NCBI RefSeq assembly: GCF_011045215.1
Contig: NZ_CP049201.1
Length of the DNA stretch: 64,000 nt
From: Escherichia coli
GTDB taxonomy: Bacteria > Pseudomonadota > Gammaproteobacteria > Enterobacterales > Enterobacteriaceae
Strand: one strand, 5' to 3'
Made by a program: the position numbers and the translations under genes
Shown: piece after piece, positions 1 through 64,000 of the stretch
How the letters are laid out: every line of letters begins with the position of its first letter
How positions within the stretch are numbered: position 1 is the stretch's first letter
Notes under the pieces: generated by a model
What the model saw: only the letters and a program-made list of their open reading frames with translations
Databases searched by the model: none
What the model was told of the DNA's origin: nothing

Positions 1-617
1 AGCGTCAGCAGGCCGTTGACGACCAGGTAAATAATCCCTGCCGCACCGAACACCATTACATCGTAGGTGCGTCCGTACAACAACTGGCTGTATCCCATCA
101 CTTCCATCAGCGTAATGGTGTAAGCCAGAGAGGTACTTTTGAACACCAGCACCACTTCGTTGGAATAAGAAGAGAGCGAGCGTTTAAAGGCATACGGCAG
201 CAGGATCGCCAGCGTATCTTTTTTGCTCATTCCCAGGGCGCTACAGGACTGCCACTGACCTTCTGGGATCGCACGAATTGCACCGTAAAACAGCTGCGTG
301 GTATACGCCGCACTGTTCAGCGATAACGCAATCAGCGCACATAACCACGGTTCTGACAACAAATGCCACAGTGCCGGATACTCCTGCAAAGTCGGAAACT
401 GGCCCGGCCCGTAATAAATCAGGAAGATCTGCACCAGCAGCGGCGTACCGGTAAACAGCGTGATATAACCCCGCACCAGCCACACCAGCACCGGCGTTTT
501 CAGCGTCAGGATGATGGTAAAAATCAATGCCAGAATCAGTGCCACAATCAGCGAGGCAACGGTTAGCGTCAGGCTGGTGTGTAGCCCTTTCATCAGTTCG
601 GGTAAATACTCAAACAT
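1..617 (-). CDS. artM: Arginine ABC transporter permease ArtM (3' end cut by window start)
   Basis: Minus-strand start at 615-617 reads [21 protein letters not shown]; start overlaps artQ stop; conserved art operon order. Confidence 0.85.
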   Translation of the reverse strand, partial: MFEYLPELMKGLHTSLTLTVASLIVALILALIFTIILTLKTPVLVWLVRGYITLFTGTPLLVQIFLIYYGPGQFPTLQEYPALWHLLSEPWLCALIALSLNSAAYTTQLFYGAIRAIPEGQWQSCSALGMSKKDTLAILLPYAFKRSLSSYSNEVVLVFKSTSLAYTITLMEVMGYSQLLYGRTYDVMVFGAAGIIYLVVNGLLT

Positions 618-1333
618 TAGCTGGGCCTCCGCTCAAAACGTGTCGCGCGCAGGTCAATGCGTTTGAGAATGTACTGACTGAGCAGGGTGATCACCAGGTA
701 AATCGCCGCCGCCACAATGTACCAGGTAAATGGTTCCTGGGTACGAGTAGCGATGCTTTTTGTTTGCAGCATTAAATCATTCACACTAATCAAACTGACC
801 AGCGCGGTATCTTTCAGCAGCACCAGCCACTGGTTACCGAGGCCAGGCAGCGCATGACGCCACATCTGCGGCATCACCAGACGGAAAAAGATAGCCGATT
901 TCGACAGCCCCAGCGCCTGACCAGACTCCCACTGACCCACCGGCACCGCTTTCAACGCGCCCCGAAGCGTTTGCGAGGCATAGGCGGCATACAGCAGTGA
1001 CAGAGCGATGACACCACAAAGGAACGGGCTAACGTCGAAGTTCTCAATGTCCATCTGCACTGGGATCTGCACGAACCCAAGATTGATAGTGAAGCCATCC
1101 GAAAGCGTCAGCAGCAGCTGCGAGGAGCCAAAATAGATAAACAGCACCACCAGAATTTCTGGCAGGCCACGCAGAATGGTTACCAGCGCTGAACCTGCCC
1201 ACGCGACAGGACGCCATTTTGCCGACTCCCATACCGCAAAGAACATCGCCAGCGCCAGCCCGACAATCAATGCACAAACGGCAAGGCCGACGGTCATCCC
1301 GGCGGCGCTTGCTAAAGGAAAAAATTCATTCAT
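617..1333 (-). CDS. artQ: Arginine ABC transporter permease ArtQ
   Basis: 238-aa ORF with ABC permease features, between artM and artI. Confidence 0.9.
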
Positions 1334-1339
1334 CAGGAA

Positions 1340-2071
1340 TTACTTCTGGAACCATTTGTTGTAGATGGTTTCGTAAGTGCCATCTTTCTTCACTTTTTCC
1401 AGCGCAGTGTTGAGTTTCTGCTGCAGCTCAGTGTTGCCCTGACGTACCGCGATGCCGAGGCCAGTGCCGAAGTAATCTTTATCGGTCACTTTGTCGCCCA
1501 CCGCCGCCAGTTTCGGGTTATCTTTCAGCCACTCAGTGACCACTGCGGTGTCACCGAAGACGCCGTCGATACGCCCGTTTTGCAGATCCAGTTTTGCGTT
1601 CTGGTAGCTGTCATACGGAACGGTAGTGATTTCCGGGTGCTTATCCATAATGAATTTCTGGTGTGTCGTCCCGTTCTGTACGCCGACTTTTTTGCCTTTC
1701 AGCTGATCAACACTGGTGTATTTGCCTTGCTGACCCACAAACAGGGCAGAGTTGTCATAGTACGGGGTGGTAAACAGCACCTGCTTTTCACGCTCCGGAG
1801 TGATATCCATGCCCGCCATCACGGCTTCTACGCGACGGAATTTCAGGCTTGGGATCAGGCTGTCAAACGCCTGGTTAGAGAAAGTGCAGGTTGCATCAAT
1901 CTCTTTACACAGCGCTTGTGCCAGGTCGACGTCAAAACCAACGATCTGGTTGTTTGCATCAATCGATTCAAACGGAGGATAGGAGGCTTCGGTAGCAAAA
2001 CGAATGGTTTCGGCAGCTGTGGCGGAAAGACTAAAACCTGCAATTAACGCGGCAATCAGAACTTTTTTCAT
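1340..2071 (-). CDS. artI: Arginine-binding periplasmic protein ArtI
   Basis: 243-aa ORF with N-terminal signal peptide (MKKVLIAALIAGFSLSATA) and periplasmic binding protein character. Confidence 0.9.
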   Translation of the reverse strand: MKKVLIAALIAGFSLSATAAETIRFATEASYPPFESIDANNQIVGFDVDLAQALCKEIDATCTFSNQAFDSLIPSLKFRRVEAVMAGMDITPEREKQVLFTTPYYDNSALFVGQQGKYTSVDQLKGKKVGVQNGTTHQKFIMDKHPEITTVPYDSYQNAKLDLQNGRIDGVFGDTAVVTEWLKDNPKLAAVGDKVTDKDYFGTGLGIAVRQGNTELQQKLNTALEKVKKDGTYETIYNKWFQK

Positions 2072-2088
2072 TGTTGTTATCCCGAATC

Positions 2089-2817
2089 TTAGTGAGAGAG
2101 ATAGTTTTTAAATGCTTCGGTTTGCGGCTCGGTAAAGCAGCTCGCGTCGCCTTGTTCTACGATATGACCATTTTCCATATACACCACTCGGCTGGCGGTT
2201 TTACGCGCCACTTCAACTTCGTGGGTGACGATCACCTGGGTAATATTCGTTTCTGCCAGCTCACGAATGATGCTGACGATTTGTGCCGTAATTTCCGGGT
2301 CCAGTGCGGCGGTCGGTTCATCGAACAGCAGTACCTGCGGTTCCATCATCAACGCACGGGCAATAGCAACACGCTGCTGCTGACCACCAGAAAGATGCAG
2401 CGGGTAACGATCGCTATAAGGTTTGAGACGCAGACGTTCCAGCAGTTTTTCTGCACGGGCCAGCGCCTGATCTTTACTCAACCCCAGTACACGGCAGGGC
2501 GCTTCAATCAGGTTTTGCTGCACGGTCAGATGCGGCCACAGGTTGTATTGCTGAAACACCATGCCAACGTTACGACGCAAATCGCGAATCGCTTTGTCAG
2601 AGGGTGTTTTGGTGAAATCGAAATGGTTGCCTGCAATGTTGAGCGTACCGGAGCGCGGCATCTCAAGCAGATTGAGTACACGCAGCAGCGAGCTTTTACC
2701 CGCGCCGCTGGGGCCAAGTAACACCAGCGTTTCGCCCTGTGGGCAATCCAGCGTGATATCGAACAGCGCCTGATGCGCGCCGTAGAAGCAATTAATGCCG
2801 TTTAATTGAATACTCAT
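2089..2817 (-). CDS. artP: Arginine ABC transporter ATP-binding protein ArtP
   Basis: Walker A GPSGAGKS and ABC signature LSGGQQQR; internal start MSIQLNG (242 aa) preferred over the 275-aa extended ORF. Confidence 0.88.
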
Positions 2818-3034
2818 TGACACTCGTATACTGGCAGTCTGATAGCTATTGAGGTCGAAGATAGTACCTTTGACAGAATAATTATGCAATATTTCTGCTT
2901 TAAAAGTTAAAAGCAAAGCGCATTATTCAATAAACATAGCACAAAATAACGGGGGCGGTGGTCGGCGAGCATAAATGTCGGCATTCCTCACGAAATGCCG
3001 GACAATTTACGGGGTTTATTGGTTGATCAAGGCG

Positions 3035-3550
3035 TTAGCGATTCTCGATGGACTGACGGAGCGTACCCGCCGTGGCATGAACGCTACCGCCTAAGTAACG
3101 CACATCGTCGATGACCCAACACTGGCCTTCCTGAATCATTAACACTTCATCCTGCCAACCCTGGTCACCCTGTTTGAGATCCACGCGCAATGGAATGTTA
3201 CGGGCATCACGATTAGGGATAGTCGATGCACTGGCAACGTGGGCGCTATCTGGCAAGGTGGTTCGACTGGAGAATGGATCGTTGGTCAGTAGTTCCCGAT
3301 GGTTATTATCCCGGGAGGCATCGCTAAGCAGTGTCGCCAGTTTGTCGCTCAGATAAGGGCGCAAGGCGGTGATGTCGTTGCTGCGGTGCAAAATGCGGTA
3401 GTCATAAAATTGCTGGGCCACGTTATCCGGGCCTCCTTCAACGCAATGACCACTGCGTGTGCCGTTATCTTTATAAGCTGGAGTGACTGTGGTGCAGGCA
3501 CTGAGGAGCAGTGCGCAGGGGATAAGCATTGTCAATTTGCTGTAGCGCAT
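3035..3550 (-). CDS. ybjP: Lipoprotein YbjP
   Basis: 171-aa ORF with lipobox (LLLSAC) signal; synteny. Confidence 0.8.
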   Translation of the reverse strand: MRYSKLTMLIPCALLLSACTTVTPAYKDNGTRSGHCVEGGPDNVAQQFYDYRILHRSNDITALRPYLSDKLATLLSDASRDNNHRELLTNDPFSSRTTLPDSAHVASASTIPNRDARNIPLRVDLKQGDQGWQDEVLMIQEGQCWVIDDVRYLGGSVHATAGTLRQSIENR

Positions 3551-3675
3551 AATGATTTCCTTATAAGCGATCGCTCTGAAAGCGTTCTACGATAATAATG
3601 ATATCCTTTCAATAATAGCGTATCAGTCTGATAATGCTTTTGAGATCGAAGGCTTAGCAAACAAGGAGATCGATC

Positions 3676-3999
3676 ATGCAATTTTCTACAACCCCAACTC
3701 TGGAAGGCCAGACCATCGTTGAATATTGCGGTGTGGTGACCGGCGAAGCGATTTTAGGTGCCAATGTTTTCCGTGATTTCTTTGCCGGTATCCGCGATAT
3801 CGTTGGCGGACGTTCCGGTGCGTATGAAAAAGAACTGCGTAAAGCACGGGAGATCGCCTTTGAGGAATTAGGCTCCCAGGCGCGGGCGCTGGGGGCCGAT
3901 GCCGTCGTCGGTATTGATATCGACTACGAAACGGTCGGGCAAAACGGCAGTATGCTGATGGTTAGCGTCAGCGGTACGGCGGTGAAAACGCGTCGATGA
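3676..3999 (+). CDS. ybjQ: UPF0145 family protein YbjQ
   Basis: 107-aa ORF; stop overlaps amiD start (ATGA). Confidence 0.8.
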
Positions 4000-4826
4000 G
4001 AAGAGTCTTCTGGCTGGTCGCTGCCGCTCTGTTATTGGCAGGGTGTGCAGGCGAAAAAGGCATTGTCGAGAAAGAGGGATATCAGCTTGATACCCGACGC
4101 CAGGCGCAGGCGGCGTATCCGCGCATTAAAGTGCTGGTGATCCACTACACCGCAGATGATTTTGATAGCTCGCTGGCGACACTGACCGATAAGCAGGTCA
4201 GCTCGCATTATCTGGTCCCTGCGGTACCACCGCGATACAACGGTAAACCGCGCATCTGGCAACTGGTGCCGGAACAAGAACTGGCCTGGCATGCGGGGAT
4301 TAGCGCCTGGCGCGGGGCAACGCGCCTTAACGACACCTCTATTGGCATTGAGCTGGAAAACCGTGGCTGGCAAAAATCGGCCGGAGTGAAATATTTTGCC
4401 CCGTTTGAACCGGCACAGATTCAGGCGCTTATTCCACTGGCGAAAGATATTATTGCCCGTTATCACATCAAGCCGGAAAACGTAGTGGCACATGCGGATA
4501 TCGCACCGCAGCGCAAAGACGATCCGGGGCCATTATTTCCCTGGCAGCAACTGGCGCAGCAGGGGATTGGTGCCTGGCCGGATGCGCAGCGGGTTAACTT
4601 TTACCTTGCCGGGCGCGCGCCGCACACACCGGTAGATACCGCGTCATTGCTGGAGCTTTTGGCGCGCTACGGTTATGACGTTAAACCTGATATGACACCG
4701 CGCGAGCAGCGGCGCGTGATTATGGCATTCCAGATGCATTTCCGCCCGACGTTATATAACGGCGAAGCGGATGCAGAAACTCAGGCGATTGCCGAAGCAT
4801 TGCTGGAGAAATACGGGCAGGATTAG
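3996..4826 (+). CDS. amiD: N-acetylmuramoyl-L-alanine amidase AmiD (lipoprotein)
   Basis: 276-aa ORF with lipoprotein signal (LLLAGCAG) and amidase_2-like core. Confidence 0.85.
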
Positions 4827-5836
4827 CGCGGCAGTTTTCCGTGGTCGCGTAGCCAGGCGGCAGTTTTCTCGATACCTTCATCCAGGGTGATGACCGGCTG
4901 ATAACCTAACTCTTCCTGCGCACGCGTAATATCCAGCGTAAAGTCAAAATTCAACTTGGAGACGCCGTAGTGGGTCAGCGGCGGCTCTTTTGCTGACTTG
5001 CGGCCTAAACGCTCCATGCTGCGGGCGATCATATCCAGCATCGGGTAGGGGACGGAACGAATACGACAGTCAATATTCAACTCGTCGATCAGCTTCTGCA
5101 CGATGCTGCGCAGTGTGCGATGCTCGCCGTTGGTGATGTTGTACACACGCCCGGAAGGTAGCTTATCGCAGGCTTCCTGGCTTGCCAGCCACATTGCGTG
5201 CACGGCATTTTCATAGTAGGTCATATCGACCAGCGCACTGCCGCCATGCGGTAACAGAATACTGCCGTAGTGGTGCATCATATGCGCCAGACGGGGAATA
5301 AAGACTTTATCGTGCGGTCCGAACAGACTTTGTGGGCGCAGAATAGTAAAGCGCGTTTGTGGATTCGCCTGCGAAAGCATATTGATCACTTCTTCGCTGG
5401 CTGCTTTGCTGCGGGCAAACTCGTTGGCGAAGCGGTGAGGGCGAAAATCTTCTTTAATATCGCGATGGTGGTGATAATCGAAGTACAGGGAGGGGGAAGA
5501 GATATGAATAAAGTTACGCACACCCCAGGCGACAGCCCATTCACCCAGGCGGCGAGTGGCGCGAACGTTAGCCAGATCGAAAGCCTGTTGTGTCCCCCAG
5601 GGTGAGGTAAAGCTGGAGCAGTGCCACAGCGTATCAATGCCCGCGAGCATCACTTTAGCTTGTGATGAAACCAGCTCGGTCAGATCCGCCGGAACAAACT
5701 CTGCGCCCATTTTTTCCAGCAATTTGCCCATTGCCTCGTTGCGACCGGTCGCTCGCACGCTGATGCCTTTCTGGCATAAAAACTCTACCGCGTTTCGACC
5801 TAAGCCGCTGGTGGCGCCGGTAACCAGTACCTTCAT
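4823..5836 (-). CDS. ybjS: NAD-dependent epimerase/dehydratase family protein YbjS
   Basis: Rossmann motif [13 protein letters not shown] at the chosen internal start (337 aa); 3' end overlaps amiD convergently. Confidence 0.75.
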
Positions 5837-5934
5837 ATCAATCCACTGTTGTTGAGAAAATAACGTGCGCATTCTTCCGTGATTTCCCCCATGATGCAAT
5901 GGGAAACATGAAAGAATAACGCAGGTTTTGTCGA

Positions 5935-7365
5935 TTAATCTGTGCTTTGTTCTGCCAGTCTGGCGATTTGTTTTGCCATTCCGCGAAAAATAAACAGATG
6001 CGCGGGGATCATCAATAACCAGTAAAACAGCCCCGGCATACCGTGCGGATGCCAGAAAGCGCGGACATCGATAGTACGATAGTCGCCTTTATCTTCCAGG
6101 CTAAAACACAGTCGTCCCAGCCCCGGCGCTTTCATGCCAAATAACAACGTAAGTTGTTTTTCCGGTTCAACGACAATCACTTTCCAGCTATCTACCGCAT
6201 CGCCAGTCTGTAAATATTCGCGCTCCGGGCGGCCTTTCGCCAGCTTATGACCGATCGCGCGGTCCATCAACGCCCGTGTCTGCCACAAAATATTGCCAAA
6301 GAAATAACGCTCTTTACCGCCGATTTGGTTCACTACCTGCCATAAAGCAGCAAGGCTGGCGGACGTTTTAACGGTAAACCCCGCCTGTTTGGCAAAATAA
6401 CCGTACTCCGGTCGCCAGCGGGCAAAGGCCTGAGCGTCGTAGCCCCAGTCGCTGGAGTTGACCAGTTTTTCCTCCTCTTTCAACGTGCTACGTACCGCGT
6501 CATCGAAAGCGATCAGCCGTTGTGGGATGAGTGCACGTAGCGCGGTATCATCCGCCAGCAGATCGTGTTTCAGCCCCTGAATCAACGCCCTGGCGGTGGT
6601 GGGCGGTACGGAAGTAATCACATTGAGAAACCATACCGAAATCCAGCGGGTGGGGAGGGGGATGGGGATCAACCAGCGGCGCTTACCGCTCACCGCCATA
6701 AAATGTTCAAACTGTTGCTGATAACTGAGCACCTCTGGTCCGGCGGCTTCGAAGATGCGGTGTTCGCTGGCCGGATGATCTAACAACGCCACCAGATAGT
6801 GCAGCAAGTTTTCCAGCGCGATGGGCGTGGTGCGTGAACGTACCCAGCGTGGCGGCGTTAACACTGGCAGGTTGTAGACCATATCGCGCATGACTTCGAA
6901 CGCCGCTGAACCTGCGCCAACGATAATTCCGGCCCGAAGTTCGGTCACAGGTACATTCGCTTCACGAAGAATGTCCGCCGTAGCCTGACGAGCACGCAGA
7001 TGATCCGACTGCTCATGTGGCGGGGCCTGCAACGAACTGAGAAAGATTAATTGCTTAACTGGTACTTCACGTAGCGCATCGCGGACGTTGAGAGCCACCT
7101 GGCGCTCCTGAGCGATAAAATCGCCGCCTTCGCCCATGCTGTGCACCAGAAAATAGACGGTATCGATATCCTGCAACAGGGCCGGAAGGTTATCCGGCCA
7201 GCTGAGATCGACTTTATGGCAACTGACGTTTGCCAGTTGCAGCTTTGCAAGCCTGTCGACATGACGTGCCGCCGCCAGGATCTGATGCCCTTGCTGGCTG
7301 AGTGTGCGCACCAGATGCTGGCCAATGTAGCCACTGGCACCGAGAACTAAAATGCGTTGCGGCAC
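5935..7365 (-). CDS. ybjT: NAD(P)-binding epimerase-like protein YbjT
   Basis: Rossmann motif [14 protein letters not shown]; GTG start at 7363-7365 chosen to give about 476 aa. Confidence 0.7.
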
Positions 7366-7375
7366 GTCTCTCTCC

Positions 7376-8377
7376 TTAACGCGCCAGGAATGCGCGCCAG
7401 TGGGCGGCGACTTCCGCCAGTTGTTCGCGCGAGACGTCAAGATGCGTCACCAGGCGGACAATCGGCGAGGCGTTAATCAGCACGTTTCTCGCTTTCATGT
7501 ATTCGCCTAACGCGGCAGCATTTTCTTCCCCGACGCGAACAAACAGCATATTAGTGTCCTGACGCATCACATCCGCGCCTGCTTCACGCAGTTGCTCCGC
7601 CATCCAGGCGGCGTTGTCGTGATCTTCCTGCAACCGTGCGACGTTATTTTTCAGGGCATATATTCCGGCGGCAGCCAGAATGCCGGACTGGCGCATCCCG
7701 CCACCTGTCATTTTCCGCCAGCGGATGGCACGTTTAATGTAATCACGATTACCGACGAGTAATGAACCGACTGGCGTCCCAAGACCTTTCGACAGGCAAA
7801 TGGTGAACGAATCACAATATTGCGTGATCTCTTTCAGTTCGCAGCCGTAAGCCACCACGGCATTAAAGATGCGCGCACCGTCAACATGCAGCGCCAGATT
7901 GCGCTCGCGGGTAAATTCCCATGCTTCTTTAAGGTATTCACGCGGCAACACTTTGCCGTTGTGGGTGTTTTCCAGACTGAGTAATTTGGTGCGGGCGAAA
8001 TGGATATCGTCGGGTTTGATTTTCATCGCCACTTTATCCAGCGGTAGCGTGCCGTCGGCAGCCGCGTCGATGGGTTGCGGTTGAATACTGCCCAGCACCG
8101 CTGCGCCACCGGCTTCAAACAGATAGTTATGCGCGGCCTGACCGACAATATACTCTTCGCCACGTTCGCAGTGACTGAGCAGAGCGACCAGGTTGGCCTG
8201 AGTGCCGGTCGGCAGAAAAATGGCGGCTTCTTTACCGGAAAGCTCTGCGGCGTAGTCCTGCAGAGCATTAACGGTAGGGTCGTCTCCGTAAACGTCGTCC
8301 CCAACCGGGGCGGCCATCATTGCTTCGAGCATGGCGCGGCTCGGTCGGGTAACGGTATCACTGCGTAAATCAATCAT
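7376..8377 (-). CDS. ltaE: Low-specificity L-threonine aldolase
   Basis: 333-aa ORF, PLP-dependent aldolase-like; synteny upstream of poxB. Confidence 0.88.
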
Positions 8378-8413
8378 GGCATGTCCTTATTATGACGGGA
8401 AATGCCACCCTTT

Positions 8414-10132
8414 TTACCTTAGCCAGTTCGTTTTCGCCAGTTCGATCACTTCATCGCCGCGTCCGCTGATGATTGCGCGCAACATATACAGGCTGAAACC
8501 TTTGGCCTGTTCGAGTTTGATCTGCGGTGGAATGGCTAACTCTTCTTTGGCGACCACCACATCCACCAGCACCGGACCGTCGATGGAGAAGGCGCGTTGC
8601 AGGGCTTCATCAACTTCAGACGCTTTTTCTACACGGATACCCGTAATGCCGCACGCTTCGGCAATGCGGGCAAAGTTTGTGTCGTGTAGTTCGGTGCCGT
8701 CAGTCAAATAGCCACCAGCTTTCATCTCCATCGCCACAAAGCCCAGCACGCTGTTGTTAAAGACGACAATTTTCACTGGCAGTTTCATCTGCACTACTGA
8801 GAGGAAATCGCCCATCAACATGCTAAAACCGCCATCGCCGCACATGGCGACCACCTGACGTTCTGGCTCTGTCGCCTGCGCACCCAGCGCCTGCGGCATG
8901 GCGTTAGCCATCGAACCGTGGTTAAACGAACCTAACAGGCGACGCTTGCCGTTCATTTTTAGATAACGTGCCGCCCACACCGTTGGCGTACCAACGTCAC
9001 AGGTGAAAATAGCGTCATCGGCGGCAAAATGACTAATTTGCTGCGCCAGATATTGCGGGTGAATGGCTTTCTCGCTCGGTTTAGCTAAATCGTCCAGCCC
9101 TTTGCGGGCGTCGCGGTAATCTTCCAGCGCTTTATCCAGAAACTTGCGATCGGCTTTTTCTTCCACCAATGGAAGCAATGCACGCAGAGTCGACTTGATA
9201 TCGCCGACCAGTGCCATATCCACCTTGCTGTGAGCGCCGATGCTGGCTGGGTTGATATCAATCTGAATGATTTTGGCATCGGTCGGGTAGAAGGCGCGGT
9301 AGGGAAATTGCGTGCCGAGTAGCACTAACGTGTCGGCGTTCATCATGGTATGGAAACCTGACGAGAAGCCGATTAACCCGGTCATTCCAACATCATACGG
9401 ATTATCGTATTCGACATGTTCTTTACCGCGCAGGGCATGAACAATAGGCGCTTTAATTTTCCCGGCAAACTCAACTAACTCTTTATGCGCCCCCGCGCAG
9501 CCGCTGCCACACATCAGGGCGATATTGCTGGAATAACGCAGCAGTTGCGCCAGTTTGCGTAACTCTTCTTCTTCCGGCGTCACGACTGGTTGTGGCGCAT
9601 GATACCAGTGCATGGTTGCCCCTTCTGGCGCAGGTTTTAACGCCACGTCGCCTGGTAACACGACAACCGAAACGCCACGGTTAAGCACCGCTTTGCGCAT
9701 GGCAATCGCCAGTACTTGTGGGATCTGCTCCGGGCTGGAAACCAGCTCGCAATAGTGACTACATTCGCGGAATAGCTCTTGTGGGTGGGTTTCCTGGAAA
9801 TAGCCGCTGCCAATTTCGCTGGAGGGAATATGAGCGGCAATCGCCAGTACCGGAACGTGATTGCGGTGGCAATCGAACAGGCCGTTGATTAAGTGCAGGT
9901 TGCCGGGGCCGCACGATCCGGCGCAGACCGCCAGTTCTCCGCTAAGTTGTGCTTCAGCGCCAGCGGCAAAGGCCGCCACTTCTTCGTGGCGGGTGGACAT
10001 CCACTCGATGGTGCCCATGCGATTAAGACTGTCACTAAGACCGTTCAGAGAGTCGCCTGTGACTCCCCAGATGCGTTTCACCCCTGCCGATTCGAGTGTT
10101 TTGGCGATATAAGCTGCAACCGTTTGTTTCAT
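8414..10132 (-). CDS. poxB: Pyruvate dehydrogenase (ubiquinone) / pyruvate oxidase
   Basis: 572-aa ORF of the thiamine-diphosphate enzyme family. Confidence 0.92.
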
Positions 10133-10264
10133 GGTTCTCCATCTCCTGAATGTGATAACGGTAACAAGTTTAGTTCATCTGACGGAGGGGGAAGGGATGG
10201 GAGAGAAAGGAGGCACTAACGGTTAAATAGCCCGATGAAAGGAATATCATCGGGCATAAGGCGA

Positions 10265-11233
10265 TTATGCGAGAACCAAATCCCCCTGCGGATGGCAGGA
10301 GCAGGCCAGTACGTAACCTTCAGCGATTTCGGCGTCGGTCAGCGTCATTGTACTGCTCACCGTATATTCACCGGAAACCACTTTTGTCTTACAGCAGCCG
10401 CAAACACCCGCACGGCAGGCAGCGACAACCGGAACGTTATTGCTTTCCAGCGCCTCCAGTAGCGTGGTGCCAACCGGGGCGTAAAATTCTCGTGCCGGTT
10501 GCAGTTTGGTGAATTTCAGACCGCTGGTCGCCGCTTCTGCTACTGGGGTGAAGAATTTCTCTTTAAAGAAACGCGTCACGCCGAGCGCTTTCACTTCCTG
10601 CTCTACCCAATCCATATACGGAGCCGGGCCGCAGGTCATCACGGTACGTGAAGCTAAGTCAGGAACGCGAGTCAGCAGTTCGCGAGTGAGACGACCAGCG
10701 ATAAAGCCTTCGGTAACGTTATTTTCCGCCACCAGCGTTACCGGATAGTTACGCCACTCATCGGCGAAAATAACATCCTGCGGCGTGCGCACGTTGTAGA
10801 TCACCTGTACATCGGCCTGTGGACGGTTCTTCGCCAGCCAGCGACGCATCGACATAATCGGCGTGACGCCGCAGCCTGCCGCCAGCAACAGGAATTTATC
10901 TTCTGCTTTATCGTCGCAGGTAAATTCCCCCATCGCGTCCGAAAGCCAGAGATAATCACCGCGTTTTACATCGCGCGTCAGCCACTGGGAGCCGACACCG
11001 TCATCAATCCGCCGCACGGTCAGGGTGATATATTCACTCACGCCTGGCGTGGAGGAAATGGTGTAAGCACGCAGCGTTTCCGCTGAGTTTCGCACGCTGA
11101 CCAGTGCATATTGCCCGGCGCGATATGGGTAGTAATCGTGGCAAATCAGGGAAATCGTCCACACATCCGGCGTTTCTTGCGTAATGTGATGAACCTGCAT
11201 CCGCCACGGGCATTGATTCGTTGGCATCGTCAT
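10265..11233 (-). CDS. hcr: NADH oxidoreductase for hybrid-cluster protein (Hcr)
   Basis: Ferredoxin-reductase fold with C-terminal 2Fe-2S cysteine motif CRAGVCGCCKTKV; directly downstream of hcp. Confidence 0.88.
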   Translation of the reverse strand: MTMPTNQCPWRMQVHHITQETPDVWTISLICHDYYPYRAGQYALVSVRNSAETLRAYTISSTPGVSEYITLTVRRIDDGVGSQWLTRDVKRGDYLWLSDAMGEFTCDDKAEDKFLLLAAGCGVTPIMSMRRWLAKNRPQADVQVIYNVRTPQDVIFADEWRNYPVTLVAENNVTEGFIAGRLTRELLTRVPDLASRTVMTCGPAPYMDWVEQEVKALGVTRFFKEKFFTPVAEAATSGLKFTKLQPAREFYAPVGTTLLEALESNNVPVVAACRAGVCGCCKTKVVSGEYTVSSTMTLTDAEIAEGYVLACSCHPQGDLVLA

Positions 11234-11244
11234 CGACAAACTCC

Positions 11245-12897
11245 TTACGCGCTCAACAGTTGCTTCATGTCTTCTTCAACAGTGGTGATAGAACGCAGGC
11301 CGAATTTCTCGTTCAGCACCGCCAGCAGGTCTGGTGTCAGGAAACCAGGTGCAGTCGGGCCGGTGACGATATTTTTCACGCCCAGAGAAAGCAGCGTCAG
11401 CAGAATGACGATCGCTTTCTGTTCAAACCAGGAGAGCACCAGCGACAGCGGCAGATCGTTCACACCACAGCCCAGTTTCTCTGCCAGAGTGACAGCCAGA
11501 ATAATCGCTGAGTAAGCATCGTTACATTGACCTGCATCTACCAGACGCGGCAGACCTTCGATATCGCCAAACTCAAGTTTGTTAAAGCGATATTTACCAC
11601 AGGCGAGGGTCAGGATCAGGCAGTCATCCGGCACGCTGGTGGCGAAATCGGTGAAGTAGTGGCGCTCGCCGCGTGCGCCGTCACAGCCACCAAGCAGGAA
11701 GATATGACGCAGTTTTTCACGGCTCACCAGATCAATCAGCGTATTAGCAGCGCCAAGCAGCGTCTGGCGACCAAAACCCACGGTGATAAGGTGCGGAATT
11801 TCGCTGTACGGGAAGCCTGCCATCTGTTGCGCCTGGGTGATAACCGCAGAGAAATCATCACCGTCCAGATGACGCACGCCAGGCCAGCCAACAATGCTGC
11901 GGGTCCAGATACGATCGTCATAAGCGCCTACGGTTGGGTCGATGATGCAGTTCGAGGTCATCACGATGGGGCCAGGGAAACGAGCGAACTCCACTTGCTG
12001 ATTCTGCCAGCCGCTGCCGTAGTTACCGACCAGATGCTTGAATTTACGCAGCTCCGGGTAGCCATGCGCAGGCAGCATTTCGCCGTGGGTGTAAACATTA
12101 ACGCCCGTGCCTTCGGTCTGTTCCAGCAGGTTGTAGAGATCTTTGAGATCGTGACCGGAAATCAGGATGCATTTACCCGCCGTCGCTTTGACGTTGACCT
12201 GGGTTGGCGTCGGGTGACCGTATTTACCGGTTTCGCCTGCATCCAGAATGCTCATCACTTTGAAGTTCATCTGGCCGATTTCCATTGAACACTCAAGAAG
12301 CGCGTTCATATCGGCAGGCCAGGTCCCCAGCCACGCCATGATTTTATGATACTGGGCATAAATATCGTTGTCGTATTGACCGAGAACATGCGCGTGTTCC
12401 ATATAGGCCGCCGCACCTTTCAGGCCATACAGGCACAGCAGACGCAGGCCGAGAATGTTTTCGCCAATCGCCGCTTTATCTTTGTTAGGGGTAAATTCTG
12501 CTGCCTGACGTTGCAGCTCGCCGAGATCGTCGCTCACCAGTTGCAGGTCAGCCATCGGGTTATCGACGCGCGCGTTGGCATCTACAGCCAGGCATTGCGC
12601 TTTCAGCGCCTCGCGCAGGGCAATCGCTTCACGAGCGTAGCCGACAATACGCGGAGAATCGAAGTTAACGTTGGTCAGGGTTGAGAAAAAGGCACGTGGC
12701 GCGAAGCTGTCAACATCGTGGTTGATGATGCCGTATTCACGCGCTTTTACCGCCCAGGCAGAAAGCCCTTGCAGCGCCGCGATGAGTAAATCCTGAAGGT
12801 CAGAAGTTTCCGCCGTTTTACCACACATCCCCTGCGCGTATGAGCAGCCGTTTCCTGCCGGAGTACGGATAGTTTGTTCACATTGCACACAAAACAT
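11245..12897 (-). CDS. hcp: Hybrid-cluster protein (hydroxylamine reductase)
   Basis: N-terminal cysteine cluster MFCVQCEQT...[11 protein letters not shown]; 550 aa from the third Met. Confidence 0.9.
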
Positions 12898-13040
12898 GAT
12901 CACACCTTTTAAAGTTATATTTAATATACATGTTTAAGGTTAAGACGCTTAACGCGGGGATAAAAGGGATTTTTCATGCAACTTTAAGGGAGATTGATTT
13001 AGCGCAATTTTGGCGGCAGGGATCTACCGCCAGAGAGGTA

Positions 13041-13940
13041 TTACGCAGAGAAAAAGGCGATGAGGATCGGCACTAACAGGCTAAGAATAAAACCGTGAAC
13101 AATTGCCGCCGGGACCATATCCAGCCCGCCAGTACGTTGAAGAACGGGCAGGGTGAAATCCATTGATGTGGCACCGCATAAGCCCAGTGCAGTAGAGCGG
13201 CTGCGGCGAATCAGCCCAGGGATCAACATAATAGCAATCAGTTCACGGGCCAGATCATTAAAAAACGCCGCGCTCCCGATTACCGGGCCAAAAGATTCGG
13301 TCAATAAAATACCGGAAAGAGAATACCAGCCGAAACCGGAGGCCATTGCCAGCGCGGTATTGATGGGGAGATCAAGAATAAAGGCGTTAATTAAACCACC
13401 AATTAATGAACTGGCAACCACCACCACGGCGACAATCATTCCCCGGCGATTAAGGACAATCTGCTTTAAGGTCATGCCATTATTGCGCAACTGAATACCG
13501 ACGAGGAAAAGTAGCAGAATTAACGTGTATTCGCTGGCTTCGGTCGCGTGTTGTAAGAAAGCCAGTCCACTCAGACCAATGGCAAAACCAATCACTACTA
13601 CGCCGCACAGTTTTAGCGACTCCAGCGCCATCGCAATACGCGACGGGAGTTTTTCTTGCTGATGGTGATTGCGCCATGGCAGGCCTCGCTCCAGCCACAT
13701 CAGGGCGGCAATATTACATAGTAAAATAACGGTAATACTGACAGCAGAATAATGCAGAATCGCCAACAGGTTACTGGCGAGGTTATCGAGAAACGCCAGA
13801 CTGATACCCATAAAAAAGAGAATAAGGTAAACCATCCAGCTTAATAGCTGATTAATAACTTTTAACGCAGCTTTTTGGCGAAGCGGAATGAGGTAACCCA
13901 CAATCAGGGGAACCAGAATGATTAACAGCCCAGAAAACAT
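13041..13940 (-). CDS. lysO: Lysine exporter LysO (YbjE)
   Basis: Polytopic membrane protein; internal start MFSGLLIILVPL (299 aa). Confidence 0.8.
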   Translation of the reverse strand: MFSGLLIILVPLIVGYLIPLRQKAALKVINQLLSWMVYLILFFMGISLAFLDNLASNLLAILHYSAVSITVILLCNIAALMWLERGLPWRNHHQQEKLPSRIAMALESLKLCGVVVIGFAIGLSGLAFLQHATEASEYTLILLLFLVGIQLRNNGMTLKQIVLNRRGMIVAVVVVASSLIGGLINAFILDLPINTALAMASGFGWYSLSGILLTESFGPVIGSAAFFNDLARELIAIMLIPGLIRRSRSTALGLCGATSMDFTLPVLQRTGGLDMVPAAIVHGFILSLLVPILIAFFSA

Positions 13941-14129
13941 GAAAACCCAGTCCTTGCAAAGATGAAGTCGAAATGCGCGATGACACACTACTGAAAGCGG
14001 AAGGACGAGTAAAGTTGCAATTAAAAGGAAATGTTATGCATAAGGAGCAGTAGAGTATTCGTTTTCATTTAAAGATATTCTTGCGCTTTAATTACAAACT
14101 GCACCGATGTTGGTGGCGTCAAAATCGCC

Positions 14130-14340
14130 GAGGCGTTCCCTGAAGGCCGGGGCAGCCCACATGGATGTGGGCTGAGGGCGCGTTTTACAGGGATGTTACC
14201 TCGCGCCCGATCCGGTAGCCGTAAGGGATAAGTCGAGGGCACCGCGCAGCGGCGATTTTGTTCGCCAGAGCCCGGGGGTGCAGGGGGCGGCGGCGATTGG
14301 CCGCCCCCTGCGCGCTCCTTGCGCCAGTGGCAATATGTGG
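14130..14340. repeat. GC-rich palindromic intergenic repeat block (REP-like)
   Basis: Stem-forming palindromes seen directly, e.g. gcagggggcggcggcgattggccgccccctgc and gcccacatggatgtgggc, in the lysO-aqpZ intergenic region. Confidence 0.4.
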
Positions 14341-14395
14341 CTTAGCTCATGAAAGGAGCGCAACAAGATGATGAATCAACATATAACAACATCTT

Positions 14396-14422
14396 AAAAA
14401 AAGGCCTGACATTACGCCAGGC
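14396..14422 (-). terminator. Rho-independent terminator downstream of aqpZ
   Basis: Hairpin ggcctgacattacgccaggcc followed on the minus strand by a T-run. Confidence 0.7.
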
Positions 14423-14434
14423 CTTCTGCGTTAA

Positions 14435-15130
14435 TTAATTACGTTTTTCCAGCAGAGTCCGGTAAATCAGACCACCGATAATGCCGCCGACAATTGGCAC
14501 CACCCAGAAGAACCACAGTTGTTCTAATGCCCAGCCGCCCTGGAAGATAGCAACCGCGGTGCTGCGCGCCGGGTTAACAGAAGTGTTAGTCACCGGAATA
14601 CTGATTAAGTGAATCAGGGTTAAGGCCAGACCAATAGCGATCGGCGCAAAACCTGCCGGAGCGAATTTGTCGGTTGCACCGTGGATCACTAACAGGAAGC
14701 CCGCACTCAATACCAGTTCAACTACCAGCGCGGAAAGCATGGAATAACCGCCTGGTGAATGCTCGCCATAACCGTTAGAAGCAAAACCGCTGGCTGCCGC
14801 GTCAAAACCCGTTTTACCACTGGCAATTAAATACAGCAGCGCTGCCGCAACAATACCGCCGACAACCTGGGCAATTACGTAGCCAACGACTTCTTTTGCC
14901 GGAAAACGTCCGCCAGCCCATAAACCAATAGTGACCGCCGGGTTAAAATGACCACCAGAAATATGACCAACAGCAAAGGCCATCGTCAGAACGGTCAGAC
15001 CGAACGCCAACGCCACGCCGGCAAAACCAATGCCTAATTCCGGGAAGCCTGCGGCCAGAACAGCACTACCACAGCCACCAAAAACAAGCCAGAAAGTACC
15101 AAAACATTCAGCTGCTAATTTTCTGAACAT
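14435..15130 (-). CDS. aqpZ: Aquaporin Z
   Basis: MIP-family channel with two NPA-type motifs ([16 protein letters not shown]); 231 aa from the internal Met. Confidence 0.9.
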
Positions 15131-15555
15131 ATCCACCTCAATTAAAAATTGACCCTGTGAAAAATATGGTCGTTTTATAGGGTCGTCGTAAAAAAGTGAC
15201 GACGGAAATAATGCGCGGCTATTTTAAAAACGAAGGCGAGTCATTCACCAGATAAATAAATCCAGTAAATTTGATTTAGGGCAACAGCGGGTTGCCCCAT
15301 ATAGTCATTTGTCTGATTGACAGTGTAGTGCAAGCAAAAGATTTAATCCTTTAGGCGTAATAAAAAATAATTTATCATGCTAATTATTTGATTTTGTTGT
15401 TTTTGCAGACTTATCAGCAAGAGGGAGTATAACGCGATTATTCGCTCATTTTTCAGACATTTGCCATGCTTAAATGTGATGTCATCACGTATTAGCAAGG
15501 CCTTTCCCGTTATACTGCCAGCGTAAAGGATAAGTCACATATTTCTGGAGGGGAT

Positions 15556-17214
15556 ATGATTCTTGAGCGCGTTGAAATTGTGGGTTTTCGCGGTATCAAC
15601 CGTTTGTCGTTGATGCTGGAACAAAACAACGTCCTGATTGGGGAGAACGCGTGGGGTAAATCCAGCTTGCTGGACGCCTTAACCCTGCTGCTATCGCCAG
15701 AATCAGATCTCTACCATTTTGAGCGCGACGATTTCTGGTTCCCGCCGGGAGATATCAACGGGCGAGAACATCATCTGCATATTATTTTGACCTTCCGCGA
15801 ATCGCTGCCAGGCCGACATCGGGTTCGCCGTTATCGGCCGCTGGAAGCGTGCTGGACGCCATGCACCGATGGCTATCACCGTATTTTTTATCGTCTGGAA
15901 GGGGAGAGTGCGGAAGACGGCAGCGTGATGACACTGCGCAGTTTTCTCGATAAAGACGGACATCCGATTGATGTTGAGGATATTAACGATCAGGCACGCC
16001 ATCTGGTGCGTTTAATGCCGGTGCTGCGCTTGCGTGATGCCCGTTTTATGCGCCGTATTCGTAACGGCACGGTGCCAAATGTCCCCAATGTGGAAGTCAC
16101 CGCGCGCCAGCTCGATTTCCTCGCCCGTGAGTTGTCCTCACATCCGCAAAATCTCTCTGATGGACAGATTCGTCAGGGACTTTCCGCAATGGTGCAGTTG
16201 CTTGAGCATTATTTCTCTGAGCAGGGGGCTGGACAGGCGCGATATCGTTTAATGCGGCGGCGGGCCAGCAATGAGCAACGAAGCTGGCGCTATCTGGACA
16301 TCATCAACCGGATGATTGACCGACCTGGAGGGCGCTCGTATCGGGTTATTTTGCTCGGCCTGTTTGCTACTTTATTGCAGGCAAAAGGCACATTGCGACT
16401 GGATAAAGACGCCCGTCCATTGTTGCTGATCGAAGATCCAGAAACGCGTTTACACCCCATTATGCTTTCAGTTGCCTGGCATCTGTTGAATCTTTTGCCT
16501 TTACAACGTATTGCTACCACCAACTCTGGCGAGCTGCTTTCGTTAACTCCAGTGGAACATGTTTGCCGCCTGGTGCGTGAATCTTCTCGTGTTGCCGCCT
16601 GGCGTCTGGGGCCTAGTGGCTTGAGCACCGAAGACAGCCGCCGCATCTCTTTTCACATTCGTTTTAATCGTCCGTCATCGCTGTTTGCTCGCTGCTGGTT
16701 GCTGGTGGAAGGGGAAACGGAAACCTGGGTTATCAATGAACTGGCGCGTCAGTGCGGACATCATTTTGATGCCGAAGGAATCAAGGTCATTGAGTTTGCC
16801 CAGTCCGGGCTAAAGCCACTGGTTAAATTTGCCCGGCGAATGGGGATTGAATGGCATGTACTGGTCGATGGAGATGAAGCAGGAAAGAAATATGCCGCTA
16901 CGGTACGCAGCCTGTTGAATAATGATCGGGAAGCCGAACGAGAACATTTAACGGCGTTACCGGCGCTGGATATGGAACATTTTATGTATCGCCAGGGATT
17001 TTCCGATGTGTTCCACCGCGTGGCGCAAATCCCGGAAAATGTCCCAATGAATCTGCGCAAAATTATCTCGAAAGCGATCCATCGCTCTTCCAAACCCGAT
17101 CTTGCCATTGAAGTGGCAATGGAGGCCGGACGTCGTGGTGTGGACTCCGTACCGACGCTGCTGAAAAAAATGTTCTCACGCGTGCTGTGGCTGGCGCGCG
17201 GTCGCGCGGATTAA
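15556..17214 (+). CDS. ybjD: OLD-family ATP-dependent endonuclease-like protein YbjD
   Basis: 552-aa ORF; N-terminal P-loop-like GENAWGKSSLLDAL, then acidic DxD-rich C-terminal (TOPRIM-like) region. Confidence 0.8.
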   Translation: MILERVEIVGFRGINRLSLMLEQNNVLIGENAWGKSSLLDALTLLLSPESDLYHFERDDFWFPPGDINGREHHLHIILTFRESLPGRHRVRRYRPLEACWTPCTDGYHRIFYRLEGESAEDGSVMTLRSFLDKDGHPIDVEDINDQARHLVRLMPVLRLRDARFMRRIRNGTVPNVPNVEVTARQLDFLARELSSHPQNLSDGQIRQGLSAMVQLLEHYFSEQGAGQARYRLMRRRASNEQRSWRYLDIINRMIDRPGGRSYRVILLGLFATLLQAKGTLRLDKDARPLLLIEDPETRLHPIMLSVAWHLLNLLPLQRIATTNSGELLSLTPVEHVCRLVRESSRVAAWRLGPSGLSTEDSRRISFHIRFNRPSSLFARCWLLVEGETETWVINELARQCGHHFDAEGIKVIEFAQSGLKPLVKFARRMGIEWHVLVDGDEAGKKYAATVRSLLNNDREAEREHLTALPALDMEHFMYRQGFSDVFHRVAQIPENVPMNLRKIISKAIHRSSKPDLAIEVAMEAGRRGVDSVPTLLKKMFSRVLWLARGRAD

Positions 17215-18203
17215 CCGCGAAACATCGTGGCCATTTGTGGCTGAATAGCGTCGAGCATCTCATAGCGCCGACGGTATTCAGCCCGTTTTTTACTGGCGAT
17301 TTCGGCAATCTCTTTTCGTGCTATCTGTGCTGGAAGGCGGTAATGGCGTTCAGCATCACATACGCCGCCAACCGATTCCCAGAAAGCGTTGTAATCGGCA
17401 TGGATCTTGCCTTCTTTATCGCGATAACGCAGGCTGCGGTAAATATGCGTTTCATTGCTGACGGCAATAATCTGCTCTACCTGCAAACGTTGGGCAAACA
17501 GACAGGCCGCTTCCATCACGAGGCGTTTGGGAAATAGCCCGTGGCAGGCTTTCGTCGCATTCTGGATTTCCTGATGTGGAATTTCCCATTTTGCGCCTTG
17601 CAGTCCACCAATAAACATCGTTCTTTTCCCCTGATATTCACACAGGGTAAACGTGATTTCTGCCAGAGGAATACCTTCGCTGTTGCGGAACAGGATTGTG
17701 CTATCACCTTCTTTATCCATTGAGATCATCATGGTCAGCTCAAGCGTGAACTGCTCGCCGTTTTTGCCTTCCAGCTTCGCCAGTTGCAGCCCGGGGGTAT
17801 TCAAATATAAGCTGAATTCTTCCGCCGACATACACCCGCGGAGTAACGCATAATGGTAACGTAACGCCTCCAGCAATTGCTTACGGCTAAGATTCGCCGC
17901 AAGGTAAGGGCGATGCAGACGTACAGGCAGTCGCGGCTGGCGCGTTAACAACACATTGAGATTAGGCCAGTGTGAAAGTTCGTTCATCCACTCAACGCTT
18001 AAACGCGGCATAATCAACGAGCGCAGCAAAAATTTCTGGCGAAAACTACGGCGATGCCAGAATTTACCCGGCCGACACTGTCCACGTGCCAGACTAAGAA
18101 AAAGTGACAGGCTGCTGAGAGATTCAGATGGCGTAAAGGTCCGTTCAGTTAGCTGCGACATATTCATGAAATCAATGGTTATACATGACGTCGATTTCAC
18201 CAT
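17211..18203 (-). CDS. ybjX: VirK/YbjX family (DUF535) protein
   Basis: 330-aa ORF; 3' end overlaps ybjD convergently by 4 nt. Confidence 0.8.
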   Translation of the reverse strand: MVKSTSCITIDFMNMSQLTERTFTPSESLSSLSLFLSLARGQCRPGKFWHRRSFRQKFLLRSLIMPRLSVEWMNELSHWPNLNVLLTRQPRLPVRLHRPYLAANLSRKQLLEALRYHYALLRGCMSAEEFSLYLNTPGLQLAKLEGKNGEQFTLELTMMISMDKEGDSTILFRNSEGIPLAEITFTLCEYQGKRTMFIGGLQGAKWEIPHQEIQNATKACHGLFPKRLVMEAACLFAQRLQVEQIIAVSNETHIYRSLRYRDKEGKIHADYNAFWESVGGVCDAERHYRLPAQIARKEIAEIASKKRAEYRRRYEMLDAIQPQMATMFRG

Positions 18204-18317
18204 TGCGTATCTTAACCAAACATCAATAGTGCGATTACTAACGTAAATTTTAGGGTTTTGTTGATATTTCGTTGAAGTTAATGACCCGGATTGGCATATG
18301 GAGTATTCAGAATATTT

Positions 18318-19433
18318 ATGAAAAAGCGGAAAACCGTGAAGAAGCGTTACGTTATTGCGCTGGTGATAGTCATCGCCGGACTGATTACGTTATGGAGAAT
18401 TCTTAACGCACCCGTGCCGACTTATCAGACACTGATTGTGCGCCCCGGTGATTTACAGCAAAGCGTGCTGGCGACCGGAAAGCTGGACGCGCTGCGTAAG
18501 GTTGATGTGGGCGCGCAGGTCAGCGGTCAGTTGAAAACGCTGTCGGTGGCGATTGGCGATAAAGTAAAAAAAGACCAGCTTTTAGGGGTCATTGATCCTG
18601 AACAGGCTGAAAACCAGATCAAGGAGGTCGAAGCAACGCTGATGGAGCTACGCGCGCAGCGGCAGCAGGCGGAAGCGGAGCTGAAACTGGCGCGGGTGAC
18701 GTATTCCCGTCAGCAACGTCTGGCACAAACGCAGGCGGTTTCACAGCAGGATCTCGACACCGCCGCGACGGAGATGGCTGTGAAACAGGCGCAAATTGGC
18801 ACCATTGACGCGCAAATCAAGCGCAATCAGGCTTCTCTCGATACGGCTAAAACCAATCTCGATTACACTCGCATCGTTGCCCCGATGGCCGGGGAAGTCA
18901 CGCAAATCACCACTCTGCAAGGCCAGACGGTGATTGCCGCACAACAAGCACCGAACATTCTGACGCTGGCAGATATGAGCACCATGCTGGTAAAAGCGCA
19001 GGTTTCTGAAGCGGATGTAATCCACCTGAAGCCGGGGCAAAAAGCCTGGTTTACGGTGCTTGGCGATCCACTGACGCGCTACGAGGGGCAAATCAAGGAT
19101 GTGCTACCGACGCCGGAAAAGGTTAACGACGCCATTTTCTATTACGCCCGTTTTGAAGTACCCAACCCCAATGGTTTGCTGCGGCTGGATATGACTGCGC
19201 AAGTGCATATTCAGCTCACCGATGTGAAAAATGTGCTGACGATCCCTCTGTCGGCGTTAGGCGATCCGGTTGGCGATAATCGTTATAAAGTCAAATTGTT
19301 GCGTAATGGTGAAACACGCGAGCGTGAAGTGACGATTGGCGCACGTAACGATACCGATGTTGAGATTGTCAAAGGGCTGGAAGCGGGCGATGAAGTGGTG
19401 ATTGGTGAGGCCAAACCAGGAGCTGCACAATGA
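18318..19433 (+). CDS. macA: Macrolide export membrane fusion protein MacA
   Basis: Periplasmic adaptor protein with coiled-coil; internal start MKKRKTVKK (371 aa). Confidence 0.88.
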
Positions 19434-21376
19434 CGCCTTTGCTCGAATTAAAGGATATTCGTCGCAGCTATCCTGCCGGTGATGAGCAGGTTGAGGTGCT
19501 GAAGGGCATCACCCTCGATATTTATGCTGGTGAGATGGTGGCGATTGTTGGCGCTTCGGGTTCCGGTAAATCGACCCTGATGAATATTCTCGGCTGTCTG
19601 GATAAGGCCACCAGCGGCACCTATCGCGTCGCCGGTCAGGATGTTGCCACACTGGACGCCGATGCGCTGGCGCAACTGCGCCGCGAGCATTTCGGCTTTA
19701 TTTTCCAGCGTTACCATTTGCTTTCGCATTTAACCGCCGAGCAGAACGTTGAAGTACCCGCCGTCTATGCCGGTCTTGAGCGGAAACAGCGGCTGCTTCG
19801 CGCCCAGGAGTTGCTGCAACGGCTGGGGCTGGAAGACCGTACAGAGTATTATCCGGCACAGCTTTCGGGCGGTCAGCAACAGCGCGTCAGCATCGCGCGG
19901 GCATTGATGAACGGCGGTCAGGTAATTCTTGCCGATGAACCAACCGGCGCACTGGACAGCCATTCTGGCGAAGAGGTGATGGCGATCCTGCATCAGCTGC
20001 GCGATCGCGGACATACGGTGATTATCGTCACCCACGATCCGCAGGTCGCTGCTCAGGCCGAGCGGGTGATCGAAATTCGCGACGGCGAAATTGTGCGCAA
20101 TCCTCCCGCCATTGAAAAAGTGAATGTTGCTGGCCGGACGGAACCTGTTGTCAACACGGTGTCTGGCTGGCGGCAGTTTGTCAGCGGTTTTAACGAGGCG
20201 CTAACGATGGCGTGGCGGGCGTTGGCAGCGAATAAAATGCGTACTTTACTAACCATGCTGGGGATTATAATCGGTATTGCGTCGGTGGTTTCCATTGTCG
20301 TGGTGGGCGACGCCGCCAAACAAATGGTGCTGGCGGATATTCGTTCTATTGGTACGAATACTATTGATGTCTATCCCGGGAAAGATTTTGGCGATGACGA
20401 TCCGCAATATCAGCAGGCGCTGAAGTACGATGACTTAATCGCCATCCAAAAACAACCGTGGGTCGCCTCAGCCACACCTGCCGTCTCGCAAAACCTGCGC
20501 CTGCGTTATAACAATGTTGATGTTGCTGCCAGTGCCAATGGCGTGAGCGGCGATTATTTTAATGTCTATGGCATGACCTTCAGTGAAGGGAACACCTTTA
20601 ATCAGGAGCAGCTGAACGGTCGTGCGCAGGTCGTGGTTCTCGACAGTAATACTCGCCGCCAGCTTTTCCCCCATAAAGCAGATGTGGTTGGCGAGGTGAT
20701 TCTGGTCGGCAATATGCCCGCCAGAGTCATTGGTGTGGCGGAAGAAAAACAGTCGATGTTTGGTAGCAGTAAAGTGCTGCGTGTCTGGCTACCTTACAGC
20801 ACGATGTCCGGGCGAGTTATGGGCCAGTCGTGGCTTAACTCCATTACTGTCAGGGTGAAAGAAGGATTTGACAGCGCCGAGGCGGAACAGCAACTCACGC
20901 GTTTACTTTCACTGCGCCACGGAAAGAAGGATTTCTTTACCTGGAACATGGACGGCGTCTTGAAAACTGTTGAAAAGACCACACGTACTTTACAACTGTT
21001 TCTGACGCTGGTGGCGGTGATTTCGCTGGTGGTGGGCGGTATTGGTGTAATGAATATTATGCTGGTGTCAGTGACCGAGCGGACGCGGGAAATTGGCATT
21101 CGCATGGCTGTAGGTGCGCGAGCAAGCGATGTTTTGCAACAGTTCCTGATCGAAGCCGTACTGGTTTGCCTGGTCGGTGGCGCGTTGGGAATAACACTGT
21201 CACTGTTAATTGCTTTCACCTTGCAGCTTTTCTTACCCGGCTGGGAGATTGGTTTTTCACCGTTGGCGCTGCTGCTGGCGTTTCTCTGCTCGACGGTCAC
21301 CGGGATTTTATTTGGCTGGTTACCCGCACGAAATGCGGCACGACTGGATCCAGTAGATGCTCTGGCACGAGAGTAA
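19430..21376 (+). CDS. macB: Macrolide export ABC transporter ATP-binding/permease MacB
   Basis: Walker [10 protein letters not shown], signature [15 protein letters not shown]-terminal FtsX-like permease; 648 aa. Confidence 0.92.
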
Positions 21377-21390
21377 TTTTTGAGATAAAA

Positions 21391-21417
21391 ATGCCAGCCG
21401 ATCGGGCTGGCATTTTG
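21391..21417. terminator. Bidirectional rho-independent terminator between macB and cspD
   Basis: Hairpin atgccagccgatcgggctggcat flanked by a T-run on each strand. Confidence 0.7.
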
Positions 21418-21448
21418 CCTTTAGGATGTACACAATGAGACAGAAGAG

Positions 21449-21673
21449 CTATGCGACTGCCGCTTCTACTTCGACGGGCACAATAACACTGGCGTGATTG
21501 CCTTTTGGCCCCTGGTGGACATCAAACTGAACGGATTGTCCAGCTTTTAGCGTTCTGTAACCATCCATCTGAATGGTGGAATAATGAGCGAAAATATCTT
21601 CGCCGCCGCCTTCAGGGCAGATGAAACCAAACCCTTTGGCATTGTTGAACCACTTAACAGTACCCTTTTCCAT
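21449..21673 (-). CDS. cspD: Cold-shock-domain protein CspD
   Basis: 74-aa CSD protein MEKGTVKWFNNAKGFGFI. Confidence 0.88.
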   Translation of the reverse strand: MEKGTVKWFNNAKGFGFICPEGGGEDIFAHYSTIQMDGYRTLKAGQSVQFDVHQGPKGNHASVIVPVEVEAAVA

Positions 21674-21995
21674 GCTTCGACATCCTTCGCAAATCTTATA
21701 CAAGTAAGATGGAATAAACCGGGGTCAGAGAGGGGGCTGTTCAAAACCTCGCCAACTCTAGAAATACAATTTAGAGAATTAGGGCGAGCCGTCAAGCATT
21801 TGACAGGGGACAAGGGGCAGGTATGAATCAAAAATTTGAAGCAGTTAACGCTATTGACAGGAATGTGACAGATGTCGCTGATGCCAACGATAGATGATAG
21901 TTATCTATCATGTGGAGTAGATTGGTCAGGCAAATAAGCTCTTGTCAGCGGCAGGGCGTTCTGCCGATAACCGTAACCGAAGATGATAACTGACA

Positions 21996-22316
21996 ATGGG
22001 TAAAACGAACGACTGGCTGGACTTTGATCAACTGGCGGAAGAAAAAGTTCGCGACGCGCTAAAACCGCCATCTATGTATAAAGTGATATTAGTCAATGAT
22101 GATTACACTCCGATGGAGTTTGTTATTGACGTGTTACAAAAATTCTTTTCTTATGATGTAGAACGTGCAACGCAATTGATGCTCGCTGTTCACTACCAGG
22201 GGAAGGCCATTTGCGGAGTCTTTACCGCCGAGGTTGCAGAAACCAAAGTGGCGATGGTGAACAAGTACGCGAGGGAGAATGAGCATCCATTGCTGTGTAC
22301 GCTAGAAAAAGCCTGA
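21996..22316 (+). CDS. clpS: ClpS adaptor protein
   Basis: 106-aa [20 protein letters not shown] immediately upstream of clpA. Confidence 0.9.
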
Positions 22317-22346
22317 ATGCAGGCATAAAAATTGGGGGAGGTGCCT

Positions 22347-24623
22347 ATGCTCAATCAAGAACTGGAACTCAGTTTAAATATGGCTTTCGCCAGAGCGCGC
22401 GAGCACCGTCATGAGTTTATGACCGTCGAGCACTTGTTACTGGCGCTGCTCAGTAACCCATCTGCCCGGGAGGCGCTGGAAGCGTGTTCTGTGGATTTGG
22501 TTGCGCTCCGTCAGGAACTGGAAGCCTTTATTGAACAAACCACACCCGTTCTGCCTGCCAGTGAAGAGGAGCGCGACACACAGCCGACGCTGAGTTTTCA
22601 GCGTGTACTGCAACGTGCGGTCTTCCATGTCCAGTCCTCCGGTCGCAATGAGGTTACCGGTGCAAACGTTCTGGTCGCTATCTTTAGCGAACAGGAGTCG
22701 CAGGCGGCATATCTGTTGCGTAAACATGAAGTCAGCCGTCTCGATGTGGTGAACTTTATCTCTCATGGCACGCGTAAAGACGAGCCGGCACAGTCTTCTG
22801 ATCCTGGCAGCCAGCCAAACAGCGAAGAACAAGCTGGTGGGGAGGAACGTATGGAGAATTTCACGACGAACCTGAATCAGCTTGCGCGCGTGGGCGGAAT
22901 CGACCCACTGATTGGTCGTGAGAAGGAGCTGGAGCGTGCTATTCAGGTTCTCTGCCGTCGCCGTAAAAACAACCCGCTGCTGGTGGGGGAATCTGGTGTC
23001 GGTAAAACCGCGATTGCAGAAGGTCTTGCCTGGCGAATTGTTCAGGGCGATGTGCCGGAAGTGATGGCTGACTGTACGATTTACTCTCTCGATATCGGTT
23101 CTCTGTTAGCGGGCACAAAATATCGCGGCGACTTTGAAAAACGTTTTAAAGCGTTGCTCAAGCAGCTGGAGCAGGACACTAACAGCATCCTGTTTATTGA
23201 TGAGATCCACACCATTATCGGTGCGGGTGCAGCGTCTGGTGGTCAGGTCGATGCGGCTAACCTAATCAAACCGTTGCTCTCCAGCGGTAAAATTCGCGTA
23301 ATTGGTTCGACAACCTATCAGGAGTTCAGCAACATTTTCGAGAAAGACCGTGCTCTGGCGCGTCGCTTCCAGAAAATTGATATTACTGAACCGTCGATCG
23401 AAGAAACTGTTCAAATCATCAATGGCCTGAAACCGAAGTATGAAGCGCACCACGACGTGCGTTATACCGCAAAAGCGGTGCGTGCGGCGGTAGAGCTGGC
23501 GGTGAAATACATTAACGATCGTCATCTGCCGGATAAAGCGATTGATGTTATCGACGAAGCGGGCGCTCGCGCACGCCTGATGCCGGTAAGCAAACGCAAG
23601 AAAACCGTAAATGTGGCGGATATTGAGTCCGTGGTGGCCCGTATTGCACGCATTCCAGAGAAGAGTGTTTCTCAGAGTGACCGCGATACCCTGAAAAACC
23701 TCGGCGATCGCCTGAAAATGCTGGTCTTCGGTCAGGATAAAGCTATTGAGGCGCTGACTGAAGCCATTAAGATGGCGCGTGCAGGTTTAGGTCACGAACA
23801 TAAACCGGTTGGTTCGTTCCTGTTTGCCGGCCCTACCGGGGTCGGGAAAACAGAGGTGACGGTACAGCTTTCGAAAGCTTTGGGCATTGAGCTTCTGCGC
23901 TTTGATATGTCCGAGTATATGGAACGCCATACCGTCAGCCGTCTGATTGGTGCGCCTCCGGGATACGTTGGTTTTGATCAGGGCGGTTTGCTGACTGATG
24001 CGGTCATCAAGCATCCACATGCGGTGCTGCTGCTGGACGAAATCGAGAAAGCGCACCCGGACGTGTTCAATATTCTGTTGCAGGTGATGGACAACGGTAC
24101 GCTGACCGATAACAACGGACGCAAAGCGGACTTCCGTAACGTGGTGCTGGTGATGACCACCAACGCCGGGGTACGTGAAACTGAGCGTAAATCCATTGGT
24201 CTTATCCACCAGGATAACAGCACCGATGCGATGGAAGAGATCAAGAAGATCTTTACACCGGAATTCCGTAACCGTCTCGACAACATTATCTGGTTCGATC
24301 ATCTGTCAACTGACGTGATCCATCAGGTGGTGGATAAATTCATCGTCGAGTTGCAGGTTCAGCTGGATCAGAAAGGTGTTTCTCTGGAAGTGAGCCAGGA
24401 AGCGCGTAACTGGCTGGCCGAGAAAGGTTACGACCGGGCAATGGGCGCACGTCCGATGGCGCGTGTCATCCAGGACAACCTGAAAAAACCGCTTGCCAAC
24501 GAACTGCTGTTTGGTTCGCTGGTGGACGGCGGTCAGGTCACCGTCGCGCTGGATAAAGAGAAAAATGAGCTGACTTACGGATTCCAGAGTGCACAAAAGC
24601 ACAAGGAGGAAGCAGCGCATTAA
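22347..24623 (+). CDS. clpA: ATP-dependent Clp protease ATP-binding subunit ClpA
   Basis: Two AAA+ modules (Walker A GESGVGKT and GPTGVGKT); 758 aa from [11 protein letters not shown]. Confidence 0.92.
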
Positions 24624-24647
24624 TCTGATTGTTAAGTAGGTTGGTGA

Positions 24648-24681
24648 AGTCCGTAATCTCGAAAGAGGTTACGGACTTTTT
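24648..24681 (+). terminator. Rho-independent terminator of clpA
   Basis: Hairpin agtccgtaa / ttacggact followed by TTTTT. Confidence 0.75.
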
Positions 24682-24836
24682 ATTTATGGGGTGGAGGAGG
24701 TTCAGACCCTTTTTTTGATGATGATGGTTAGTTGTTGATAATTAGTCCTGCTGGAAGGTAAGGATAAAAAAGGGTGGCAGCAGGAGAATGAGATGGTTTT
24801 GCTTTATTAACAACGGGCTAAACGTGTAGTATTTGA

Positions 24837-24984
24837 GTTCACTGCCGTACAGGCAGCTTAGAAAAATTGTCGGCGCATTTTCCCATTAGTTGCAAAGTTC
24901 ACTGCCGTACAGGCAGCTTAGAAATTCACAGGTAACATACTCCACCCGCCCACCATGTTCACTGCCGTACAGGTAGATAAAATG
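24837..24984 (+). CRISPR. Orphan type I-F-like CRISPR mini-array (3 repeats, 2 spacers)
   Basis: 28-bp repeat GTTCACTGCCGTACAGGCAGCTTAGAAA at 24837-24864 and 24897-24924; degenerate third copy at 24957-24984; two 32-bp spacers; AT-rich leader-like sequence upstream; no cas genes in window. Confidence 0.85.
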
Positions 24985-25041
24985 CGAAAAAAAAGCTCGT
25001 ACTTTCGTTCGAGCTCTTCTTTAAATATGGCGGTGAGGGGG
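24982..25041. repeat. att-like direct repeat copy 1 (tRNA-Ser 3' end plus terminator)
   Basis: 25028-25046 is the reverse complement of the last 19 nt of tRNA-Ser(GGA), preceded by hairpin plus A-run (a minus-strand terminator); the 60-bp unit recurs at 25161-25220. Confidence 0.7.
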
Positions 25042-25160
25042 GGATTGACTCGCTTCGCTCGCCCTGCGGGCAGCCCACTCACTGCGTTCGTGGTCTGTCC
25101 AACTGGCTGCGCCAGTTGTCGAACCCCGGTCGGGGCTTCTCACCCCCCCTGGAGTGCATT

Positions 25161-25220
25161 ATGCGAAAAAAAAGCTCGCACTTTCGTACGAGCTCTTCTT
25201 TAAATATGGCGGTGAGGGGG
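25161..25220. repeat. att-like direct repeat copy 2 (island left junction)
   Basis: Near-identical to 24982-25041 (2 mismatches); the tRNA-like match is shorter (about 14 nt); lies directly upstream of the integrase gene. Confidence 0.7.
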
Positions 25221-25380
25221 ACCGCCTGAAATAAATCTGACTTAATCCAGGGGTGTTATATAATTTCATTATAAACAATGTATTACACTTTTTGTTGTCC
25301 GATATTATCTAATGTATTCTTAGTGAAGCGAGAGACTAATGGCATACTGGATGGCATACCAGAGTGACGGGAATTAGCGT

Positions 25381-26583
25381 ATGGCAGTATTGACGGATAC
25401 GAAAGCAAGACATATCAAACCTGATGACAAACCATTGCCCCATGGGGGAATTACCGGACTGACCCTTCATCCTTCTTCAGTAAAGGGGCGGGGGAAATGG
25501 GTTTTTCGTTATGTAAGTCCGGTGACACAAAAAAGACGTAATGCTGGATTGGGAACTTACCCAGAGGTCAGTATTGCTGAAGCTGCACGTACTGCCCGGA
25601 TAATGCGAGAGCAACTTGCTGCAGGTGATGATCCTCTGGAGATTAAAAAGGCTGAATCTGAGAAAGTCGTTATCCCAACATTTGCCGATGCAGCCAGGCG
25701 TGTACATGCAGAACTGTCTCCTGGATGGGAAAATCCAAAGCATGTAAGGCAGTGGTTATCGACGCTTGAGAATTACGCGTTTCCTCAACTGGGAGCAAAA
25801 ACGCTGGATTCGATTACGGCTGCGGACGTGGCAGAAACATTGCGTCCAGTCTGGTTAACCTTGTCAGAAACGGCAAGCCGGGTTAAACAGCGCATTCATG
25901 TTGTTATGCAGTGGGGATGGGCGCACGGTTTTTGTGTGGCAAATCCTGTTGATGTGGTTGACCATTTGCTTCCTCAGCAGACAAGAGGACGTGATGAACA
26001 CCAACCCGCAATGCCCTGGAGGCAGTTACCGCTTTTTGTGGCGACCAGTGTGTATAGTGATGAACCTTATAATGTTACCCGCGCACTGTTATTAATGGTG
26101 ATACTTACAGCAACTCGCTCGGGCGAAGCCAGGGGAATGCGCTGGGCTGAAATTGATTTTCATAAGCGGGTATGGACTATACCTGCAGAAAGAATGAAAG
26201 CTAGGCTACAGCATCGTGTTCCTTTATCCCGGCAGGCTATTTACATTCTGGAAAATATACGTGGCCTGCATGATGAACTGGTGTTCCCTTCACCCAGAAA
26301 GCAGCAGATCCTTTCCGATATGGTGTTGACAAGTTTTCTGCGTAAAAAGAAAGCCGTCAGTGACATTCCGGGGCGAGTTGCCACGGCACATGGTTTTCGC
26401 TCAACATTCAGGGACTGGTGTAGTGAACAGGGGTATTCGCGGGATCTGGCGGAAAGGGCGCTCGCTCATACGCTGAAAAATAAGGTTGAGGCGGCATATC
26501 ATCGCACTGATCTACTGGAGCAGCGTGTACCGATGATGCAGGCATGGGCGGATTATGTGATGTCTCAAATTGTGAATAAATAA
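25381..26583 (+). CDS. Tyrosine recombinase, P4-type integrase family
   Basis: 400-aa ORF; N-terminal arm-binding-like region and C-terminal catalytic region (AHGFRSTFRDW...LAH...Y); adjacent to att repeat. Confidence 0.85.
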   Translation: MAVLTDTKARHIKPDDKPLPHGGITGLTLHPSSVKGRGKWVFRYVSPVTQKRRNAGLGTYPEVSIAEAARTARIMREQLAAGDDPLEIKKAESEKVVIPTFADAARRVHAELSPGWENPKHVRQWLSTLENYAFPQLGAKTLDSITAADVAETLRPVWLTLSETASRVKQRIHVVMQWGWAHGFCVANPVDVVDHLLPQQTRGRDEHQPAMPWRQLPLFVATSVYSDEPYNVTRALLLMVILTATRSGEARGMRWAEIDFHKRVWTIPAERMKARLQHRVPLSRQAIYILENIRGLHDELVFPSPRKQQILSDMVLTSFLRKKKAVSDIPGRVATAHGFRSTFRDWCSEQGYSRDLAERALAHTLKNKVEAAYHRTDLLEQRVPMMQAWADYVMSQIVNK

Positions 26584-26770
26584 TAGTGAAAATGTATATT
26601 GTACGATCATGATTTGATATGTGATCGTGGCAGTAGTAATTAAGGAACCGCTTTTATGTCAAATGTATTGAGCTGATAATTATCAGATCGTCAGGAAAGC
26701 GTATTTTTATAAACAGGGGATTACTCAACAATCTCCTGTTTATAAAAAACAATTTGCCTGTTTTAACGTT

Positions 26771-28588
26771 TCACTCCTGCTGAGACTGAATTATTCCTAG
26801 TGCGTCATAAATCAGTCTTCTGCGTAGTTTATTGTTTTTATCTGCACCATATAACATAAATATATTTTCAACTTTTTCTTCAGGTGTTCTGAGATAATGG
26901 ATAAGAAAGGTTATCATTCCAACACAATGGAATAAAGTGAATCCATCAAACAGGCTTATCAGGTTTCCTTTTTTTTCCCGTGTTGTAAGTATTTTTTCGC
27001 GGGTAAGAATATTTGCTAGTTCATGGGGGGTTGATATATTTCTGCTGTCTATAATGTTATTTATTTTACCAAGGGCTATATCAACTTCCTGTAATAGGTT
27101 ATTTATCATAGCTGAGTGAATGTTATTGGTTTCATGTTCCTGACAGTTTATGAACTTATAAATCATTGAGTTATACAGAAATATTACTCTTCCTAATAAA
27201 TATGTGTTTGTGTCATTTTGAAGACAGGACTCTGGGTATTCGTGATCCAGTGAAATAAGGTTAATGGACTCGCCCTGATAAGTCATAAAATAATTGATGT
27301 CATTTAATAATGCTCGGATATTTACATGATTTTTACTGAATTTTATTTTAAATGCTATCTTTAGTATAGCAAACGCGGCAATGATAAATCCAAAAGGTAA
27401 TTTCTCATAGTTCAGTTTATTGATGGTGCGATGAACACTTTCAGTCTTTCCTGAAGTAAGTTGTATCAAACAGTTAACAAATTCTGTATAGCCATTTAAG
27501 ACATAATGGCATGAAGAATCTTTTAAAGTGTTTTCTATGTTTTGTAATGTGACGCCGTTGTTCAATGTATAAATGTAACCGCCAAAGACAATGTTTTCAA
27601 TCTCAACGACACAATTTATTGTTTTTTGTTCAGGATAAAGATAAATATCAGAAATACTATAGTCTCGTATTGCGTCAATGGCCTCCCACGATAATGCACT
27701 GTCAATTTTCAGTGTATAAAATGGTGAGTTCTCATTAGGAAAGTAATATATGTGTTTGTTCAGTATATTCATTACATCTATTGGGTTGGTTAAATATAAT
27801 AACTGGCATTCATATTCTGAAACTTCTCTTTCGCTTATCAGCATTTTATATAAAGTTGCCAGGGCGCTTGTTAATGAAGTTCGTCTTTCGAAAGCCAGTA
27901 ATATGGTGAGATAATAACATGCAACTTGAATTTTATCTAAGTCAGAAATTATTTTTTCCTTGTCTTCATTACTTAAATAAAGCAGATGTTTACAGGTTTC
28001 TTTGCATGTGTTGATAGTTGCGGTAAGTTTTGTTTTTCCTGGTGTACTGTTTTTGCGAATATTACGAATGAATTCATATACGCCATCAAAGATATCTTTG
28101 AAATGCGCATTCGCTGGTGTGTATCCGGATAAACATAACTTAATGTAATTTCGCAGATATGTCCTTGCAGCATGATATATATCATCCTCATTATCCGGTA
28201 TCTGAGTGAGAAAAGAATGAATATGATAGTAAAATGCCATCTCATTATCCGGGCGATATGTGTTCCTGATGTCGAGTGCGAGAATCATTGGTACAATGTC
28301 ATTAAAATATTTTTGTTTTATTATTTGATGTGTTTTGTCTGTAAAAACAGAATAGTGCATTAGCTTAACATAGAGATCTTCATATCTCCTAAATATAACT
28401 TTTCGTTGTTCTGTACTCAATACTTGTTCTTTATCAATAATGTTTATTAATTCATCAAACATGTCGCCCAGTGAATGTTGATGTGAGGAAAAATTTTTAA
28501 TATTTCGGATGTCACGGGTATTCTGGTTTTTAGCCAGAACACCAAAACATGAAAAGACATCATACATTATAGTGATAAAATTATACAT
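26771..28588 (-). CDS. Hypothetical 605-aa protein, AT-rich, no recognised domain
   Basis: Long uninterrupted ORF with strongly AT-biased codons; no P-loop or nuclease motif recognised by eye. Confidence 0.55.
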   Translation of the reverse strand: MYNFITIMYDVFSCFGVLAKNQNTRDIRNIKNFSSHQHSLGDMFDELINIIDKEQVLSTEQRKVIFRRYEDLYVKLMHYSVFTDKTHQIIKQKYFNDIVPMILALDIRNTYRPDNEMAFYYHIHSFLTQIPDNEDDIYHAARTYLRNYIKLCLSGYTPANAHFKDIFDGVYEFIRNIRKNSTPGKTKLTATINTCKETCKHLLYLSNEDKEKIISDLDKIQVACYYLTILLAFERRTSLTSALATLYKMLISEREVSEYECQLLYLTNPIDVMNILNKHIYYFPNENSPFYTLKIDSALSWEAIDAIRDYSISDIYLYPEQKTINCVVEIENIVFGGYIYTLNNGVTLQNIENTLKDSSCHYVLNGYTEFVNCLIQLTSGKTESVHRTINKLNYEKLPFGFIIAAFAILKIAFKIKFSKNHVNIRALLNDINYFMTYQGESINLISLDHEYPESCLQNDTNTYLLGRVIFLYNSMIYKFINCQEHETNNIHSAMINNLLQEVDIALGKINNIIDSRNISTPHELANILTREKILTTREKKGNLISLFDGFTLFHCVGMITFLIHYLRTPEEKVENIFMLYGADKNNKLRRRLIYDALGIIQSQQE

Positions 28589-28755
28589 AACATTCTCCTT
28601 TTATTGCACTATATAAAATTTTAACATTATATCATTTTGCTTTTCTGTTAACTGGTTTTCATTTTTGAATCAATATTTTCTGAACAGGGTAATAGTACAC
28701 GTATTAACAGATTATGTCAGAAGGCCCCGGTGATGCCTTCTGACGATAGATTAAT

Positions 28756-29477
28756 GTGATATTCTATTGGTATCTGGAGACCATATGGCAACAGTTACAG
28801 TACATTCTCCCCGCTGTAATTCCTATAAAGTGTACCATTATGATCACAGCACCTCAGATCATGAGCGTTTCCAGTGCTAATCCTGCAAATGTGTGTATTT
28901 CAACTGAATTACATCTACGAAACCCGAAAACCAGGCATCAAAGAGCAAATTGTTGAAATGGTTCATAACGGAGTCGGGTTCGCGATAGCTCCAGAACGCT
29001 GAAGGTGGATATCAACACCGTCATTCTCACTTTATAAAACGCTCACCACGCAAAGTAACCACATCTCCAGACGTCAGTGCCGATGTGGCGCTTATCTGCG
29101 AACTTGATGAACAATGGAGTTTTGTCGAAAACAAAGCTCGTCAGCAGTGGCACTGGTATGCGTATAACACCAAATCTGGAGGTGTGCTGGCTTACACTTT
29201 TGGTCCTCGCACTGATGAAACATGTCGTGAGTTGCCGGAACTCCTGAAGCCATTCTCCACAGGCATGATAACCAGAGACAACCGGAGCAGTTATACCAGA
29301 GAAATGCCACAGGATAAGCATCTTGTCGGCAAGATATTTACCCGGCGCATTGAGCGCAACAATCTGACACTTCGTACTCACATCAAACGACCAGCCCGGA
29401 AAACGATTTGCTTTTCACGCTCCCTGGAAATTCACGAAAAGCCATTGGTTCATTTATCGAAAACACTGTACTACTGA
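28756..29477 (+). pseudogene. Degenerate IS1-family element remnant (InsA/InsB-like, frameshifted)
   Basis: 29085-29477 translation ALICELDEQW...YTFGPRT...QRIERNNLTLRTH matches the InsB pattern; InsA-like pieces upstream broken by stops. Confidence 0.6.
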
Positions 29478-29700
29478 CTGGAGTCATTACCAGGGCCTCT
29501 TTTGCTGTTTTTTTACCAATGAATGATAATGAGAATCGACAGTGATAAGGAGAAAGTAAAATAACAATAATGCTGTTGTTTTCTATCGTATTGATTTTTA
29601 ATTATTTATTGTCTTTTTGCTCAGCCCATTTTTTTACGCAGACAAATTTACCCGGGGAATACAAACTGTAACGACAGTTCACCACACTATGGGGGATAAA

Positions 29701-29997
29701 ATGCCAGATCAATCCGGATACTGCTGGACTCCTTCACGCATCTTACGGATGCCTGAACTGAGCCAATTGTTAGGTATATCTCGTTCGACAATTTACGAAA
29801 AAATGAATCCGTTATCGAAATACTACGATGCAACCTTCCCCAGGCCGGTACGTCTTGGTAGTGGTTCTGTGGGCTGGCGTTCATCAGCTATTGACGAATG
29901 GCTTACTTTACATACTGTACCTGCCAGATCAGCAGTCAAAGGTGTTAATGACGAAGTGCGACATACGCTTTCTTCAGATATGACCATGAGCAGATAA
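29701..29997 (+). CDS. AlpA-family transcriptional regulator / excisionase-like
   Basis: HTH segment LSQLLGISRSTIYEKM...FPRPVRLGSGSVGWRSSAIDEWL; SD-like ggggga before ATG at 29701. Confidence 0.65.
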   Translation: MPDQSGYCWTPSRILRMPELSQLLGISRSTIYEKMNPLSKYYDATFPRPVRLGSGSVGWRSSAIDEWLTLHTVPARSAVKGVNDEVRHTLSSDMTMSR

Positions 29998-30170
29998 GTT
30001 TTTGTCATCACGTGATCACCTCAGGAGGAAAAAGAAGCATAAGAACAATTTAGCCAGAAGTTTAATTGATAAACAGAATTTCCAGCATTCATTGTTGAAA
30101 GAGCAGCTATTGTCGCTATTGTAGCGGTAATTGCTGCTATAACCGAAACGTATTACGAAAAAGGAAGCAT

Positions 30171-30421
30171 TTATGTCTTACATCAAACCGGATATGCCGT
30201 ATTCAGTATATACGTGACCATCAATGATAGGGAAGGCAATAATTAAAGCTCAATACAATAAACAAGTACCTCTGACTCTGGTTGCAATGTCAGTATTAAC
30301 AGCGATGTCAATTGCCTGTCAGAATCAGGTTGACGTATGCAGCCCCGGAAATTTACGTGGGGCCGTTAATATTTACACTATGGTTCTGGAGAAAGGGAAA
30401 AGACCGGGGGAAAGGTATTAG
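30171..30421 (+). pseudogene. Truncated, frameshifted duplicate of the N-terminus of the downstream DUF3987-like gene
   Basis: 30224-30421 translation ...VAMSVLTAMSIACQNQVDVCSPGNL parallels VATSALTAISIACQNQIDVCRPGNL of the 30640 gene; upstream leader also duplicated. Confidence 0.45.
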
Positions 30422-30639
30422 TGAAATAATTTCTGGAGGTATTAAGAATGAGAAATATGAATGATATTTCGTGGTAAATAATACAGTCTGCACTGAATTA
30501 ACCTTATCGGTTTATTAAACATCAGATCTACAAATGCTCAGTATTTCTCAGAGCATCAGGTCTGAATAGCAGCTATTTTCGCTATTGTAGCGGGAGTTGC
30601 TGCTATTTTACTAACCCATTAATGAAAAGAGAGGCTTTT

Positions 30640-32073
30640 ATGTGCTTACTTGCACCAGAAAATCCTTATCCGATATATGCACTACCACCGCTGGTGAGAA
30701 ATGCAATAATTGAAACTCAAAAAAATACACAGGCACCTTTGGCTATGGTGGCAACATCCGCATTAACAGCGATCTCAATTGCCTGTCAGAATCAGATTGA
30801 CGTGTGCAGACCTGGAAATTTACATGGGCCTGTTAATCTTTACTCTCTGATTCTGGCTGATTCCGGTGAAAGGAAAACGACCGTGGATAAAGTGTTTATG
30901 AAAGCATTTTATCTCAGGGATGAAGCCCTGGCGGAAGAATACGCGAAACTGGTTGAGAATTACAGTACAGAAAAGGAAATATGGGAGCAAAAACAAAAAG
31001 CGCTGGAATCAAAATTTCATAAAGAGATTCGTGCCGGTAAAGATTACAAGGCAACAGAATCAGAGCTTGAAACGCATCTGAATAAATCTCCTGTTCCGCC
31101 GCAGATACGTCGAACAATTTTTAATGAGACAACGATAGAGGGAATGTTAAAATATTACTCTGATAGCAATCGCTCTTTTGCTCTTGTATCCAGTGAAGGG
31201 GGGGTAATTTTTGACAGCCGGGCCATGAGTAAACTGGGAATTATTAACACTTTGTGGGATGGAGGTTCTCTTTTCATCGACAGGAAATCATCTCCCGGAA
31301 TTAATTTGAAGGAGCCAAGACTGACGATATCGGTGATGATTCAGCCTGATGTTTACCACAAAGGTTTTTGTACGCGAAAAAAAGAACTTGTGAAAACGTC
31401 AGGACATCATGCAAGGTTTTTGATGTGTCAACCAACATCAACGCAGGGGACAAGGATAATAACCGGAGATAATTATTCATCACAGTATCAGGATTTGTTT
31501 GAAGAGAGGATCAATGAGCTTATTGATGAAAGTCTGGCGATGAGTGGTGAACGACGTTGCCTTCACTTTTCTCCTCAGGCTGCCAGAATCTGGACGGATT
31601 ATTACAATGATGTGGAATCGAAGCTGGGGGGATTGGGGCCTTTAAGACATTGCCGGGAATATGCTGCTAAAAATGCAGAGTATATGGCAAGACTGGCAGG
31701 ACTTATTTACCATTCGAGCGGTGAAGAGGGGGAGATTTCCCCTTACACTGCAGAAATGGCGAGAGAATTAGCAATATGGTACGGTAATGAGTATGTGCGG
31801 TTGTCTAATCCGTTAACTTTTGACAACTCCGCCCTGACCGTACCTGTGCGACTCATTCCAGAGGAGCTTGAACTTTTCAACTGGATAAAAAGCTATTGCA
31901 TTGAGAAGGGGATCCTCTGTATGAAAAAAAATGACATTTTACAGCGTGGCCCGAACCGTTTCCGGAAAAAGGATAAAATCAACTGGTTACTGGATTTACT
32001 GTATGAACAAAACAGAGTTGTACCGGTTATTGAGGGAAAAACGTTGTGTGTCGCACCTAACTTTGACCTCTGA
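30640..32073 (+). CDS. DUF3987-like (YfjI-like) island protein
   Basis: About 478-aa ORF; assignment from recalled similarity to prophage YfjI-type proteins; SD agagagg before ATG at 30640. Confidence 0.5.
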   Translation: MCLLAPENPYPIYALPPLVRNAIIETQKNTQAPLAMVATSALTAISIACQNQIDVCRPGNLHGPVNLYSLILADSGERKTTVDKVFMKAFYLRDEALAEEYAKLVENYSTEKEIWEQKQKALESKFHKEIRAGKDYKATESELETHLNKSPVPPQIRRTIFNETTIEGMLKYYSDSNRSFALVSSEGGVIFDSRAMSKLGIINTLWDGGSLFIDRKSSPGINLKEPRLTISVMIQPDVYHKGFCTRKKELVKTSGHHARFLMCQPTSTQGTRIITGDNYSSQYQDLFEERINELIDESLAMSGERRCLHFSPQAARIWTDYYNDVESKLGGLGPLRHCREYAAKNAEYMARLAGLIYHSSGEEGEISPYTAEMARELAIWYGNEYVRLSNPLTFDNSALTVPVRLIPEELELFNWIKSYCIEKGILCMKKNDILQRGPNRFRKKDKINWLLDLLYEQNRVVPVIEGKTLCVAPNFDL

Positions 32074-32334
32074 ACGACTTAATCGTTGAGTACATATAGT
32101 CTCCTCTGCTACTTGCGGAGGAGACTAATGTCTTTACCATGTCAGCGTTGTATTAGAAAACTCTGGTACAGGTCAGTCAGTAAATATAACTGGTGTAACC
32201 ACTATTTACTATTGGATAGAGTGTTGCTCAGGATATTGTCGGCTTTAGTCTGAGGTGAGGTGGGGCCTTCATTGTTTTCGTGTTCAATAAATAATTTAGG
32301 TTAATTAGTATTATTAGTGGGAGTTATGTGATCT

Positions 32335-32702
32335 GTTATGTTGTCTCTTTTATCGTAATGTCACTCCTCTCTATGCTAAGTATTCTGTATGTGTGTAATA
32401 CATATATCTCCATACACTACGCAGTGAAGCATATGGGGGGAAGCTGTATGGTGAATTATGTGGTGTAATGTTGGGAACATAAATCTGTTATGTTATGTTG
32501 TCTTGTACGCACTTAACACTGGTTACGTACCGGAACACTATTAGAGTATGTTATGGCTCCGTTACAGTTTATAAGCATAGGTAAATATAATATTTTCTGT
32601 ATGAAATAATCTTCTTATTGTGAGGTTAAATATCTGTAGGCTCTCTCTGCAGAGTCTCTGTTTTTACTTAATGGTACGGCAATATTAATAGCGATGTTGT
32701 CT
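32335..32702. repeat. Iteron-like short direct repeats in AT-rich non-coding region
   Basis: GTTATGTTGTCT at 32335-32346 and 32504-32515, related ATGTTGTCT at 32694-32702, within a 0.9-kb gene-free AT-rich stretch upstream of a Rep-like gene. Confidence 0.4.
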
Positions 32703-33011
32703 GTGGCTACCCGGTACTGACTTTTGTGAAGATCAGATTATATCCTGTAAGTAATTGAATGGTGCTTTCTTAAACTCAATTATATGAGGTGTGTTTTTTA
32801 TTGTAATTCGTTCTGGTCCTCAGTTTAAGAAAGTCTTACTGTATTCTGAATCATTACCCTATTACTGTAATGAGGTAATACGAAACAGTTTTATCAGGTT
32901 GTCTGTGCTGCTGGTTACCTCTTTTATTAATGCCGCGGTACGGCGTTTCTGTACTCTCAGTATTTATGTAATTCCACTTTCCTGTCAGTTTTATAAAGTA
33001 AGGACTATAAA

Positions 33012-33575
33012 ATGTATAATGCCAATCCCAATTACGAAATGAATTTCGCGATTCTGAAAGATGTGAATGAACACATGGAAGGTCTGTTTCAACGTTTTTC
33101 TAAACTGTTACCTTTCAGAATTGATTTTGCTTACAGGAAAGACACGCCCAGTTTTGGTCTTTCCTGTAAGCACAGTATGTGTATGGAAATGTACCGCTTA
33201 CTTAGCGAAACCCAGACGATGTTGGCGGGATATTACTGGGTAATGGAATATACACCAGACAAAGGGCTTCATATTCATTTTATCGGCTATCTGGATGGAC
33301 AACGTCACAAGAACTCTTATCAGATATCCAGGCAACTGGGAGATATCTGGAGGCGGATCACGGAAGGGGAGGGTTATTTTCACCTGTGCCGGGCTAAAGA
33401 TAAATACCCGGTGCGTATCGATCATGTAATTCACTATAGTGATAAATCTGCGGTAGACGACTTACGTTACGCCCTTAGCTATCTGGCGAAACAGGATCAG
33501 AAAGAACACGGTATTATTCTGGGGCGTAGCAGGCTTCCCGAAAAAAGTAACCGCGGCCGACCACGACATAACTGA
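33012..33575 (+). CDS. HUH-motif Rep-like protein (YagK/YfjJ, inovirus Gp2-like family), paralog A
   Basis: 187-aa ORF with His-hydrophobic-His motif (GLHIHFIGY) and downstream Tyr-containing region. Confidence 0.55.
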   Translation: MYNANPNYEMNFAILKDVNEHMEGLFQRFSKLLPFRIDFAYRKDTPSFGLSCKHSMCMEMYRLLSETQTMLAGYYWVMEYTPDKGLHIHFIGYLDGQRHKNSYQISRQLGDIWRRITEGEGYFHLCRAKDKYPVRIDHVIHYSDKSAVDDLRYALSYLAKQDQKEHGIILGRSRLPEKSNRGRPRHN

Positions 33576-33669
33576 ATTATGGGGGCTTATGTCCGAACTA
33601 TCGTAAGTTATCGCGTGGATTTGCCTTCACACGAATTTCAGTCGTGGTGCCGCCGGGAGACAGGTACAA

Positions 33670-34033
33670 GTGATAACGCATATGGTTTATAAATCTGACA
33701 GCGATGAACTAGCAGTACTGCGGGCAGAAAATACCCGGCTGGTCTCATTACTTGAAGCTCATGGGATTGAATGGCGACGTAAACCGCAGAGCCCTGTGCA
33801 GTGCGTTTTCGTATTATCCACGGATGAGAAAGTTGCGTTATTTTGTCGACTGTTTCGCGGGCGTGATGATGTATGGGCCCTTCGATGGGAAAGCAAAACC
33901 AGCGGAAAGGGTATTCGTCTACCTGGCTAACGAATGGCTGTTGGGAATATGCAGTAAGCCCTGGATAAAATGTGGGGACTGCGCTCACCGTCAGTTGATC
34001 CCTGTATCTGATCTCATCATCTACCAGAGGTAG
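33670..34033 (+). pseudogene. 5' remnant of a larger gene (coiled-coil plus Cys-rich segment), frameshifted
   Basis: 33670-33930 encodes ...ALFCRLFRGRDDVWALRWESKTSGKG; an overlapping frame continues ...ANEWLLGICSKPWIKCGDCAHRQLIP before a stop; no downstream body. Confidence 0.3.
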
Positions 34034-34147
34034 TGTACAATATGCCGATATCGAACTGATACTTAATTAAAATATCTAGAGTGTGATATATCTCTGAGAA
34101 CTATCAATACGAATATTAAAAATACTTCCAGAATAACAGCAATACGG

Positions 34148-34651
34148 GTGGATCTCCATTACCCTCCTGTGATTGACAACGGGGATACCATTACCTGTTT
34201 TCCTAACCTGACCCCCGGAGAAATATCTCGTTTCCGTAACTCGCTGAATGCGAAAATTAATGCAGATCAACACCGTAAAAAACAACAAGGCAAACGCACC
34301 TACGCAACGTCGGTTTGTATTATCTGGGCGAAAGAATATACGCAGTCCTTTAAATGTCATTATCACGTCTGCCTGTTGTTTAACAAAGACGCCTATTACC
34401 ACCTGGGAGACTATGAGCGCTCTGACACCCTGAGAGGGTTAATTACCGGAGCCTGGTACAGTGCCTTAGGGTTGGAACTGGAAGATCACCAGGGATTAGT
34501 TCATTTCCCTACTAATGGGCGTTACATCCTGGATATTAACGATCCTGATTTCCCTGAGCAGTACCAGCGCTTATTGGTACGTCTGGATTATTTGACGAAG
34601 CTCGACACTAAAGCATCAGGCCAGCGTAACTTTGGCTACAGCGGTTTTTGA
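34148..34651 (+). CDS. HUH-motif Rep-like protein, paralog B (start uncertain, GTG at 34148)
   Basis: His-hydrophobic-His motif CHYHVCLLF aligning with paralog A; upstream in-frame sequence still resembles the A N-terminus, so the gene may be 5'-truncated. Confidence 0.5.
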   Translation: MDLHYPPVIDNGDTITCFPNLTPGEISRFRNSLNAKINADQHRKKQQGKRTYATSVCIIWAKEYTQSFKCHYHVCLLFNKDAYYHLGDYERSDTLRGLITGAWYSALGLELEDHQGLVHFPTNGRYILDINDPDFPEQYQRLLVRLDYLTKLDTKASGQRNFGYSGF

Positions 34652-34941
34652 CCTATTGTAACTATAAGGTGATTTATTATGTATATAGAATCTTACCAGA
34701 AAAAATACTTTTCCTTGTGATTTGGTACTGAGTTAACATTTAGTACAGTATTAGGGCCTTCATTGTCAGGCCCTGCTTTGCAATTTTTCAAAGCTCCAGG
34801 TAAGCTTTTTTCCGATAAACATGCTGATATCAAACACCGCTTCTTTACCAGCACTATCAAAAATAATTCTGATATTTGGTTTTTATCTCCTTGTCTATAG
34901 ATTCGTCACCAATACTGTAGCTTGTATCATTACTTCCTCAA

Positions 34942-35715
34942 TTAAGTGGTTAAAGCTCTAATGCTAAAAGAATGCAATATTGGTAGAGAGTTTTTTGAGC
35001 ACCATGACAGATTTTCTTTACTCAGTATTTCATCAATAACAGACTTAGCAAATGGAATGGTGAGCAAGAATGAAGCTTTTTTATCTTTATTTGGAACTAT
35101 GCGGTTACCACCATTTACCCAATGTGCTTCAAGTCTGACATTTAGATCTTGCCATTTTACACCTTTTCGAACACGTTCTTTTTTTAATGAATAGAAAAAA
35201 GTTGATTTACCATTTGGTGTCGGGTGGTTATCCATTAACATTAGCATAAGAGGGATTCCCCAGTCAGGCATATAGCTATAATGCCAGATCCCAAAACTAT
35301 CCGCGATCCTGACCATCCGAATGAATGATTTTTGATCAAGCTTCCCTTCACCTCCCCTTAATGCTCTACAAACAACCCAGGCCCGATAGAGGTTATCAAA
35401 TTGCATGAATTGATTTCGGCGAGATACTGCAATTTCTGCTGAAGCAGAGCGTTCATTACCTGAAAAACCAGAAAAACGTTGAGATCTTGCGCTTAGGGGA
35501 CAGAACTCTTTATTTTCTGGTGAAGCGGAATGAGAGAATCTGGGGCTATAATCAGGATTGGGAGTGACTAATCCGCTATCATGGACAGGTTTCTCGCATG
35601 AGATACAACGTAATGGTGGGTAGTCATCTCGTGATATACCCTTAACTTTTTGTGCATATGCATCAATACTGATTTCAATCCAATAACCTTTTTCCAGAAC
35701 TTCAGCTTTATTCAT
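34942..35715 (-). CDS. Hypothetical 257-aa protein
   Basis: Uninterrupted ORF with AT-rich upstream region; no recognised domain. Confidence 0.45.
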   Translation of the reverse strand: MNKAEVLEKGYWIEISIDAYAQKVKGISRDDYPPLRCISCEKPVHDSGLVTPNPDYSPRFSHSASPENKEFCPLSARSQRFSGFSGNERSASAEIAVSRRNQFMQFDNLYRAWVVCRALRGGEGKLDQKSFIRMVRIADSFGIWHYSYMPDWGIPLMLMLMDNHPTPNGKSTFFYSLKKERVRKGVKWQDLNVRLEAHWVNGGNRIVPNKDKKASFLLTIPFAKSVIDEILSKENLSWCSKNSLPILHSFSIRALTT

Positions 35716-36022
35716 AATGTGTTGCCTCTGATATTGTTCATGTGATTATTGATAATAATAGATTACAGATAAAAAAGAAGAAATATGTATTTAAATCTTG
35801 TATTACAATGTATATATACAATTCAATCAAAAATTAGTGTTTTTAATCTCATGGCATAATCAGAAAACAGCAGAACGGGGTATTTGTTTTAATGGCGCCT
35901 CGATAAAAATTGAGATAACAGTTGCAGTTTAAAACACCTCTATTTCGTGGTTCTGAATATAGAGGCTTTACGATTTATTAAAATATTACTAAAATATGTT
36001 CATATTCCGATGCACAGACCTT

Positions 36023-36418
36023 TCACTTCTGCTTTTTCTCATTTTTGTCAGTTGTAGACTCAGTTTTTTTACGTTTTAACTTTAATATCATCTTTCCATT
36101 GCTAAATTCAATTTCTTCGTAATCGCGGAAAACAGTAATAACCAGAGCAATACCAATGGATGCTGCAGCAATAATAACAGCGATATCAAGTCCGGATAAT
36201 GCAGCTAAAGAACTAACAGCTAAAACAGAACCTCCACCAGTGAGTGGAATAGTAGCACAAGTTGCGATCATGGCAGCAATAACAACACCACTTACTTTTG
36301 TTACAGCCTTTGCTTTTTTAATTTTATTTGCTAACTCTCCTTCAATAATTATAATTTCAGCTCTGCTGTTTTGAGCTTTTTCGAGTTCATCCTTCGATCT
36401 TACAGTAAATTCAGCCAT
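36023..36418 (-). CDS. Hypothetical small membrane protein (131 aa)
   Basis: Central long hydrophobic segment with charged N- and Lys-rich C-termini; hairpin cctctat...atagagg downstream. Confidence 0.45.
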   Translation of the reverse strand: MAEFTVRSKDELEKAQNSRAEIIIIEGELANKIKKAKAVTKVSGVVIAAMIATCATIPLTGGGSVLAVSSLAALSGLDIAVIIAAASIGIALVITVFRDYEEIEFSNGKMILKLKRKKTESTTDKNEKKQK

Positions 36419-36677
36419 AATTATCCTGGTCTTGTAACATTTATGCCATCTTAAGTACTTTTATTTAGAGCGTTAACACGCTCCGCAGTCTATTAAACGC
36501 AACCGCAATAAAAATTAATGTATTTTACCAATCGTAGTCAACTAAAAGTTTCTTAATACCCTGAACGCTACATCCCATACTTCTACTACGATTTGAGCAA
36601 CATTTTGGTATTGACACTGCAGTTTTCCCAATGAAATATGGGCTTATTCAGCTTTTATTGTTTCCTGAATCTATATT

Positions 36678-37301
36678 ATGCGTACACGAATTGATTATCT
36701 GGTGAATAAATACTGTTTTACAGAACTGAATGAATCTCCACGTCTTCGTCGGCAGTGGCAGGATGTTCTGGATGAGTGCCGGCAGACAGGGGCCGGGCCA
36801 GAAGAACGGCTGCGTATTGCACTGCTGAATGTGGATTACGTCACCAGTTTTGAGCTGCCTTTTCGCTTGCTGCTTACCCGGACACCACAACTGATTGCCG
36901 CGCTGCGTGAAGAATGGGGCATCAGCCAGAAAAATGTGGTGTTCAACGATAAACGGTTTGGCTGCGTGTACAGCCTGAAGGCCAGCCTTTCGGGTGTGCC
37001 GGATACATTCCGGTATCATCTGTCTCACCGTATTCGTCGCGTGGTTGGGAATGAAAACACATCATTGCCATATCAGCAGGTTGCCCGGGAAGTGAAAGCG
37101 TCCCGTGAACGGCTGAAGTATGCGCTGGAAGCAGGTTTACTGGTGACCGCACTGGACGGGCTGTTCTGGTCTGGCAGTCAGCGTATTGCGGCTGATGTCC
37201 TGAGATTAAGACAGAGCGGAATGCCGGTAGTGACAACGAATGTGGAGGTGCACGATAACCTGACGGGAACAACCCGCAAAGTGCCGGCATACCATCTCTG
37301 A
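36678..37301 (+). CDS. Hypothetical 207-aa protein
   Basis: ORF with balanced composition; no recognised motif. Confidence 0.4.
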   Translation: MRTRIDYLVNKYCFTELNESPRLRRQWQDVLDECRQTGAGPEERLRIALLNVDYVTSFELPFRLLLTRTPQLIAALREEWGISQKNVVFNDKRFGCVYSLKASLSGVPDTFRYHLSHRIRRVVGNENTSLPYQQVAREVKASRERLKYALEAGLLVTALDGLFWSGSQRIAADVLRLRQSGMPVVTTNVEVHDNLTGTTRKVPAYHL

Positions 37302-37387
37302 TACGACCATCAGGGGGGGCTCTGGCAGCAGTATGACATTCTTTATACTTTTACCCGTGCCTGAAAACATGTGCTAAGGAAACGGGA

Positions 37388-37621
37388 ATGGCAAGGTCCG
37401 ATTACGATATTATCAATCTGTCTCTGGAACATGAACTGAATGAGTGGCTGGCAGAGAGAGGTTATGCCGGACTGGCGGATAACCGGAATCGCCTGGCAGA
37501 AGTTGTTACCCGCAGATTGCAGGACAGCTTTTATATAAACGTTTCCTGGGATGCGCTGAACACGGCATACAGTGAACACCCGGAGTGGTTTTCTGGGCTT
37601 GTCTTCGGGGATGAGAATTAA
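37388..37621 (+). CDS. Hypothetical 77-aa protein
   Basis: Short ORF directly downstream of the 207-aa gene; weak support. Confidence 0.3.
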   Translation: MARSDYDIINLSLEHELNEWLAERGYAGLADNRNRLAEVVTRRLQDSFYINVSWDALNTAYSEHPEWFSGLVFGDEN

Positions 37622-37673
37622 AAAGTGGATTATGCTGCCATCAGGCAGTGTGATTGCCGGCAGGAATTTCGTT

Positions 37674-37865
37674 TTATTCTGTTTCTTCCCGGGGTTCGGG
37701 TTTGAATTTTCCTGGAAAGTTGTACATTGGCCGCATACAGGGATGTGGATAGCCGTCCCGCATAAATACCACCCGGGTTTCCTCAACACTGGTTACGGTG
37801 ACAAGCGCACCATGATCGTCTCTGTATCGCTGACCGACTTTGGGTAACGGGATATCTTCAGACAT
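37674..37865 (-). CDS. Small DUF4222-like protein (63 aa)
   Basis: Short ORF; family assignment by recalled similarity only. Confidence 0.3.
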   Translation of the reverse strand: MSEDIPLPKVGQRYRDDHGALVTVTSVEETRVVFMRDGYPHPCMRPMYNFPGKFKPEPREETE

Positions 37866-38231
37866 AACTTCCGGAACAATGTTGTTTTACACGATATTGT
37901 TGTTATTACCCGGTACGTTGCGGATGCTTTTTCGGGGTATGTTAATTTATTGTTTTGTTGATTTTTTTTTGCTTTTTGTGCATTCCTGTCACTCTGATTT
38001 CTGCCTTTTACCTCACCTCCCTTTCTTCTGACTTTCGCTGAGAACCGCTCAGATTCTGTACTGCATAAACTTCAATGATTTTAATCAAAAATCACTTTTT
38101 TCAGTGTTGACTGGCTGTATTTGAAGCATCTTACGGAATAATTTTCTGTCGTTTTTTGTTCTCCGTGGTTATAAGTTTTGCAATATGCTGCTTTTGCGAT
38201 ATTAGTTGGAATAAATAACTACGTGATAACT

Positions 38232-38291
38232 ACATATCGATCGATATGTCTGCAATATTGAGAATTTTCAGATCTTCATTCTATAATGATC
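38232..38291. promoter_or_regulatory. GATC-containing palindrome and candidate promoter upstream of cdiB
   Basis: Perfect 18-bp palindrome ACATATCGATCGATATGT (38232-38249); GATC at 38239, 38271, 38288; TATAAT at 38283-38288 with TTGAGA 19 bp upstream. Confidence 0.35.
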
Positions 38292-38456
38292 AAAATTAAA
38301 CCAATTCAGAGTTGACAAATTTATTACTCAACATTCTGGTACCGGTTGATGCGGGTAAATACCGGAAGGGCGGTAGCGTACCATCGCAAAACATGGTGGG
38401 AGGTATCGTCAGGAGGCTGGTGATTGTTGGTATGACATGAATAAAAGGTTTTTCGT

Positions 38457-40196
38457 TTGACTGGAAAATTATGTTGCAGGAACGAGAGGGCTGAGGAACA
38501 AAGCGTATTCCGGCGCTGTCCGTCCTTGCTGTCACTGACACTGATGTCTGTTTTATTATCGCCTTTATCTCTTCAGGCCGCGGATGTCCGGCGTAGCGGA
38601 GATAATGCATTTATCATTCAGCAGCAGCGTCAGGAAGCCCTTGAGCAACAACTGACGCCTTCAGCCCCTGATGTTCGCCTTTCTGCACCTGGCTCTTTTG
38701 CCCGTAAGATTAATTTTCCTGTTGAAACGCCCTGTTTTCAGATTAAACAGACGGAACTGGAGGGGGCTGATGCGTTACCACACTGGCTGCCTTTACAAAA
38801 AATCGCCAACGGGGCGGTCGGGCATTGCCTGGGGGCGAAAGGAATTAATCTGCTGATGAGTACATTGCAGAACCGTCTGGTCGATCATGGTTATGTCACC
38901 ACCCGTGTTCTGGCACCTTCGCAGGATTTAAAAAGCGGTATCCTCCGGCTGGTTGTTATTCCCGGTGTTGTGCGACATGTGCGTCTGACACCGGACAGTG
39001 ATGACTATATTCAGTTGTATTCCTCATTCCCGGCACACGAAGGTTCTCTGCTGGATTTACGGGACATTGAGCAGGGGCTGGAGAATATGCAACGACTGCC
39101 GGGTGTGCAGGCTGATATGGAAATTGTACCCGGTGAGCAGCCAGGGGAAAGTGACATTCTTATTACCCGCAAACAGGACAAATACTGGCGACTGGGGTTT
39201 TCGCTTGATGATTCAGGTACCCGCAGCACAGGGCGTTATCTCGGTGGTATAACATTTTCTCTGGATAATCCTTTTTCCCTGAGTGACCTGCTGTATGTTT
39301 CTGCCACCCGTAATTTTCCACATTACGGGGGTAAGGGCAGTAAAAACTACACGGCCCATTACTCTGTGCCTTTCGGCTACTGGCAGTTTTCCGTCACCGC
39401 CAGTGATTACGATTACCATCAGACGGTAGCTGGTGCGGTTGAGGATTACCAGTACAGTGGCGAGAGTCAGAATCTGGGTATGCAGCTGAGCCGGGTACTG
39501 CACCGTAACGGGACGCAGAAAACGGTGCTGACCTACGATGTTCAGGCCCGCAGGTCGCGTAACTACATTAATGATACGGAAATCCAGGTGCAGCGCCGGC
39601 AGACAGCGGCCTGGCGACTTGGGCTGCAGCACCGTCATTATATTTCTCAGGCCACACTGGATGCTGGTGTCAGCTGGCAACGGGGAACCCGCTGGTTTGG
39701 TGCACAGCCGGCGCCGGAAGAAACGTTCGGTGAGGCAACGGCGCTCAGTAAGATCCTGCAGTTGAATGCATCCTTTAATCTGCCCTTTACCCTTGCAGGG
39801 CAGCCCTTCAGTTATTCCTTCCGGTATCAGCGCCAGCTGAGCAATACCCCGCTGACCCCACAGGAACAGTTTGCCATCGGTAACCGCTGGACGGTTCGTG
39901 GTTTTGACGGGGAGCGAACGCTGAATGCCAGTAACGGCTGGTATATCCGCAACGACCTGGCCTGGCGTACGCCACTGCCGGAGCAGGAGTTATATCTGGG
40001 AATGGATTACGGCGAGGTGGGGGGAGCCGGCAGTGAATACCTGGTGGGACGTCATCTGGCTGGTGGTGTTGTGGGGCTGAGGGGGCAACTGTTCAGTACG
40101 GATTATGACGTTTTCATCGGTCGTCCGTTTTCAAAGCCGGCGGGTTTTATGACGAGTGATGTGACAGCCGGTTTTAATCTGTTCCGGGATTTCTGA
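38457..40196 (+). CDS. cdiB: Two-partner secretion outer-membrane transporter CdiB (TpsB family); start uncertain (TTG at 38457)
   Basis: Signal peptide ending [13 protein letters not shown]-like N-region, C-terminal beta-barrel ending in aromatic residue; directly upstream of cdiC-cdiA. Confidence 0.85.
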
Positions 40197-40205
40197 GAAA
40201 GTTTC

Positions 40206-40733
40206 ATGCGTAACGGGAAATATGACGTTCTGAGTCCCCTGTATTCCGGTGAGCCGGTCAATGAGGCGGAAGTCCTGGGGGCGGCCGTCTGGTTGTGGAT
40301 GCACTCCCCCCTGCATCGTGATGCGCCACTGCATACCCTGCCGGACCTGCTGCTGCCGGTGATTAAGCACCGACAGTATGTGGTGGCAACAGAGCAGGGG
40401 CGACCGGTTTTCTTCATGAGCCAGGCCTGGCTCAGCCCGGAGGCAGAGGCGCGTTATCTTACGCAGCCGGCAATTCTCATGCCTCAGTCGGACTGGAACA
40501 GCGGCGACCGGATGTGGGTCTGTGACTGGATTGCCCCTTTTGGACATACCCCGGATATGAGTCGTCTTGTCCGGCAGGATATTTTTCCCCGTCTGTGCTG
40601 GCGTTCGCTGTACCACCGTGGGCAGCAGACCGGGTTGCGGGTGATGAATTTCCGGGGTGCACAGGTCAGTCGTGAAGAGGCGCGCCAGTGGCGTGTGCAG
40701 CACCCGCTTGCTGTGGATGTGCCGGAGAGATAA
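40206..40733 (+). CDS. cdiC: HlyC/RTX-family toxin-activating lysine acyltransferase (CdiC-like)
   Basis: Motifs WLWMHSPLHRD and GDRMWVCDWIAPFG closely parallel HlyC (WLWASSPLHRN, GDRKWFIDWIAPFG); 175 aa. Confidence 0.8.
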   Translation: MRNGKYDVLSPLYSGEPVNEAEVLGAAVWLWMHSPLHRDAPLHTLPDLLLPVIKHRQYVVATEQGRPVFFMSQAWLSPEAEARYLTQPAILMPQSDWNSGDRMWVCDWIAPFGHTPDMSRLVRQDIFPRLCWRSLYHRGQQTGLRVMNFRGAQVSREEARQWRVQHPLAVDVPER

Positions 40734-40748
40734 GTCAGGTTTATCAGA

Positions 40749-43700
40749 ATGAACAAAAATTGTTACCGCATTATTTTTAACAAAGCCCGGGGAATGCTGA
40801 TGGTGGTGGCAGATATTGCCCGTTCCGGTCGCGCCGGTGCATCACCCTCCTCCCGTACAGGATATCCACGCAGGCAACGTATCTGCCGTGTCACATCGCT
40901 TGCATTCTCCCTGTGGCTGGCCTCGGGGATGGTGCATTCTGTCAGTGCTGCAGGCATTGTCGCAGACCATGGCGCACCGGGGCATCAGCAGCCCACGATT
41001 ACGCAGACAGCCAGCGGCATTCCTCAGGTCAATATCCAGACACCTTCTGCAGGTGGGGTATCGCACAATACTTACAGTCAGTTTGATGTCAGTCATCAGG
41101 GTGTCATTCTGAATAACTCGCATAAAAATGTGCAGACCCAACTGGGCGGCATGGTTGCCGGTAACCCGTGGCTGGCGAAGGGAGAGGCCCGAATCATTCT
41201 TAATGAAGTGAACAGTCGCAATCCCAGCCAGTTGAACGGTTTTGTTGAGGTTGCCGGGAAAAAGGCGCAGGTGGTGATTGCGAACCCGGCCGGCATCAGT
41301 TGCGACGGGTGCGGTTTTATTAATGCGAACCGGGCCACGCTGACCACGGGGCAGCCTCAGATGAAAAACGGCAGTCTGACCGGATTCAGTGTTGAACGTG
41401 GTGAGATTCAGATTACGGGCAAAGGGATGGATGCCTCGCGCACGGATTATACCGATATCATTGCCCGGTCTGTGAAGATTAATGCGGGTATCTGGGCGCA
41501 GGACCTGAAAGTGACCACCGGACGTAACAATGTGGATATTGCACACGGGCAGACTGAGAAAAAAGCCGCTGATGCCTCTTCGCAGCCACAGGTGGCGCTG
41601 GATGTGTCCAGCCTTGGTGGAATGTATGCCGGAAAAATTCGCCTTGTCGGTACGGAAACGGGGGTGGGTGTTCGTAACGCCGGTCATATTGGTGCGCAGG
41701 CAGGGGCGGTTACCCTGACGGCTGACGGACGAATTGAAAACAGTGGCAGTATCAGTGCGAAAACGGATGTGCATCTGGTGACAACCCGGGAGCTGCATAA
41801 CAGTGGTTCTGTTTATGCGGGGCAGGATACGCAGATACAGAGTGATGGTGTATTCACCCATACAGGCTCTGTGGCATCACGTCGCAACACCCGGATTCAG
41901 ACAGCGCGTCTGACCGGCGGTGAGCGGAGTCTGCTGGCCGCCGGGGTGAAAGATGACGGACGTCTGGCGGCAGCGGGCAACCTGACTGTCAGTACCACCG
42001 GCGAACTGGCGGCACACGGACAGGTTCTGTCCGGTGGGGACATGCAACTGAAGGGGCAGGGGCTGGATTTAAGCAACAGCCGGATACAGGGACAACATAC
42101 TGAGCTGGATGCAGGCAGCGGAAATCTGTTCACGCAAAATGCGCAACTGAGTGCCGGTACGCTTTCCGCCCGGACTGCCGGGCAGTTCAGCAATAATGAC
42201 GGCACGATAAATGCCGACACACTGCAGATATCAGCACAGAGCCTGTCAAACCACAGGGGTAAACTGATTCAGACGGGAACAGGGGATTTTTCACTGAACC
42301 TGCCGGGAGGTGTGGATAACCGGGAAGGGCTGCTTGCGGCAAATGGCGCGGTGCGCCTGGATGCACTGAGCCTTGATAATCGCAGGGGGAAAGTGCAGGC
42401 GGCGCAGTCAGGTAGTCTGCAGGTGAGGACAACCGGCGCCGTGGATAACCAGCAGGGAAGTCTGATTGCCAGCCGTGACATCCTGATTAATACACAGGCA
42501 CTGAATAACGACAACGGACTGATTTCAGCTGCTGCCGGAACGGGCAGGATAAAAACACAGCAGGCTGTCAGCAATACTGAGGGACGAATGGAGTCCGCCG
42601 GCAGGCTGGATATTTCGGCAGGGAGTCTGAATAACCACCAGGGTACGGTGGTGTCTGACGGGCTGTCCGTGACGCTGGATGGTGCGCTGGATAATACGTC
42701 CGGCAGACTGCTTTCACAGAAAACGCTGTCTGTGTCAGGCAGCGAACTGGTCTCTGATGATGGTCTGATTCAGTCCGGCAGTGACATGACGCTGGATGTA
42801 CAGGACGGGGTTCTCAGTAACCGGAACACGAAAACACGGGGTGGTATCAGCAGCGCCGGTACCCTGACAGTACGGGCCGGTATGCTGAATAACCAGCAGG
42901 GATTTATGGCGGGTCAGAAGGATATGACCCTGAACGCCGGAACGCTCGATAACCGTCAGGGCGTGCTGGGGAGTCAGGCGTCATTACAGATATCGTCAGG
43001 TACGCTGATGAACCAGAAAGGCGCACTGAAGGCCGGGACGGATATGTTGCTGAGTGGTGGCGATGTCAGTAATCAGGAAGGGACGCTTGCCGCCGGCGGG
43101 GACCTGAATGCGCACCTGAATGTGCTGGAAAATCAGCAGGGGACGGTGGTCAGCAACGGTAACAGCAGGCTGGATGTCACCCGCTCTGATAATCAGGGCG
43201 GCAGACTGGTGGCACAGCAGTCACTGACCCTTTCCTCGACGGATATCAGCAATGATGCAGGTGGTCTGATACAGAGCGGTGCCACACTGAATCTCCGTGC
43301 TGACACACTGAGCAACCGTAACAGTGGTGACCGGGGCGGGGTTATCAGTCAGGGCCCGATGACGCTGAATGCCGGCACACTGGACAGCACTGCCGGTGTG
43401 CTTTTGTCGGGAGATGCGCTGTCCCTGACTGCAGGCGTGGTTAACAATACATCCGGTCAGGTGGTGGCGAATGGTCAGATTGTGGCGACCGGTCTGCCCG
43501 GCCGGAACAGTCTGGCGCTGAACAATCAGTCCGGTCTTATTCAGGGGAAAGGCATCAGCATTAATAGCGCAGGCCGGACGCTGGATAACAGAGGGGGTAC
43601 GCTGAACAGCCTGCAGGAACTGACTGTCAGTACCGGAGCAATGGATAACCGGGGCGGGACCGTGGGGGCGAAAACGACAGCTGACCTGAGCACCACCTCG

Positions 43701-46700
43701 CTGGATAACCGTGAGGGTGGCCGGCTGGTCAGTGAAGGTGAACTCCGTCTGCATACGGGAGGCCTGCAGAACAGCCACGGACAGATACAGTCTGTGGGCG
43801 ACATTCTGTTCGACAGTGTACGGGGCGTTGTGGACAACGTCTCTGGTCTGATTCGCAGTGGTTCTGCCATTACGCTGAACGCCCTGCAGTTTATCAATCG
43901 CCACACGCAGAATACCGGCCAGGGGCTGGAAGCGCAGACAATACACATCACGACGCAGGACCTTGATAACCAGGAGGGCAGTATTCTGGCAGACAGGGCG
44001 CTTACGGTTATGGCAGACAGGACGCTCAGTAATAATGATGGCGTGCTCTCTTCCGGCGCGACATTGTCTGTCAGTGGCCGTCAGCTGGCGTTTTCGAACC
44101 GTGACGGCGTGGTTAAGGCCGGGCAGTCAGTCTCTGTGGATGTCGGTCAGCTTGGTGGTGACGGGAAACTGCTTTCGCCGGGCGATATAACGCTGAAAAG
44201 TAACACAGCGTTCAGTAACAGTGGTCAGACCATTGCAAACGGAAACCTTACGCTTTCCGTTAATGGCGATGTCTCTAATACCGGCAGCCTGCTGGCAGGC
44301 AGCCGGCTTGACCTGAACAGCATCCGCCTTGAAAACACAGAGAAAGGTGAAATCAGTGCCGGGCAGACCTGGCTTAACGTGACGGACACACTGCTGAACC
44401 GTGGGCTGATTGACGGGAAATATACGCATCTTCAGGCGAACACCCTGACGAATTCCGGTACCGGGCGAATCTACGGCGATGCTGTTGGTGTCAGCGCTGC
44501 CACATTTAATAATCTGGATGAAAATGGCGTGGCGGCGACGCTGGCCGGACGTGAGCGTGTGGACCTGGGGGTACAGACCCTGAATAACCGGACGCACAGC
44601 CTGATTTACAGTGCAGGTGATATGCATATCGGTGGCATGCTGGATGCGAATGGCGCCGCCACGGGGAAAGCCGGTGTACTGAATAATCACAGTGCCACGA
44701 TTGAAGCCGCCGGTTCCCTGACACTGAGTGCCGGGCAAATCAATAACGTCAATGACCATTTCACCACGGAGCGCGTGGTGGTCTCCACGGAAAAGGTGAC
44801 TGAGTATCAGCATCGCGGGTCAGATGTCCGCTGGAATGCAAAAGATGAGGGGGTGTTCATTGATAACAACTCCTCTGATGGACTGCTGAACCTGAACACG
44901 CCGGATGATACCGGACATAACAACGACCGGTTCACAAAATATGAATACACCCGTACCGTGGAGGAAACCCGGGTAAAAGACTCCGACCCGGGGAAAATAC
45001 TGTCCGGTGCCGGCATGACGGTTGTGGCAGACAAACTGCTTAATGACAAGAGCCAGGTGGTTGCAGGTGGTCTGCTGGATATGCAGGCCGGTGATGTGGA
45101 AAACGTCAGTGTCAGCGGAGAGCGCCATGTTACTGATAAAGGGACATCCACATATTATTACCGGATAAAAAGAAAAAATAAAAATGACAGGCAGGGGGAA
45201 AGAATTTCCCCTTACGAGCCGCCCCCCGTCATTCAGACCATCACGCTGAAGCCGGGAGAGCTCACCAGCCACGGACAGGTTCAGGGCAGCCAGGTCACGC
45301 TTTCTCCCCTGAAGCCACAGGGAACGGATGTACAGACAGGACTGACCGGAAATGTGGATGCGACAGTAGCCGTTACTGACCGGATACCGCTTCGCCCGGT
45401 GGTGTCAGCCGGTGAACCGGTCATTCTGTTGCCGGGGCAGCAGTTTGAAGTCAGCGCACCTCAGGGCAGTATCCATGTTGCCGGGCCGGATACCCGTCTG
45501 CCGGACAGCAGCCTGTTTAAAACAAATCCGGCAGTGAATGTGCCATATCTGGTTGAAACGGACCCGCGTTTTACGAACCAGAAGACGTGGCTGGGCAGTG
45601 ATTACATGCAGAAGGCGTTTTCTCAGAACGGGGATAACATGCTCAAACGCCTGGGGGATGGTTTTTACGAACAGCGTCTGATTCGTGAGCAGGTTGTCGC
45701 TCTGACCGGGCAACGGTACCTGGACGGATACAGTAATGATGAAGAGCAGTTTAAGGCGTTAATGGATGCGGGTATTGCATTTGGTAAGCAATACAACCTG
45801 ACACCAGGTGTGGCGCTGACTGCTGAGCAGATGGCGTTACTGACCGGTGATATTGTCTGGCTGGTTAACACCACGGTGACACTGCCGGACGGCAGCACGC
45901 AGACGGTTCAGGTACCTCAGGTGTATGCCCGTGTAAAACCCGGTGATGTGAACAGTGCCGGTGCGCTGATTGCCGGCAGGGACATGGTGATGAAGCTGGA
46001 TGGTGACCTGTTTAACAGCGGTAAACTGGCCGGGAAGCAGGCCGTGCAGCTCAGTGCAGAAAACATTCACAACCAGGCCGGCACCATTCAGGGAGCAAAT
46101 GTCAGCCTGACGGCCCGGACGGATATTAACAGTACCGGCGGGCTGCTGCAGGCCACGGACAGCCTGCTGGCGATGGCCGGACGGGATATCAGTCTGACCA
46201 CCACCACCCGTACGGCACAGCGCGACGCCGGGCAGAACCATTTTGAACGTACCAGTATCGACAGTGTGGCCGGCGTGTATGTGCAGAACGACCAGGGAAG
46301 ACTGGTGCTGCAGGCCGGACGGGATATGAATCTGACGGCGGCAACGGTGGTGAATCAGGGTAAGGACAGCCTGACACAACTCAGTGCCGGCAGGGATATG
46401 ACGCTTTCCACGGTGACCACATCCGCGCAGGACAATATTACCTGGGATAAAAATAATCGTCTGTCGCAGGGCGTCACACAGAATACGGGCAGCACACTTG
46501 CCGGTAACGGTGATGTCACGCTGACCGCCGGACGGGATATGACGTCACAGGCGGCATCGCTGTCAGCTCAGAAAGGCCTGGCCCTGATGGCGGGTCATGA
46601 CGTGACGCTGACCGGTGCACAGAATACCCGCTCGCTGGATGAATACCATAAAGTGACCGGCAACAGCGGGATGTTATCGAAAACCACCACTACCACGCAT

Positions 46701-49700
46701 GATGTCACTGACCGCCGGACCATGACGGGCAGTGAACTGAACGGGGATACGGTCAGTATCGGTGCCGGACATAATCTGAACGTCACGGGCAGCAGTGTGG
46801 CCGGGGATAACCGTGTCTCCCTGGCTGCCGGAAATAACCTGAGTATCGGAACGCTGACAGAAAGCAACCGTGAAACACACCTGAAACAGGAGAAAAAATC
46901 CGGACTGATGAGCTCCGGAGGTGTGGGATTCAGCGTGGGCAGCCAGAGTCTGAAGGTCACGGACACCGCAACAGACACCACGCAGAAAGGCAGCACGGTG
47001 GGGAGTGTTCACGGTGATGTTTCCCTTCAGGCAGGTAACCGGTTGACCGTCAACGGCTCTGACCTGATTGCCGGCAGGGACATGGCACTCAGTGGTAAGG
47101 AGGTCAGCATTACCGCCGCCACTGACCGGCATGTGCAGACACATACGGTGGAGCAGAAAACCTCCGGTCTGACGCTTGCCCTGTCCGGCACAGCGGGCAG
47201 CGCCCTGAACACGACGGTGGAGACCGTACAGGCGGCGAAATCTGCCGGAAACAGCCGGCTTGAAGCCCTGCAGGGGGTGAAGGCCGCGCTCTCGGGGGCT
47301 CAGGCCGTGCAGGCCGGACGACTGGCAGAAGCACAGGGCAACCAGAAAGAGAATAACAATACCGTGGGTATCAGCCTCTCTTACGGCAGCCAGTCTTCGA
47401 AATCAGAACAGCAGTCAGAGCAGACGGTGGCGAAGGGCAGTACACTGACCGCAGGTAATAACCTCAGTATTCAGGCCACCGGCTCCGGCGTGAAGGGCGT
47501 GGATGGTGACCTGACGATACAGGGCGGTCAGATAAAGGCCGGGAACAACGTTCTGCTGCAGGCAAACCGTGACGTGAATCTGGTATCAGCAGAAAACACG
47601 TCAAAGCTGGAAGGAAAGAACACATCCAGTGGTGGCAGCGTGGGTGTCGGTATCGGTGTGGGGCCCGGAGGGCCTGGTTTCAGTCTGTCAGCCAGCGCAA
47701 ACCAGGGTAAGGGCAGTGAAAAAGGCAACGGTACCACCCATACAGAAACCACGGTGGATGCGGGAAACCGGCTGACCATTATCAGCGGGCGGGACACCAC
47801 GCTTACCGGCGCGCAGGCTGGCGGTGAAACGGTGAAAGTGGATGCCGGTCGTCATCTGACACTGACCAGTGAGCAGGACAGTGACCGTTATGACAGTAAG
47901 CAGCAGAATGCCAGCGCCGGAGGCAGCTTCACTTTCGGGTCCATGAGCGGTTCGGCGAGTGTGAACCTCAGCCGGGATAAAATGCACAGTAACTACGACA
48001 GTGTACAGGAGCAGACGGGGATTTTTGCCGGCAGGGGCGGGTTTGATGTCACCACCGGACAGCATACGCAACTGAACGGTGCGGTGATTGCGTCCACGGC
48101 AACGGCAGATAAAAACAGGCTGGATACCGGCACACTGGGCTTCAGTGACACTGAAAACCGGGCTGACTTTAAAACGGAACATCAGAGTGCAGGGCTCAGT
48201 ACCGGTGGCAGTGTTGCCGGAAATTTCCTGGGGAACATGGCAAACAATCTGCTGGTCGGTGCAAATCATGAAGGCCATGCGGACAGTACCACGCAGTCGG
48301 CTGTGTCTGCCGGGAATATCACTATCCGGGATACACAGAGCCAGAAACAGGATGTGGCAGACCTGAACCGTGACGTTGCGCATGCAAACCAGACGCTGTC
48401 CCCCATCTTTGACAGGGAAAAAGAGCAGCAGCGGTTGCAGCAGGCGCAACTCATTGGTGAGATTGGTAACCAGGTGGCAGATATTGCCAGAACGGAAGGA
48501 CAGATAGCCGGTGAGAAAGCGAAGCGGGACCCGGCAGCACTGAATCAGGCCCGCGCAGAGCTTGAGGCAGCAGGAAAACCGTACACGGAACAGGATGTGG
48601 CACAGCGGGCCTACAATAACGGTATGGCAGCCTCCGGTTTTGGAACGGGAGGCAAATACCAGCAGGCGATACAGGCCGCAACGGCAGCGGTACAGGGACT
48701 GGCCGGCGGTAATCTGAGTGCAGCCCTGGCAGGTGGTGCAGCGCCGTATATTGCTGAAATTATCAAACAGACCACCCCGGACGGTGCGGGGCGTGTGGCA
48801 GCTCATGCAGTAGTGAATGCCGCCCTGTCTCTGGCACAGGGTAAGAATGCCCTTGCCGGTGCTGCAGGTGCAGCCACCGGCGAGGTGGTGGGAATGATAG
48901 CCACACAGATATACGATAAATCGGTGAGTGAACTGAGTGAGACAGAGAAACAGACGGTCTCCACGCTGGCAACGGTTGCTGCCGGCCTGGCCGGTGGTCT
49001 GGTGGGAGACTCGGGGGCTTCAGCGGTAGCCGGCGCACAGTCAGGTAAGACGACTGTTGAGAATAATTATCTTAGCGTGTCTGAAAAGACAGAGCTTGAG
49101 ATAGCAAAACAGAAGCTTAAAAACAGTAAAGATCCGGCAGAGCGTGAAAAGGCACAGCAGAAATATGATGCATTGCTTGAAAAAGATATCAGCAGTGATA
49201 AGGCAGTAATCGCTGCGTGCAGTAACGGACAGGCAGCCAGCGCAGCTTGTGCCGGTGAAAGACTGAAGGTTATTGCAGCTAAAGGAGGTTATGAAACCGG
49301 ACACTACAATAACCAAGTCAGCGATATGTATCCGGATGCTTACGGGCAGATAGTAAACCTGCTGAATATCACCAGTGTTGATGCACAAAATCAACAACAG
49401 GTGAAGGATGCGATGGTGAACTATGCCATGGTGCAGTTTGGGGTCGATAGGGCGACGGCACAGGCATACGTTGAAACTTATGATGGAATGAAAGTTGTAG
49501 CTGCTTCGATGGCACCAGTAATAGGTGCTGCGGCGGCCAGTAAGATAGAAGTTCTGGCTGGTAAACAACGCTTGTCTAATAGTTTCGAGGTTAGCTCACT
49601 TCCAGATGCAAATGGGAAAAATCACATCACGGCTGTAAAAGGTGATGCTAAAATACCTGTCGATAAGATTGAACTATATATGCGTGGTAAAGCTTCTGGT

Positions 49701-50069
49701 GACCTTGATTCTTTGCAAGCAGAATATAATTCTTTAAAAGATGCAAGGATTAGCAGCCAAAAAGAATTTGCAAAAGATCCAAACAATGCTAAAAGGATGG
49801 AAGTATTAGAAAAACAAATCCATAATATTGAGCGTTCTCAAGATATGGCTCGTGTATTAGAACAAGCAGGTATAGTGAATACTGCCAGTAATAACAGCAT
49901 GATAATGGATAAGTTATTGGACTCAGCTCAGGGGGCTACGTCTGCAAATAGAAAAACATCTGTTGTTGTATCAGGGCCTAACGGTAACGTAAGGATTTAT
50001 GCTACATGGACAATATTACCTGATGGCACGAAAAGACTTTCAACTGTTAATACGGGGACATTCAAATGA
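40749..50069 (+). CDS. cdiA: Contact-dependent inhibition exoprotein CdiA (3106 aa) with VENN-delimited C-terminal toxin
   Basis: Extended signal peptide MNKNCYRIIFNKARGMLMVVADIA, TPS domain (ANPAGISCDGCGF), long FHA-type repeat tracts, VENN at 49056-49067, AT-rich C-terminal 333 aa. Confidence 0.9.
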   Translation: MNKNCYRIIFNKARGMLMVVADIARSGRAGASPSSRTGYPRRQRICRVTSLAFSLWLASGMVHSVSAAGIVADHGAPGHQQPTITQTASGIPQVNIQTPSAGGVSHNTYSQFDVSHQGVILNNSHKNVQTQLGGMVAGNPWLAKGEARIILNEVNSRNPSQLNGFVEVAGKKAQVVIANPAGISCDGCGFINANRATLTTGQPQMKNGSLTGFSVERGEIQITGKGMDASRTDYTDIIARSVKINAGIWAQDLKVTTGRNNVDIAHGQTEKKAADASSQPQVALDVSSLGGMYAGKIRLVGTETGVGVRNAGHIGAQAGAVTLTADGRIENSGSISAKTDVHLVTTRELHNSGSVYAGQDTQIQSDGVFTHTGSVASRRNTRIQTARLTGGERSLLAAGVKDDGRLAAAGNLTVSTTGELAAHGQVLSGGDMQLKGQGLDLSNSRIQGQHTELDAGSGNLFTQNAQLSAGTLSARTAGQFSNNDGTINADTLQISAQSLSNHRGKLIQTGTGDFSLNLPGGVDNREGLLAANGAVRLDALSLDNRRGKVQAAQSGSLQVRTTGAVDNQQGSLIASRDILINTQALNNDNGLISAAAGTGRIKTQQAVSNTEGRMESAGRLDISAGSLNNHQGTVVSDGLSVTLDGALDNTSGRLLSQKTLSVSGSELVSDDGLIQSGSDMTLDVQDGVLSNRNTKTRGGISSAGTLTVRAGMLNNQQGFMAGQKDMTLNAGTLDNRQGVLGSQASLQISSGTLMNQKGALKAGTDMLLSGGDVSNQEGTLAAGGDLNAHLNVLENQQGTVVSNGNSRLDVTRSDNQGGRLVAQQSLTLSSTDISNDAGGLIQSGATLNLRADTLSNRNSGDRGGVISQGPMTLNAGTLDSTAGVLLSGDALSLTAGVVNNTSGQVVANGQIVATGLPGRNSLALNNQSGLIQGKGISINSAGRTLDNRGGTLNSLQELTVSTGAMDNRGGTVGAKTTADLSTTSLDNREGGRLVSEGELRLHTGGLQNSHGQIQSVGDILFDSVRGVVDNVSGLIRSGSAITLNALQFINRHTQNTGQGLEAQTIHITTQDLDNQEGSILADRALTVMADRTLSNNDGVLSSGATLSVSGRQLAFSNRDGVVKAGQSVSVDVGQLGGDGKLLSPGDITLKSNTAFSNSGQTIANGNLTLSVNGDVSNTGSLLAGSRLDLNSIRLENTEKGEISAGQTWLNVTDTLLNRGLIDGKYTHLQANTLTNSGTGRIYGDAVGVSAATFNNLDENGVAATLAGRERVDLGVQTLNNRTHSLIYSAGDMHIGGMLDANGAATGKAGVLNNHSATIEAAGSLTLSAGQINNVNDHFTTERVVVSTEKVTEYQHRGSDVRWNAKDEGVFIDNNSSDGLLNLNTPDDTGHNNDRFTKYEYTRTVEETRVKDSDPGKILSGAGMTVVADKLLNDKSQVVAGGLLDMQAGDVENVSVSGERHVTDKGTSTYYYRIKRKNKNDRQGERISPYEPPPVIQTITLKPGELTSHGQVQGSQVTLSPLKPQGTDVQTGLTGNVDATVAVTDRIPLRPVVSAGEPVILLPGQQFEVSAPQGSIHVAGPDTRLPDSSLFKTNPAVNVPYLVETDPRFTNQKTWLGSDYMQKAFSQNGDNMLKRLGDGFYEQRLIREQVVALTGQRYLDGYSNDEEQFKALMDAGIAFGKQYNLTPGVALTAEQMALLTGDIVWLVNTTVTLPDGSTQTVQVPQVYARVKPGDVNSAGALIAGRDMVMKLDGDLFNSGKLAGKQAVQLSAENIHNQAGTIQGANVSLTARTDINSTGGLLQATDSLLAMAGRDISLTTTTRTAQRDAGQNHFERTSIDSVAGVYVQNDQGRLVLQAGRDMNLTAATVVNQGKDSLTQLSAGRDMTLSTVTTSAQDNITWDKNNRLSQGVTQNTGSTLAGNGDVTLTAGRDMTSQAASLSAQKGLALMAGHDVTLTGAQNTRSLDEYHKVTGNSGMLSKTTTTTHDVTDRRTMTGSELNGDTVSIGAGHNLNVTGSSVAGDNRVSLAAGNNLSIGTLTESNRETHLKQEKKSGLMSSGGVGFSVGSQSLKVTDTATDTTQKGSTVGSVHGDVSLQAGNRLTVNGSDLIAGRDMALSGKEVSITAATDRHVQTHTVEQKTSGLTLALSGTAGSALNTTVETVQAAKSAGNSRLEALQGVKAALSGAQAVQAGRLAEAQGNQKENNNTVGISLSYGSQSSKSEQQSEQTVAKGSTLTAGNNLSIQATGSGVKGVDGDLTIQGGQIKAGNNVLLQANRDVNLVSAENTSKLEGKNTSSGGSVGVGIGVGPGGPGFSLSASANQGKGSEKGNGTTHTETTVDAGNRLTIISGRDTTLTGAQAGGETVKVDAGRHLTLTSEQDSDRYDSKQQNASAGGSFTFGSMSGSASVNLSRDKMHSNYDSVQEQTGIFAGRGGFDVTTGQHTQLNGAVIASTATADKNRLDTGTLGFSDTENRADFKTEHQSAGLSTGGSVAGNFLGNMANNLLVGANHEGHADSTTQSAVSAGNITIRDTQSQKQDVADLNRDVAHANQTLSPIFDREKEQQRLQQAQLIGEIGNQVADIARTEGQIAGEKAKRDPAALNQARAELEAAGKPYTEQDVAQRAYNNGMAASGFGTGGKYQQAIQAATAAVQGLAGGNLSAALAGGAAPYIAEIIKQTTPDGAGRVAAHAVVNAALSLAQGKNALAGAAGAATGEVVGMIATQIYDKSVSELSETEKQTVSTLATVAAGLAGGLVGDSGASAVAGAQSGKTTVENNYLSVSEKTELEIAKQKLKNSKDPAEREKAQQKYDALLEKDISSDKAVIAACSNGQAASAACAGERLKVIAAKGGYETGHYNNQVSDMYPDAYGQIVNLLNITSVDAQNQQQVKDAMVNYAMVQFGVDRATAQAYVETYDGMKVVAASMAPVIGAAAASKIEVLAGKQRLSNSFEVSSLPDANGKNHITAVKGDAKIPVDKIELYMRGKASGDLDSLQAEYNSLKDARISSQKEFAKDPNNAKRMEVLEKQIHNIERSQDMARVLEQAGIVNTASNNSMIMDKLLDSAQGATSANRKTSVVVSGPNGNVRIYATWTILPDGTKRLSTVNTGTFK

Positions 50070-50551
50070 TAAATGTGAATAGTACCGCAAAGGATATTGA
50101 AGGTTTAGAAAGTTACCTAGCTAATGGCTATGTAGAGGCTGACTCTTTTAACGACCCAGAGGATGATGCGTTAGAGTGTCTCAGTAATTTATTAGTTAAA
50201 GATTCGAGGGGGGGGCTGTCATTTTGTAAAAAAATACTTAATTCAAATAACATTGATGGTGTTTTTATTAAAGGTTCGGCGCTGAATTTCTTATTATTGT
50301 CAGAACAGTGGTCTTACGCCTTTGAGTATTTGACAAGCAATGCGGATAATATAACTCTTGCAGAGCTTGAAAAGGCGCTTTTCTATTTTTACTGTGCAAA
50401 AAATGAGACAGATCCTTATCCTGTACCAGAGGGTTTATTCAAAAAACTGATGAAAAGATATGAAGAACTGAAAAATGACCCTGATGCAAAATTTTATCAT
50501 CTTCATGAAACGTACAATGATTTTTCAAAAGCTTATCCTCTGAATAATTAG
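50066..50551 (+). CDS. cdiI: Putative CdiI immunity protein for the main CdiA-CT
   Basis: 161-aa AT-rich ORF; start overlaps cdiA stop (ATGA at 50066-50069). Confidence 0.6.
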   Translation: MINVNSTAKDIEGLESYLANGYVEADSFNDPEDDALECLSNLLVKDSRGGLSFCKKILNSNNIDGVFIKGSALNFLLLSEQWSYAFEYLTSNADNITLAELEKALFYFYCAKNETDPYPVPEGLFKKLMKRYEELKNDPDAKFYHLHETYNDFSKAYPLNN

Positions 50552-50780
50552 AAGCTATCGCCATGGAATATTGTCTATGACTGCATGGAAGGATGATGGT
50601 CATAGTGTGTTGGGAGCTATTCTTTAACAGATTTGGGGGAAATGGTGTAACTGGCTGAAAGGGCGCGTCAGGGCAAAAAGTTGTTGCGCCGGAATTATAG
50701 CAGGACAAAGCGGTTTTAACGCGCTGAAAGCACAGGGAAAACTTGTTTTATCACAGCAACCTGCGGCGGAAAGAGTTGTT

Positions 50781-51716
50781 GTTGAGAATAACTTTTTGAC
50801 CGCGGATCAGATCGATAGCTTTGCGGCAAAAGCAAAAGGGTGTGAAGTACGTGGCGACTGCAAACAGATTGTAAAGGAGATGGAGGAGCTCAGCCTTAAG
50901 CAACAGCAGGAAATGATAGCTGTCTGCGCAACAAACCCTGCGGCCTGCAAAGAGAAATTCGGCGATATACCAGCTAAAGGAATGCTTGTACGAGAAGCGA
51001 TAGATCGTGTGTTAGGTGCAGATGTACCGTCTGCAATGAAGAATGATATGTCTTCGTTGTTAGCTCAGCAGATCGAAGCGGAAGGTGTTGTTACCAGTAC
51101 TGAATTTGCCTGTCAGCTACAAAATCGTTACGGTATAGACAAGCAACAGGCTGAAATCCTTGCCGTCGCAGCATTGGGAGCAGTGACAGGTGGGATGGGG
51201 AAATCAGGTACTTCAACGGTAACTAAAAACATCGTTGTGGTTAATTCAGGTAAGAAAGGGGCCTGGAATCAAGCAATGAATAAGCCGGAACCGAATACCG
51301 TTTATAAGGTCGATGGAAATAAAACATACCAGACTGATGCATTGGGAAGAACTAGTTCAGTTGAGGGTATACTAGTTGCTTCGAAAAGCGACAGAAACAC
51401 TTATCAGCAATGCAAGGCCGGGAAATGTGGTAGCTCTGGTGATGAAGGTGGTCATTTAATTGCCAGTATTTTTAATGGTCCTGGCGAAAAACTCAATCTT
51501 GTTCCTATGGATGGCAACCTGAATAAAGGTGTATGGAAACAGATGGAAAACACATGGGCTAATGCTTTGAAAGATGGCAAACAAGTTAATGTTAAAATAG
51601 AACCTGTTTACACTGGGGAGAATAAGCGTCCTGAAAGCTTTAGTGTAACATACTCTATTGATGGAGGCCGTCCTGTTATCAAAGACATCAGCAACACACC
51701 TGGAGGGGTAAAATGA
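50781..51716 (+). CDS. Orphan cdiA-CT module 1 (VENN-prefixed toxin domain, activity unknown)
   Basis: VVENN at 50781-50792 without upstream CdiA body; about 310 aa follow, with a His-containing segment GDEGGHLIASIFNG. Confidence 0.6.
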   Translation, partial: VENNFLTADQIDSFAAKAKGCEVRGDCKQIVKEMEELSLKQQQEMIAVCATNPAACKEKFGDIPAKGMLVREAIDRVLGADVPSAMKNDMSSLLAQQIEAEGVVTSTEFACQLQNRYGIDKQQAEILAVAALGAVTGGMGKSGTSTVTKNIVVVNSGKKGAWNQAMNKPEPNTVYKVDGNKTYQTDALGRTSSVEGILVASKSDRNTYQQCKAGKCGSSGDEGGHLIASIFNGPGEKLNLVPMDGNLNKGVWKQMENTWANALKDGKQVNVKIEPVYTGENKRPESFSVTYSIDGGRPVIKDISNTPGGVK

Positions 51717-52051
51717 ACGAATTAGATGATCTGCATAATAAAATAGGTCAGTTATTAGTGGATGCCGGTCCTGCTAATGCGATGAAGATCATTGCTCGTG
51801 CTAAATTATCACTAGATGGTGAGTCATGTGAGTATGAGTATGATTATCTTGATCAAGAGGGAGATGAAGATTGGTTCGTTCCTGATAAGTTAGCCAGTCA
51901 CGATCTTAGGCTACTGTTAGTTAAAATGAGGGATTTTTACATCCGAAATAATATGACTAACGGGAAACCAGCATGGATAGGTTGTGAAATAATCGTTGAT
52001 ATACCAGAAGAAAAAATTAGCATAAACTTTCAATATGATGATGAACTATGA
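51713..52051 (+). CDS. Orphan cdiI module 1 (putative immunity protein)
   Basis: 112-aa acidic ORF; start overlaps the orphan toxin stop (ATGA). Confidence 0.55.
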   Translation: MNELDDLHNKIGQLLVDAGPANAMKIIARAKLSLDGESCEYEYDYLDQEGDEDWFVPDKLASHDLRLLLVKMRDFYIRNNMTNGKPAWIGCEIIVDIPEEKISINFQYDDEL

Positions 52052-52215
52052 TCTAGGCCCCGGGATCTCCACAATGCCCATAGCGTGTACGGTGGAACAA
52101 AGCGTGTCGGGGAAAAAATCGGCGGGCAGCGAAACGCAACAGAATAAAGGTTGTAACAAACTGAAAGAAAAGGGGAAAATCGTCTCCTTCACCACAATGC
52201 GCGTCAGAGAGAGTT

Positions 52216-52710
52216 GTTATTGAGAATAACTTCTTAAGCTCTAAAGAAGCCCGACAATTCGATGAAGAACTGGTGGAATGCAAGGCTTCTGGTGGAGACT
52301 GTAAATCTGTTATTCAGAAATATCTGGATATCAGCAACCAAAACAGTAAGGAACTGGCTGAAGCCTGTACTGGCGGTGGTGTTGCATGCGTAACTTGGGA
52401 GGAATTAATTCAGGGAAGGACTAATGTTGCTAATGTTGCTAATGATCCACATTCCGGACAATTCAGACTGGATGAAAAACTTAAGGATCCCGATGCGGTC
52501 GCTATTGTGAATTATCTCAACGGCTCAGACCTCAAGTTCCTTAAAGATAATATTACAGAGGGGGATCGCTTACTGTCTGTTATCAGCGATCCAACTTCAT
52601 GGCCTGTTGCTGTAATGGGAGGAAAGGCCTTTATCACCAATGCAGTCAATAATACTAAAGAACAGCTTATAGCTGTGGGGGTTGGTGTTGGATTAGGGGC
52701 CGGTATTTAG
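52216..52710 (+). CDS. Orphan cdiA-CT module 2, N-terminal part (VIENN-prefixed)
   Basis: VIENN at 52216-52230, then Cys-containing region ECKASGGDCKSVIQKY similar to module 1; ends at TAG 52708-52710. Confidence 0.5.
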   Translation, partial: VIENNFLSSKEARQFDEELVECKASGGDCKSVIQKYLDISNQNSKELAEACTGGGVACVTWEELIQGRTNVANVANDPHSGQFRLDEKLKDPDAVAIVNYLNGSDLKFLKDNITEGDRLLSVISDPTSWPVAVMGGKAFITNAVNNTKEQLIAVGVGVGLGAGI

Positions 52711-52751
52711 CAACAGGCAGCGTTGCCCTGTTACCGGGGAGTGCCCAGGCT

Positions 52752-53231
52752 ATGTGGTTACTTGGTGCCGGGACAAATGCCGGGATGCAGTATGCAGATA
52801 GTGGTGAAATAAACCCGGTCAACTCAGTGGCAGCAGGCTGGATAAATGTGATAACCATGGGGCAGGGCTGGAAAGGGACAATAGCCTGGAATGCGGCAGG
52901 TGGAGCATTAACCAACGCCATAAACGGAGATGATCCTCTTACTGGGGCGATTACAAATGGAGCGGGGGCCGGGTTTGGATATGGGGTTGGCAATTATGTG
53001 GTCAAGCCTGCTGCAAATACAATCGGTAAATGGATAACCGGTGGCTGGAATCCTAAATTCGATCCGACTCTACTAAAATATACTGAAGTTAAAGGGCAGT
53101 TAGGTCTATCTAAAGAAATGGTACCGAGTAAGATCCCTGGTGCTGTGGGTAATGCGGGTGGTAGTTTATCATCTGAGTTTGGAAGCTCCATTATCCAGAA
53201 AAAGAAAGATGCAATGGAGGCTGGGAAATGA
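52752..53231 (+). CDS. Glycine-zipper-rich protein, probable C-terminal toxin part of orphan module 2 (different frame)
   Basis: 159-aa ORF with Gly-rich hydrophobic stretch (GAITNGAGAGFGYGVGNYVV); stop overlaps the next small gene. Confidence 0.45.
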   Translation: MWLLGAGTNAGMQYADSGEINPVNSVAAGWINVITMGQGWKGTIAWNAAGGALTNAINGDDPLTGAITNGAGAGFGYGVGNYVVKPAANTIGKWITGGWNPKFDPTLLKYTEVKGQLGLSKEMVPSKIPGAVGNAGGSLSSEFGSSIIQKKKDAMEAGK

Positions 53232-53461
53232 AGAACCTTCTTATTGTTGTCTTATTAATGACTGTATGCATATTTGGTTTGTTTATAGTCGGTTCGATTT
53301 TTTATCTTCTTCTGAAGATATTTATGTATTTTTATTTGAATGCCCCAATATCATTTGAAGTTTTTCAGTTTTCTAGACTGTTAAAAATGAGTGTGTATGG
53401 GGGGGGGATCTTAGGCTTGGGTATTGGTTTGTTGCATATCATGAAAGTTAAGGGGTTCTGA
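53228..53461 (+). CDS. Small two-helix membrane protein, putative immunity protein of orphan module 2
   Basis: 77-aa very AT-rich ORF with two hydrophobic helices; ATGA overlap with upstream ORF. Confidence 0.5.
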   Translation: MKNLLIVVLLMTVCIFGLFIVGSIFYLLLKIFMYFYLNAPISFEVFQFSRLLKMSVYGGGILGLGIGLLHIMKVKGF

Positions 53462-53464
53462 AAT

Positions 53465-53605
53465 GTTGTTGAGAATAACTACCTCAGCTACGACGAGGTA
53501 CATGCTTTTGACAGAGAAATGACTGTCTGTCGTAAAGCTGATCGTGAATGCGGAGATATTCAGAACAAGTATGCTGTAATTAATGCTGATAACCGGTTGA
53601 AATAG
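53465..53605 (+). pseudogene. Orphan cdiA-CT module 3 remnant (VENN plus 41 codons)
   Basis: VVENN at 53465-53479 followed by a short Cys-containing peptide and stop at 53603-53605; no immunity gene follows. Confidence 0.5.
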
Positions 53606-53726
53606 CATATTAATGTAGCTGTTGTTCCTCTGACGTATCAACCACCCTCAGAGTGATTGACATCAGATAGAAATATTAGCATCATTATTTCATCAAATAA
53701 CTCTCATTAACAATGGAGATAATAAA

Positions 53727-54284
53727 ATGAAAAAACTGTCAGTTCTTTCAGCCATCATATTATCAGTGGCAAGCGGTTCCGTGCTGGCTGACAACCATTC
53801 GTTTTCTGTCGGTTATGCACAGAGTAAAATTCAGAACTTCAAGAATATTAGAGGGGTAAACCTGCAGTACAGGTATGAATGGGACTCCCCGGTCAGTATT
53901 ATGGGCAGTTTCTCCTGGATGAAAGGGGATGGTAATCAGGAATATCATTCATATGGCGATTCAATTAAAAACCAGGTTGATGCAAAATATTATTCCTTAC
54001 TGACCGGCCCCGTATGGCGCATTAACGATTATATGTCACTGTATGCGGCTGGCGGCGTGGCGCATGTTAAAGCTGATGGTAAAACAGCATGGACAAACGT
54101 TGATGGTTATTTCGCCAGAGAAAATATTTCGAAAAAATCCACATCTTTTGCTTATGCTGCCGGGGTAATGATCAATCCGACAAGTAATATTACAATTAAT
54201 GCCGGATATGAAGGAACCAGAGCAAAACTTGGCGATAATTATTCCATTAATGGATTCAATATTGGCGTGGGTTATCGCTTTTAA
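53727..54284 (+). CDS. Ail/Lom/OmpX/PagC-family outer-membrane beta-barrel protein
   Basis: 185-aa ORF with signal peptide, alternating aromatic/hydrophilic strands, terminal ...GVGYRF. Confidence 0.75.
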   Translation: MKKLSVLSAIILSVASGSVLADNHSFSVGYAQSKIQNFKNIRGVNLQYRYEWDSPVSIMGSFSWMKGDGNQEYHSYGDSIKNQVDAKYYSLLTGPVWRINDYMSLYAAGGVAHVKADGKTAWTNVDGYFARENISKKSTSFAYAAGVMINPTSNITINAGYEGTRAKLGDNYSINGFNIGVGYRF

Positions 54285-54852
54285 TAAAGTAGAATGAACA
54301 TAATAGCGTTCATATCTGTTTTTTTACTTAACCAAGCGGTACATATATGTACCGCTTGTCTGTAATAAATCAATACCGCCTGTAACGGTACGAATGACTA
54401 TTGCCATGAACGCAATCATGTTTCTGTTGTTGCCGAACATCGTTCTGTGCAGAGGCTTTTGGTGTGCCTTCCATCAGCCAGCGTAATGATTCTCAGGCAA
54501 TTTTGTATCGTTTCGGTTAACTCATACTGATGCGTCGGTGGCGGGGCATCCGAACGATCGCAGTCTGACAATGGTCGATTTATTTTGCTTGCGCAGGGGC
54601 GAGCGCCAGGCTGGTATCGGAGGCGGGTTCTGAAGGACTGAGTCGGGTAATTGCGTCAGGTCGCGAAGTACTGACACGGGTACTGGTGGCAGGTGATGAA
54701 GTGCAGCCCCGGGAATGGCTCCGGGCTGACTCAGGTTCTGATTCGCTGTCAGCCCGCGTGGTGGCTGGCCTGGCTCATTTCCTGTCGTCAGGCGTTCAAC
54801 TCCCGACTGCAGATTATGGCACGCTGCAAGAACACCTGACGACAGGTATCAC

Positions 54853-56355
54853 TCACCCGGAGAAGGTAAATCCCTCAAGGGGCAGCAACTCTGCCAGTCG
54901 CTCCTCTGGCCATTCCGGCAGACGCGCCAGGACGTCTGTCAGCCAGGCATGTGGCTCCAGACCATTACGTTTTGCCGTTTCCAGAAGGCTCATTATCTGT
55001 GCCGCGCGGTTTCCGGCCATCAGTGAACCGGCGAACAACCAGGCCTTTCGTCCCATAACGACCGGGCGGATAGCACGCTCGCAGATATTGTTGTCCAGGG
55101 GCACGGCTCCGTCACCCAGGAAGCAGCTCAGTTCATCGCGCCGGTTCAGGATATAATTAATCGCTTTGTTTAGTGGTCCGTCGGGCGGACAGCACGGCTC
55201 CTGCTCTTCAAGCCAGGCAAACAGGTCATTCACTATCGGCCGGGAATACCGTTGTCGCCATTGCCGTATTTTTTCCACAGGACGTTCACGGATGAACTTC
55301 TCAATGCGATAAAGACCCGCGATTTTTCTCAGCGCCATGGCTGCACGGGGCTCCCTGCTGGCCTTATACAGACTGGCGAAGCCGCGTCTTGCGTGGCTCC
55401 AGCAACAGGCAGATGTAATACCGGGGTCATTATCCGCCAGAGATTTGTACACGCTGTATCCGTCACTCACCAGCGTGCCACCACGCCAGCCCTGCAGCCA
55501 GGCCTCAGGATATCTGAGGGCCCGTCCGGTCTGCGAGTCAAAACAGACGACCGGCGGGCCGCTTCTTTCTCCGCTGACGTAAGCCCACAGCCAGCCGGAG
55601 CAGGATTTACCGCCTTTCCGGGTATCAAGGAGCCTCAGGGACGTTTCATCTGCATGAATAACATCCCGTGTCAGAAGCTCGTGGCGTAACAATTTTGCCA
55701 GCGGGGCCAGTGCAGCGCCAGCAACACCGACCATATCCGCCATTGTACTGACGGGGAGCTCCACACCCATTCGGGAGAAAATGTGCTGCTGGCGATACAG
55801 GGGCAGATGGTCGGTATATTTGCTGATGACAACCTGTGCGATGACCGATGGCTCAACAGCACTTTTCGGAAGGATATGTGCCGGCATTTTTCCGCTGAAC
55901 ACTTTCTCACAGCAGGGACAGCTGTACTGCGGGCGGATATAGCGGTGGACCACAACCTGTGCGGGGATATATTCCAGCTTCTCGCTGACTTCATCGCGAA
56001 TGAAGTGCAGGGGGGCATCACAGTCAGGACAACGTTCCTCAGCTGGCGGGATAACCTTTTCAGCACGGGGAAGATGTGAAGGCAAGGGCTTACGAACAGG
56101 ACGTGTTGTTTTTTCTTCGTCCCCGGTCTGAGGAAGCAGTTTGTCCAGACGCGCCGAGATTTCTGCGATATCCGCGTCAACATCCTCTTCGAACAGGGAA
56201 CGCTGCATCCCGGCCAGCGATTCGCATTTTTTACCAAAACGCTGCTGGCGTGCGAGCTTCATCTGCTCTTCCAGGATGCGGATACGGTTCTGAAGTTCTG
56301 CAATATTCCGGTCTTTTTCCAGCACCATATTTGCAAGGTTCTGACTCTCAGCCAT
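54853..56355 (-). CDS. IS66-family transposase TnpC
   Basis: 500-aa ORF; N-terminal leucine-zipper-like coiled coil, Cys-rich zinc-finger region (CPDCDAPL...CPCCE), DDE-type core. Confidence 0.8.
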   Translation of the reverse strand: MAESQNLANMVLEKDRNIAELQNRIRILEEQMKLARQQRFGKKCESLAGMQRSLFEEDVDADIAEISARLDKLLPQTGDEEKTTRPVRKPLPSHLPRAEKVIPPAEERCPDCDAPLHFIRDEVSEKLEYIPAQVVVHRYIRPQYSCPCCEKVFSGKMPAHILPKSAVEPSVIAQVVISKYTDHLPLYRQQHIFSRMGVELPVSTMADMVGVAGAALAPLAKLLRHELLTRDVIHADETSLRLLDTRKGGKSCSGWLWAYVSGERSGPPVVCFDSQTGRALRYPEAWLQGWRGGTLVSDGYSVYKSLADNDPGITSACCWSHARRGFASLYKASREPRAAMALRKIAGLYRIEKFIRERPVEKIRQWRQRYSRPIVNDLFAWLEEQEPCCPPDGPLNKAINYILNRRDELSCFLGDGAVPLDNNICERAIRPVVMGRKAWLFAGSLMAGNRAAQIMSLLETAKRNGLEPHAWLTDVLARLPEWPEERLAELLPLEGFTFSG

Positions 56356-56474
56356 GGCTTTTGCACCATGGCAATTGCCAGAGCGCGAAGCTGTTCAGGG
56401 TCACTGGTGGTACTGAGAAGCGAGATATCCATGCGGTGGATTATATGACATCACGCATGGATATTCATTATATT

Positions 56475-56876
56475 TCATTGAGTTATTGCGTTGCTCTGAG
56501 CATCTTCGGGTTCTTCCTGGTATACCCATTTTGCCAGGTCATGCCCTTTCACCTGTTGCCAGTCAACCCCACAGACCAGCCAGTGAAACTCATCCTGTGT
56601 GAGATGCCATGTGGCATCACCTTTCCGGGGCCAGCGGAAGCTTCCCCGGTGCAGTCGTCGGGTACACAGCCATACGCCATGTTTGTCCCACCGGAGAACT
56701 TTTATGCGGGAGCGGACTTTATTGGTGAAGACAAAAGCAGCACCGTCATGCCATGCAGCGTTAAGTTCGTTCTGGACGTACTGTGTCAGTGTGTCGATAC
56801 CCCGGCGCATATCGACGGGTTTTACGACCAGGAATACGTTATCAGGCGTCAGCATGGCGAAGAGCCCGGAAAACAT
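56475..56876 (-). CDS. IS66-family accessory protein TnpB (Orf2)
   Basis: 133-aa ORF (MLTPDNVFLVVKPVDMRRG...) between tnpA and tnpC. Confidence 0.7.
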   Translation of the reverse strand: MFSGLFAMLTPDNVFLVVKPVDMRRGIDTLTQYVQNELNAAWHDGAAFVFTNKVRSRIKVLRWDKHGVWLCTRRLHRGSFRWPRKGDATWHLTQDEFHWLVCGVDWQQVKGHDLAKWVYQEEPEDAQSNAITQ

Positions 56877-57171
56877 CGGTTAACTGAGAAGGCTGGCAGC
56901 ACATCCGGATACCTCCGGGAAGGAAAAGTGTGACAGGCTCATCCGACAATGGTCTGCCATCAGCCATACCGGGAGCGCCAGACACTGAAACTGGAATAAT
57001 TTCAGGTGCTCTGGCTCGTTTTTCGGCTTTTGCAACATCCTGCGGCCACTGGCGCAGGGATTTAAACGGAATGTCGTAAAGTTCACAGTACTGTTCACGG
57101 GTAAGGCCGCTTGCGCGCCATGCGGCAACGTGATGTTTTTTCTGATCAAGCGTCCATCGTATCCTGGGCAT
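56842..57171 (-). CDS. IS66-family accessory protein TnpA (Orf1)
   Basis: 109-aa ORF with HTH-like N-terminus, overlapping the tnpB start. Confidence 0.65.
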   Translation of the reverse strand: MPRIRWTLDQKKHHVAAWRASGLTREQYCELYDIPFKSLRQWPQDVAKAEKRARAPEIIPVSVSGAPGMADGRPLSDEPVTLFLPGGIRMCCQPSQLTDVFRALRHADA

Positions 57172-57288
57172 TGTTTACTCTCCACAGAAGGAAGTTATAC
57201 GAATACCGGAATGTTAATGAACAGAATATTTCTGTGAAGATAAGATCCCCGAAACGATACAATCATTAAATATGAACTGGAGGTACAA

Positions 57289-57771
57289 ATGAATAAATAC
57301 TTAATTATTTTATTTTTTATTGCTGACACTTCTAACGCTTCAGAAGCTATATCAAATAAGTACACAATAGATTCAGACAGTCAGTTAATATTATCGAATG
57401 GAAATATTAAGGCTGTTGGCAATGTACACGCTGTAAGCGGGGACATGACTATTGATGCAGATGAAGCTATTTATCATCGTGAAACCCCTGATAACACCTA
57501 TATAACTGCCACAGGGGATCCAATAAAATACAATGGGATAACAGAAGATGGCAAGCCGTTTTCAGGAAACTCGAAAAAGCTTAAATATACTCCCAAAACA
57601 GGAGAGGTGATCCTGACAGACGAAGCTTTTGTCCAACAGAGTGGAAATTCTCTGTCGGCCGAAGTAATAACATATAACACCATCACAAGAAAAATGACAG
57701 CCTCAGCAACTCCCGGTAAAAGAGTAAGGAGTGTGATTTATCCTGACAATATATCCCAGAATGAAAAATAA
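57289..57771 (+). CDS. Secreted LptA/OstA-N-like domain protein
   Basis: Signal peptide MNKYLIILFFIADTSNASEA, then repetitive beta-strand pattern resembling the LptA fold; AT-rich. Confidence 0.45.
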   Translation: MNKYLIILFFIADTSNASEAISNKYTIDSDSQLILSNGNIKAVGNVHAVSGDMTIDADEAIYHRETPDNTYITATGDPIKYNGITEDGKPFSGNSKKLKYTPKTGEVILTDEAFVQQSGNSLSAEVITYNTITRKMTASATPGKRVRSVIYPDNISQNEK

Positions 57772-58052
57772 TTACGCTTGGTTAATAATATGCTGAATCT
57801 GCCAAAACCTTTTATCCTGACAACTTACTGCCAAGATAAAAAGTCAGACGTCATACAGCAGAGTTATTAACAGGCAGCATACATCACCCCGACTGGAGAG
57901 TAAGCTCGCACAGTTCAAGTCATTGACGAAAAAATGTTTCACTACTGACGATACAGTGGCAGGTATTCGCAGTATTTTCCCGTTACAGAGCCGGCGTTGC
58001 CGCGCTCTGTCAGGCAGAACGGGACTGGCGCTTACTTGTTATCTGAACATTC

Positions 58053-58699
58053 ATGTGTACTATCTTTATGTTACTGATGATGCAACAACATAAATTCGTT
58101 TTTCTTCTCACAGCATTGTTAAGCACCTTCTGCCTCAATTTGTTTCCTGTGGCAGAAACAGGAAATAGCATTACTGTATTGTTACAGATTGCTGCTGATG
58201 TCAATTTATTGTATCGCCGCTGGCAGATGACAGGCCTGAGCATACTGCGGATAATTTTATTACTGCGCAGTGGTTATACAACTCAGCCCTCACAGTACTA
58301 TTATATTACAGTGCTTATCTGTTATTCTCTATTCTTCAGTCAGTTATTGTCTTCCGGCAGGTTGTTTTCTCCTCTGGCATTAATACTGAAACTGTATGCG
58401 CAGCCCTGTGCGGATTTTTACTCATCGGATATATGGGATTCTTTCTATTTGCAACACTGGAGAATCATACGTCGGGCTCTTTTCGTGGTCTTCCCAAAGA
58501 AGGGTTATTGATGATGAAGGGATTATTTTATTACTCTGTTATCAGTATACTGACTGTAGGATATGGTGACATAGTTGCCGTCATCTGGCCAATCCGTAAT
58601 GCAACCATTCTGGTTATATTACTTGACTGCGTCTATTCTCTGGTATTTATTGCACGTATTGTTGGTAGTTTTTCCGCACAAAAAAACGAACAAACGTAA
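58053..58699 (+). pseudogene. Potassium-channel-like gene with TVGYGD selectivity-filter signature, apparently frameshifted
   Basis: 58433-58699 frame encodes ...YYSVISILTVGYGDIVAVIWP... plus a following TM helix; upstream TM helices are in the same frame but without a start codon, while the ATG ORF at 58053 is in another frame. Confidence 0.45.
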
Positions 58700-58844
58700 A
58701 AATCTCCGCCCGTATTCTACCGGACATAACTATTCGCATAATATCCATTCCTTCGGATTTTTCCTGCCCCCGAACACGCTAAAAAACCGGGCTTTCATAC
58801 CCAGTAATCAGAGCTCCAGGAGAAAGCCCGGATACAATATATTA

Positions 58845-59249
58845 TCACCAGCCCCCTGTGCCAGGTAATTGTTTTTCCACACGTATACTGGCTCGTTCTT
58901 TTTCCAGCTGACAAATCTGTCGATTTAACGCATTACGCCGGGATATATCTGTCACTCCTCCCAGCTGACTTCGCAATTCATCAATTTTCATCTGCAAAAC
59001 CAGTTTTCTCTGTTGCACTGACTGCATACGCTCAACGGATAATATGACTGAGCGACTGACGCTATCTCCCTGCTTCCTGAGTACATCCGCATGAGTATCC
59101 ATATTAGCTGAAAGCGTCTTCAGAGCCGCTTTCCCACTTTCTGATTTCAGTTTACCAATTTCCATACCAGGCTCCGCTGCAACACCAGCACCAGTCACCA
59201 GAATTACCACTATCGTAAACAAAGTCGGTAATATTACGTTCCTCTTCAC
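58845..59249 (-). CDS. Hypothetical secreted coiled-coil protein (134 aa)
   Basis: N-terminal signal-like hydrophobic segment, then heptad-like region. Confidence 0.4.
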   Translation of the reverse strand: MKRNVILPTLFTIVVILVTGAGVAAEPGMEIGKLKSESGKAALKTLSANMDTHADVLRKQGDSVSRSVILSVERMQSVQQRKLVLQMKIDELRSQLGGVTDISRRNALNRQICQLEKERASIRVEKQLPGTGGW

Positions 59250-59779
59250 TATAGCTTAGCCTCCGGCACAATAAGTCTATCATCGCCTGAGCCATCACCC
59301 GTGACGTAAGCGCGAAAAAAGTCAGCAGTATGACAATGACTCATGCAAAGATACACTAAAAAAAGCCGCTACCAACAGCCAATAACAGCACCAGACTTGT
59401 CGTCATCAGAAAATAAACATAATCACATAACCTTTTATTAATATAACAATCAATACGATAATGGCAACAGGCGACCAGCATACTGTATTTCCGCCGGAAT
59501 AATCAACAGTAAAAAAACGCACCTGTCCTTGACCCACGATATTCAGACAGTCGTTGTATCTTAAGTTGATGTTACCCGCTGACGTCGATATTCCCTTGGT
59601 GAGAGATAACCTAACGCACTATGCGGATGGTTTTCATTGTAATACTCGATTGCCACTGCAAGGTTATGCAATGCCGTTCTTGCGTATTCCGCTCTATTCG
59701 ATCACGGATTTGCATCGAAGTCCGATCAGCGATTCGCATACTTTCGATCAACCGGGAACTTAACTTTTTCTACCGCTTT

Positions 59780-60535
59780 TTAACTCGTTTTTTCGATGCT
59801 TTCCACTACCGGGGGGTTTTTCCTCAGGGACTCTCCCTGAAGGACCAGTCTGTGTGAGTTATGTACCAGTCTGTCCAGGATGGCATCTGCTGTTGTTGGG
59901 TTCTCCATCAGACCATGCCATTTATCTACCGGGAACTGGCTTACCACTATCGTGCTGCTTTGACCGTAACGATCTTCTATGAGCTCCAGAAGGTCATTAC
60001 ACTGGGCGTTACTTAACTGTTCCAGCCCCAGATCGTCCAGGATTAGAAGCTGTATTTTTTGCAACTGTTTCAGATATTTCAGCCAGCTGCCATCAACACG
60101 TCCCTGAGTCAGTTCTTCCAGTAATCGCCCGGTTCTACAGTACCGGACGCTGTGTTTCTGTCTACATGCCTGTTCGCCCAACGCATTGGCTATCCAGCTT
60201 TTGCCGCATCCTGTCGGACCGGTTATCAGCAGGTTTTTCCTGTGGATTATGTAGTGACCGTTCAGCAGCTCCCTCATCTGTTCAGCCCGCAGACCTCTTG
60301 AGGCCGGATAGCGCAGCCCTTCCGGTGTTGCCTGGTATTTCAGACCGGCATTTTTTCTCAACCGTGCCACACGATTGGTTTCTCTGCTCAGAAGCTCGTC
60401 ATCAACCAGCTGCGTCAGCCTTTCCTCGAACGACAGTTCGTCGTAAGTCTGAGGCGTTTCCCGCTGCCGTATCAGGCTCCCGGCCATCGCCGGGAGTTTC
60501 AGTTGGGTCAGTTTGTTTAACAGATTATCACTCAT
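59780..60535 (-). CDS. istB: IS21-family helper ATPase IstB
   Basis: Walker A GPTGCGKSWIANALG and Walker B LLILDDLG; start chosen at MSDNLLNKLTQL (251 aa). Confidence 0.8.
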   Translation of the reverse strand: MSDNLLNKLTQLKLPAMAGSLIRQRETPQTYDELSFEERLTQLVDDELLSRETNRVARLRKNAGLKYQATPEGLRYPASRGLRAEQMRELLNGHYIIHRKNLLITGPTGCGKSWIANALGEQACRQKHSVRYCRTGRLLEELTQGRVDGSWLKYLKQLQKIQLLILDDLGLEQLSNAQCNDLLELIEDRYGQSSTIVVSQFPVDKWHGLMENPTTADAILDRLVHNSHRLVLQGESLRKNPPVVESIEKTS

Positions 60536-60551
60536 TCGGTTGTTCCTTCTG

Positions 60552-62087
60552 TCAGTGGTAGTAGCCAGGACCACGCAGGTTTTCATGCTCTGAAGCATAT
60601 GCCGGATGTTGTTCGCCCTGGCGGGATAACGGAAGCTCAACGTTATCCCGATGATGACGCAGCAGATTGTCGATAAAGCGTCTGTCCGGGGCGTTATAGT
60701 GCAGGGCAACGTAACAGGCCTTTTCCAGCCGTTCCGGGCCGTATTTTTTCTGAAGTGCCAGCAGACCCAGGACTGCACGGTAAGCCAGCTCCGGATGGGG
60801 TTTGGCTTTCAGCATGGATTCAACCACCCGGCCTGTGGACGGACCTGTACGGTTTCCCTGCTCGATAAGGCGTTCCGGTGTCCATGTCCCATGCCGCCGG
60901 TGGCGTTCTGGCATGTGAAGCGGATTGGTTGTGTGTTTATATTCATGTGTGCTGCGCGGATGTTGCGCCACACACTGCCCCTTGTGCCAGAGTTGTACCA
61001 CCGACTGCCCCGCCTTCAGTGACAGACGCTGACCGACCAGTTCGTGTGGAACGGAGTACCAGTGACGGGCATATTCAACGTGATAGTCAGGGCCAACCTT
61101 CACGGCTTTGTATTCCGTGTATTCATAAGGTGCCAGAGGCAGCGGAGAGAGTGCTGGCGCATCCAGTATGCGGAAGCGTTCTGCACGGGTTTGATTGCCG
61201 TACCCCTTCATTGGCCGGTTATTCATGTCTGTCAGTAACTCCCGAAGGCGCGCATTCAGCGCCCTGAGCGTGTGGAAGGTTTCATTACGGATGCGGGCAA
61301 GAAGCCATCGTTCGACGATGAGGACGCCGTTTTCTGCTTTTGGTTTATCTTTAGGTTTGCGTGGTCGGGCCGGGATAATAACCGTGCCATAGTGCTCAGC
61401 CAGCGCCTGATAACTGTCGTTGATGACAGGCTCATAGCGATCGGCTTTTTTCACTGCGCTTCTGAGGTTATCGGGGATGAGCAGCTTCGGTACGCCGCCC
61501 AGGAAGGTCAGGCAACGGCTGTGGGCATTTAACCATGACATCATGTCCTGACCTTCGCACGCTTCAACATAGGTATAGTTGGACGCCCCCATTACAGCCA
61601 CGAAGATTGCCACGCGGCGTATCTCTCCGGTGTCCGGATTAATAACAGGGACCGTAGGACCACAGAAGTCGATAAAGAGCTTTTCGCCAGCACGATGCTC
61701 CTGTCGCATGGAGAGGCGTCGCGTTTTTTTCCACTTCCGGTAGCAACGGCAGAAGTGTGAGTATCCCATCGCTTTGTCACCCGCCTGTGCCTTGTATTCC
61801 ATCCACAACAGTTGGCGCGTCACGCCAGGTTTTCTCATTTCCGTATCGAAGTACAGCATGTCAGGCATAACAAGCTCCGACGCAGAGGTGTCTTTGGGCG
61901 GGTAAATGAGTTTCTCCAGCGTGTCATGGGATATATCAGCAGGTAATGGCCATGACAGAGAAGAGGCTTTGAAGCGTGCAAGAACCTCAAAAACGGTTGA
62001 GGCGCTGATGTGTAATGTCAGCCCGATACAACGGTTAGTCAGCTTCTGGTCGAACTTGAGCTGAAGGATCTTAAAACAGGTTTCCAT
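60552..62087 (-). CDS. istA: IS21-family transposase IstA
   Basis: DDE integrase-like core upstream of istB; start METCFKIL chosen, the longer ORF start at 62198 lies in flanking IS sequence. Confidence 0.75.
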   Translation of the reverse strand: METCFKILQLKFDQKLTNRCIGLTLHISASTVFEVLARFKASSLSWPLPADISHDTLEKLIYPPKDTSASELVMPDMLYFDTEMRKPGVTRQLLWMEYKAQAGDKAMGYSHFCRCYRKWKKTRRLSMRQEHRAGEKLFIDFCGPTVPVINPDTGEIRRVAIFVAVMGASNYTYVEACEGQDMMSWLNAHSRCLTFLGGVPKLLIPDNLRSAVKKADRYEPVINDSYQALAEHYGTVIIPARPRKPKDKPKAENGVLIVERWLLARIRNETFHTLRALNARLRELLTDMNNRPMKGYGNQTRAERFRILDAPALSPLPLAPYEYTEYKAVKVGPDYHVEYARHWYSVPHELVGQRLSLKAGQSVVQLWHKGQCVAQHPRSTHEYKHTTNPLHMPERHRRHGTWTPERLIEQGNRTGPSTGRVVESMLKAKPHPELAYRAVLGLLALQKKYGPERLEKACYVALHYNAPDRRFIDNLLRHHRDNVELPLSRQGEQHPAYASEHENLRGPGYYH

Positions 62088-62241
62088 AGTGCTCCTGGAT
62101 TTTCTCTTTCTGGACATTGCCGTCTCCATTGGTTTAAACACGGCAATGAAGACTGTGGCGAAAAGAGTTAATTCCCGGAGTGACTGGCAGGATGCCAATC
62201 AATGATCGGAAGCGTGCCAAATCGTGATCGATTGTGATGCC

Positions 62242-63737
62242 AACATACCCTTACCCACAAGTTTTCTGGGCTATTTCTATGGCATTAATTGACAGCATTA
62301 ATTGTGTTAATCCTGACCATATAGTCTTAGGGCCTGGAGGCGAATCATTTTTTCTTGCCAGATATCCTCCTAATCTTGCAAGCATTAAAACCGCCGTTCT
62401 TATATTCGGTATGTTTTCAGGTGGAGGCGTATTCTCTACCAATATCCAGAGATACTCATATTCTTTCTTTTCGAAAATTAAATCACAGGGTTCCTCCGGA
62501 ACCATTTTATACAATGAGCTAAGATAAAGTATTCTCCATGAGATTATAAGGTATAAGGCCAGACAGTTCCTTGTGCGTTCAAATGTCTCAAGTTGTAATT
62601 TCTCAACCTGACATCCGCTTTTTAATACCTTAAAGAAAACTTCAATCTGCCAGCGTAATAAATACCATTGAATAAGCTGTGCGGGTTCCGTCAGCTTTTC
62701 TGGAGGTACACTACTCATTAGCCACCATACTAATGGCTGGACACTTTCTGGAGCATTTATTTCCTTTGCAAGTAATACAGTTACCGTTACCGGAGAACAA
62801 CGTAACTTTCCTCTTCGACCGGTGGGTGGATGTAGCGTCAACCTTGCTAAGCGTAGCTCCTGCTGGACTTTGCGGGAAGGTTGTCCTCGTCCTTCCGGAA
62901 GGGTAAACTCAATTATCTGCTGTGGCAAAATCTGCATCATTTTTTCATTCAGGAGTAATGAGTCTCTTTTTCCTGATGAATTCAGTATAGCCCGGTTAAT
63001 GCTCTTCATTCTTACGAGCCAGTCAGCCTTTATCCCACTTTCATTTTCTGCACTCTCAAAGAGGTCGTAAATATCACCTTCACGGTCTGAAACAGAAATT
63101 ATCTGGGTATCAGGACAGGACCTAGCCAGTTCTGTTGCTTTTTTATATCCTTCTATCCACCGTCCTGTTTCTTTCTCACTGATATGTTTCCTGTGAAGTG
63201 AATCATTAGTTATTTCTTTACGACTTTGTTTCTGAGTTTTGAGTTCTTTTCTGAACCATTGATAATCATCATAAACCCCTAAGCAAATACCTGAATCACT
63301 TATAACCAATTGAGGGTGAATAAACAAATCTCGCTCATTTTCATGTCGTCTGGGACCGACGCCCTGTTTCTTTTTTTGACCAGAATAATTTAGTTCAGTC
63401 GTATCCTGTAAAACCAGAGCCCGTTTAAACTGTTTAGTCCTTTCGATGATATTTTTCTTATGGGGAGCCATGATTTTATCGGCTGAAATTTTATCACTGG
63501 AAAAGCAACGATAAGCAGCTTTTGTCTCACTCCAGGTACGGCAGGATACGGGAATACTTTCCTTTGGTGAACGGCTAAGCACACTGAGAACGTGCTTTAT
63601 TCGCTTTTCGAGCCTGATATCACCAACATTCAGAGATTCCAGCTCCTTAATAACCCAGTTTTCCATAGTTCCTCTAAATTATGGTTAATTTATCAACAGA
63701 ATAACATCACTCGGATTTATGGGTAAGGATATGGAAT
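62242..63737 (-). mobile_element. IS4-family (IS50-like) insertion sequence
   Basis: Terminal inverted repeats CATACCCTTACCCACAAGT (62244-62262) and its imperfect reverse complement at 63715-63733 bracket a single transposase gene. Confidence 0.7.
62251..63666 (-). CDS. IS4-family (IS50/Tn5-like) DDE transposase
   Basis: 471-aa ORF with DREGD motif and YREK-type signature (YLLRWQIEVFFKVLK); several segments align with remembered Tn5 transposase. Confidence 0.8.
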   Translation of the reverse strand: MENWVIKELESLNVGDIRLEKRIKHVLSVLSRSPKESIPVSCRTWSETKAAYRCFSSDKISADKIMAPHKKNIIERTKQFKRALVLQDTTELNYSGQKKKQGVGPRRHENERDLFIHPQLVISDSGICLGVYDDYQWFRKELKTQKQSRKEITNDSLHRKHISEKETGRWIEGYKKATELARSCPDTQIISVSDREGDIYDLFESAENESGIKADWLVRMKSINRAILNSSGKRDSLLLNEKMMQILPQQIIEFTLPEGRGQPSRKVQQELRLARLTLHPPTGRRGKLRCSPVTVTVLLAKEINAPESVQPLVWWLMSSVPPEKLTEPAQLIQWYLLRWQIEVFFKVLKSGCQVEKLQLETFERTRNCLALYLIISWRILYLSSLYKMVPEEPCDLIFEKKEYEYLWILVENTPPPENIPNIRTAVLMLARLGGYLARKNDSPPGPKTIWSGLTQLMLSINAIEIAQKTCG

Positions 63738-63766
63738 GCCAAACCGTGATCGATTCAGATGCCATT

Positions 63767-64000
63767 TTGCAGTTCTTACATTCGGTTTCGACATGAACGC
63801 GATGTAGTCTTCTTTCATCGTTTTCACGAACCTTTCTGCCATTCCATTGCTCTGAGGGCTACTGACTGCCGCCGTGCAGGGCTCCAGATTCAACTCTCTG
63901 GCGAACTGCCGTGTTTCATGCGCTCTGTACGCTGAACCGTTATCTGTCAGCCACTGGATTGGCCGTTCCGCTCCTTTATCGCCAAAGCGTTTTTCTATCG
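63767..64000 (-). CDS. IS3-family transposase OrfB, C-terminal fragment (continues past window end)
   Basis: Minus-strand translation ...[51 protein letters not shown]... matches the IS3/IS2 integrase core. Confidence 0.6.

Follow-up and report, generated by a model that had tools for sequence, protein, structure and literature searches.

The GC-rich palindromic region between lysO and aqpZ of Escherichia coli is the TRIP1a repeat, also known as RRS-lysO, with a core resembling the TwoAYGGAY motif

TRIP1 repeats were named by Rudd (1999) and have been re-analysed by Li et al. (2024) (PMC10888264). In E. coli MG1655, TRIP1a is placed 31 bp beyond the aqpZ terminator, on its downstream side, TRIP1b at 1080855-1081000 after putP, where it is 'missing an internal 125 bp', and TRIP1c at 2229122-2229394 after yohI/dusC (PMC10888264). 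Replication Risk Sequences (RRS) have been described by the Cox and Goodman groups (Pham et al. 2023, PMC10287960; Pham et al. 2024, PMC11194060; preprint of 2026, bioRxiv 10.64898/2026.06.16.732529). By ssGap-seq, peaks of RecA and SSB about 2 kb long are found on the lagging-strand template from each RRS (PMC10287960, PMC11194060); these peaks vanish when the RRS is deleted and appear where one is inserted ectopically, and the G-rich RRS strand blocks Pol I, II and IV in vitro (PMC10287960, PMC11194060, bioRxiv 10.64898/2026.06.16.732529). An inverted RRS gives no peak in vivo, while in single-molecule assays the complementary strand still gives gaps in about 66% of encounters (PMC10287960, PMC11194060, bioRxiv 10.64898/2026.06.16.732529). 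Deletion of both RRS is not tolerated without a compensating 200-kb amplification (PMC11194060) and alters supercoiling (PMC10287960, PMC11194060, bioRxiv 10.64898/2026.06.16.732529). Deletion of RRS-lysO alone has no measurable effect on growth (PMC11194060).

The region between lysO and aqpZ in the window analysed here, a stretch of 64,000 nucleotides from E. coli contig NZ_CP049201.1, is the already published TRIP1a repeat and hence RRS-lysO, the lysO 'replication risk sequence'. With window positions obtained by subtracting 900917 from the MG1655 coordinate, the TRIP1a unit of Li et al. 2024 (MG1655 915016-915281; PMC10888264) occupies 14099-14364 on the + strand, and the 222-bp RRS-lysO, 168-389 bp upstream of the lysO start, occupies 14108-14329 (+) (PMC11194060). 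Alignment of 14000-14439 to NC_000913.3 914917-915356 gives 99.5% identity (2 mismatches in 440 bp), and strain 14EC001 matches 14100-14345 at 100%. The genes around the repeat follow the order hcp, lysO, aqpZ, ybjD in the layout of MG1655, with lysO at 13041-13940 (-; ATG at 13940) and aqpZ at 14435-15136 (-). The intrinsic terminator of aqpZ (14394-14425, -), a stem at 14401-14408/14418-14425 followed by seven T, falls outside the repeat, and the mapping to MG1655, the distance to lysO and the distance to the aqpZ terminator all agree with TRIP1a. Since the published TRIP1a and RRS-lysO coordinates and the published G-quadruplex (G4) motif fall exactly on this region, the element is a known and experimentally studied one; no difference in identity was found in coordinates, sequence, G4 motif, paralogues or variation in copy number and direction, and the GC content of 62-65% is likewise shared. 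The RefSeq annotation of MG1655 leaves the lysO-aqpZ spacer entirely free of features, and no ncRNA is annotated by PGAP at the element in any of 5,426 E. coli genomes. The original prediction had outlined about 200 bp at 14130-14340, and the element it singled out is real, but the repeat is larger, at about 14099-14364, and homology between copies reaches 14073-14375.

The GC content is 0.655 in 14100-14299 and 0.595 in 14200-14399, compared with 0.385-0.53 in the flanks, and the + strand is G-rich (GC skew +0.21). Perfect inverted repeats are present at 14153-14162/14165-14174 (10/10), 14280-14291/14300-14311 (12/12) and 14312-14320/14353-14361 (9/9), together with a long-range pair at 14120-14135/14245-14260 (14/16). 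As RNA, the + strand of 14100-14345 folds at -133.9 kcal/mol (z -4.9), a value that none of 200 shuffled sequences matched, and the - strand at -116.5 kcal/mol (z -4.2); as ssDNA, the two strands of the 222-bp core reach -71 and -69 kcal/mol (z -6.5 and -6.7). The dense GC-rich palindromes reported by the original prediction are thus borne out by the base composition, by several perfect or near-perfect inverted repeats and by folding scores far below those of shuffled sequences; as RNA and as ssDNA alike, the element is structured rather than unstructured.

An intergenic, GC-rich and palindromic sequence flanked by the aqpZ terminator and the lysO promoter region might also be read as a REP/BIME-type element, or as a regulatory or terminator part of lysO or aqpZ, but we regard either as extremely improbable. 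REP elements have the consensus core GCCKGATGCGRCG within a palindromic unit of about 35 bp and are present in hundreds of copies. In a search with this core, 0 matches at up to two mismatches were found in or near the region, in agreement with the first impression that the palindromes do not fit REP, and with the low copy number (a median of 3 places per genome, and 2-3 copies, not hundreds) we rejected a REP/BIME identity. REP/BIME, ERIC/IRU and Box C elements share with TRIP1 an intergenic position in 3' spacers, palindromes and high GC content, but the TRIP1 sequence is distinct, with a unit of about 270 bp as opposed to about 35 bp and 2-10 copies as opposed to hundreds. The suggestion of a different intergenic repeat family was therefore correct, the family being TRIP1, which is low-copy and distinct from REP/BIME, with paralogues at yohP-dusC and putP. 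As for a part in the expression of the neighbouring genes, the aqpZ terminator is a separate hairpin (14401-14425), the element also adjoins unrelated genes, nothing is annotated between lysO and aqpZ in the MG1655 RefSeq record, and deletion of RRS-lysO causes no measurable growth defect (PMC11194060). The literature on RSA/Box C/IRU and on an sRNA at yohP-dusC yielded nothing useful.

Within the repeat, an imperfect direct repeat, GAAGGCCGGGG / CAGAGCCCGGGGG, with a spacing of 125 nt marks the borders of an internal module of 125 bp (14147-14271, +). The module contains two GGA hairpins and most of a domain resembling the TwoAYGGAY motif of Rfam (RF01731), and in the allele alignment it is absent from TRIP1b and from a short lysO allele. 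The TwoAYGGAY-like domain is closed by a P1 stem with its 5' arm at 14120-14135 (+) and its 3' arm at 14245-14260 (+), both identified as an inverted repeat and the latter also in the fold and the consensus fold. Hairpin 1 (14153-14174, +) is a perfect 10-bp palindrome with the loop motif ACATGGATGT at 14159-14168, is invariant in nine out of nine enterobacterial copies and aligns to the first AYGGAY hairpin of RF01731, while hairpin 2 (14176-14208, +) has the lower stem GGGCGCG/CGCGCCC and the apical motif TACAGGGATGT at 14186-14196. The published G-quadruplex motif GGGGGTGCAGGGGGCGGCGG (motif from PMC11194060) has a single exact match in the window, at 14274-14293 (+). It is overlapped by an inverted repeat forming a perfect 12-bp GC hairpin, GCAGGGGGCGGC / GCCGCCCCCTGC, at 14280-14311, and a terminal stem-loop, GCGCTCCTT ... 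AAGGAGCGC, identified as an inverted repeat with arms kept in all copies, lies at 14312-14361. In the alignment of TRIP1 inner modules four base pairs show compensatory changes, and one-sided stem changes on the G-rich strand turn C-G into U-G in 8 cells as against 1 C.A, such C-G to U-G changes being seen in the P1 5' arm (consensus fold, + strand). In the yohP-dusC copy of ST131, paired substitutions of GGCGGC/GCCGCC to GGAGGA/TCCTCC keep the 12-bp hairpin, a retention that a pure G4 model would not require.

At the right end of the repeat, 14353-14358 forms a strong Shine-Dalgarno-like AAGGAG followed by an ATG open reading frame of nine codons (MMNQHITTS, about 14369-14398). This frame is unconserved in the paralogues, and AAGGAGCGC is the 3' arm of the conserved stem; it is probably not coding.

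TRIP1a/RRS-lysO is one of two near-identical, oppositely oriented copies of a GC-rich repeat which flank the terminus region about 650 kb either side of dif. In the mechanism published for RRS, fork unwinding would expose the G-rich strand, here the + strand of the window, as lagging-strand template; folding of this strand into a G-quadruplex and hairpins would block the lagging-strand polymerase, and restart downstream would leave a gap of up to about 2 kb occupied by SSB and RecA. Such gaps may, as the RRS authors propose, serve as topological relief valves. That the region is TRIP1a/RRS-lysO acting by this DNA-level gap mechanism is in our judgement very likely. The identity of the element, its folding potential, the strand carrying the G4 motif, the paralogues and the variation across genomes were obtained in this analysis, while gap formation, polymerase block and conditional essentiality are all taken from the literature (PMC10287960, PMC11194060); we infer the topological role, and a contribution of the hairpins alongside the G4.

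Several of our observations bear on this mechanism. The exact G4 motif lies on the strand published as lagging-strand template, and the GC skew of the + strand over the whole window is +0.054, marking it as the G-rich strand, as expected for the lagging-strand template on this replichore, with the replichore assignment and that of the + strand as lagging-strand template taken from the RRS paper (PMC11194060). The dusC copy (TRIP1c/RRS-dusC) is near-identical and oppositely oriented. We considered whether the hairpins alone cause the strand asymmetry and rejected this, because the folding energies of the two strands as ssDNA are near-equal (-71 vs -69 kcal/mol) and so fail to explain it; near-equal folding is compatible with a contribution from the G4, which lies outside the folding model. 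Conversely, the natural inversions and deletions described below (O157:H7, ST131 and about 26% of genomes non-K-12 at lysO) weaken a strict requirement for orientation and sequence. The published RRS model does not address the role of the 125-bp inner module.

Using blastn, a 246-bp query was found in 5,425 of 5,426 complete E. coli genomes, at a median of 3 and up to 10 places, giving a copy number per genome of about 1-10; the middle and right parts of the element, queried separately, were each multi-copy, and 5,404 of the 5,426 genomes have at least one place covering at least 80% of the inner-module query 14150-14272. The genome-wide search and strain comparison that had been suggested for the motif thus show that it is not unique to the locus, and reveal paralogues, orientation variants and deletion variants among these genomes. 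The K-12 paralogue at yohP-dusC, the site also of the best match in B2 and O157 strains, is inverted (L007:3116-3387, minus strand) and 93.75% identical over 272 bp, and alignment shows the short paralogue after putP to be without the 125-bp module. In E. albertii copies are located at yegH-asmA and upstream of lysO, in an Escherichia-like MAG downstream of copA, and in Pseudocitrobacter at mdlB-glnK.

At lysO-aqpZ itself the K-12 arrangement is present at 80% coverage or more in 4,026 of the 5,426 genomes, and about 26% differ. The ST131 allele is without 14132-14206, with the loss of both GGA hairpins and retention of the G4 arm, a type represented by six sampled records at 92% coverage, of which one (L132) was inspected, plus L003. 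The 75-bp deletion of this type sits at a CCGA microhomology (L132:442-855, L003). The O157:H7 allele has a full-length copy in the opposite orientation with 90.6% identity and unrelated edges, and the K-12-type aqpZ terminator is missing; a third class presents the O157:H7-type inverted arrangement minus the 125-bp module. Inversion of the whole spacer was rejected: outside the central ~272 bp, which the two arrangements have in common as an inverted match, the edges are unrelated. At yohP-dusC the copies of K-12, STEC367 and CREC-591 lie one way and those of ST131 and O157 the other, and homology of the flanks ends at the stop codons. In the sampled O157:H7 strains TRIP1a and TRIP1c are both inverted relative to their flanking genes when compared with K-12 (L131, L010, L006). 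Reverse direction has been reported for 1255/4703 TRIP1a and 2789/5741 TRIP1c repeats (Li et al. 2024, PMC10888264). TRIP1b and the short lysO allele have identical junctions in the short form, which from its sequence would fit either repeated events of deletion or conversion between copies or an empty ancestral form, and no empty lysO-aqpZ site was found among the sampled alleles. In E. coli MS 21-1 (H169) the match is confined to the aqpZ half of the query, which is what a TRIP1 rearrangement like those described by Li et al. (PMC10888264) would be expected to give. In two assemblies the whole hcr-ybjX segment lies within a record labelled plasmid (L002, L003); a plasmid-borne or mobile copy was rejected, the matches being the chromosomal lysO-aqpZ locus in plasmid-labelled records.

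This variability invites the interpretation that TRIP1 is a decaying selfish or neutral, MITE-like dispersed repeat which is tolerated in 3' spacers, its effect on replication being a by-product of GC-rich palindromes. Such a repeat would account for a copy number of 1-10 per genome, for copies mainly in convergent-gene spacers (yohP-dusC, yegH-asmA, downstream of copA and of putP), for both orientations at one locus with unrelated edge sequences, and for the frequency of deletions at microhomologies. A short imperfect terminal inverted repeat (14075-14087/14357-14369) is weak at 11/13, and among the matches listed the wider family discussed below is multi-copy in many genera. Neither a target-site duplication nor an associated transposase was seen, however, at least one copy with an intact inner module is kept in nearly every E. 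coli genome, the stems are maintained by compensatory changes, and the double deletion is not tolerated without the compensating amplification (PMC11194060). On this evidence we think a merely tolerated repeat unlikely, and continue with TRIP1a as a gap-forming RRS.

In a search of 601 bp, TwoAYGGAY (RF01731) was the only Rfam family to match the region (28.1 bits, E 0.032), with the full model aligned over 14119-14258 (+). Other TRIP1 copies gave 28.4, 29.8, 30.2 and 36.9 bits, again as full-length model alignments; none of the copies (28.1-36.9 bits) reaches the gathering score of 43 bits. TRIP1 shares with TwoAYGGAY a P1 stem enclosing two adjacent hairpins one A apart with GGA-centred loops, and long P1 stems and several copies per genome in Gammaproteobacteria, as in Weinberg et al. 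2010; here the P1 stem at 14120-14135/14245-14260 has 11 pairs in the consensus fold. Loop 1 is AUGGAU and fits AYGGAY, while loop 2 is AGGGAU (K-12) or AAGGAC (ST131), with a purine at the Y of the motif. Besides this purine and scores of 28-37 bits, below 43, TRIP1 differs by the addition of a third helix, UCCCU/AGGGA, and of a G-rich hairpin/G4 arm, which the wider family lacks. The part of the Weinberg et al. TwoAYGGAY alignment that was available to us contains no Escherichia accession.

Detection is reciprocal. A covariance model (R1) built solely from nine enterobacterial TRIP1 inner modules finds accepted TwoAYGGAY members: a second unit in Pseudocitrobacter (L114:2184-2331; 36.5 bits, E ~3.5e-6; 49.2 bits with Rfam TwoAYGGAY), sites in Salinicola (39-53 bits, L073 52.7; Rfam 44.8 bits) and a Lachnospiraceae site (L058; 25.6 bits; Rfam 72.6 bits). 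Because L073 and L058 were retrieved with a TRIP1-derived pattern and the L114 unit is off-pattern, only L114:2184-2331 is fully independent. At mdlB-glnK of Pseudocitrobacter faecalis (L114:1868-2331) a TRIP1-type copy (1868-2135, -) stands head-to-head with this canonical TwoAYGGAY unit (2184-2331, +), which ends in a G-rich hairpin, GGGGGGCGCGGTTGCCCCCC. As the G-rich arm is confined to enterobacterial copies, TRIP1/RRS looks from its sequence like a composite, with a TwoAYGGAY-like core inside a G-rich hairpin/G4 arm. We lean slightly towards homology of the TRIP1/RRS core with TwoAYGGAY. The larger proposal, that the 125-bp core is a diverged member of TwoAYGGAY with a broader functional consequence, in that members may be DNA-level elements of the RRS kind or CsrA-binding transcripts, is rather doubtful. 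TwoAYGGAY, Rfam and CsrA are unmentioned in the TRIP1/RRS papers PMC10888264, PMC10287960, PMC11194060 and bioRxiv 10.64898/2026.06.16.732529; the link is a new, modest lead concerning an element that is itself already known.

A scan of 100,044 species genomes with a pattern made from the two loops and their spacing gave at least 120 loci. Chance matches to the two-loop pattern would number roughly 25-40. Among the matches listed nearly all are in Gammaproteobacteria, and a single genome often has many copies, whose P1 stems are long and differ from copy to copy; most of the non-enterobacterial loci were picked with the TRIP1-derived pattern, and only off-pattern matches count as independent. 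At least 8-13 two-hairpin copies per genome are present in the Gammaproteobacteria MAG SB0675_bin_1 (L081-L093) and Pseudomonas saliphila (L059-L063), with a long near-perfect enclosing stem that varies in sequence between copies through compensatory changes, and in P. saliphila some of the copies are arranged in tandem, repeating every 336 or 365 nt. The loop pattern also matches 51-nt tandem GGA-hairpin arrays in Thalassotalea and Alteromonadaceae (L070, L071, L069, L106) and loci in Acinetobacter (L064-L068, L075-L077, L097, L103-L104) with three GGA hairpins and a U run after the last; judged by this layout, both look like CsrB/Rsm-type sponge sRNAs and not TRIP1-like repeats. In Nitrincola schmidtii (L120) a two-hairpin copy (~240-340) is preceded on the same strand, at a distance of about 150 nt, by the 3' end of a group II intron (54-126, Rfam 48.1 bits).

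Among the matches listed, a G-tract is not enriched beside non-enterobacterial copies (5/107 vs 15 on the other strand), and proxies for the replication strand divide almost evenly (flank GC skew 51 vs 54, ORF direction 59 vs 46), agreeing with each other in only 57 of 105 loci. Gene orientation was counted with crude ORF calling on non-independent copies. With this proviso, for the 128 copies (L011-L130) among the matches listed, 57 of 80 genes lying 3' of the GGA strand are convergent with it (p ~2e-4), and genes on its 5' side have no orientation bias (37 vs 37). Also among the matches listed, there is no preference of the UTR type for a position downstream of a co-oriented gene (37 vs 37), 5'-UTR positions are avoided, and in tandem gene contexts there is an antisense tendency.

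The likeness to TwoAYGGAY raises the alternative that the 125-bp module, or the whole element, works as + strand RNA that adopts a TwoAYGGAY-type fold and binds one CsrA dimer through its two hairpin loops, either as a small CsrA sponge or as a CsrA-responsive UTR element; such a role could coexist with a DNA-level effect. It is in keeping with TwoAYGGAY being the only Rfam family to match the TRIP1 copies, by full-length alignments at 28.1-36.9 bits, and with the recovery of canonical sites by the TRIP1-only R1 model, including the off-pattern L114:2184-2331, and TwoAYGGAY has itself been proposed as a CsrA sponge by RMfam (PMC4333381). On the + strand, the loops ACAUGGAUGU (14159-14168) and UACAGGGAUGU (14186-14196) agree with ruACArGGAugu, the high-affinity CsrA consensus given in PMC5694010, and have GGA in the hairpin loop, a likeness to the CsrB/CsrC/Rsm sRNAs; the starts of the two sites are separated by 28 nt. 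Among the matches listed, 89 of 117 copies from various taxa have a GGA strand that folds better than the complementary one, and the G.U-type substitutions favour the GGA strand; since G.T wobbles also stabilize ssDNA, this strand bias cannot separate RNA from DNA. The Rfam scores, however, are all below the gathering score of 43, and loop 2, AGGGAU/AAGGAC, is not AYGGAY. In contrast to the CsrB/CsrC/Rsm sRNAs, TRIP1 has two sites only, its orientation is variable and no CLIP-seq signal is assigned to its neighbouring genes; a consensus search of 13900-14500 found no promoter-like or terminator-like site. The GGA strand at lysO-aqpZ is antisense to both neighbouring genes, the orientation of the element relative to its neighbours flips between strains, both hairpins are deleted at lysO-aqpZ in ST131, and PGAP has no ncRNA here in 5,426 genomes. 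The gene-based table of Potts et al. 2017, which may omit intergenic antisense RNA, lists neither a CLIP-seq peak nor any other CsrA flag for dusC or ybjE. In the same work (Supplementary Data 2) ybjX, which lies beyond ybjD and adjoins macA, is a CsrA CLIP-seq and co-purification target activated by CsrA, a finding unrelated to the repeat. The activity demonstrated by experiment is one of the DNA (PMC10287960, PMC11194060). Taken together these observations make a CsrA-binding RNA quite unlikely, and a DNA-level gap-forming RRS is the reading we retain.

Very few bacterial sequences have been shown to programme gaps in replication; the RRS is among them and, as already published, is conditionally essential. 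The composite organization proposed here, a widespread two-hairpin core with an enterobacterial G-rich arm, suggests which part to mutate in separating hairpin from G4 effects. The sampled O157:H7 and ST131 strains provide natural analogues of the engineered inverted and partly deleted RRS strains, and their alleles temper the claim that RRS sequence and position are highly conserved. To the question raised by the RRS authors of whether widespread functional analogues exist, the TwoAYGGAY-type copies in Shewanella, Pseudomonas, Salinicola, Stenotrophomonas and others offer candidates. If the core is indeed TwoAYGGAY, an orphan motif which is multi-copy in many Gammaproteobacteria and gut Clostridia, then TwoAYGGAY elements may be misfiled DNA-level replication obstacles; alternatively, the RRS would also yield CsrA-binding transcripts, linking chromosome replication and topology to the Csr system.

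What the first reader, a model, noticed from the sequence alone, without database searches (positions are those of the whole stretch)
15556..18203. Core OLD-family ATPase/nuclease-like gene ybjD convergently overlapping ybjX
ybjD has an N-terminal P-loop ATPase and acidic C-terminal region of the OLD family, whose members function in phage exclusion and defense systems, yet it is a single conserved chromosomal gene here. Its stop overlaps the 3' end of the convergent ybjX by 4 nt, so the two transcripts must terminate inside each other.
Basis: partly seen in the sequence, partly recalled or inferred. Interest (0 to 1): 0.3.

Follow-up and report, generated by a model that had tools for sequence, protein, structure and literature searches.

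The report
Known OLD nuclease gene, ordinary overlap
This is the E. coli core gene ybjD, an OLD-family ATPase/nuclease whose stop codon shares four bases with the stop of the opposite-strand gene ybjX; both the gene's identity and the overlapping transcription are already published, so the finding is real but ordinary.

Summary
ybjD (15556-17214, +, 552 aa) and ybjX (17211-18203 as longest ORF, -) share a TTAA stop/stop overlap at 17211-17214. Published start-site mapping puts the true ybjX start at M13/M15 (18167/18161).

Sequence, profile and fold all place YbjD in the OLD family (ABC ATPase plus Toprim), with no partner helicase. The locus is in 5424 of 5426 complete E. coli genomes.

- YbjD seeded the 2019 OLD Class 1/2 classification.
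- A 2026 paper renames it oldB. The deletion has no phage phenotype. Only overexpression weakly affects a few phages, and that effect does not need the Toprim domain.
- ybjD-ybjX is listed among 165 convergent "excludons" (2025).
- A Rho-dependent stop on the ybjX strand lies about 880 nt inside ybjD (2021).
- Four-base YTAR convergent overlaps are the known modal class (2007).

What I add:
- The 4-nt overlap is kept in 62 of 63 Enterobacteriaceae loci, despite turnover of ybjX paralogues.
- ybjD survives where ybjX is lost.
- The Toprim active site is the most constrained part of the protein.
- A strong, Escherichia-specific, terminator-like hairpin for ybjD lies inside the ybjX codons.

The parts
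15556..17214 (+). ybjD (proposed name oldB) coding sequence, 552 aa: Class 1 OLD-family ATPase/nuclease
   Evidence: ORF and translation; Pfam DUF2813 plus OLD-like_TOPRIM; RefSeq annotation; PDB profile and fold matches to Ts OLD, GajA and Eco8 OLD
15556..16680 (+). ABC-type ATPase domain (aa 1-375) with an inserted helical, presumed dimerisation, region (about aa 177-277). Motifs: Walker A G29-S36 (K35); Walker B E293; D-loop H300; H-loop position N323
   Evidence: Pfam DUF2813 covers 1-375. HMMER alignment to Ts OLD maps K35=K34, E293=E276, H300=H283 and N323=H310. Helices appear in the AF2 model.
16681..16965 (+). Toprim nuclease domain (aa 376-470). Metal-A ligands E385, D438, D440; metal-B ligand E389
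   Evidence: Pfam OLD-like_TOPRIM 376-440. Alignment to Ts OLD E377/D381/D431/D433. These residues are invariant or nearly so in 63 family members. This is the most conserved segment among 78 orthologues, with dN/dS 0.004-0.036 where synonymous change is not saturated
16966..17211 (+). C-terminal helical region (aa 471-552). It carries the near-invariant D472 and invariant E474 (probable second metal-B ligands) and the invariant K513-P514
   Evidence: Family alignment. Helices 473-547 in the AF2 model. The D-x-E spacing matches Ts S478/E480 and P2 D541/E543. The residue assignment is inferred, not tested
17211..17214 (.). TTAA: the 4-nt stop/stop overlap (ybjD TAA 17212-17214; ybjX TAA is the complement of 17211-17213)
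   Evidence: Sequence. The same YTAR overlap occurs in 62 of 63 Enterobacteriaceae loci that have a DUF535 gene next to ybjD. This is a known modal class
17211..18167 (-). ybjX coding sequence (DUF535/VirK family), 318 aa from M13 (an alternative start, M15, is at 18161). The K-12 annotation extends to 18203
   Evidence: Pfam DUF535 E 3e-102. The transcription start lies 18 nt inside the annotated ORF, and M13/M15 starts were shown experimentally. PGAP annotation
17239..17291 (+). Candidate intrinsic terminator of ybjD: a 45-nt hairpin (17239-17283), then CG, then T6 (17286-17291). It is embedded in ybjX codons about 293-310 (of the 330-aa ORF)
   Evidence: Fold energy is -26.5 kcal/mol. It is the most stable hairpin abutting a T5+ run on either strand of the whole 64-kb window; the hairpin+T-run elements just beyond the 3' ends of the aqpZ and cspD coding sequences (presumably their terminators) score about -14. 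It is present in all 8 Escherichia loci. Covariation across genera does not support it. No published 3'-end was found
16329..17210 (-). Stretch of ybjD transcribed antisense on the ybjX strand, ending at a Rho-dependent termination region (best coordinate MG1655 917246 = window 16329)
   Evidence: Adams et al. 2021, Supplementary file 2. Reads up/downstream were 299/18 without bicyclomycin (the Rho inhibitor) and 568/545 with it; Rho score 15.9, p 7e-53. Coordinates were mapped through MG1655 ybjD 916473..918131. A C-over-G-rich stretch lies at about 16740-16975 on the - strand
18185..18228 (-). ybjX promoter: PhoP box TATTGA-5-GGTTAA (18228-18212), -10 element TGAAAT (18199-18194), transcription start T at about 18185
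   Evidence: Sequence matches the elements defined by primer extension and mutagenesis in Shigella, and by start-site mapping in E. coli

Best explanation
The window is E. coli chromosome. ybjD encodes a stand-alone (Class 1 by gene context) OLD-family enzyme. It has an ABC-type ATPase with an inserted helical dimerisation region, followed by a Toprim two-metal nuclease and a C-terminal helical region. It is a vertically inherited core gene of Enterobacterales and relatives, not a mobile defence cassette.

Its stop is interlocked with the stop of the PhoPQ-activated gene ybjX in a YTAR tetranucleotide. This is the commonest kind of convergent overlap. It is stable because the central TA belongs to both stop codons, and the two outer bases are synonymous positions on both strands.

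Transcription is resolved asymmetrically. ybjX-strand RNA polymerase runs on for roughly 0.9 kb antisense to the 3' half of ybjD until Rho stops it (shown by published data). ybjD mRNA probably ends about 77 nt past its stop, at a strong hairpin plus U-tract written into ybjX codons (predicted; Escherichia only).

For the protein, the most likely mechanism is an ATP-bound, restrained dimer whose Toprim site cuts nucleic acid when it is released. The published overexpression anti-phage effect needs the ATPase domain but not the Toprim domain. It therefore probably does not report the native activity. The native activity, judged from selection, depends on the nuclease site.
For: Identity and family. 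No partner gene: neighbours are aqpZ and ybjX, and distant DUF2813 relatives also stand alone among housekeeping genes.

Core and vertical inheritance: the locus is in 5424 of 5426 E. coli genomes. Eighty species across Enterobacteriaceae have 80-99% identical, about 552-aa orthologues in the aqpZ-ybjD-(ybjX)-macA context. Tatumella has lysO-ybjD-cspD-clpS-clpA. The gene is absent from 50,697 phage records apart from a 2-kb unannotated fragment record (H11). It is effectively absent from plasmid records, apart from records in that collection (42 kb to 4.9 Mb) carrying ybjD and ybjX at 99.6-100% identity.

Selection: dN/dS is about 0.015-0.09 overall where measurable and 0.004-0.036 in the Toprim domain. 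Invariant family residues cluster in the Toprim and C-terminal regions.

Overlap conservation: 62 of 63 loci.

Transcript overlap: excludon list and the Rho region antisense to ybjD.

Terminator candidate.

Experimental phenotypes and Class 1 assignment. PhoPQ control of ybjX.
Against: No 3'-end of ybjD mRNA has been mapped, and the Term-seq supplements I could read list none. The hairpin is not supported by covariation outside Escherichia, and its U-tract is the KK codons of a conserved YbjX motif. The antisense RNA over ybjD could in principle start at an internal promoter rather than by read-through from ybjX. The data I read give coverage, not 5' ends. The native substrate, trigger and phenotype of YbjD are unknown, and the deletion has no reported phenotype. 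dS is saturated in most comparisons, so the ratios are rough.
Confidence: 0.75

Rival explanations
1. YbjD is a dedicated anti-phage defence protein at native expression. It would be a chromosomal counterpart of P2 Old or Vibrio cholerae OLD that senses infection and kills the phage or the cell.
For: It belongs to the OLD family, and its best PADLOC matches are GajA and Old models. Induced expression reduces Bas18 and Bas20 plaquing and shrinks Bas64-68 plaques at a non-toxic inducer level.
Against: The deletion shows no change in phage susceptibility in plaque assays, and even overexpression affected only 7 of the 68 BASEL phages. The phenotype does not need the Toprim domain or the Walker A lysine. 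YbjD is not activated by loss of RecBC, unlike P2 Old. The gene is core, syntenic and slowly evolving, and it is absent from phages and true plasmids. This is unlike typical defence genes.
Confidence: 0.25
2. YbjD is a domesticated housekeeping nuclease working in genome maintenance or RNA processing. Its anti-phage effect on overexpression would be a side effect of the ATPase or DNA-binding domain.
For: The Toprim metal ligands and K513 are invariant, or nearly so, across gammaproteobacterial relatives, whereas ATPase motifs vary (K35 is K/R/S; position 323 is N/Q/H/Y). Synteny is stable from Tatumella to Escherichia. The N-terminal domain is homologous to Rad50, SMC, RecF and RecN. The 2026 paper cites an essential archaeal OLD, Cran1, involved in the cell cycle. 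[quoted passage not shown]
Against: The gene is not essential, and no DNA-damage or growth phenotype is reported. There is no conserved partnership with repair genes; one distant relative sits next to polB, which is only an anecdote.
Confidence: 0.4
3. The overlap is a selected regulatory device (an excludon). PhoPQ induction of ybjX would drive antisense transcription across ybjD and lower YbjD when Mg2+ is low or cationic peptides are present.
For: ybjX is PhoPQ-activated. Antisense RNA covers about 0.9 kb of ybjD and is limited by Rho. The pair is called an excludon in most RNA-seq samples. The overlap persists in 62 of 63 loci even though different DUF535 paralogues occupy the position.
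Against: Four-nucleotide convergent overlaps are common and self-stabilising without any regulatory role. Eighteen of 81 loci (Klebsiella, Raoultella, some Enterobacter, Superficieibacter) have lost ybjX yet keep ybjD at the same conservation. No reciprocal expression data exist. In one cathelicidin transcriptome ybjD signal rose rather than fell, although I could not determine whether that data was strand-specific.
Confidence: 0.2
4. The overlap has no function. It is a neutral result of compaction, produced because TTA and CTA are the complements of stop codons, and it is frozen because changing the central TA destroys both stops at once.
For: [quoted passage not shown] All four tetramers occur among the orthologous loci, and variation is confined to the two synonymous outer bases.
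Against: Retention through replacement of the overlapping DUF535 paralogue needs either repeated re-creation or recombination within the conserved 3' motif. This hints at some constraint, but it does not prove one.
Confidence: 0.6

Closest known systems
E. coli YbjD / OldB as published (Schiltz et al. 2019, PMC6755086; Atahualpa et al. 2026, PMC13261556)
   Same: It is the same gene. The product is 100% identical to a 5302-member database cluster (P0001) and to ybjD annotated in E. coli records, and the locus DNA is 95-99.6% identical across E. coli genomes. It is classified as a Class 1 OLD and described as convergent with ybjX.
   Different: There is no difference in the object. This analysis adds only comparative data: overlap conservation, domain-wise constraint, a terminator candidate, and a link to published Rho data.
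Thermus scotoductus OLD (PDB 6P74), the structural archetype of Class 1
   Same: It is the best sequence-profile match among solved structures (E 2e-21, residues 2-443). It has the same order of ATPase, helical insert and Toprim. The catalytic residues align (K35/K34, E293/E276, H300/H283, E385/E377, E389/D381, D438/D431, D440/D433).
   Different: Identity is only about 16%. YbjD has Asn at the H-loop position, a variant reported in other Class 1 proteins. [quoted passage not shown]
Gabija GajA (Class 2 OLD; PDB 8SM3, 8U7I, 8X5I)
   Same: It gives the best fold matches (Foldseek E 1e-19 to 1e-16, TM about 0.55-0.65) and the best PADLOC models (PDLC00094, E 7e-80).
   Different: No GajB/UvrD-like helicase lies next to ybjD or next to any DUF2813 relative examined. 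It is therefore not a Gabija system.
Bacteriophage P2 Old
   Same: It is the founding family member and a single-gene OLD. YbjD matches it weakly (27.8% over residues 252-440, E 6e-6).
   Different: P2 Old is phage-borne and kills recBC hosts, and it needs both the ATPase and the nuclease residues. YbjD is chromosomal, is not lethal in a recBC(ts) host, and its overexpression phenotype does not need the Toprim domain.
Convergent excludons / 4-bp tail-to-tail overlaps (ExcludonFinder 2025, PMC12288877; Lillo & Krakauer 2007, PMC2174442)
   Same: ybjD-ybjX is on the published list of 165 E. coli convergent excludons. TTAA is one of the four canonical tetramers. Terminators embedded in the partner coding sequence were described for 19 of 58 E. 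coli convergent overlaps.
   Different: Mutual repression, which defines a functional excludon, has not been shown for this pair.

Membership tests
OLD family nucleases | [quoted passage not shown] | tested here: met
   GENAWGKS (K35) and IEDPE (E293) are present. Pfam AAA_15/DUF2813 match. Alignment to Ts OLD K34/E276. The fold matches GajA and Ts OLD.
OLD family nucleases | C-terminal Toprim domain with conserved acidic metal ligands (E, DxD) | tested here: met
   Pfam OLD-like_TOPRIM E 4e-16. E385, E389, D438 and D440 align to Ts E377, D381, D431 and D433 and are invariant or nearly so in 63 relatives.
OLD family nucleases | Metal-dependent nuclease and ATPase activity | not testable with these tools
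   I found no biochemical data on YbjD. The 2026 paper is genetic only.
Class 1 OLD (stand-alone) | Isolated gene with no adjacent UvrD/PcrA/Rep-like helicase, retron or other partner | tested here: met
   Neighbours are aqpZ (divergent) and ybjX (convergent). The same holds in 80 orthologous loci and 7 distant relatives.
Gabija (GajA/GajB, Class 2 OLD) | GajB helicase gene immediately downstream of the OLD gene | tested here: not met
   The downstream gene is ybjX (DUF535) on the opposite strand, or macA where ybjX is absent. The PADLOC GajA model hit reflects homology only.
Anti-phage defence system (functional sense) | Loss of the gene increases phage sensitivity at native expression | tested here: not met
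   From the literature, not from my tools: the Keio ybjD deletion shows no difference in phage susceptibility in plaque assays, and only pBAD overexpression, screened against the 68 BASEL phages, gives phenotypes.
Anti-phage defence system (genomic sense) | Patchy, mobile distribution; location in defence islands, prophages or plasmids | tested here: not met
   The gene is core in E. coli and syntenic across Enterobacteriaceae. It is absent from the phage collection and present in the plasmid collection only on records (42 kb to 4.9 Mb) carrying ybjD and ybjX at 99.6-100% identity.
Excludon | Overlapping transcripts from neighbouring opposite-strand genes | tested here: met
   Published RNA-seq call and a published Rho-limited antisense RNA over ybjD. 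The coding-sequence overlap makes some transcript overlap unavoidable.
Excludon | Reciprocal (mutually exclusive) expression, often dependent on RNase III | not testable with these tools
   I found no condition-resolved, strand-specific expression data for the pair.
Intrinsic (Rho-independent) terminator | Stable GC-rich hairpin immediately followed by a U-tract at an mRNA 3' end | tested here: inconclusive
   The hairpin (-26.5 kcal/mol) plus T6 is the strongest such element in the window. However, the stem is long and interrupted, covariation does not support it, and no mapped 3' end was found.
VirK/YbjX (DUF535) | Full-length match to the DUF535 profile | tested here: met
   Pfam PF04393 E 3e-102, residues 48-325.

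The most novel reading that the evidence does not exclude
YbjD is not primarily a phage-defence protein. Instead it is an anciently domesticated OLD nuclease with a Toprim-dependent cellular role. Its level is gated by PhoPQ through read-through antisense transcription from ybjX. This would link envelope or Mg2+ stress to a nuclease whose two-metal site itself needs divalent cations. The conserved interlocked stops would then be the fixed hinge of that regulatory arrangement.
Probability: 0.12. Interest if true: 0.55.

Novelty: already known. Interest (0 to 1): 0.18.

Why it matters
As a discovery it matters little. The gene's family, its class, its phage phenotypes and the overlapping transcription are all in print.

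The residual value lies in a mismatch. The only published phenotype needs the ATPase domain and not the nuclease domain. Yet selection across Gammaproteobacteria is strongest on the nuclease active site, and the gene behaves like a housekeeping gene rather than a mobile defence gene.

That makes ybjD a reasonable test case for whether some 'defence-family' proteins in core genomes have been recruited to cellular jobs. It also gives a concrete experiment on whether a PhoPQ-driven convergent neighbour controls it.

Tried and rejected
1. Covariation test of the ybjD terminator hairpin on 58 orthologous sequences. Cells were 65% paired, the same as shuffled controls, with no excess compensatory changes. 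The hairpin therefore cannot be claimed as conserved beyond Escherichia.

2. Search for mapped 3' ends of ybjD or ybjX. The Term-seq supplements that could be read list none. Other supplements are not held.

3. Gabija hypothesis, prompted by the strong PADLOC GajA hit. Rejected: there is no helicase next to ybjD or next to seven distant DUF2813 relatives.

4. Functional linkage of the OLD gene with DUF535. Rejected as a general rule: DUF535 is absent next to the Vibrio, Motilimonas and Tatumella homologues and is lost in Klebsiella and Raoultella.

5. H-loop His-to-Asn (N323) as a novelty. Rejected: the Ts OLD paper already reports Asn at this position in Class 1 homologues.

6. Rfam scan of 15000-18400 at a permissive threshold found nothing.

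7. The consensus promoter scan found no convincing ybjD promoter and no antisense promoter inside ybjD.

8. The Salmonella 'old is conditionally essential' lead could not be verified because the source paper is not held.

9. In the cathelicidin transcriptome the ybjD signal is up (table value 1.31). I could not establish strand-specificity, so I did not use it as evidence.
Full report
**What is there**

The window is E. coli chromosome with the gene order hcp, lysO, aqpZ (all -), ybjD (+), ybjX (-), macA, macB (+), cspD (-). ybjD runs 15556-17214 and encodes 552 aa, with a GGAGG ribosome-binding site before its ATG. The convergent ORF runs 17211-18203.

The + strand reads GAT TAA at 17209-17214, and the complement of 17211-17213 is the ybjX stop. 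The coding sequences therefore share TTAA, four bases. RefSeq annotation of a 99.6% identical strain and of MG1655 shows the same arrangement.

One correction is needed. Published transcription start mapping in E. coli and primer extension in Shigella place the ybjX start site 18 nt inside the annotated ORF. Translation begins at M13 or M15, at window 18167 or 18161.

**Family**

- YbjD matches Pfam DUF2813 over residues 1-375 (E 2e-160) and OLD-like_TOPRIM over 376-440 (E 4e-16). ybjX is DUF535.
- A profile built from 63 relatives finds the Thermus scotoductus (Ts) Class 1 OLD as the best solved structure (E 2e-21), followed by GajA.
- An AlphaFold model (pLDDT 88.8, pTM 0.87) matches GajA, Ts OLD and the retron Eco8 OLD over its full length.
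- Aligned to Ts OLD, the catalytic residues correspond:
  - K35 to the P-loop K34
  - E293 to the Walker B E276
  - H300 to the D-loop H283
  - E385, D438 and D440 to metal A
  - E389 to metal B
- The H-loop position is Asn (N323), a variant already reported for Class 1 homologues.
- No helicase, retron or other partner gene is adjacent, so the gene is Class 1 by context.

**Already published**

- YbjD was the query used to define the OLD classes in 2019, where E. coli is named as Class 1.
- A 2026 micropublication proposes the name oldB. It reports that the Keio deletion does not change phage susceptibility. Arabinose-induced expression, screened against the 68 BASEL phages, reduces plaquing of Bas18 and Bas20 and shrinks Bas64-68 plaques. 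The Toprim domain is dispensable and the ATPase domain is required. K35A keeps the phenotype and is more toxic. YbjD, unlike P2 Old, does not kill a recBC(ts) host.
- ybjD-ybjX appears in the list of 165 convergent excludons found in at least half of 58 MG1655 RNA-seq samples.
[quoted passage not shown] E. coli has 58 convergent overlaps, and in 19 of them a Rho-independent terminator sits inside the partner gene.

**Where the transcripts end**

Adams et al. 2021 list a Rho termination region at MG1655 917246 on the minus strand, classed as antisense to ybjD. [quoted passage not shown] The Rho score is 15.9 and p is 7e-53.

With MG1655 ybjD at 916473-918131, this maps to window 16329, about 880 nt past the ybjX stop. 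RNA on the ybjX strand therefore covers the 3' half of ybjD until Rho stops it. A C-over-G-rich stretch at about 16740-16975 on that strand is a plausible Rho loading region. Whether this RNA is ybjX read-through or starts internally is not shown. The consensus scan found no antisense promoter there.

For ybjD I found no mapped 3' end. Folding the + strand shows a 45-nt hairpin at 17239-17283 followed by CG and T6. At -26.5 kcal/mol it is the most stable hairpin abutting a T5+ run on either strand of the whole window. The hairpin+T-run elements just beyond the 3' ends of the aqpZ and cspD coding sequences (presumably their terminators) score about -14.

The hairpin is present in all eight Escherichia loci. 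It has no covariation support across 58 orthologous sequences. Its U-tract is the Lys-Lys codons of the conserved YbjX motif IASKKRAEYRRRY. I treat it as a good, Escherichia-specific candidate terminator, not as an established one.

**Comparative genomics**

- The locus is in 5424 of 5426 complete E. coli genomes.
- A scan of one genome per species returned 80 loci across Enterobacteriaceae with YbjD 80-99% identical and about 552 aa.
- The aqpZ-ybjD-ybjX-macA order is conserved. YbjX, however, is only 44-75% identical outside Escherichia and is missing in 18 loci (Klebsiella, Raoultella, some Enterobacter, Superficieibacter), where macA follows ybjD by 70-204 nt.
- Of 63 loci with a DUF535 gene beside ybjD, 62 keep exactly a 4-nt YTAR overlap. 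All four tetramers occur, and variation is limited to the outer two bases, which are synonymous on both strands.
- Kluyvera and one related genome carry two tandem DUF535 paralogues, and the proximal one overlaps ybjD. E. coli YbjX resembles the distal copy (67%) more than the proximal copy (49%), while the Enterobacter protein resembles the proximal one (61%). Different paralogues therefore occupy the interlocked position in different genera.
- In Tatumella the order is lysO-ybjD-cspD-clpS-clpA, without aqpZ, ybjX or macAB.
- Vibrio, Motilimonas and metagenomic DUF2813 relatives are also solitary among housekeeping genes.
- YbjD-type proteins are absent from 50,697 phage records apart from a 2-kb unannotated fragment record (H11); P2 Old matches at only 27.8% identity. 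Among plasmid records, near-identical copies occur only on records (42 kb to 4.9 Mb) carrying ybjD and ybjX at 99.6-100% identity.

**Selection**

- Among 78 distinct orthologues, the Toprim segment (376-470) is the most conserved, with 63% invariant columns against 41-58% in the ATPase parts.
- dN/dS is about 0.015-0.09 overall where measurable and 0.004-0.036 in the Toprim segment, with dS near saturation.
- In the wider family (28-54% identity), the invariant residues are almost all in the Toprim and C-terminal regions: E385, G386, E387, E389, W391, D440, G443, E474, G481, K513 and P514.
- ATPase motifs vary more. Position 35 is K in 56, R in 6 and S in 1. Position 323 is N in 37, Q in 10, H in 10 and Y in 5.

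[quoted passage not shown] My inference is that the overexpression phenotype does not report the native function, and that the native function depends on the nuclease site.

**Judgement**

All of it is already known, and the overlap belongs to a common class.

The open questions are the native role of a core, strongly constrained OLD nuclease, and whether PhoPQ-driven antisense transcription from ybjX regulates it. Neither is answered by my data. Retention of ybjD where ybjX is lost argues against an obligatory coupling.

Noticed in passing
L071 5656-7750 (also L072, L073, L080, L067): Kluyvera and one related Enterobacteriaceae genome carry two tandem DUF535 (ybjX-like) paralogues between ybjD and macA. 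E. coli YbjX resembles the distal copy (67%), and the Enterobacter and Atlantibacter proteins resemble the proximal copy (61% and 54%). This suggests an old duplication with differential loss. It would explain why YbjX identities are bimodal while YbjD stays at 80-91%.
   Followed up: partly
L024, L028-L030, L034, L035, L041, L042, L044, L046, L048-L050, L056, L059, L061, L065, L077: Klebsiella, Raoultella, some Enterobacter, Superficieibacter and others have no ybjX at this locus. macA starts 70-204 nt after the ybjD stop, and no terminator-like hairpin was detected in most of these spacers.
   Followed up: partly
L085 (Tatumella sp. JGM118) 3979-9845: The gene order is lysO, ybjD, cspD, clpS, clpA, with no aqpZ, ybjX or macAB. 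This suggests that ybjX-macAB (and aqpZ) were inserted around an older ybjD position in the Enterobacteriaceae lineage, or lost in Erwiniaceae.
   Followed up: no
window 18167-18203: The K-12 style ybjX start (330 aa) is upstream of the experimentally mapped transcription start. The -10 element TGAAAT (18199-18194) lies inside the annotated ORF. PGAP genomes use the 318-aa form, but the MG1655 record still lists 330 aa.
   Followed up: yes
P0149, P0162, P0175 (proteins): Proteins of 1188, 1482 and 1867 aa have a YbjD-type core (split DUF2813 plus OLD Toprim). They carry large insertions in the ATPase domain and long C-terminal extensions with no Pfam match.
   Followed up: partly
L090 162-4882: In an unnamed metagenomic contig, a DUF2813 OLD gene sits between a PhdYeFM-PIN toxin-antitoxin pair and a family B DNA polymerase gene, all on one strand.
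   Followed up: no
L040; L016: A record titled Chryseobacterium sp. 18061 carries an Enterobacter-like aqpZ-ybjD-ybjX-macA locus (YbjD 86% identical to E. coli). A MAG titled uncultured Raoultella carries a Citrobacter-like one (91%). These are likely contamination or mislabelling in the source assemblies.
   Followed up: no
plasmid collection hits H15-H20: Several records of 0.7-4.9 Mb filed as E. coli plasmids carry ybjD-ybjX at 100% identity. They look like chromosomes or chromosome fragments misfiled as plasmids.
   Followed up: no
window 17825-17854 (+): This is the only sigma-70-like match in the 3.4-kb region (CCGACA-18-CATAAT, 9 of 12). It lies inside ybjX on the antisense strand, and fewer sites were found than expected from shuffles, so it is probably chance.
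   Followed up: no
window 15556-17214 (literature): In a UPEC transcriptome after treatment with a cathelicidin-derived peptide, 'ybjD' signal rose (table value 1.31) alongside arn genes. If the data were not strand-specific, this could be PhoPQ-driven ybjX read-through rather than ybjD mRNA.
   Followed up: partly

Follow-up and report, generated by a model that had tools for sequence, protein, structure and literature searches.

The two 60-bp direct repeats in the 64,000-nucleotide stretch of Escherichia coli DNA analysed here (the window) are best explained as two unrelated and already known things that came to be superimposed, a native RtT module belonging to the tRNA gene serW and a separate genomic island in that gene, and we consider this explanation about 90% probable. 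Under it, serW and its putative terminator are followed in some genomes by a module of ~179 bp in which RtT is joined to a repeat copy of that terminator, RtT being a structured RNA-type sequence of ~135 nt whose 5′ G-run pairs with the tRNA-derived T-stem/acceptor strand. The 3′ 19 nt and the terminator are common to tRNA and RtT units, which for this reason appear as 60-bp repeats 179 bp apart. The number of RtT copies would shift by unequal recombination or duplication between the repeats, and such shifts could account for the lack of RtT at serW of strain K-12, the two tRNAs and one RtT of strain GF31 and the three RtT units at K-12 serX. An island of the SRL-PAI/OI-43 type would, through its P4-type integrase, have entered serW by recombination in the final 14 bp of the gene, carrying the intact gene to the far end of the island past position 64000 and leaving behind a 14-bp scar, the terminator and RtT (Table 1).

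Table 1 Features of the window, with their positions (1 is the first nucleotide of the window), strand and the evidence or parts by which they are defined
Feature	Position	Strand	Evidence or parts
clpA, chromosomal backbone left of the locus	22332–24623	+	ORF list; gene order macB-cspD-clpS-clpA as in annotated E. coli records
Orphan type I-F CRISPR remnant	24837–24984	+	Rfam CRISPR-DR4 (50.1, 50.1 and 22.1 bits)
Left 60-bp repeat	24982–25041	−	Putative RtT-unit terminator (stem 24995–25002/25007–25014, U-run 24994–24987) and first 14 nt of the RtT 3′ tail
RtT-type element of the Ser(GGA) kind	25028–25163	−	Rfam RF00391; RefSeq annotation of orthologue; fold; covariation
Right 60-bp repeat, proximal part	25161–25206	−	Putative serW intrinsic terminator (stem 25174–25181/25186–25193, U-run 25173–25166)
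Island attachment scar, 14-bp direct repeat TGGCGGTGAGGGGG (last 14 bp of serW)	25207–25220	−	serW identity ends there; published repeat; junction in strain 700462
Genomic island, continuing past the window end	25221–64000		ORFs, GC content, protein family matches
P4-type tyrosine integrase of the island, 400 aa	25381–26583	+	Pfam Arm-DNA-bind_3, Phage_int_M and Phage_integrase

The repeats lie at the serW locus

The repeats sit at the E. coli serW locus, as the gene order makes plain. K-12 has clpA, a CRISPR remnant, one 60-bp unit, intact serW and infA, and the window, matched against this clpA-serW-infA order, has clpA, a CRISPR remnant, the two 60-bp repeats, a P4-type integrase gene and a genomic island. 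A terminator-like hairpin of clpA lies at 24646–24679. The CRISPR remnant comprises two repeats (24837–24864 and 24897–24924) and a degenerate third (24957–24984), with spacers at 24865–24896 and 24925–24956; it has two spacers compared with one in K-12, the second being the K-12 spacer and the first (aattgtcggcgcattttcccattagttgcaaa) the extra one. Orphan CRISPR arrays at the clpA/serW locus have been reported to carry anti-cas spacers.

An earlier sequence-only reading of this DNA had pointed to two 60-bp direct repeats with two mismatches, and a repeat search of the window recovered them at 24982–25041 and 25161–25220 (58/60 positions identical, 97%), 179 bp apart from start to start and separated by 119 nt that are, as that reading also held, GC-rich (GC 0.655). 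The hairpin and T-run that it had seen in each repeat were borne out by folding of the minus strand, with z-scores of about −5: the left repeat folded at −16.6 kcal/mol (z −5.1) and the right one at −21.3 kcal/mol (z −5.5), in both cases with none of 200 shuffles as good. Both hairpins have the same architecture (A-tract, 8–9-bp stem, GAAA loop and U8). Judging from this shape they would be intrinsic terminators, and transcription would be expected to end at them. A simple consensus terminator scanner called neither of the two, which direct folding did show. Both mismatches between the repeats fall in the terminator stem, as an A·A mismatch in the left copy and a G·U pair in the right; in strains 700462 and GF31, the two repeat copies differ in A-run length alone.

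Each repeat is closed by the 14-mer TGGCGGTGAGGGGG, the reverse complement of the tRNA-Ser(GGA) 3′ end, of which the window holds two exact matches against 0.02 expected. The last 14–19 nt of a tRNA-Ser previously ascribed to the repeats resolve into 19 nt identical to the K-12 serW 3′ end in the left copy (25028–25046) and only 14 nt in the right one (25207–25220), where identity stops at 25220/25221. Neither ARAGORN nor Rfam found a tRNA gene in the 64-kb window, in agreement with the statement that no intact tRNA is present. The right 60-bp copy matches the sequence directly 3′ of intact K-12 serW at every position (0/60 mismatches), and its proximal part is serW’s own putative terminator, now separated from serW by the island.

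The segment between the repeats is an RtT element

The GC-rich 119-bp segment, together with the tRNA tail in the left repeat, is a Ser-type RtT element, known and conserved. In a local search the Rfam RtT model (RF00391) matched it over the full model length (positions 1–130) with an E value of 1e-7 and 46.3 bits, the gathering score being 45; the match lies barely above the threshold because the model was built on Tyr-type sequences, and the Ser-type orthologues in K-12 and GF31 score the same as the window copy. RefSeq labels the orthologue in other E. coli “RtT sRNA”. From 5′ to 3′, the element consists of a G-run, a hairpin (TGAGAAGCCCCGACCGGGGTTCGAC), internal hairpins and a 19-nt tail (25046–25028) that is identical, CCA included, to the 3′ end of tRNA-Ser(GGA). 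Its minimum free energy is −55.6 kcal/mol, and the minimum-energy fold of the window copy has the consensus stems described below.

RtT RNA (rttR, RF00391) is the element that recurs in the 178-bp repeats on the distal side of tyrT/tyrV, repeats that Bösl and Kersten reportedly described in E. coli in 1991. The window unit is like the tyrT/tyrV ones in that both form tandem units of ~180 bp directly downstream of a same-strand tRNA gene, carry the final ~19 nt of its tRNA, CCA included, at their own 3′ end, and have core motifs and the outer-stem/hairpin architecture in common. However, the host tRNA in the window is Ser(GGA), with tail and 5′ arm to match, and the tyrT units have no terminator of their own, whereas each Ser unit carries a predicted intrinsic one. 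The Rfam score also differs, at 46 bits in the window compared with 133–137 bits for the tyrT type at the K-12 tyrT locus (arranged tyrT-RtT-tyrV-RtT-RtT-RtT), and the window element, unlike those at tyrT/tyrV, is parted from its tRNA by the island.

By analogy with tyrT RtT, the Ser type would be transcribed and processed in the same way, as a stable RNA freed from the transcript of the tRNA operon, and if it were so expressed, the product would be a discrete RNA of ~130 nt with a 3′ end in ...CACCGCCA. In this strain, where both the island and the putative terminator that precedes RtT stand between the unit and the serW promoter, the unit may be silent; a window scan found no promoter-like site upstream of RtT on the minus strand. 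A 26-aa ATG ORF (25079–25159, minus strand) lies within the RtT body at a position that recalls the doubtful tpr ORF in tyrT RtT; this and other small ORFs inside the unit were set aside as mechanical ORFs without support.

RtT modules in E. coli genomes free of the island

The sequence-only reading had taken the 119-bp segment for the remnant of an earlier integration and had proposed a comparison with strains that lack the island. That comparison speaks against the remnant: the same RtT is found in the island-free serW locus of GF31, as well as at K-12 serX. In GF31 the locus reads infA, serW, serW, RtT, CRISPR remnant and clpA, the two serW genes and RtT pointing towards infA. The tandem duplication of serW has a period of 181 bp, the RtT unit one of 178 bp, and a 181-bp tandem duplication with its junction at ACAA would produce the arrangement seen. 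At 4172–4440 of the serW locus record, the first ~46 nt of RtT precede the second serW and are fused to it at ACAA/TTT. This fusion shows that the two kinds of unit, tRNA and RtT, recombine with each other and are interchangeable modules.

Downstream of K-12 serX, three tandem RtT units of ~181 bp follow one another, each composed of RtT body, tRNA-Ser tail and terminator. The element is the same Ser-type one as in the window (92.5% identical) and the 60-bp terminator-and-tail module recurs, in four copies with 3–4 mismatches; the serX array differs in lying on the ghrA side and not between clpA and infA, in having three copies and not one, and in having no island. K-12 serW has a single 60-bp unit without RtT, which brings the K-12 total to 1 + 4 copies. 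The sequence-only reading would have counted a common dispersed 60-bp unit against itself, and this applies in the sense that the unit is a recurrent module of the serW and serX loci.

These arrangements were counted in 5426 complete E. coli genomes at a query coverage of ≥80%. CRISPR remnant, 60-bp unit and RtT followed one another in 1029 genomes and the K-12-type locus without RtT was present in 4014. Roughly one complete genome in five, a sizeable minority, thus has an RtT module behind serW. The order RtT, 60-bp unit, 14-bp repeat and island end was present in 740 of the 5426 (serW and serX together), so that the exact configuration of the window is common.

RtT across genera and conservation of its structure

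For a cross-species scan we used one genome per species and, as query, a motif common to the Tyr and Ser types (TGAGAANCNNCGACNNNGGTTCGA). It gave at least 120 loci (906 kb) with at least 185 elements, from Enterobacterales and Pseudoalteromonas. Among the 185 elements listed, 101 contained an exact match to the final 14 nt of a tRNA on the same strand of the locus (59 Tyr-GTA and 42 Ser-GGA), and in all 101 of these listed matches the cognate tRNA lay upstream. The other listed elements were behind Ser-GGA, Tyr or Ser-GCU genes, apart from 20 for which no upstream same-strand tRNA was found. Syntenic positions recurred among the elements listed, namely purU/narI (Tyr), ghrA (serX) and clpA/infA (serW). 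Among the matches listed, the hosts of RtT-like elements were Tyr and Ser tRNAs alone, both of class II. The RtT-like elements outside Enterobacterales (Pseudoalteromonas loci L007, L094, L110, L115 and L120; also L016 and L100) were behind tRNA-Ser(GCU)-type tails (CCTTCCTTCTCCGCCA) and had matching 5′ arms.

From an alignment of 40 diverse RtT elements (A1), RNAalifold derived a consensus made of a 5′ hairpin and an outer stem, the latter formed between the 5′ G-run and the T-stem/acceptor strand that derives from the tRNA. In the outer stem and hairpin, 97.7% of cells were paired, compared with 27–68% in slid controls, and double changes were seen in 5 pairs and 73 cells, a cell count that none of 500 shuffles reached (21.8±7.9), figures to be read against the few independent lineages in the alignment (Tyr, Ser-GGA, Ser-GCU and a few variants) and against a hairpin of which part (helix 2) is fixed by the search pattern. 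The 5′ arm tracks the tRNA tail, with GGGGAAGG/CCTTCCCC for Tyr and GGGGGGG/CCCCCCC for Ser-GGA, and with GAGAAGG/CCTTCTC and GGGAGGG/CCCTCCC as further arm/tail variants. The Tyr and Ser cores have the motifs TGAGAA..CGAC..GGTTCGAC and GCCCGnAGGGCGA in common. Counted by eye from behind GGTTCGAC, an arbitrary boundary, Tyr-type RtT is 85 nt long, as is tRNA-Tyr.

The covariation between RtT arm and tRNA across genera, and the restriction of the sampled elements to Tyr/Ser loci, are mildly new, and everything else reported here is known or annotated; we found no description of either in the searchable literature, outside which most of the older RtT work lies. The covariation is a modest pointer to structural selection on RtT elements. 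One could go further and see in RtT a selected family of tRNA acceptor/T-arm mimics, found solely behind class II tRNA genes, with the 5′ arm kept complementary to whichever tail is carried, and not a set of inert leftovers, a proposal that we offer tentatively and think rather unlikely. If it were true, the window unit would be a functional RNA module, perhaps processed by RNase P and 3′ trimming enzymes, RtT could titrate, as a sponge or decoy, those factors that recognise the 3′ halves of tRNAs, and islands in serW would uncouple RtT from its promoter.

The same data bear on the idea that the RtT unit is a decayed serW duplicate, a functionless tRNA pseudogene in a tandem tRNA array. The interchangeable units of GF31, with nearly the same period (181 versus 178 bp), would fit such an origin, as would the 3′ 19 nt and terminator that RtT and serW have in common, and Ser-type RtT measured from behind GGTTCGACAA is 88 nt long, the exact length of serW (3885–3972 of locus record L002), although that boundary is arbitrary and the agreement perhaps a coincidence. 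Nevertheless, the Ser-type core is recognised by an RtT model built on Tyr sequences and not by the tRNA model (no hit at E ≤ 1), there are motifs common to the Tyr and Ser cores, and graded intermediates between tRNA-Ser and RtT are absent from the 120 loci, among the matches listed. Moreover, the 5′ arm changes together with the tail taken from the tRNA, a pattern that speaks for selection on structure. We therefore regard decay of a serW duplicate as very unlikely and retain the native RtT module as our explanation for the pair of repeats.

The island junction and the history of the site

Among the repeat and RtT sequence, only the 14 bp of the attachment scar are island-related. In EHEC O157:H7, islands OI-43 and OI-48 have at either end a perfect 14-bp direct repeat, TGGCGGTGAGGGGG, which is the last 14 bp of serW and serX and identical to the repeat of SRL-PAI from Shigella flexneri; OI-43 and OI-48 encode a P4-family integrase, and their precise excision has been demonstrated (PMC3064760). 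The window island has in common with OI-43, OI-48 and SRL-PAI the identical TGGCGGTGAGGGGG junction, the adjoining P4-family integrase and the tRNA-Ser(GGA) target, and differs in that its cargo is partly other (a haemagglutinin/two-partner-secretion module); neither ter nor ure genes were seen in the 39 kb of island within the window. The integrase gene adjoins the terminator-side junction. Its product scores 185.9 bits against the PRK09692-like domain of NCBIfam, well under the curated cut-off of 434, and in relatives it is annotated as a tyrosine-type recombinase.

In strain 700462 the near-end junction is the same as in the window (GGCGGTGAGGGGG followed directly by ACCGCCTGAAAT), and at the far end of its island of ~60 kb the same 14 bp lead into an intact serW beside infA. 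No TGGCGGTGAGGGGG copy within an intact tRNA-Ser occurs in the island part covered by the window; in 700462 one is present at this far end, which supports the view that here, too, the intact serW would lie beyond position 64000, at the far end of the island. The left island edge is at 25221, and precise excision is predicted to restore the order serW, terminator and RtT.

Serial integration at tRNA genes leaves tandem att arrays, for example of the SGI1 type, and the sequence-only reading had interpreted the two repeats in these terms: they would be successive att sites, the 119-bp segment the leftover of an earlier element, and the site probably used more than once. Such an array would indeed resemble the window in its repeated tRNA 3′ ends in direct orientation, tandem integration being able to leave a duplicated tRNA 3′ end with flanking sequence, and the description of the repeats as att-like is correct for the right copy, which holds a true att scar at 25207–25220. 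The pair as such is nevertheless the native tRNA/RtT module. What lies between the repeats is an RNA-type element, chromosomal and conserved, which, being present in island-free loci, does not qualify as mobile-element DNA, and the repeat reaches into the host terminator, a near-identical copy of which is not expected in an integrated element, and occurs without any island. In island-free loci the unit adjoins intact serW or serX, and conservation at syntenic loci of tRNA-Tyr and tRNA-Ser extends over many genera; among the matches listed, none of the 120 loci (906 kb) encodes a homologue of the window integrase. Its secondary structure is conserved and covarying, and the 119-bp core had no match, at blastn sensitivity, in 50,697 phage records. 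As for repeated use of the site, we saw no sign of it for the one family of island ends covered, the island end being joined to the RtT body in 0 of 5426 genomes. For a recent event, successive att sites are already largely refuted, and overall we hold this account to be highly improbable. By eye, RtT (GGTTCGA, ~70 nt, AATCC...) resembles an insertion into the T-loop, the crossover region of many tRNA-targeting integrases, and this look makes it conceivable that the RtT family may have a very ancient integrative origin.

We give next to no credence to the notion that the island integrase could use the RtT tail copy (25028–25046) as an alternative attB, be it a spare or a decoy. Although this tail holds the full 14-bp repeat, unoccupied and 179 bp from the occupied site, RtT departs from the tRNA directly after the 19th nucleotide, inside the T-loop, and a chimeric query of island far end, 14-bp repeat and RtT body had no match in the 5426 genomes, whereas genomes that join this island end to genuine serW are frequent, which for the one family of island ends covered confines integration to the real tRNA. 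The native module with its superimposed island, our preferred explanation, carries a lesson for annotation: duplicated tRNA 3′ ends beside serW, serX or tyrT in enterobacteria are not in themselves evidence of repeated integration, because native RtT modules carry them.

Island cargo

Within the island, a low-GC block (26800–28800, 31–34% G+C) directly follows the integrase and contains a 605-aa ORF (26771–28588, minus strand) without an NCBIfam match; in strain 700462, a DUF3987 protein occupies the corresponding position. An IS66 element lies at 54853–56355. The closest relative of the cargo was found in strain 52F4, whose best match covers 76% of 40000–64000. There the related cargo is in an island at a tRNA-Ile gene, so that 52F4 is uninformative on the serW end, and the cargo is a mosaic between islands with different integration sites. 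A two-partner-secretion module at 38457–50069 consists of a 579-aa ORF, with relatives annotated as ShlB/FhaC/HecB, and a 3106-aa filamentous haemagglutinin; the most similar copy of this module, at 97.7%, is the one in the tRNA-Ile island of 52F4.

Follow-up and report, generated by a model that had tools for sequence, protein, structure and literature searches.

The array at positions 24837 to 24984 of the 64,000-nt stretch of Escherichia coli DNA analysed here (the window) is an orphan type I-F CRISPR array of an already known kind, termed CRISPR4.1-2 by the Mojica group and CRISPR3 by Touchon and Rocha, and carried by most E. coli strains, K-12 included. In what we consider to be, taken as a whole, the best and a very probable explanation, it is the residue of a clpA-side I-F array left once cas1, cas2-3, csy1-3 and cas6f had been lost. 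By analogy with orphan arrays studied experimentally, it would in all likelihood act as a dormant guide store, the cell being vaccinated against re-acquiring a type I-F system by way of the anti-cas1 spacer. The locus is a textbook case of a CRISPR array turned on its own cas genes.

Anatomy of the array and its genomic surroundings

Two perfect 28-bp repeats and one degenerate copy enclose two 32-bp spacers, as a preliminary description of this DNA had claimed. Both a repeat finder and direct reading of the window place the repeat starts at 24837, 24897 and 24957, at intervals of 60 and 60 nt, and the two spacers, each of 32 nt, are unrelated to one another in sequence. The assignment of the repeat to type I-F, also made beforehand, was borne out by the family model, since R1 and R2 each match Rfam RF01317 (CRISPR-DR4) at 50.1 bits (gathering score, 35), and R3 falls below this threshold at 22.1 bits. 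The repeat had no match in 100 dinucleotide-preserving shuffles of the window. R3 differs from R1 and R2 at 6 of its 28 positions: the first 17 bases are retained and are followed by the divergent tail GGTAGATAAAATG. The fold of R1 is a hairpin of the Cas6f type with a 5-bp stem and a 5-nt loop (-8.6 kcal/mol). R3 folds into the same hairpin by means of a G-U pair (-6.6 kcal/mol, compared with -1.4 kcal/mol for the K-12-type terminal repeat), and its 3' handle has diverged. The locus therefore has the features of a type I-F array, i.e. a repeat that matches the family model and carries a hairpin, unique spacers of ~32 nt at regular spacing, and a leader rich in A/T with a degenerate repeat opposite to it.

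Table 1 Features of the array, its flanks and the adjoining island in the window.
Feature	Positions	Strand	Remarks
clpA	22347..24623	+	upstream core gene; start inferred from the 2277-nt length of the PGAP gene
CRISPR4.1 leader	24624..24836	+	A/T-rich; 213 nt between clpA and R1
clpA intrinsic terminator	24646..24679	+	hairpin and T-run, 15-pair stem; also inverted repeat I2
candidate sigma-70 promoter in leader	24715..24742	+	TTGATG, 16 nt, GATAAT; 9/12 consensus matches
repeat 1 (R1)	24837..24864	+	perfect I-F repeat, GTTCACTGCCGTACAGGCAGCTTAGAAA; Rfam CRISPR-DR4, 50.1 bits
spacer 1 (S1)	24865..24896	+	32 nt, AATTGTCGGCGCATTTTCCCATTAGTTGCAAA; leader-proximal
repeat 2 (R2)	24897..24924	+	perfect I-F repeat, same as R1; CRISPR-DR4, 50.1 bits
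spacer 2 (S2)	24925..24956	+	32 nt, TTCACAGGTAACATACTCCACCCGCCCACCAT; conserved anti-cas1f spacer
repeat 3 (R3)	24957..24984	+	degenerate terminal repeat, GTTCACTGCCGTACAGGTAGATAAAATG; CRISPR-DR4, 22.1 bits
serW terminator copy 1 and tRNA-Ser 3'-end-like sequence	24982..25041	-	direct repeat D1; TGGCGGTGAGGGGGGGATT on + strand
RtT-like repeat unit, 136 nt	25028..25163	-	Rfam RF00391, 46.3 bits (cut-off 45)
serW terminator copy 2 and last 14 nt of serW	25161..25220	-	direct repeat D1; att core at right end
island tyrosine integrase	25381..26583	+	NCBIfam integrase domain, E = 9e-55
ECs1377-family protein	36678-37301		island
possible two-partner-secretion transporter	38457-40196		island; no NCBIfam match
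3106-aa ORF	40749-50069		island

The array lies, as had been described, on the clpA side and just downstream of clpA, which at the nucleotide level shares 99.3% identity with its counterpart in E. coli 700462 and 98.4% with that in LF82; PGAP annotates clpA at the corresponding place in the comparison loci L002, L004 and L010. This location is that of CRISPR4.1-2, with clpA ending at 24623, the array starting at 24837 and remnants of the serW terminator beyond it. Over its 213 nt, the leader shares 92.5% identity with the interval between clpA and the first CRISPR4.1 repeat of LF82, and in a five-strain alignment its final ~100 nt are nearly invariant. Given this homology to the LF82 CRISPR4.1 leader, the array is predicted to be read on the + strand, so that the leader, next to clpA, precedes the repeats and the degenerate copy comes last, as is usual. 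The candidate promoter within the leader is a weak prediction: a scan of the 900-nt region gave 2 sites of this grade, compared with 1.2 expected by chance.

The window was described beforehand as free of I-F cas genes, and this proved correct. When six LF82 Cas-F proteins were compared with the 64-kb window by tblastn, only chance matches were obtained (E >= 0.28), with the sole exception of spacer 2, which aligns to residues 33-43 of Cas1f. No complete type I-F system, with cas1f, cas2-3f, csy1, csy2, csy3 and cas6f adjoining one another, is present within the window.

Comparison of window 24957-24984 with L004 1533-1560 and L013 533-560 shows that the terminal repeat has at least three variants. 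In the GGCAG variant of UTME-7 and CEC03102 the hairpin stem is intact, in the GGTAG variant of the window it is held through the G-U pair, and in the GACAG variant of the K-12 type it is broken. These variants may lead to lineage-dependent 3' processing of the spacer-2 crRNA. Together with the first terminator copy, the terminal repeat of the window forms a private variant (top genome match, 97.4% over 106 nt) that is one step away from the UTME-7 type, consistent with natural divergence in a poorly sampled lineage.

On its distal side, the array had been said to abut the att site of the genomic island directly. This placement was off by 236 nt, which is the distance from R3 to the island junction (~25220; island DNA from ~25221) and is taken up by an RtT-like unit of 179 nt and copies of the serW terminator. 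The first terminator copy aligns to the 3' flank of serW in K-12 and carries a 19-nt remnant of the serW 3' end. The second runs on into intact serW in K99B; the window and 700462 diverge to island DNA past TGGCGGTGAGGGGG. PGAP labels the RtT-like element "RtT sRNA, processed from tyrT transcript" in L002, L005 and L010, although the site is downstream of serW. The number of RtT-like units downstream of serW is 0 in K-12, 1 in K99B and 5, in tandem, in CT01. As the unit adjoins intact serW in K99B and stands in five tandem copies in CT01, it belongs to the serW flank and not to the island. The 60-nt direct repeat around the unit was considered as attL and attR of the island and rejected, because it represents one period of a 179-nt tandem unit that is present in 0-5 copies in island-free strains.

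The island (window 25207-64000) is integrated at the 3' end of serW. In L002 and L011, a tyrosine-type recombinase/integrase is annotated by PGAP at the corresponding position right behind the junction. In the region of the 38457-50069 ORFs, annotations of related islands show ShlB/FhaC and hemagglutinin/polymorphic-toxin genes; the island of the window also has IS66, IS21 and IS4 transposases. ARAGORN found no tRNA in the window, so serW must lie past the far end of the island, and since both serW and infA are outside the window, the island is larger than 38 kb. Some related serW islands encode zorABCD (type I Zorya, L011), but a Zorya system was rejected for the window, where no ORFs of matching size are present.

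Spacer 2 and the anti-cas content of orphan arrays

The preliminary description proposed comparing both spacers with cas genes, phages and plasmids. The comparison yielded a cas gene for spacer 2 and no match for spacer 1. Spacer 2 matches LF82 cas1f at 30 of 32 positions, antisense to codons 33-43 and with a 5' CC flank. In the CRISPR-4 system of E. coli, the PAM has been defined as a GG that adjoins the protospacer on its leader-proximal side (PMC3506596). This GG reads as CC on the spacer-sense strand, and the flank of the spacer-2 protospacer is thus an I-F PAM. At least one spacer that matches an I-F cas gene next to a proper PAM is expected of a CRISPR4.1-2 array, and spacer 2 is such a spacer.

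Spacer 2 was covered to at least 80% in 2,567 of 5,426 complete E. coli genomes, and identical copies were found among the strains listed, including K-12 and REL606. The search also returned 258 records at 90-95% identity, and three of the four listed from this band are cas1f genes of I-F-positive strains (LF82, GN02100 and MINF_1D). The two mismatches to LF82 cas1f are at spacer positions 4 and 6. In Csy complexes, position 4 of the spacer falls inside the I-F seed. Direct interference with this extant cas1f allele may be weak because of the seed mismatch, and priming may be the dominant response to LF82-type cas1f. In UTME-7 and CEC03102, the spacer is replaced by the variant TTCACTGG, which matches at 31/32 and has the same Ser codon class as cas1f; as this variant is closer to cas1f, the A that the window and K-12 copies carry at position 6 represents drift within the array. 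OkiPb01680 (L012 473-620) has two tandem copies of the anti-cas1f spacer (R-S2-R-S2-R'), which reflect a repeat-mediated duplication and no fresh acquisition.

For comparison, we selected 13 cas-less strains spread over the range of BLAST scores (K-12, 700462, CT01, S1-ZIM-01-A, Z226-6, LH09-a, K99B, OkiPb01680, UTME-7, TUM13881, GZEC065, CEC03102 and strain 103). Their orphan arrays contain 1-3 spacers apiece and 8 distinct spacers overall, all of which match LF82 cas1f, cas3f or csy3 at 29/32 or better, with CC preceding 7 of the 8. Spacer 1 is the sole non-cas spacer among the orphan arrays compared (the window and the 13 strains), and an anti-cas3 spacer occupies its slot in K99B, LH09-a and CT01. 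This widespread anti-cas3 spacer, TCGACGGGGTGCGGTAAAACCTTTGCGAACGC (L010 5566-5597, L008 1740-1771, L015 541-572), encodes the Walker A motif of Cas3f, STGCGKTFAN, and its target is therefore among the least mutable parts of cas3f.

Annotation of these loci is uneven. In S1-ZIM-01-A (L006 1618-2016), a PGAP "hypothetical protein" on the minus strand, WP_012602745.1, spans the three-spacer array, and this ORF is almost certainly spurious. Arrays of one or two spacers, that of K-12 included, are without any CRISPR annotation.

Diez-Villasenor et al. (2010) reportedly proposed that anti-cas spacers were the cause of cas gene loss. In the same year, Touchon and Rocha reported that almost all non-B2 strains of E. 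coli carry a cas-less array with spacers matching cas1, cas3 and csy2 of the Ypest type (I-F), and proposed an anti-CRISPR role for it (PMC2886076). The single cas-less cassette was named CRISPR4.1-2 by Almendros et al. in 2014 (PMC3903273). A later study by the same first author (Almendros et al. 2016, Nat Microbiol 1:16081), as summarized in PMC8616872 and PMC5972030, two reviews by that group, reported that native orphan arrays are constitutively expressed, interfere with plasmids bearing the full cas-F set and trigger primed acquisition. The statement of the preliminary description that cas-less I-F arrays on the clpA side can carry anti-cas spacers is borne out by these summaries and by PMC2886076. 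In later reviews, the "vast majority" of the spacers in orphan arrays are said to match cas-F (PMC5972030), a wording that already acknowledges a minority of non-cas spacers. The I-F system of LF82 is active, and the complete system of LF82/UTI89 is constitutively so (PMC3506596).

Spacer 1, a leader-proximal spacer outside the anti-cas pattern

For spacer 1, blastn searches with E values up to 10 gave nothing meaningful in the 5,426 complete E. coli genomes, in PLSDB or in INPHARED. Its absence from the 5,426 genomes indicates that the version of the array present in the source genome is not in that collection. Pattern scans of the GTDB species genomes, IMG/VR and JGI metagenomes with an N-tolerant 27-mer and with a 22-mer (positions 11-32) returned zero matches; such scans need an exact match at the specified positions, and diverged protospacers can escape them.

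Several candidate targets were considered and rejected. As an anti-cas spacer, spacer 1 reached at best 18/32 with the LF82 cas-F genes, which is the chance level, and 20/32 over the whole 24-kb LF82 locus. As a control, the functional UTI89 array was scored in the same way against the LF82 cas-F genes, and its eight spacers gave similar values of 18-19/32 and no cas match. At the peptide level, spacer 1 scored at most 24 (BLOSUM62) with the six Cas-F proteins, a value reached by 55 of 300 shuffles. An 18-nt match to an AAA-ATPase gene of a P2-like prophage in three environmental E. coli is a chance match, with 20/32 identity over the full length, a TT instead of a CC flank and E = 6. Self-targeting inside the window was rejected for either spacer, the best off-array match being 20/32. 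Spacer 1 thus has no cas-F match such as is expected of an orphan-array spacer, an expectation that the later literature treats as a soft one (PMC5972030).

The ATPase gene with the 18-nt match encodes a 645-aa AAA-family protein in MB07081 (L003 3312-5249) and two more environmental strains. It occupies an accessory slot of the P2-like prophage, between the portal and replication genes, and may be a phage-borne defence gene.

Because spacer 1 is leader-proximal, it was added after spacer 2, showing that the array took a spacer after gaining the anti-cas1 spacer. Being younger than spacer 2, it needed Cas1 and Cas2-3 in trans for its insertion, and the lineage was presumably already without these proteins at that time. 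Spacer 1 is most likely the leftover of an encounter with cas-F, taken from the vector, or an import by recombination. Possible origins include capture during an aborted invasion, recombination from an unsampled I-F-positive array, and survival of a spacer gained just before cas loss. We put forward the first of these origins tentatively, as somewhat less likely than not: an element carrying cas-F would have entered an ancestor that had the orphan array, spacer 2 would have primed the incoming Cas1-Cas2-3, and the vector, before its destruction, would have yielded a spacer from its backbone. Spacer 1 would then be the natural fossil of an I-F invasion that was aborted. Compatible with such an event are the leader-proximal position of spacer 1, its origin outside the E. 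coli chromosomes, plasmids and phages of the databases, and its uniqueness to this lineage. If true, the fossil would provide field evidence for primed acquisition, so far a laboratory-only observation, and orphan arrays could keep a record of vehicles, otherwise unknown, by which I-F systems pass between enterobacteria. The source of spacer 1, if identified, could point to a vehicle carrying I-F systems.

Proposed function, alternatives and known systems

The mechanism proposed for the array takes transcription, processing, interference and priming from the analogy with native orphan arrays. The array would be transcribed from its conserved leader, constitutively according to the literature, and the transcript alone would have no effect. 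Once an operon of cognate I-F cas genes arrived on a mobile element, its Cas6f would cleave the pre-crRNA at the repeat hairpins, with CUUAGAAA as the expected 5' handle after processing, and the spacer-2 crRNA would be loaded by the incoming Csy complex. The loaded complex would then locate the CC-flanked protospacer in the incoming cas1f and recruit Cas2-3, with the result that the cas-carrying DNA would either be destroyed or give rise, by primed acquisition, to more spacers against itself. An orphan anti-cas array of this type would help to explain why most E. coli are without I-F and open to plasmid uptake. A point against an anti-cas function is that spacer 1 lies wholly outside the anti-cas pattern.

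We consider it unlikely that the array is instead an inert relic, i.e. the decaying remnant of a lost I-F system that has no present function and is kept between the essential neighbours clpA and serW/infA. Decay would account for the degenerate terminal repeat and for the lack of cas genes in the window, and it is also in line with the seed mismatch of spacer 2 to extant cas1f and with the lineage drift seen in spacer 2 (TTCACAGG vs TTCACTGG) and in the terminal repeat (GGTAG vs GACAG vs GGCAG). Nevertheless, two of the repeats are perfect and anti-cas spacers are retained in all sampled orphan arrays, a pattern that is hard to square with neutral decay, which would leave random spacers; the same argument was made by Touchon and Rocha (PMC2886076). 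Interference by native arrays has also been reported from experiments, as summarized in PMC8616872.

The perfect repeats, when taken together with the non-cas spacer 1, would also suit a source of guides in trans for some other machinery compatible with I-F, for instance an I-F3 CRISPR-associated transposon or an I-F system of a phage or plasmid, which spacer 1 would direct to its target; CRISPR-associated transposons are reported to be able to co-opt host defence arrays (PMC11300857). This role is very improbable given that tnsABC/tniQ and csy genes are absent from the window (tblastn with the Csy proteins was negative), that the island ORFs are those of an integrase, IS elements and two-partner-secretion genes, and that spacer 1 has no target in the E. 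coli genomes, plasmids and phages searched. We give hardly any credence to a Cas-independent small RNA or cis element acting, for example, on termination or expression of clpA or serW. The array does have the clpA terminator on one side and the convergent terminator of serW on the other, and its fold as a whole is somewhat better than that of shuffles (z = -2.1), but clpA and serW each have their own terminator outside the array, strains differ in spacer number (1 to 3) while the flanks remain unchanged, and neither spacer matches elsewhere in the window. A dormant store of guides against incoming I-F systems therefore remains our preferred explanation for the array.

Among known systems, CRISPR4.1 of LF82/UTI89 has the same repeat, a leader 92.5% identical to that of the window and the same position adjoining clpA. 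It differs in having 8-10 spacers on the clpA side and an adjoining cas1f-cas3f-csy1-3-cas6f operon, whereas the window has two spacers, one of them targeting I-F, and no cas genes. The mini-arrays and solitary repeat units of viruses and mobile elements (PMC8616872) are likewise very short, without adjoining cas genes and dependent on Cas proteins in trans; unlike the array of the window, they reside on mobile elements and are aimed at competitors or at the host. With the CRISPR4.1-2 orphan array, the window shares the locus, the leader, the 28-nt repeat, an oldest spacer identical to the anti-cas1f spacer of K-12, the absence of cas-F genes (within 64 kb in the window) and a degenerate terminal repeat ending in ATAAAATG. 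It departs from the known examples in its leader-proximal non-cas spacer 1, in the private GGTAG terminal repeat that retains a hairpin, and in the island that displaces serW. In summary, the array is nothing new in kind, and its sole new item is the extra, unmatched spacer next to the leader.

Follow-up and report, generated by a model that had tools for sequence, protein, structure and literature searches.

Many pathogenicity and defence islands inserted at tRNA genes are built on an int–alpA–yfjI–yfjJ backbone. AlpA triggers the excision of satellites and CP4-57-like islands (PMC10803314), and the DUF3987 protein is a 5'-3' helicase in MGE replication (PMC11724360). In the int–alpA–DUF3987 elements described as PICMIs, which are phage satellites of ~6 kb, the position between int and alpA is filled by a variable gene, iolg/icg, drawn from thirteen unrelated families (PMC10803314). 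The corresponding slot of the K-12 island CP4-57, between intA and alpA and divergent from alpA–yfjI–yfjJ, holds the uncharacterised gene yfjH.

The gene occupying this slot was analysed in a window of 64,000 nucleotides, i.e., the whole stretch of Escherichia coli DNA under study (contig NZ_CP049201.1). It encodes a 605-aa protein and is referred to here as X. Like iolg/icg, X is a variable gene located between int and alpA; however, iolg overlaps int in the same orientation, whereas X is convergent with int across a 187-bp gap and mostly does not lie beside int in its relatives, and the island of X exceeds 38 kb. YfjH shares the slot and orientation of X and is likewise uncharacterised, but at 318 aa it is about half as long. 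Homology between the two proteins was considered and rejected (BLASTP E=0.39, hhalign probability 0.06%).

Two further groups of single-gene regulators offer a comparison. Stl of the SaPIs (and, in logic, the phage cI-type immunity genes) is, like X, divergent from the excision/replication operon of its island; it is also single-gene, non-enzymatic, and very divergent between islands with similar replication modules. Unlike Stl, X has no detectable HTH or other DNA-binding domain, is twice as long, and adopts an unrelated all-helical fold; the DNA between X and alpA does not change along with the allele. The likeness would be one of logic. With the RRNPP sensors (NprR, and RapI, which controls ICEBs1 excision), only about 150 of the 605 residues of X superpose; unlike these sensors, X gives no TPR signal in Pfam, lacks internal sequence repeats, and has no adjoining signalling-peptide gene. 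The features of the locus are as follows.

25381..26583, + strand: P4/CP4-57-type tyrosine integrase (int), 400 aa, convergent with X
26704..26748, no strand: hairpin (arms 19 nt, loop 7 nt) with T and A runs on its sides, between the convergent int and X stops
26771..28588, − strand: X, CDS of the 605-aa protein, ATG start; annotated 'hypothetical protein'; ≈WP_000282220/WP_000282216
28589..28640, − strand: 5' region of X, holding the Shine-Dalgarno and the -10-like element; unlike the conserved leader of distant homologs
28600-28595, − strand: strong Shine-Dalgarno AAGGAG of X, 6 nt ahead of the ATG
28634-28626, − strand: predicted extended -10-like element of X, TGATATAAT, 38 nt upstream, from sequence reading
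28785..29478, + strand: frameshifted IS1 transposase pseudogene between X and alpA; approximate coordinates, transferred from the Nissle annotation
29701..29997, + strand: alpA family (Phage_AlpA/excisionase-type HTH), 98 aa, paired divergently with X in every related locus
30622..32073, + strand: yfjI (DUF3987 helicase family), 41% identical to K-12 CP4-57 YfjI
33012..33575, + strand: yfjJ (YagK/YfjJ, 'inovirus-type Gp2'), last backbone gene before the variable cargo
33580-38070: variable cargo segment, 4.5 kb of small genes, different from that of the sister island

Sequence signals and selection on X

A preliminary description of this DNA had reported a single long, AT-biased ORF on the strand opposite the integrase, and both points hold. 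The ORF lies exactly at 26771–28588, spans 605 aa, and is convergent with int. Its GC content is 0.323, compared with 0.488 for int, 0.528 for clpA, 0.42-0.46 for alpA, yfjI, and yfjJ, and about 50% for the flanks. At the base composition of X, a stop arises with a probability of 0.076 per codon (one per ~13 codons), so that the probability of 605 codons without a stop is ≈ 1.4e-21; no open run exceeded 162 codons in 500 shuffles, against the 609 observed. A chance origin of the ORF is excluded.

Compared with a 91%-identical E. coli allele, X displays a dN/dS of 0.19 at a dS of 0.21, with values of 0.05 for int and 0.07 for alpA. A second comparison yielded a dN/dS of 0.27 for X against 0.165 for YfjI, both below 1, at a far higher dS for X. 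Because dN/dS falls between 0.19 and 0.27, X is a real protein under purifying selection. The gene is monocistronic; only a short stretch without coding capacity separates its stop from the 3' palindrome or hairpin, and no small signalling-peptide gene adjoins it. The hairpin at 26704..26748 is likely a bidirectional terminator. Both the palindrome conserved 3' of distant X homologs and their conserved 5' leader are absent from the window.

Family, fold, and distribution of X

The preliminary description had also recognised no motif in X and called it an orphan. The first observation is confirmed: X has no match in Pfam, only insignificant matches in NCBIfam and PHROGs, nothing significant among PDB sequences or in a PDB profile search, and 0 matching families at E≤1 in PADLOC-DB 2.0 (5027 models), in which the neighbouring genes find no match either; NCBIfam matches near X are limited to int and ECs1377. 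The second needs qualification. A word-indexed protein search returned E. coli copies of at least 91% identity only, also with the family profile as the query; however, an exhaustive phmmer/HMMER search of 1.84 billion cluster representatives identified 33 matching proteins, about 15 of which are full-length (568-663 aa) at 25–35% identity; these sequence relatives are from Enterobacterales. Thus, X belongs to no annotated family, but since exhaustive HMMER and Foldseek searches find relatives, it represents a small family without a name rather than a strict orphan. All of the relatives found are annotated as hypothetical or uncharacterized. X itself is known in databases only as a 'hypothetical protein', without family, literature, or solved fold, and literature searches on X (WP_000282220), yfjH, and DUF3987 with AlpA turned up no functional data on X.

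The AlphaFold model of X, built with the family alignment, is confident and all-helical and comprises 31 helices (pLDDT 83.4, pTM 0.83). The relatives that Foldseek retrieved from AFDB50 have TM 0.8-0.88, and every one of them is 'uncharacterized'; they belong to Leclercia, Pantoea, Hafnia, Shigella dysenteriae, Salmonella, Providencia, Proteus, and Edwardsiella and, by fold only, to Aeromonas, Burkholderia, and Pseudomonas, where identity is 12-18%. The PDB holds no whole-chain structural match to the model. Remote-homology and structure-prediction searches, which the preliminary description had recommended, return uncharacterized relatives only.

Only I415, N473, L499, and K508 are invariant in the family alignment, and X thus carries no catalytic-type signature. 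Conservation is highest in the N-terminal residues 1-130 and in the C-terminal residues 380-560, and the middle of the protein, residues ~240-380, is acidic and the most variable; the pI of the family ranges from 5.7 to 9.2 and is not uniformly basic. An hhalign comparison of five segments against each other revealed no internal repeats, Pfam and NCBIfam detected neither a DNA-binding (HTH) domain nor a TPR family, and there is no transmembrane helix in the model and no effector domain. An HUH-nuclease reading of the 'HIH' at residues 121-123 was rejected, as the motif is not conserved in the family and the fold is all-alpha.

Of 5426 complete E. coli genomes, 1030 (~19%) have DNA that covers at least 80% of X, mostly at ≥99% identity, and the carriers include Nissle 1917 (at serX, next to dgcT), O157:H7, and O111 strains; Nissle 1917 and CFT073 have the allele of the window. 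The dominant cluster (8897 member sequences) retains the full 605-aa frame, and a minority of the E. coli copies are C-terminally frameshifted to 542-546 aa. No fewer than three divergent alleles occur in E. coli, and two of these share the serX site. Viral relatives are absent from BFVD and from phage genomes, and the plasmid collection contains X in four E. coli records only, two of which are chromosome-sized (1.4-4.8 Mb).

Synteny with alpA and the position of the variable cargo

The flanks consist of the E. coli genes cspD–clpS–clpA. The island lies at the serW site, where the tRNA is reduced at this end to its 3' 19 nt, and for this reason ARAGORN finds no tRNA. The gene order, with X on the − strand followed by alpA, yfjI, and yfjJ, matches that of the relatives, apart from an IS1 remnant between X and alpA that widens an ancestral intergenic region of ~60-105 bp to ~1.1 kb.

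In 23 of 23 loci, X divergently adjoins alpA–DUF3987(yfjI)–yfjJ, wherever the integrase sits. The arrangement is found in all ten family representatives with readable context (P0024, P0025, P0026, P0027, P0030, P0034, P0037, the 91% allele P0019, the very distant P0051, and P0052), in which X is divergent from alpA (PF05930)–DUF3987, usually with YagK_YfjJ next, at gaps of ~60-105 bp. It is also found in an independent survey, in which the AlpA profile was searched against one genome per species: each of the 13 enterobacterial-type loci obtained carries yfjI downstream of alpA and, in divergent orientation to alpA, an ORF of the X family. These loci belong to Kluyvera, Xenorhabdus, Citrobacter koseri, Salmonella diarizonae, Edwardsiella, Enterobacter cloacae, Pseudescherichia, two Providencia, Morganella, one more Enterobacterales genome, and one MAG. 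The slot holds no other family within the enterobacterial AlpA clade, and the distant AlpA loci of Ralstonia, Neisseria, Acinetobacter, and Halomonas have no X. The arrangement of int and X, by contrast, varies; in most relatives, int lies beyond the module, beside yfjJ or yfjI. In four loci (L003, L004, L010, and L014), int is found past yfjJ/yfjI, frequently separated from the module by defence genes, and X occupies the far end.

The genes that are exchanged between related islands lie elsewhere. The same island is present at serW in E. coli OkiPb01695 and in several O157 strains, where the int-to-yfjJ backbone (25161-33579) is 97.9% identical. After yfjJ, the window contains the 4.5-kb segment of small genes, whereas the sister island contains an IS66 fragment and a type I Zorya system, zorABCD; beyond the swapped segment, homology returns in the two-partner-secretion region. 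In K-12, abpAB follows yfjJ, and the regions flanking the four-gene unit in relatives encode CHAT, type I RM, Abi_alpha/Abi_C, SLATT/PNP, and GAP1/DO-GTPase proteins. The true hotspot of defence cargo is located after yfjJ, and not in the slot of X.

The preliminary description had regarded X as variable cargo by virtue of its integrase neighbourhood. This view is not sustained, as X is tied to alpA, and not to int, in every related locus, and a survey of what occupies the position in related islands, which the same description had suggested, argues against it: one and the same family fills the slot in 23/23 loci, and the swapped genes lie after yfjJ. The preliminary description also called the island a P4-type element. 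The integrase is of the P4 family, and, as at the defence hotspots of P4-like satellites and in integrase-adjacent defence islands, it is found at a tRNA site in islands with defence systems (Zorya, AbpAB, RM, Abi). However, in homologous islands the genes annotated in RefSeq are int, X, IS1, an HTH regulator, YfjI, YfjJ, and then cargo, with none of the P4 core genes (psu, delta, sid, alpha primase), and the defence cargo lies after yfjJ and beyond X rather than in its slot. New here are two points: X is recognised as a conserved yet hypervariable companion of the alpA module, and the true hotspot for cargo is located.

Allele exchange and possible roles of X

The variability of X is evident from two loci, that of Morganella (L010) and that of assembly GCA_028482305.1 (L008), whose AlpA, YfjI, and YfjJ proteins are 93%, 91.5%, and 91.5% identical, whereas X is 34% identical at the amino acid level. 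Their DNA is 92% identical from yfjJ through yfjI, alpA, and the intergenic region to a point ~97 nt into X; identity then collapses, and it resumes at a shared 36-nt perfect palindrome just past the X stop. In distant X loci, this 3' palindrome reads CTGCTACAGCTGCTAC/GTAGCAGCTGTAGCAG. Among 120 locus pairs, YfjI identities of 94, 93, 92, 78, 74, and 73% are paired with X identities of 83, 82, 34, 51, 35, and 50%, respectively; the allelic diversity of X is uncoupled from the replication module. Mosaicism also occurs within the gene, with a dS of 1.1-1.6 in codons 1-120 against 0-0.4 in the rest. The alleles are old lineages (25-38% identity, with saturated synonymous sites) that persist in the population and not products of simple fast drift, and recombination swaps them between near-identical modules, with breakpoints at conserved flanks. 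Additionally, 5 of the 13 species representatives have a split or frameshifted X, in three cases along with yfjI; given these and the frameshifted minority of E. coli copies, X is dispensable.

Taken with the synteny, these patterns indicate that X is very probably a functional gene of an all-alpha family of ~600 aa and an integral, hypervariable part of the alpA–yfjI–yfjJ excision/replication backbone of enterobacterial islands at tRNA sites, in which old alleles recombine, rather than integrase-adjacent cargo. We tentatively propose, by analogy in logic with SaPI Stl or ICEBs1 RapI, whose folds differ, that the protein acts as a non-enzymatic sensor or regulator of AlpA-driven excision and replication, a role that is possible though short of probable. 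The proposal draws on the non-enzymatic and helical character of X, its fixed position opposite the excision switch, its module-independent alleles, and an occasional HTH fusion, described below; against it stand a DNA-binding domain that is not detected, a family pI that is not uniformly basic, and the dispensability of X. X would then constitute a non-enzymatic helical scaffold, an 'immunity-like' component of the alpA module, whose conserved N- and C-terminal parts might contact the module or a host factor, and whose variable middle might recognise a variable ligand, e.g., a protein of a phage or a rival element; ligand binding would gate AlpA-dependent excision and replication. Since the X–alpA intergenic DNA is 92% identical between L008 and L010 and X is 34% identical, the variable part of X cannot set operator specificity, unlike that of a classical immunity repressor. 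Nor do AlpA, YfjI, and YfjJ change in step with the X allele, and contacts with them that depend on the allele are accordingly less likely.

Other roles can be weighed against the same observations. The preliminary description had speculated that X is a defence or abortive-infection gene, and in a broader form X could be a stand-alone anti-phage protein of the abortive-infection or sensor type carried along by the alpA module, with a phage arms race as the source of its many alleles. The ancient, recombining, cassette-like alleles with conserved flanks are indeed patterned as at conflict loci; the islands that bear X are defence-rich on both sides, from CHAT, type I RM, Abi_alpha/Abi_C, SLATT/PNP, and GAP1/DO-GTPase to Zorya, with AbpAB in K-12; X resembles costly defence genes in being AT-rich, monocistronic, and sometimes pseudogenised; and a PICMI satellite with the int–alpA–DUF3987 core carries the single-gene defence UP2 (PMC10803314). 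This role is nevertheless unlikely, as X matches none of the 5027 PADLOC models and contains no effector domain, invariant catalytic residues, or transmembrane helix, and defence genes are normally context-promiscuous, whereas X was seen in one slot only, in 23/23 loci. Furthermore, the swapped cargo of the sister islands is elsewhere, and X is absent from phage genomes and limited to the four E. coli records in the plasmid collection. The strict linkage of X to excision and replication genes would instead suit an island maintenance factor, either an accessory of the replication origin, partition, or excision complex or an exclusion factor against islands that compete for serW/serX. Such a factor would have a parallel in PICMI iolg, a non-homologous gene between int and alpA that is required for excision (PMC10803314), and it would fit the three or more divergent alleles of E. 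coli, two of which share the serX site; the conserved palindrome directly 3' of X in distant loci could be a cis site. However, a core mechanical partner should co-evolve with its module, yet 92%-identical modules carry 34%-identical X; related alpA–yfjI modules function without X (K-12 CP4-57 has yfjH, and the slot is empty in Ralstonia and Neisseria), and the palindrome is absent from the window. We therefore consider this role improbable as well.

Least probable by far is that X is a decaying, H-NS-silenced relic without current function in E. coli. Its AT richness, the adjoining IS1 remnant, the frameshifted E. coli variants, and the copies split in 5/13 species representatives might be read in this way, but the dN/dS of 0.19-0.27 contradicts it, as do the intact frame of the dominant cluster, the occurrence of the DNA in about a fifth of the complete E. 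coli genomes, and a full-length architecture that is kept down to 25% identity.

To return to the sensor/regulator reading, the IS1 remnant separates X from alpA in the window, and its insertion in the E. coli lineage eliminated the ancestral leader, so that cis-regulatory coupling may have been lost in this E. coli lineage. A bolder extension, by the same analogy and doubtful at present, is that the X family constitutes an unrecognised, allele-diverse immunity/sensor class with a new fold, which would couple the recognition of phage or rival proteins to AlpA-driven island excision and replication. If so, Stl-like control logic would operate in a backbone common to the islands of Nissle 1917, O157:H7, and many Enterobacterales. 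X is a concrete candidate for the missing control or sensing component of such islands; should it prove to be a defence gene instead, it would represent a new single-gene system with a new fold.

The fusion to a DNA-binding part is confined to one branch of the family. The 866-aa protein P0052, a member of the X family with the same synteny, bears an N-terminal extension of ~300 aa that resembles the HTH/DDE part of the IS481 transposase (E=2.7e-12), and only the P0052 subfamily carries this added IS481-like HTH. The structural relatives of X in the AFDB also include a 930-aa E. coli protein annotated as 'HTH domain-containing'.

Variable cargo and the two-partner-secretion locus

The segment located after yfjJ (33580–38070) constitutes variable cargo, in which an ECs1377-family gene is accompanied by four small ORFs, none of which gave a Pfam, NCBIfam or PADLOC match.

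Genes of the cargo segment
34148–34651, plus strand, small ORF
34942–35715, minus strand, small ORF
36023–36418, minus strand, small ORF
36678–37301, ECs1377-family gene
37343–37789, minus strand, small ORF

Since exactly this position is occupied by type I Zorya in sister islands, the unknown genes of the segment are, by position, better defence candidates than X, the 605-aa AT-rich gene for which the preliminary description had speculated on a defence or abortive-infection role.

A two-partner-secretion locus spans 38457–50551, and its genes bear the names that their counterparts have in the annotated homologous region.

Genes of the two-partner-secretion locus
38457–40196, ShlB/FhaC/HecB-type transporter
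40206–40733, toxin-activating lysine-acyltransferase-like ORF
40749–50069, hemagglutinin-repeat exoprotein (3106 aa)

The exoprotein is intact in the window, whereas its homologue is broken into fragments in OkiPb01695, the E. coli with the sister serW island.

Sequences flanking X and its relatives

In six of the other loci carrying X-family genes (L002–L004, L007, L010 and L014), a leader/promoter block (…GATACTGTCCCCGTAAAAAACGGAAACCAACCGGAG…ATG) within the ~100 bp between alpA and X is strongly conserved, and the X alleles downstream of it share only ~30% identity; this leader is absent upstream of X in the window. Directly 3′ of X, seven distant loci carry a GC-rich perfect palindrome of 32–36 nt, of the type CTGCTACAGCTGCTAC/GTAGCAGCTGTAGCAG, the symmetry of which is preserved through substitutions, as in the L014 variant CTGCTATTGTTGCTAGCC/GGCTAGCAACAATAGCAG.

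Palindromes 3′ of X
L002, 5676–5710
L003, 9840–9874 and 10147–10181
L008, 9925–9960
L010, 10019–10054
L004, L007 and L014, just 3′ of X

For this palindrome, which the window lacks, possible roles are termination, marking a recombination boundary or serving as a cis site (ori/oriT). An imperfect inverted repeat, AATAGCAGCTATTTTCGCTA/TAGCGGGAGTTGCTGCTATT, lies just 5′ of yfjI (30565–30607); the words TAGCAGC/GCTGCTA are common to this repeat and the palindrome, which may be coincidence.

One subfamily of X, to which the 866-aa protein P0052 (L016, 2467–5067) belongs, bears an IS481-transposase-like HTH/DDE fragment at the N-terminus; this has the appearance of a fusion between a domesticated transposase domain and the X domain, and the fusion gene is still divergent from alpA–DUF3987.

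CRISPR remnant and the serW end of the island

A residual type I-F CRISPR array (24837–24985) is placed between clpA and the island.

Repeats of the array
24837–24864, CRISPR-DR4 repeat 1, perfect, 50 bits
24897–24924, CRISPR-DR4 repeat 2, perfect, 50 bits
start near 24957, third copy, degenerate

The alignment of O157 Sakai to this array begins at the second repeat and continues onward; Sakai lacks repeat 1 together with the spacer belonging to it.

At this end of the island (24985–25220), serW is incomplete: after its terminator, no more than the 3′-terminal 19 nt of the tRNA remain, and ARAGORN found no tRNA across the entire window. These 19 nt are followed by an unrelated insert of ~105 nt, with an RtT RNA match barely above threshold (25028–25163, minus strand; 46.3 bits against 45), and then by a second copy of the terminator, here with the last 16 nt of the tRNA. 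The stretch 25042–25160 is missing from the OkiPb01695 sister island. The arrangement resembles an att site duplicated in tandem, the two copies being separated by a small remnant.
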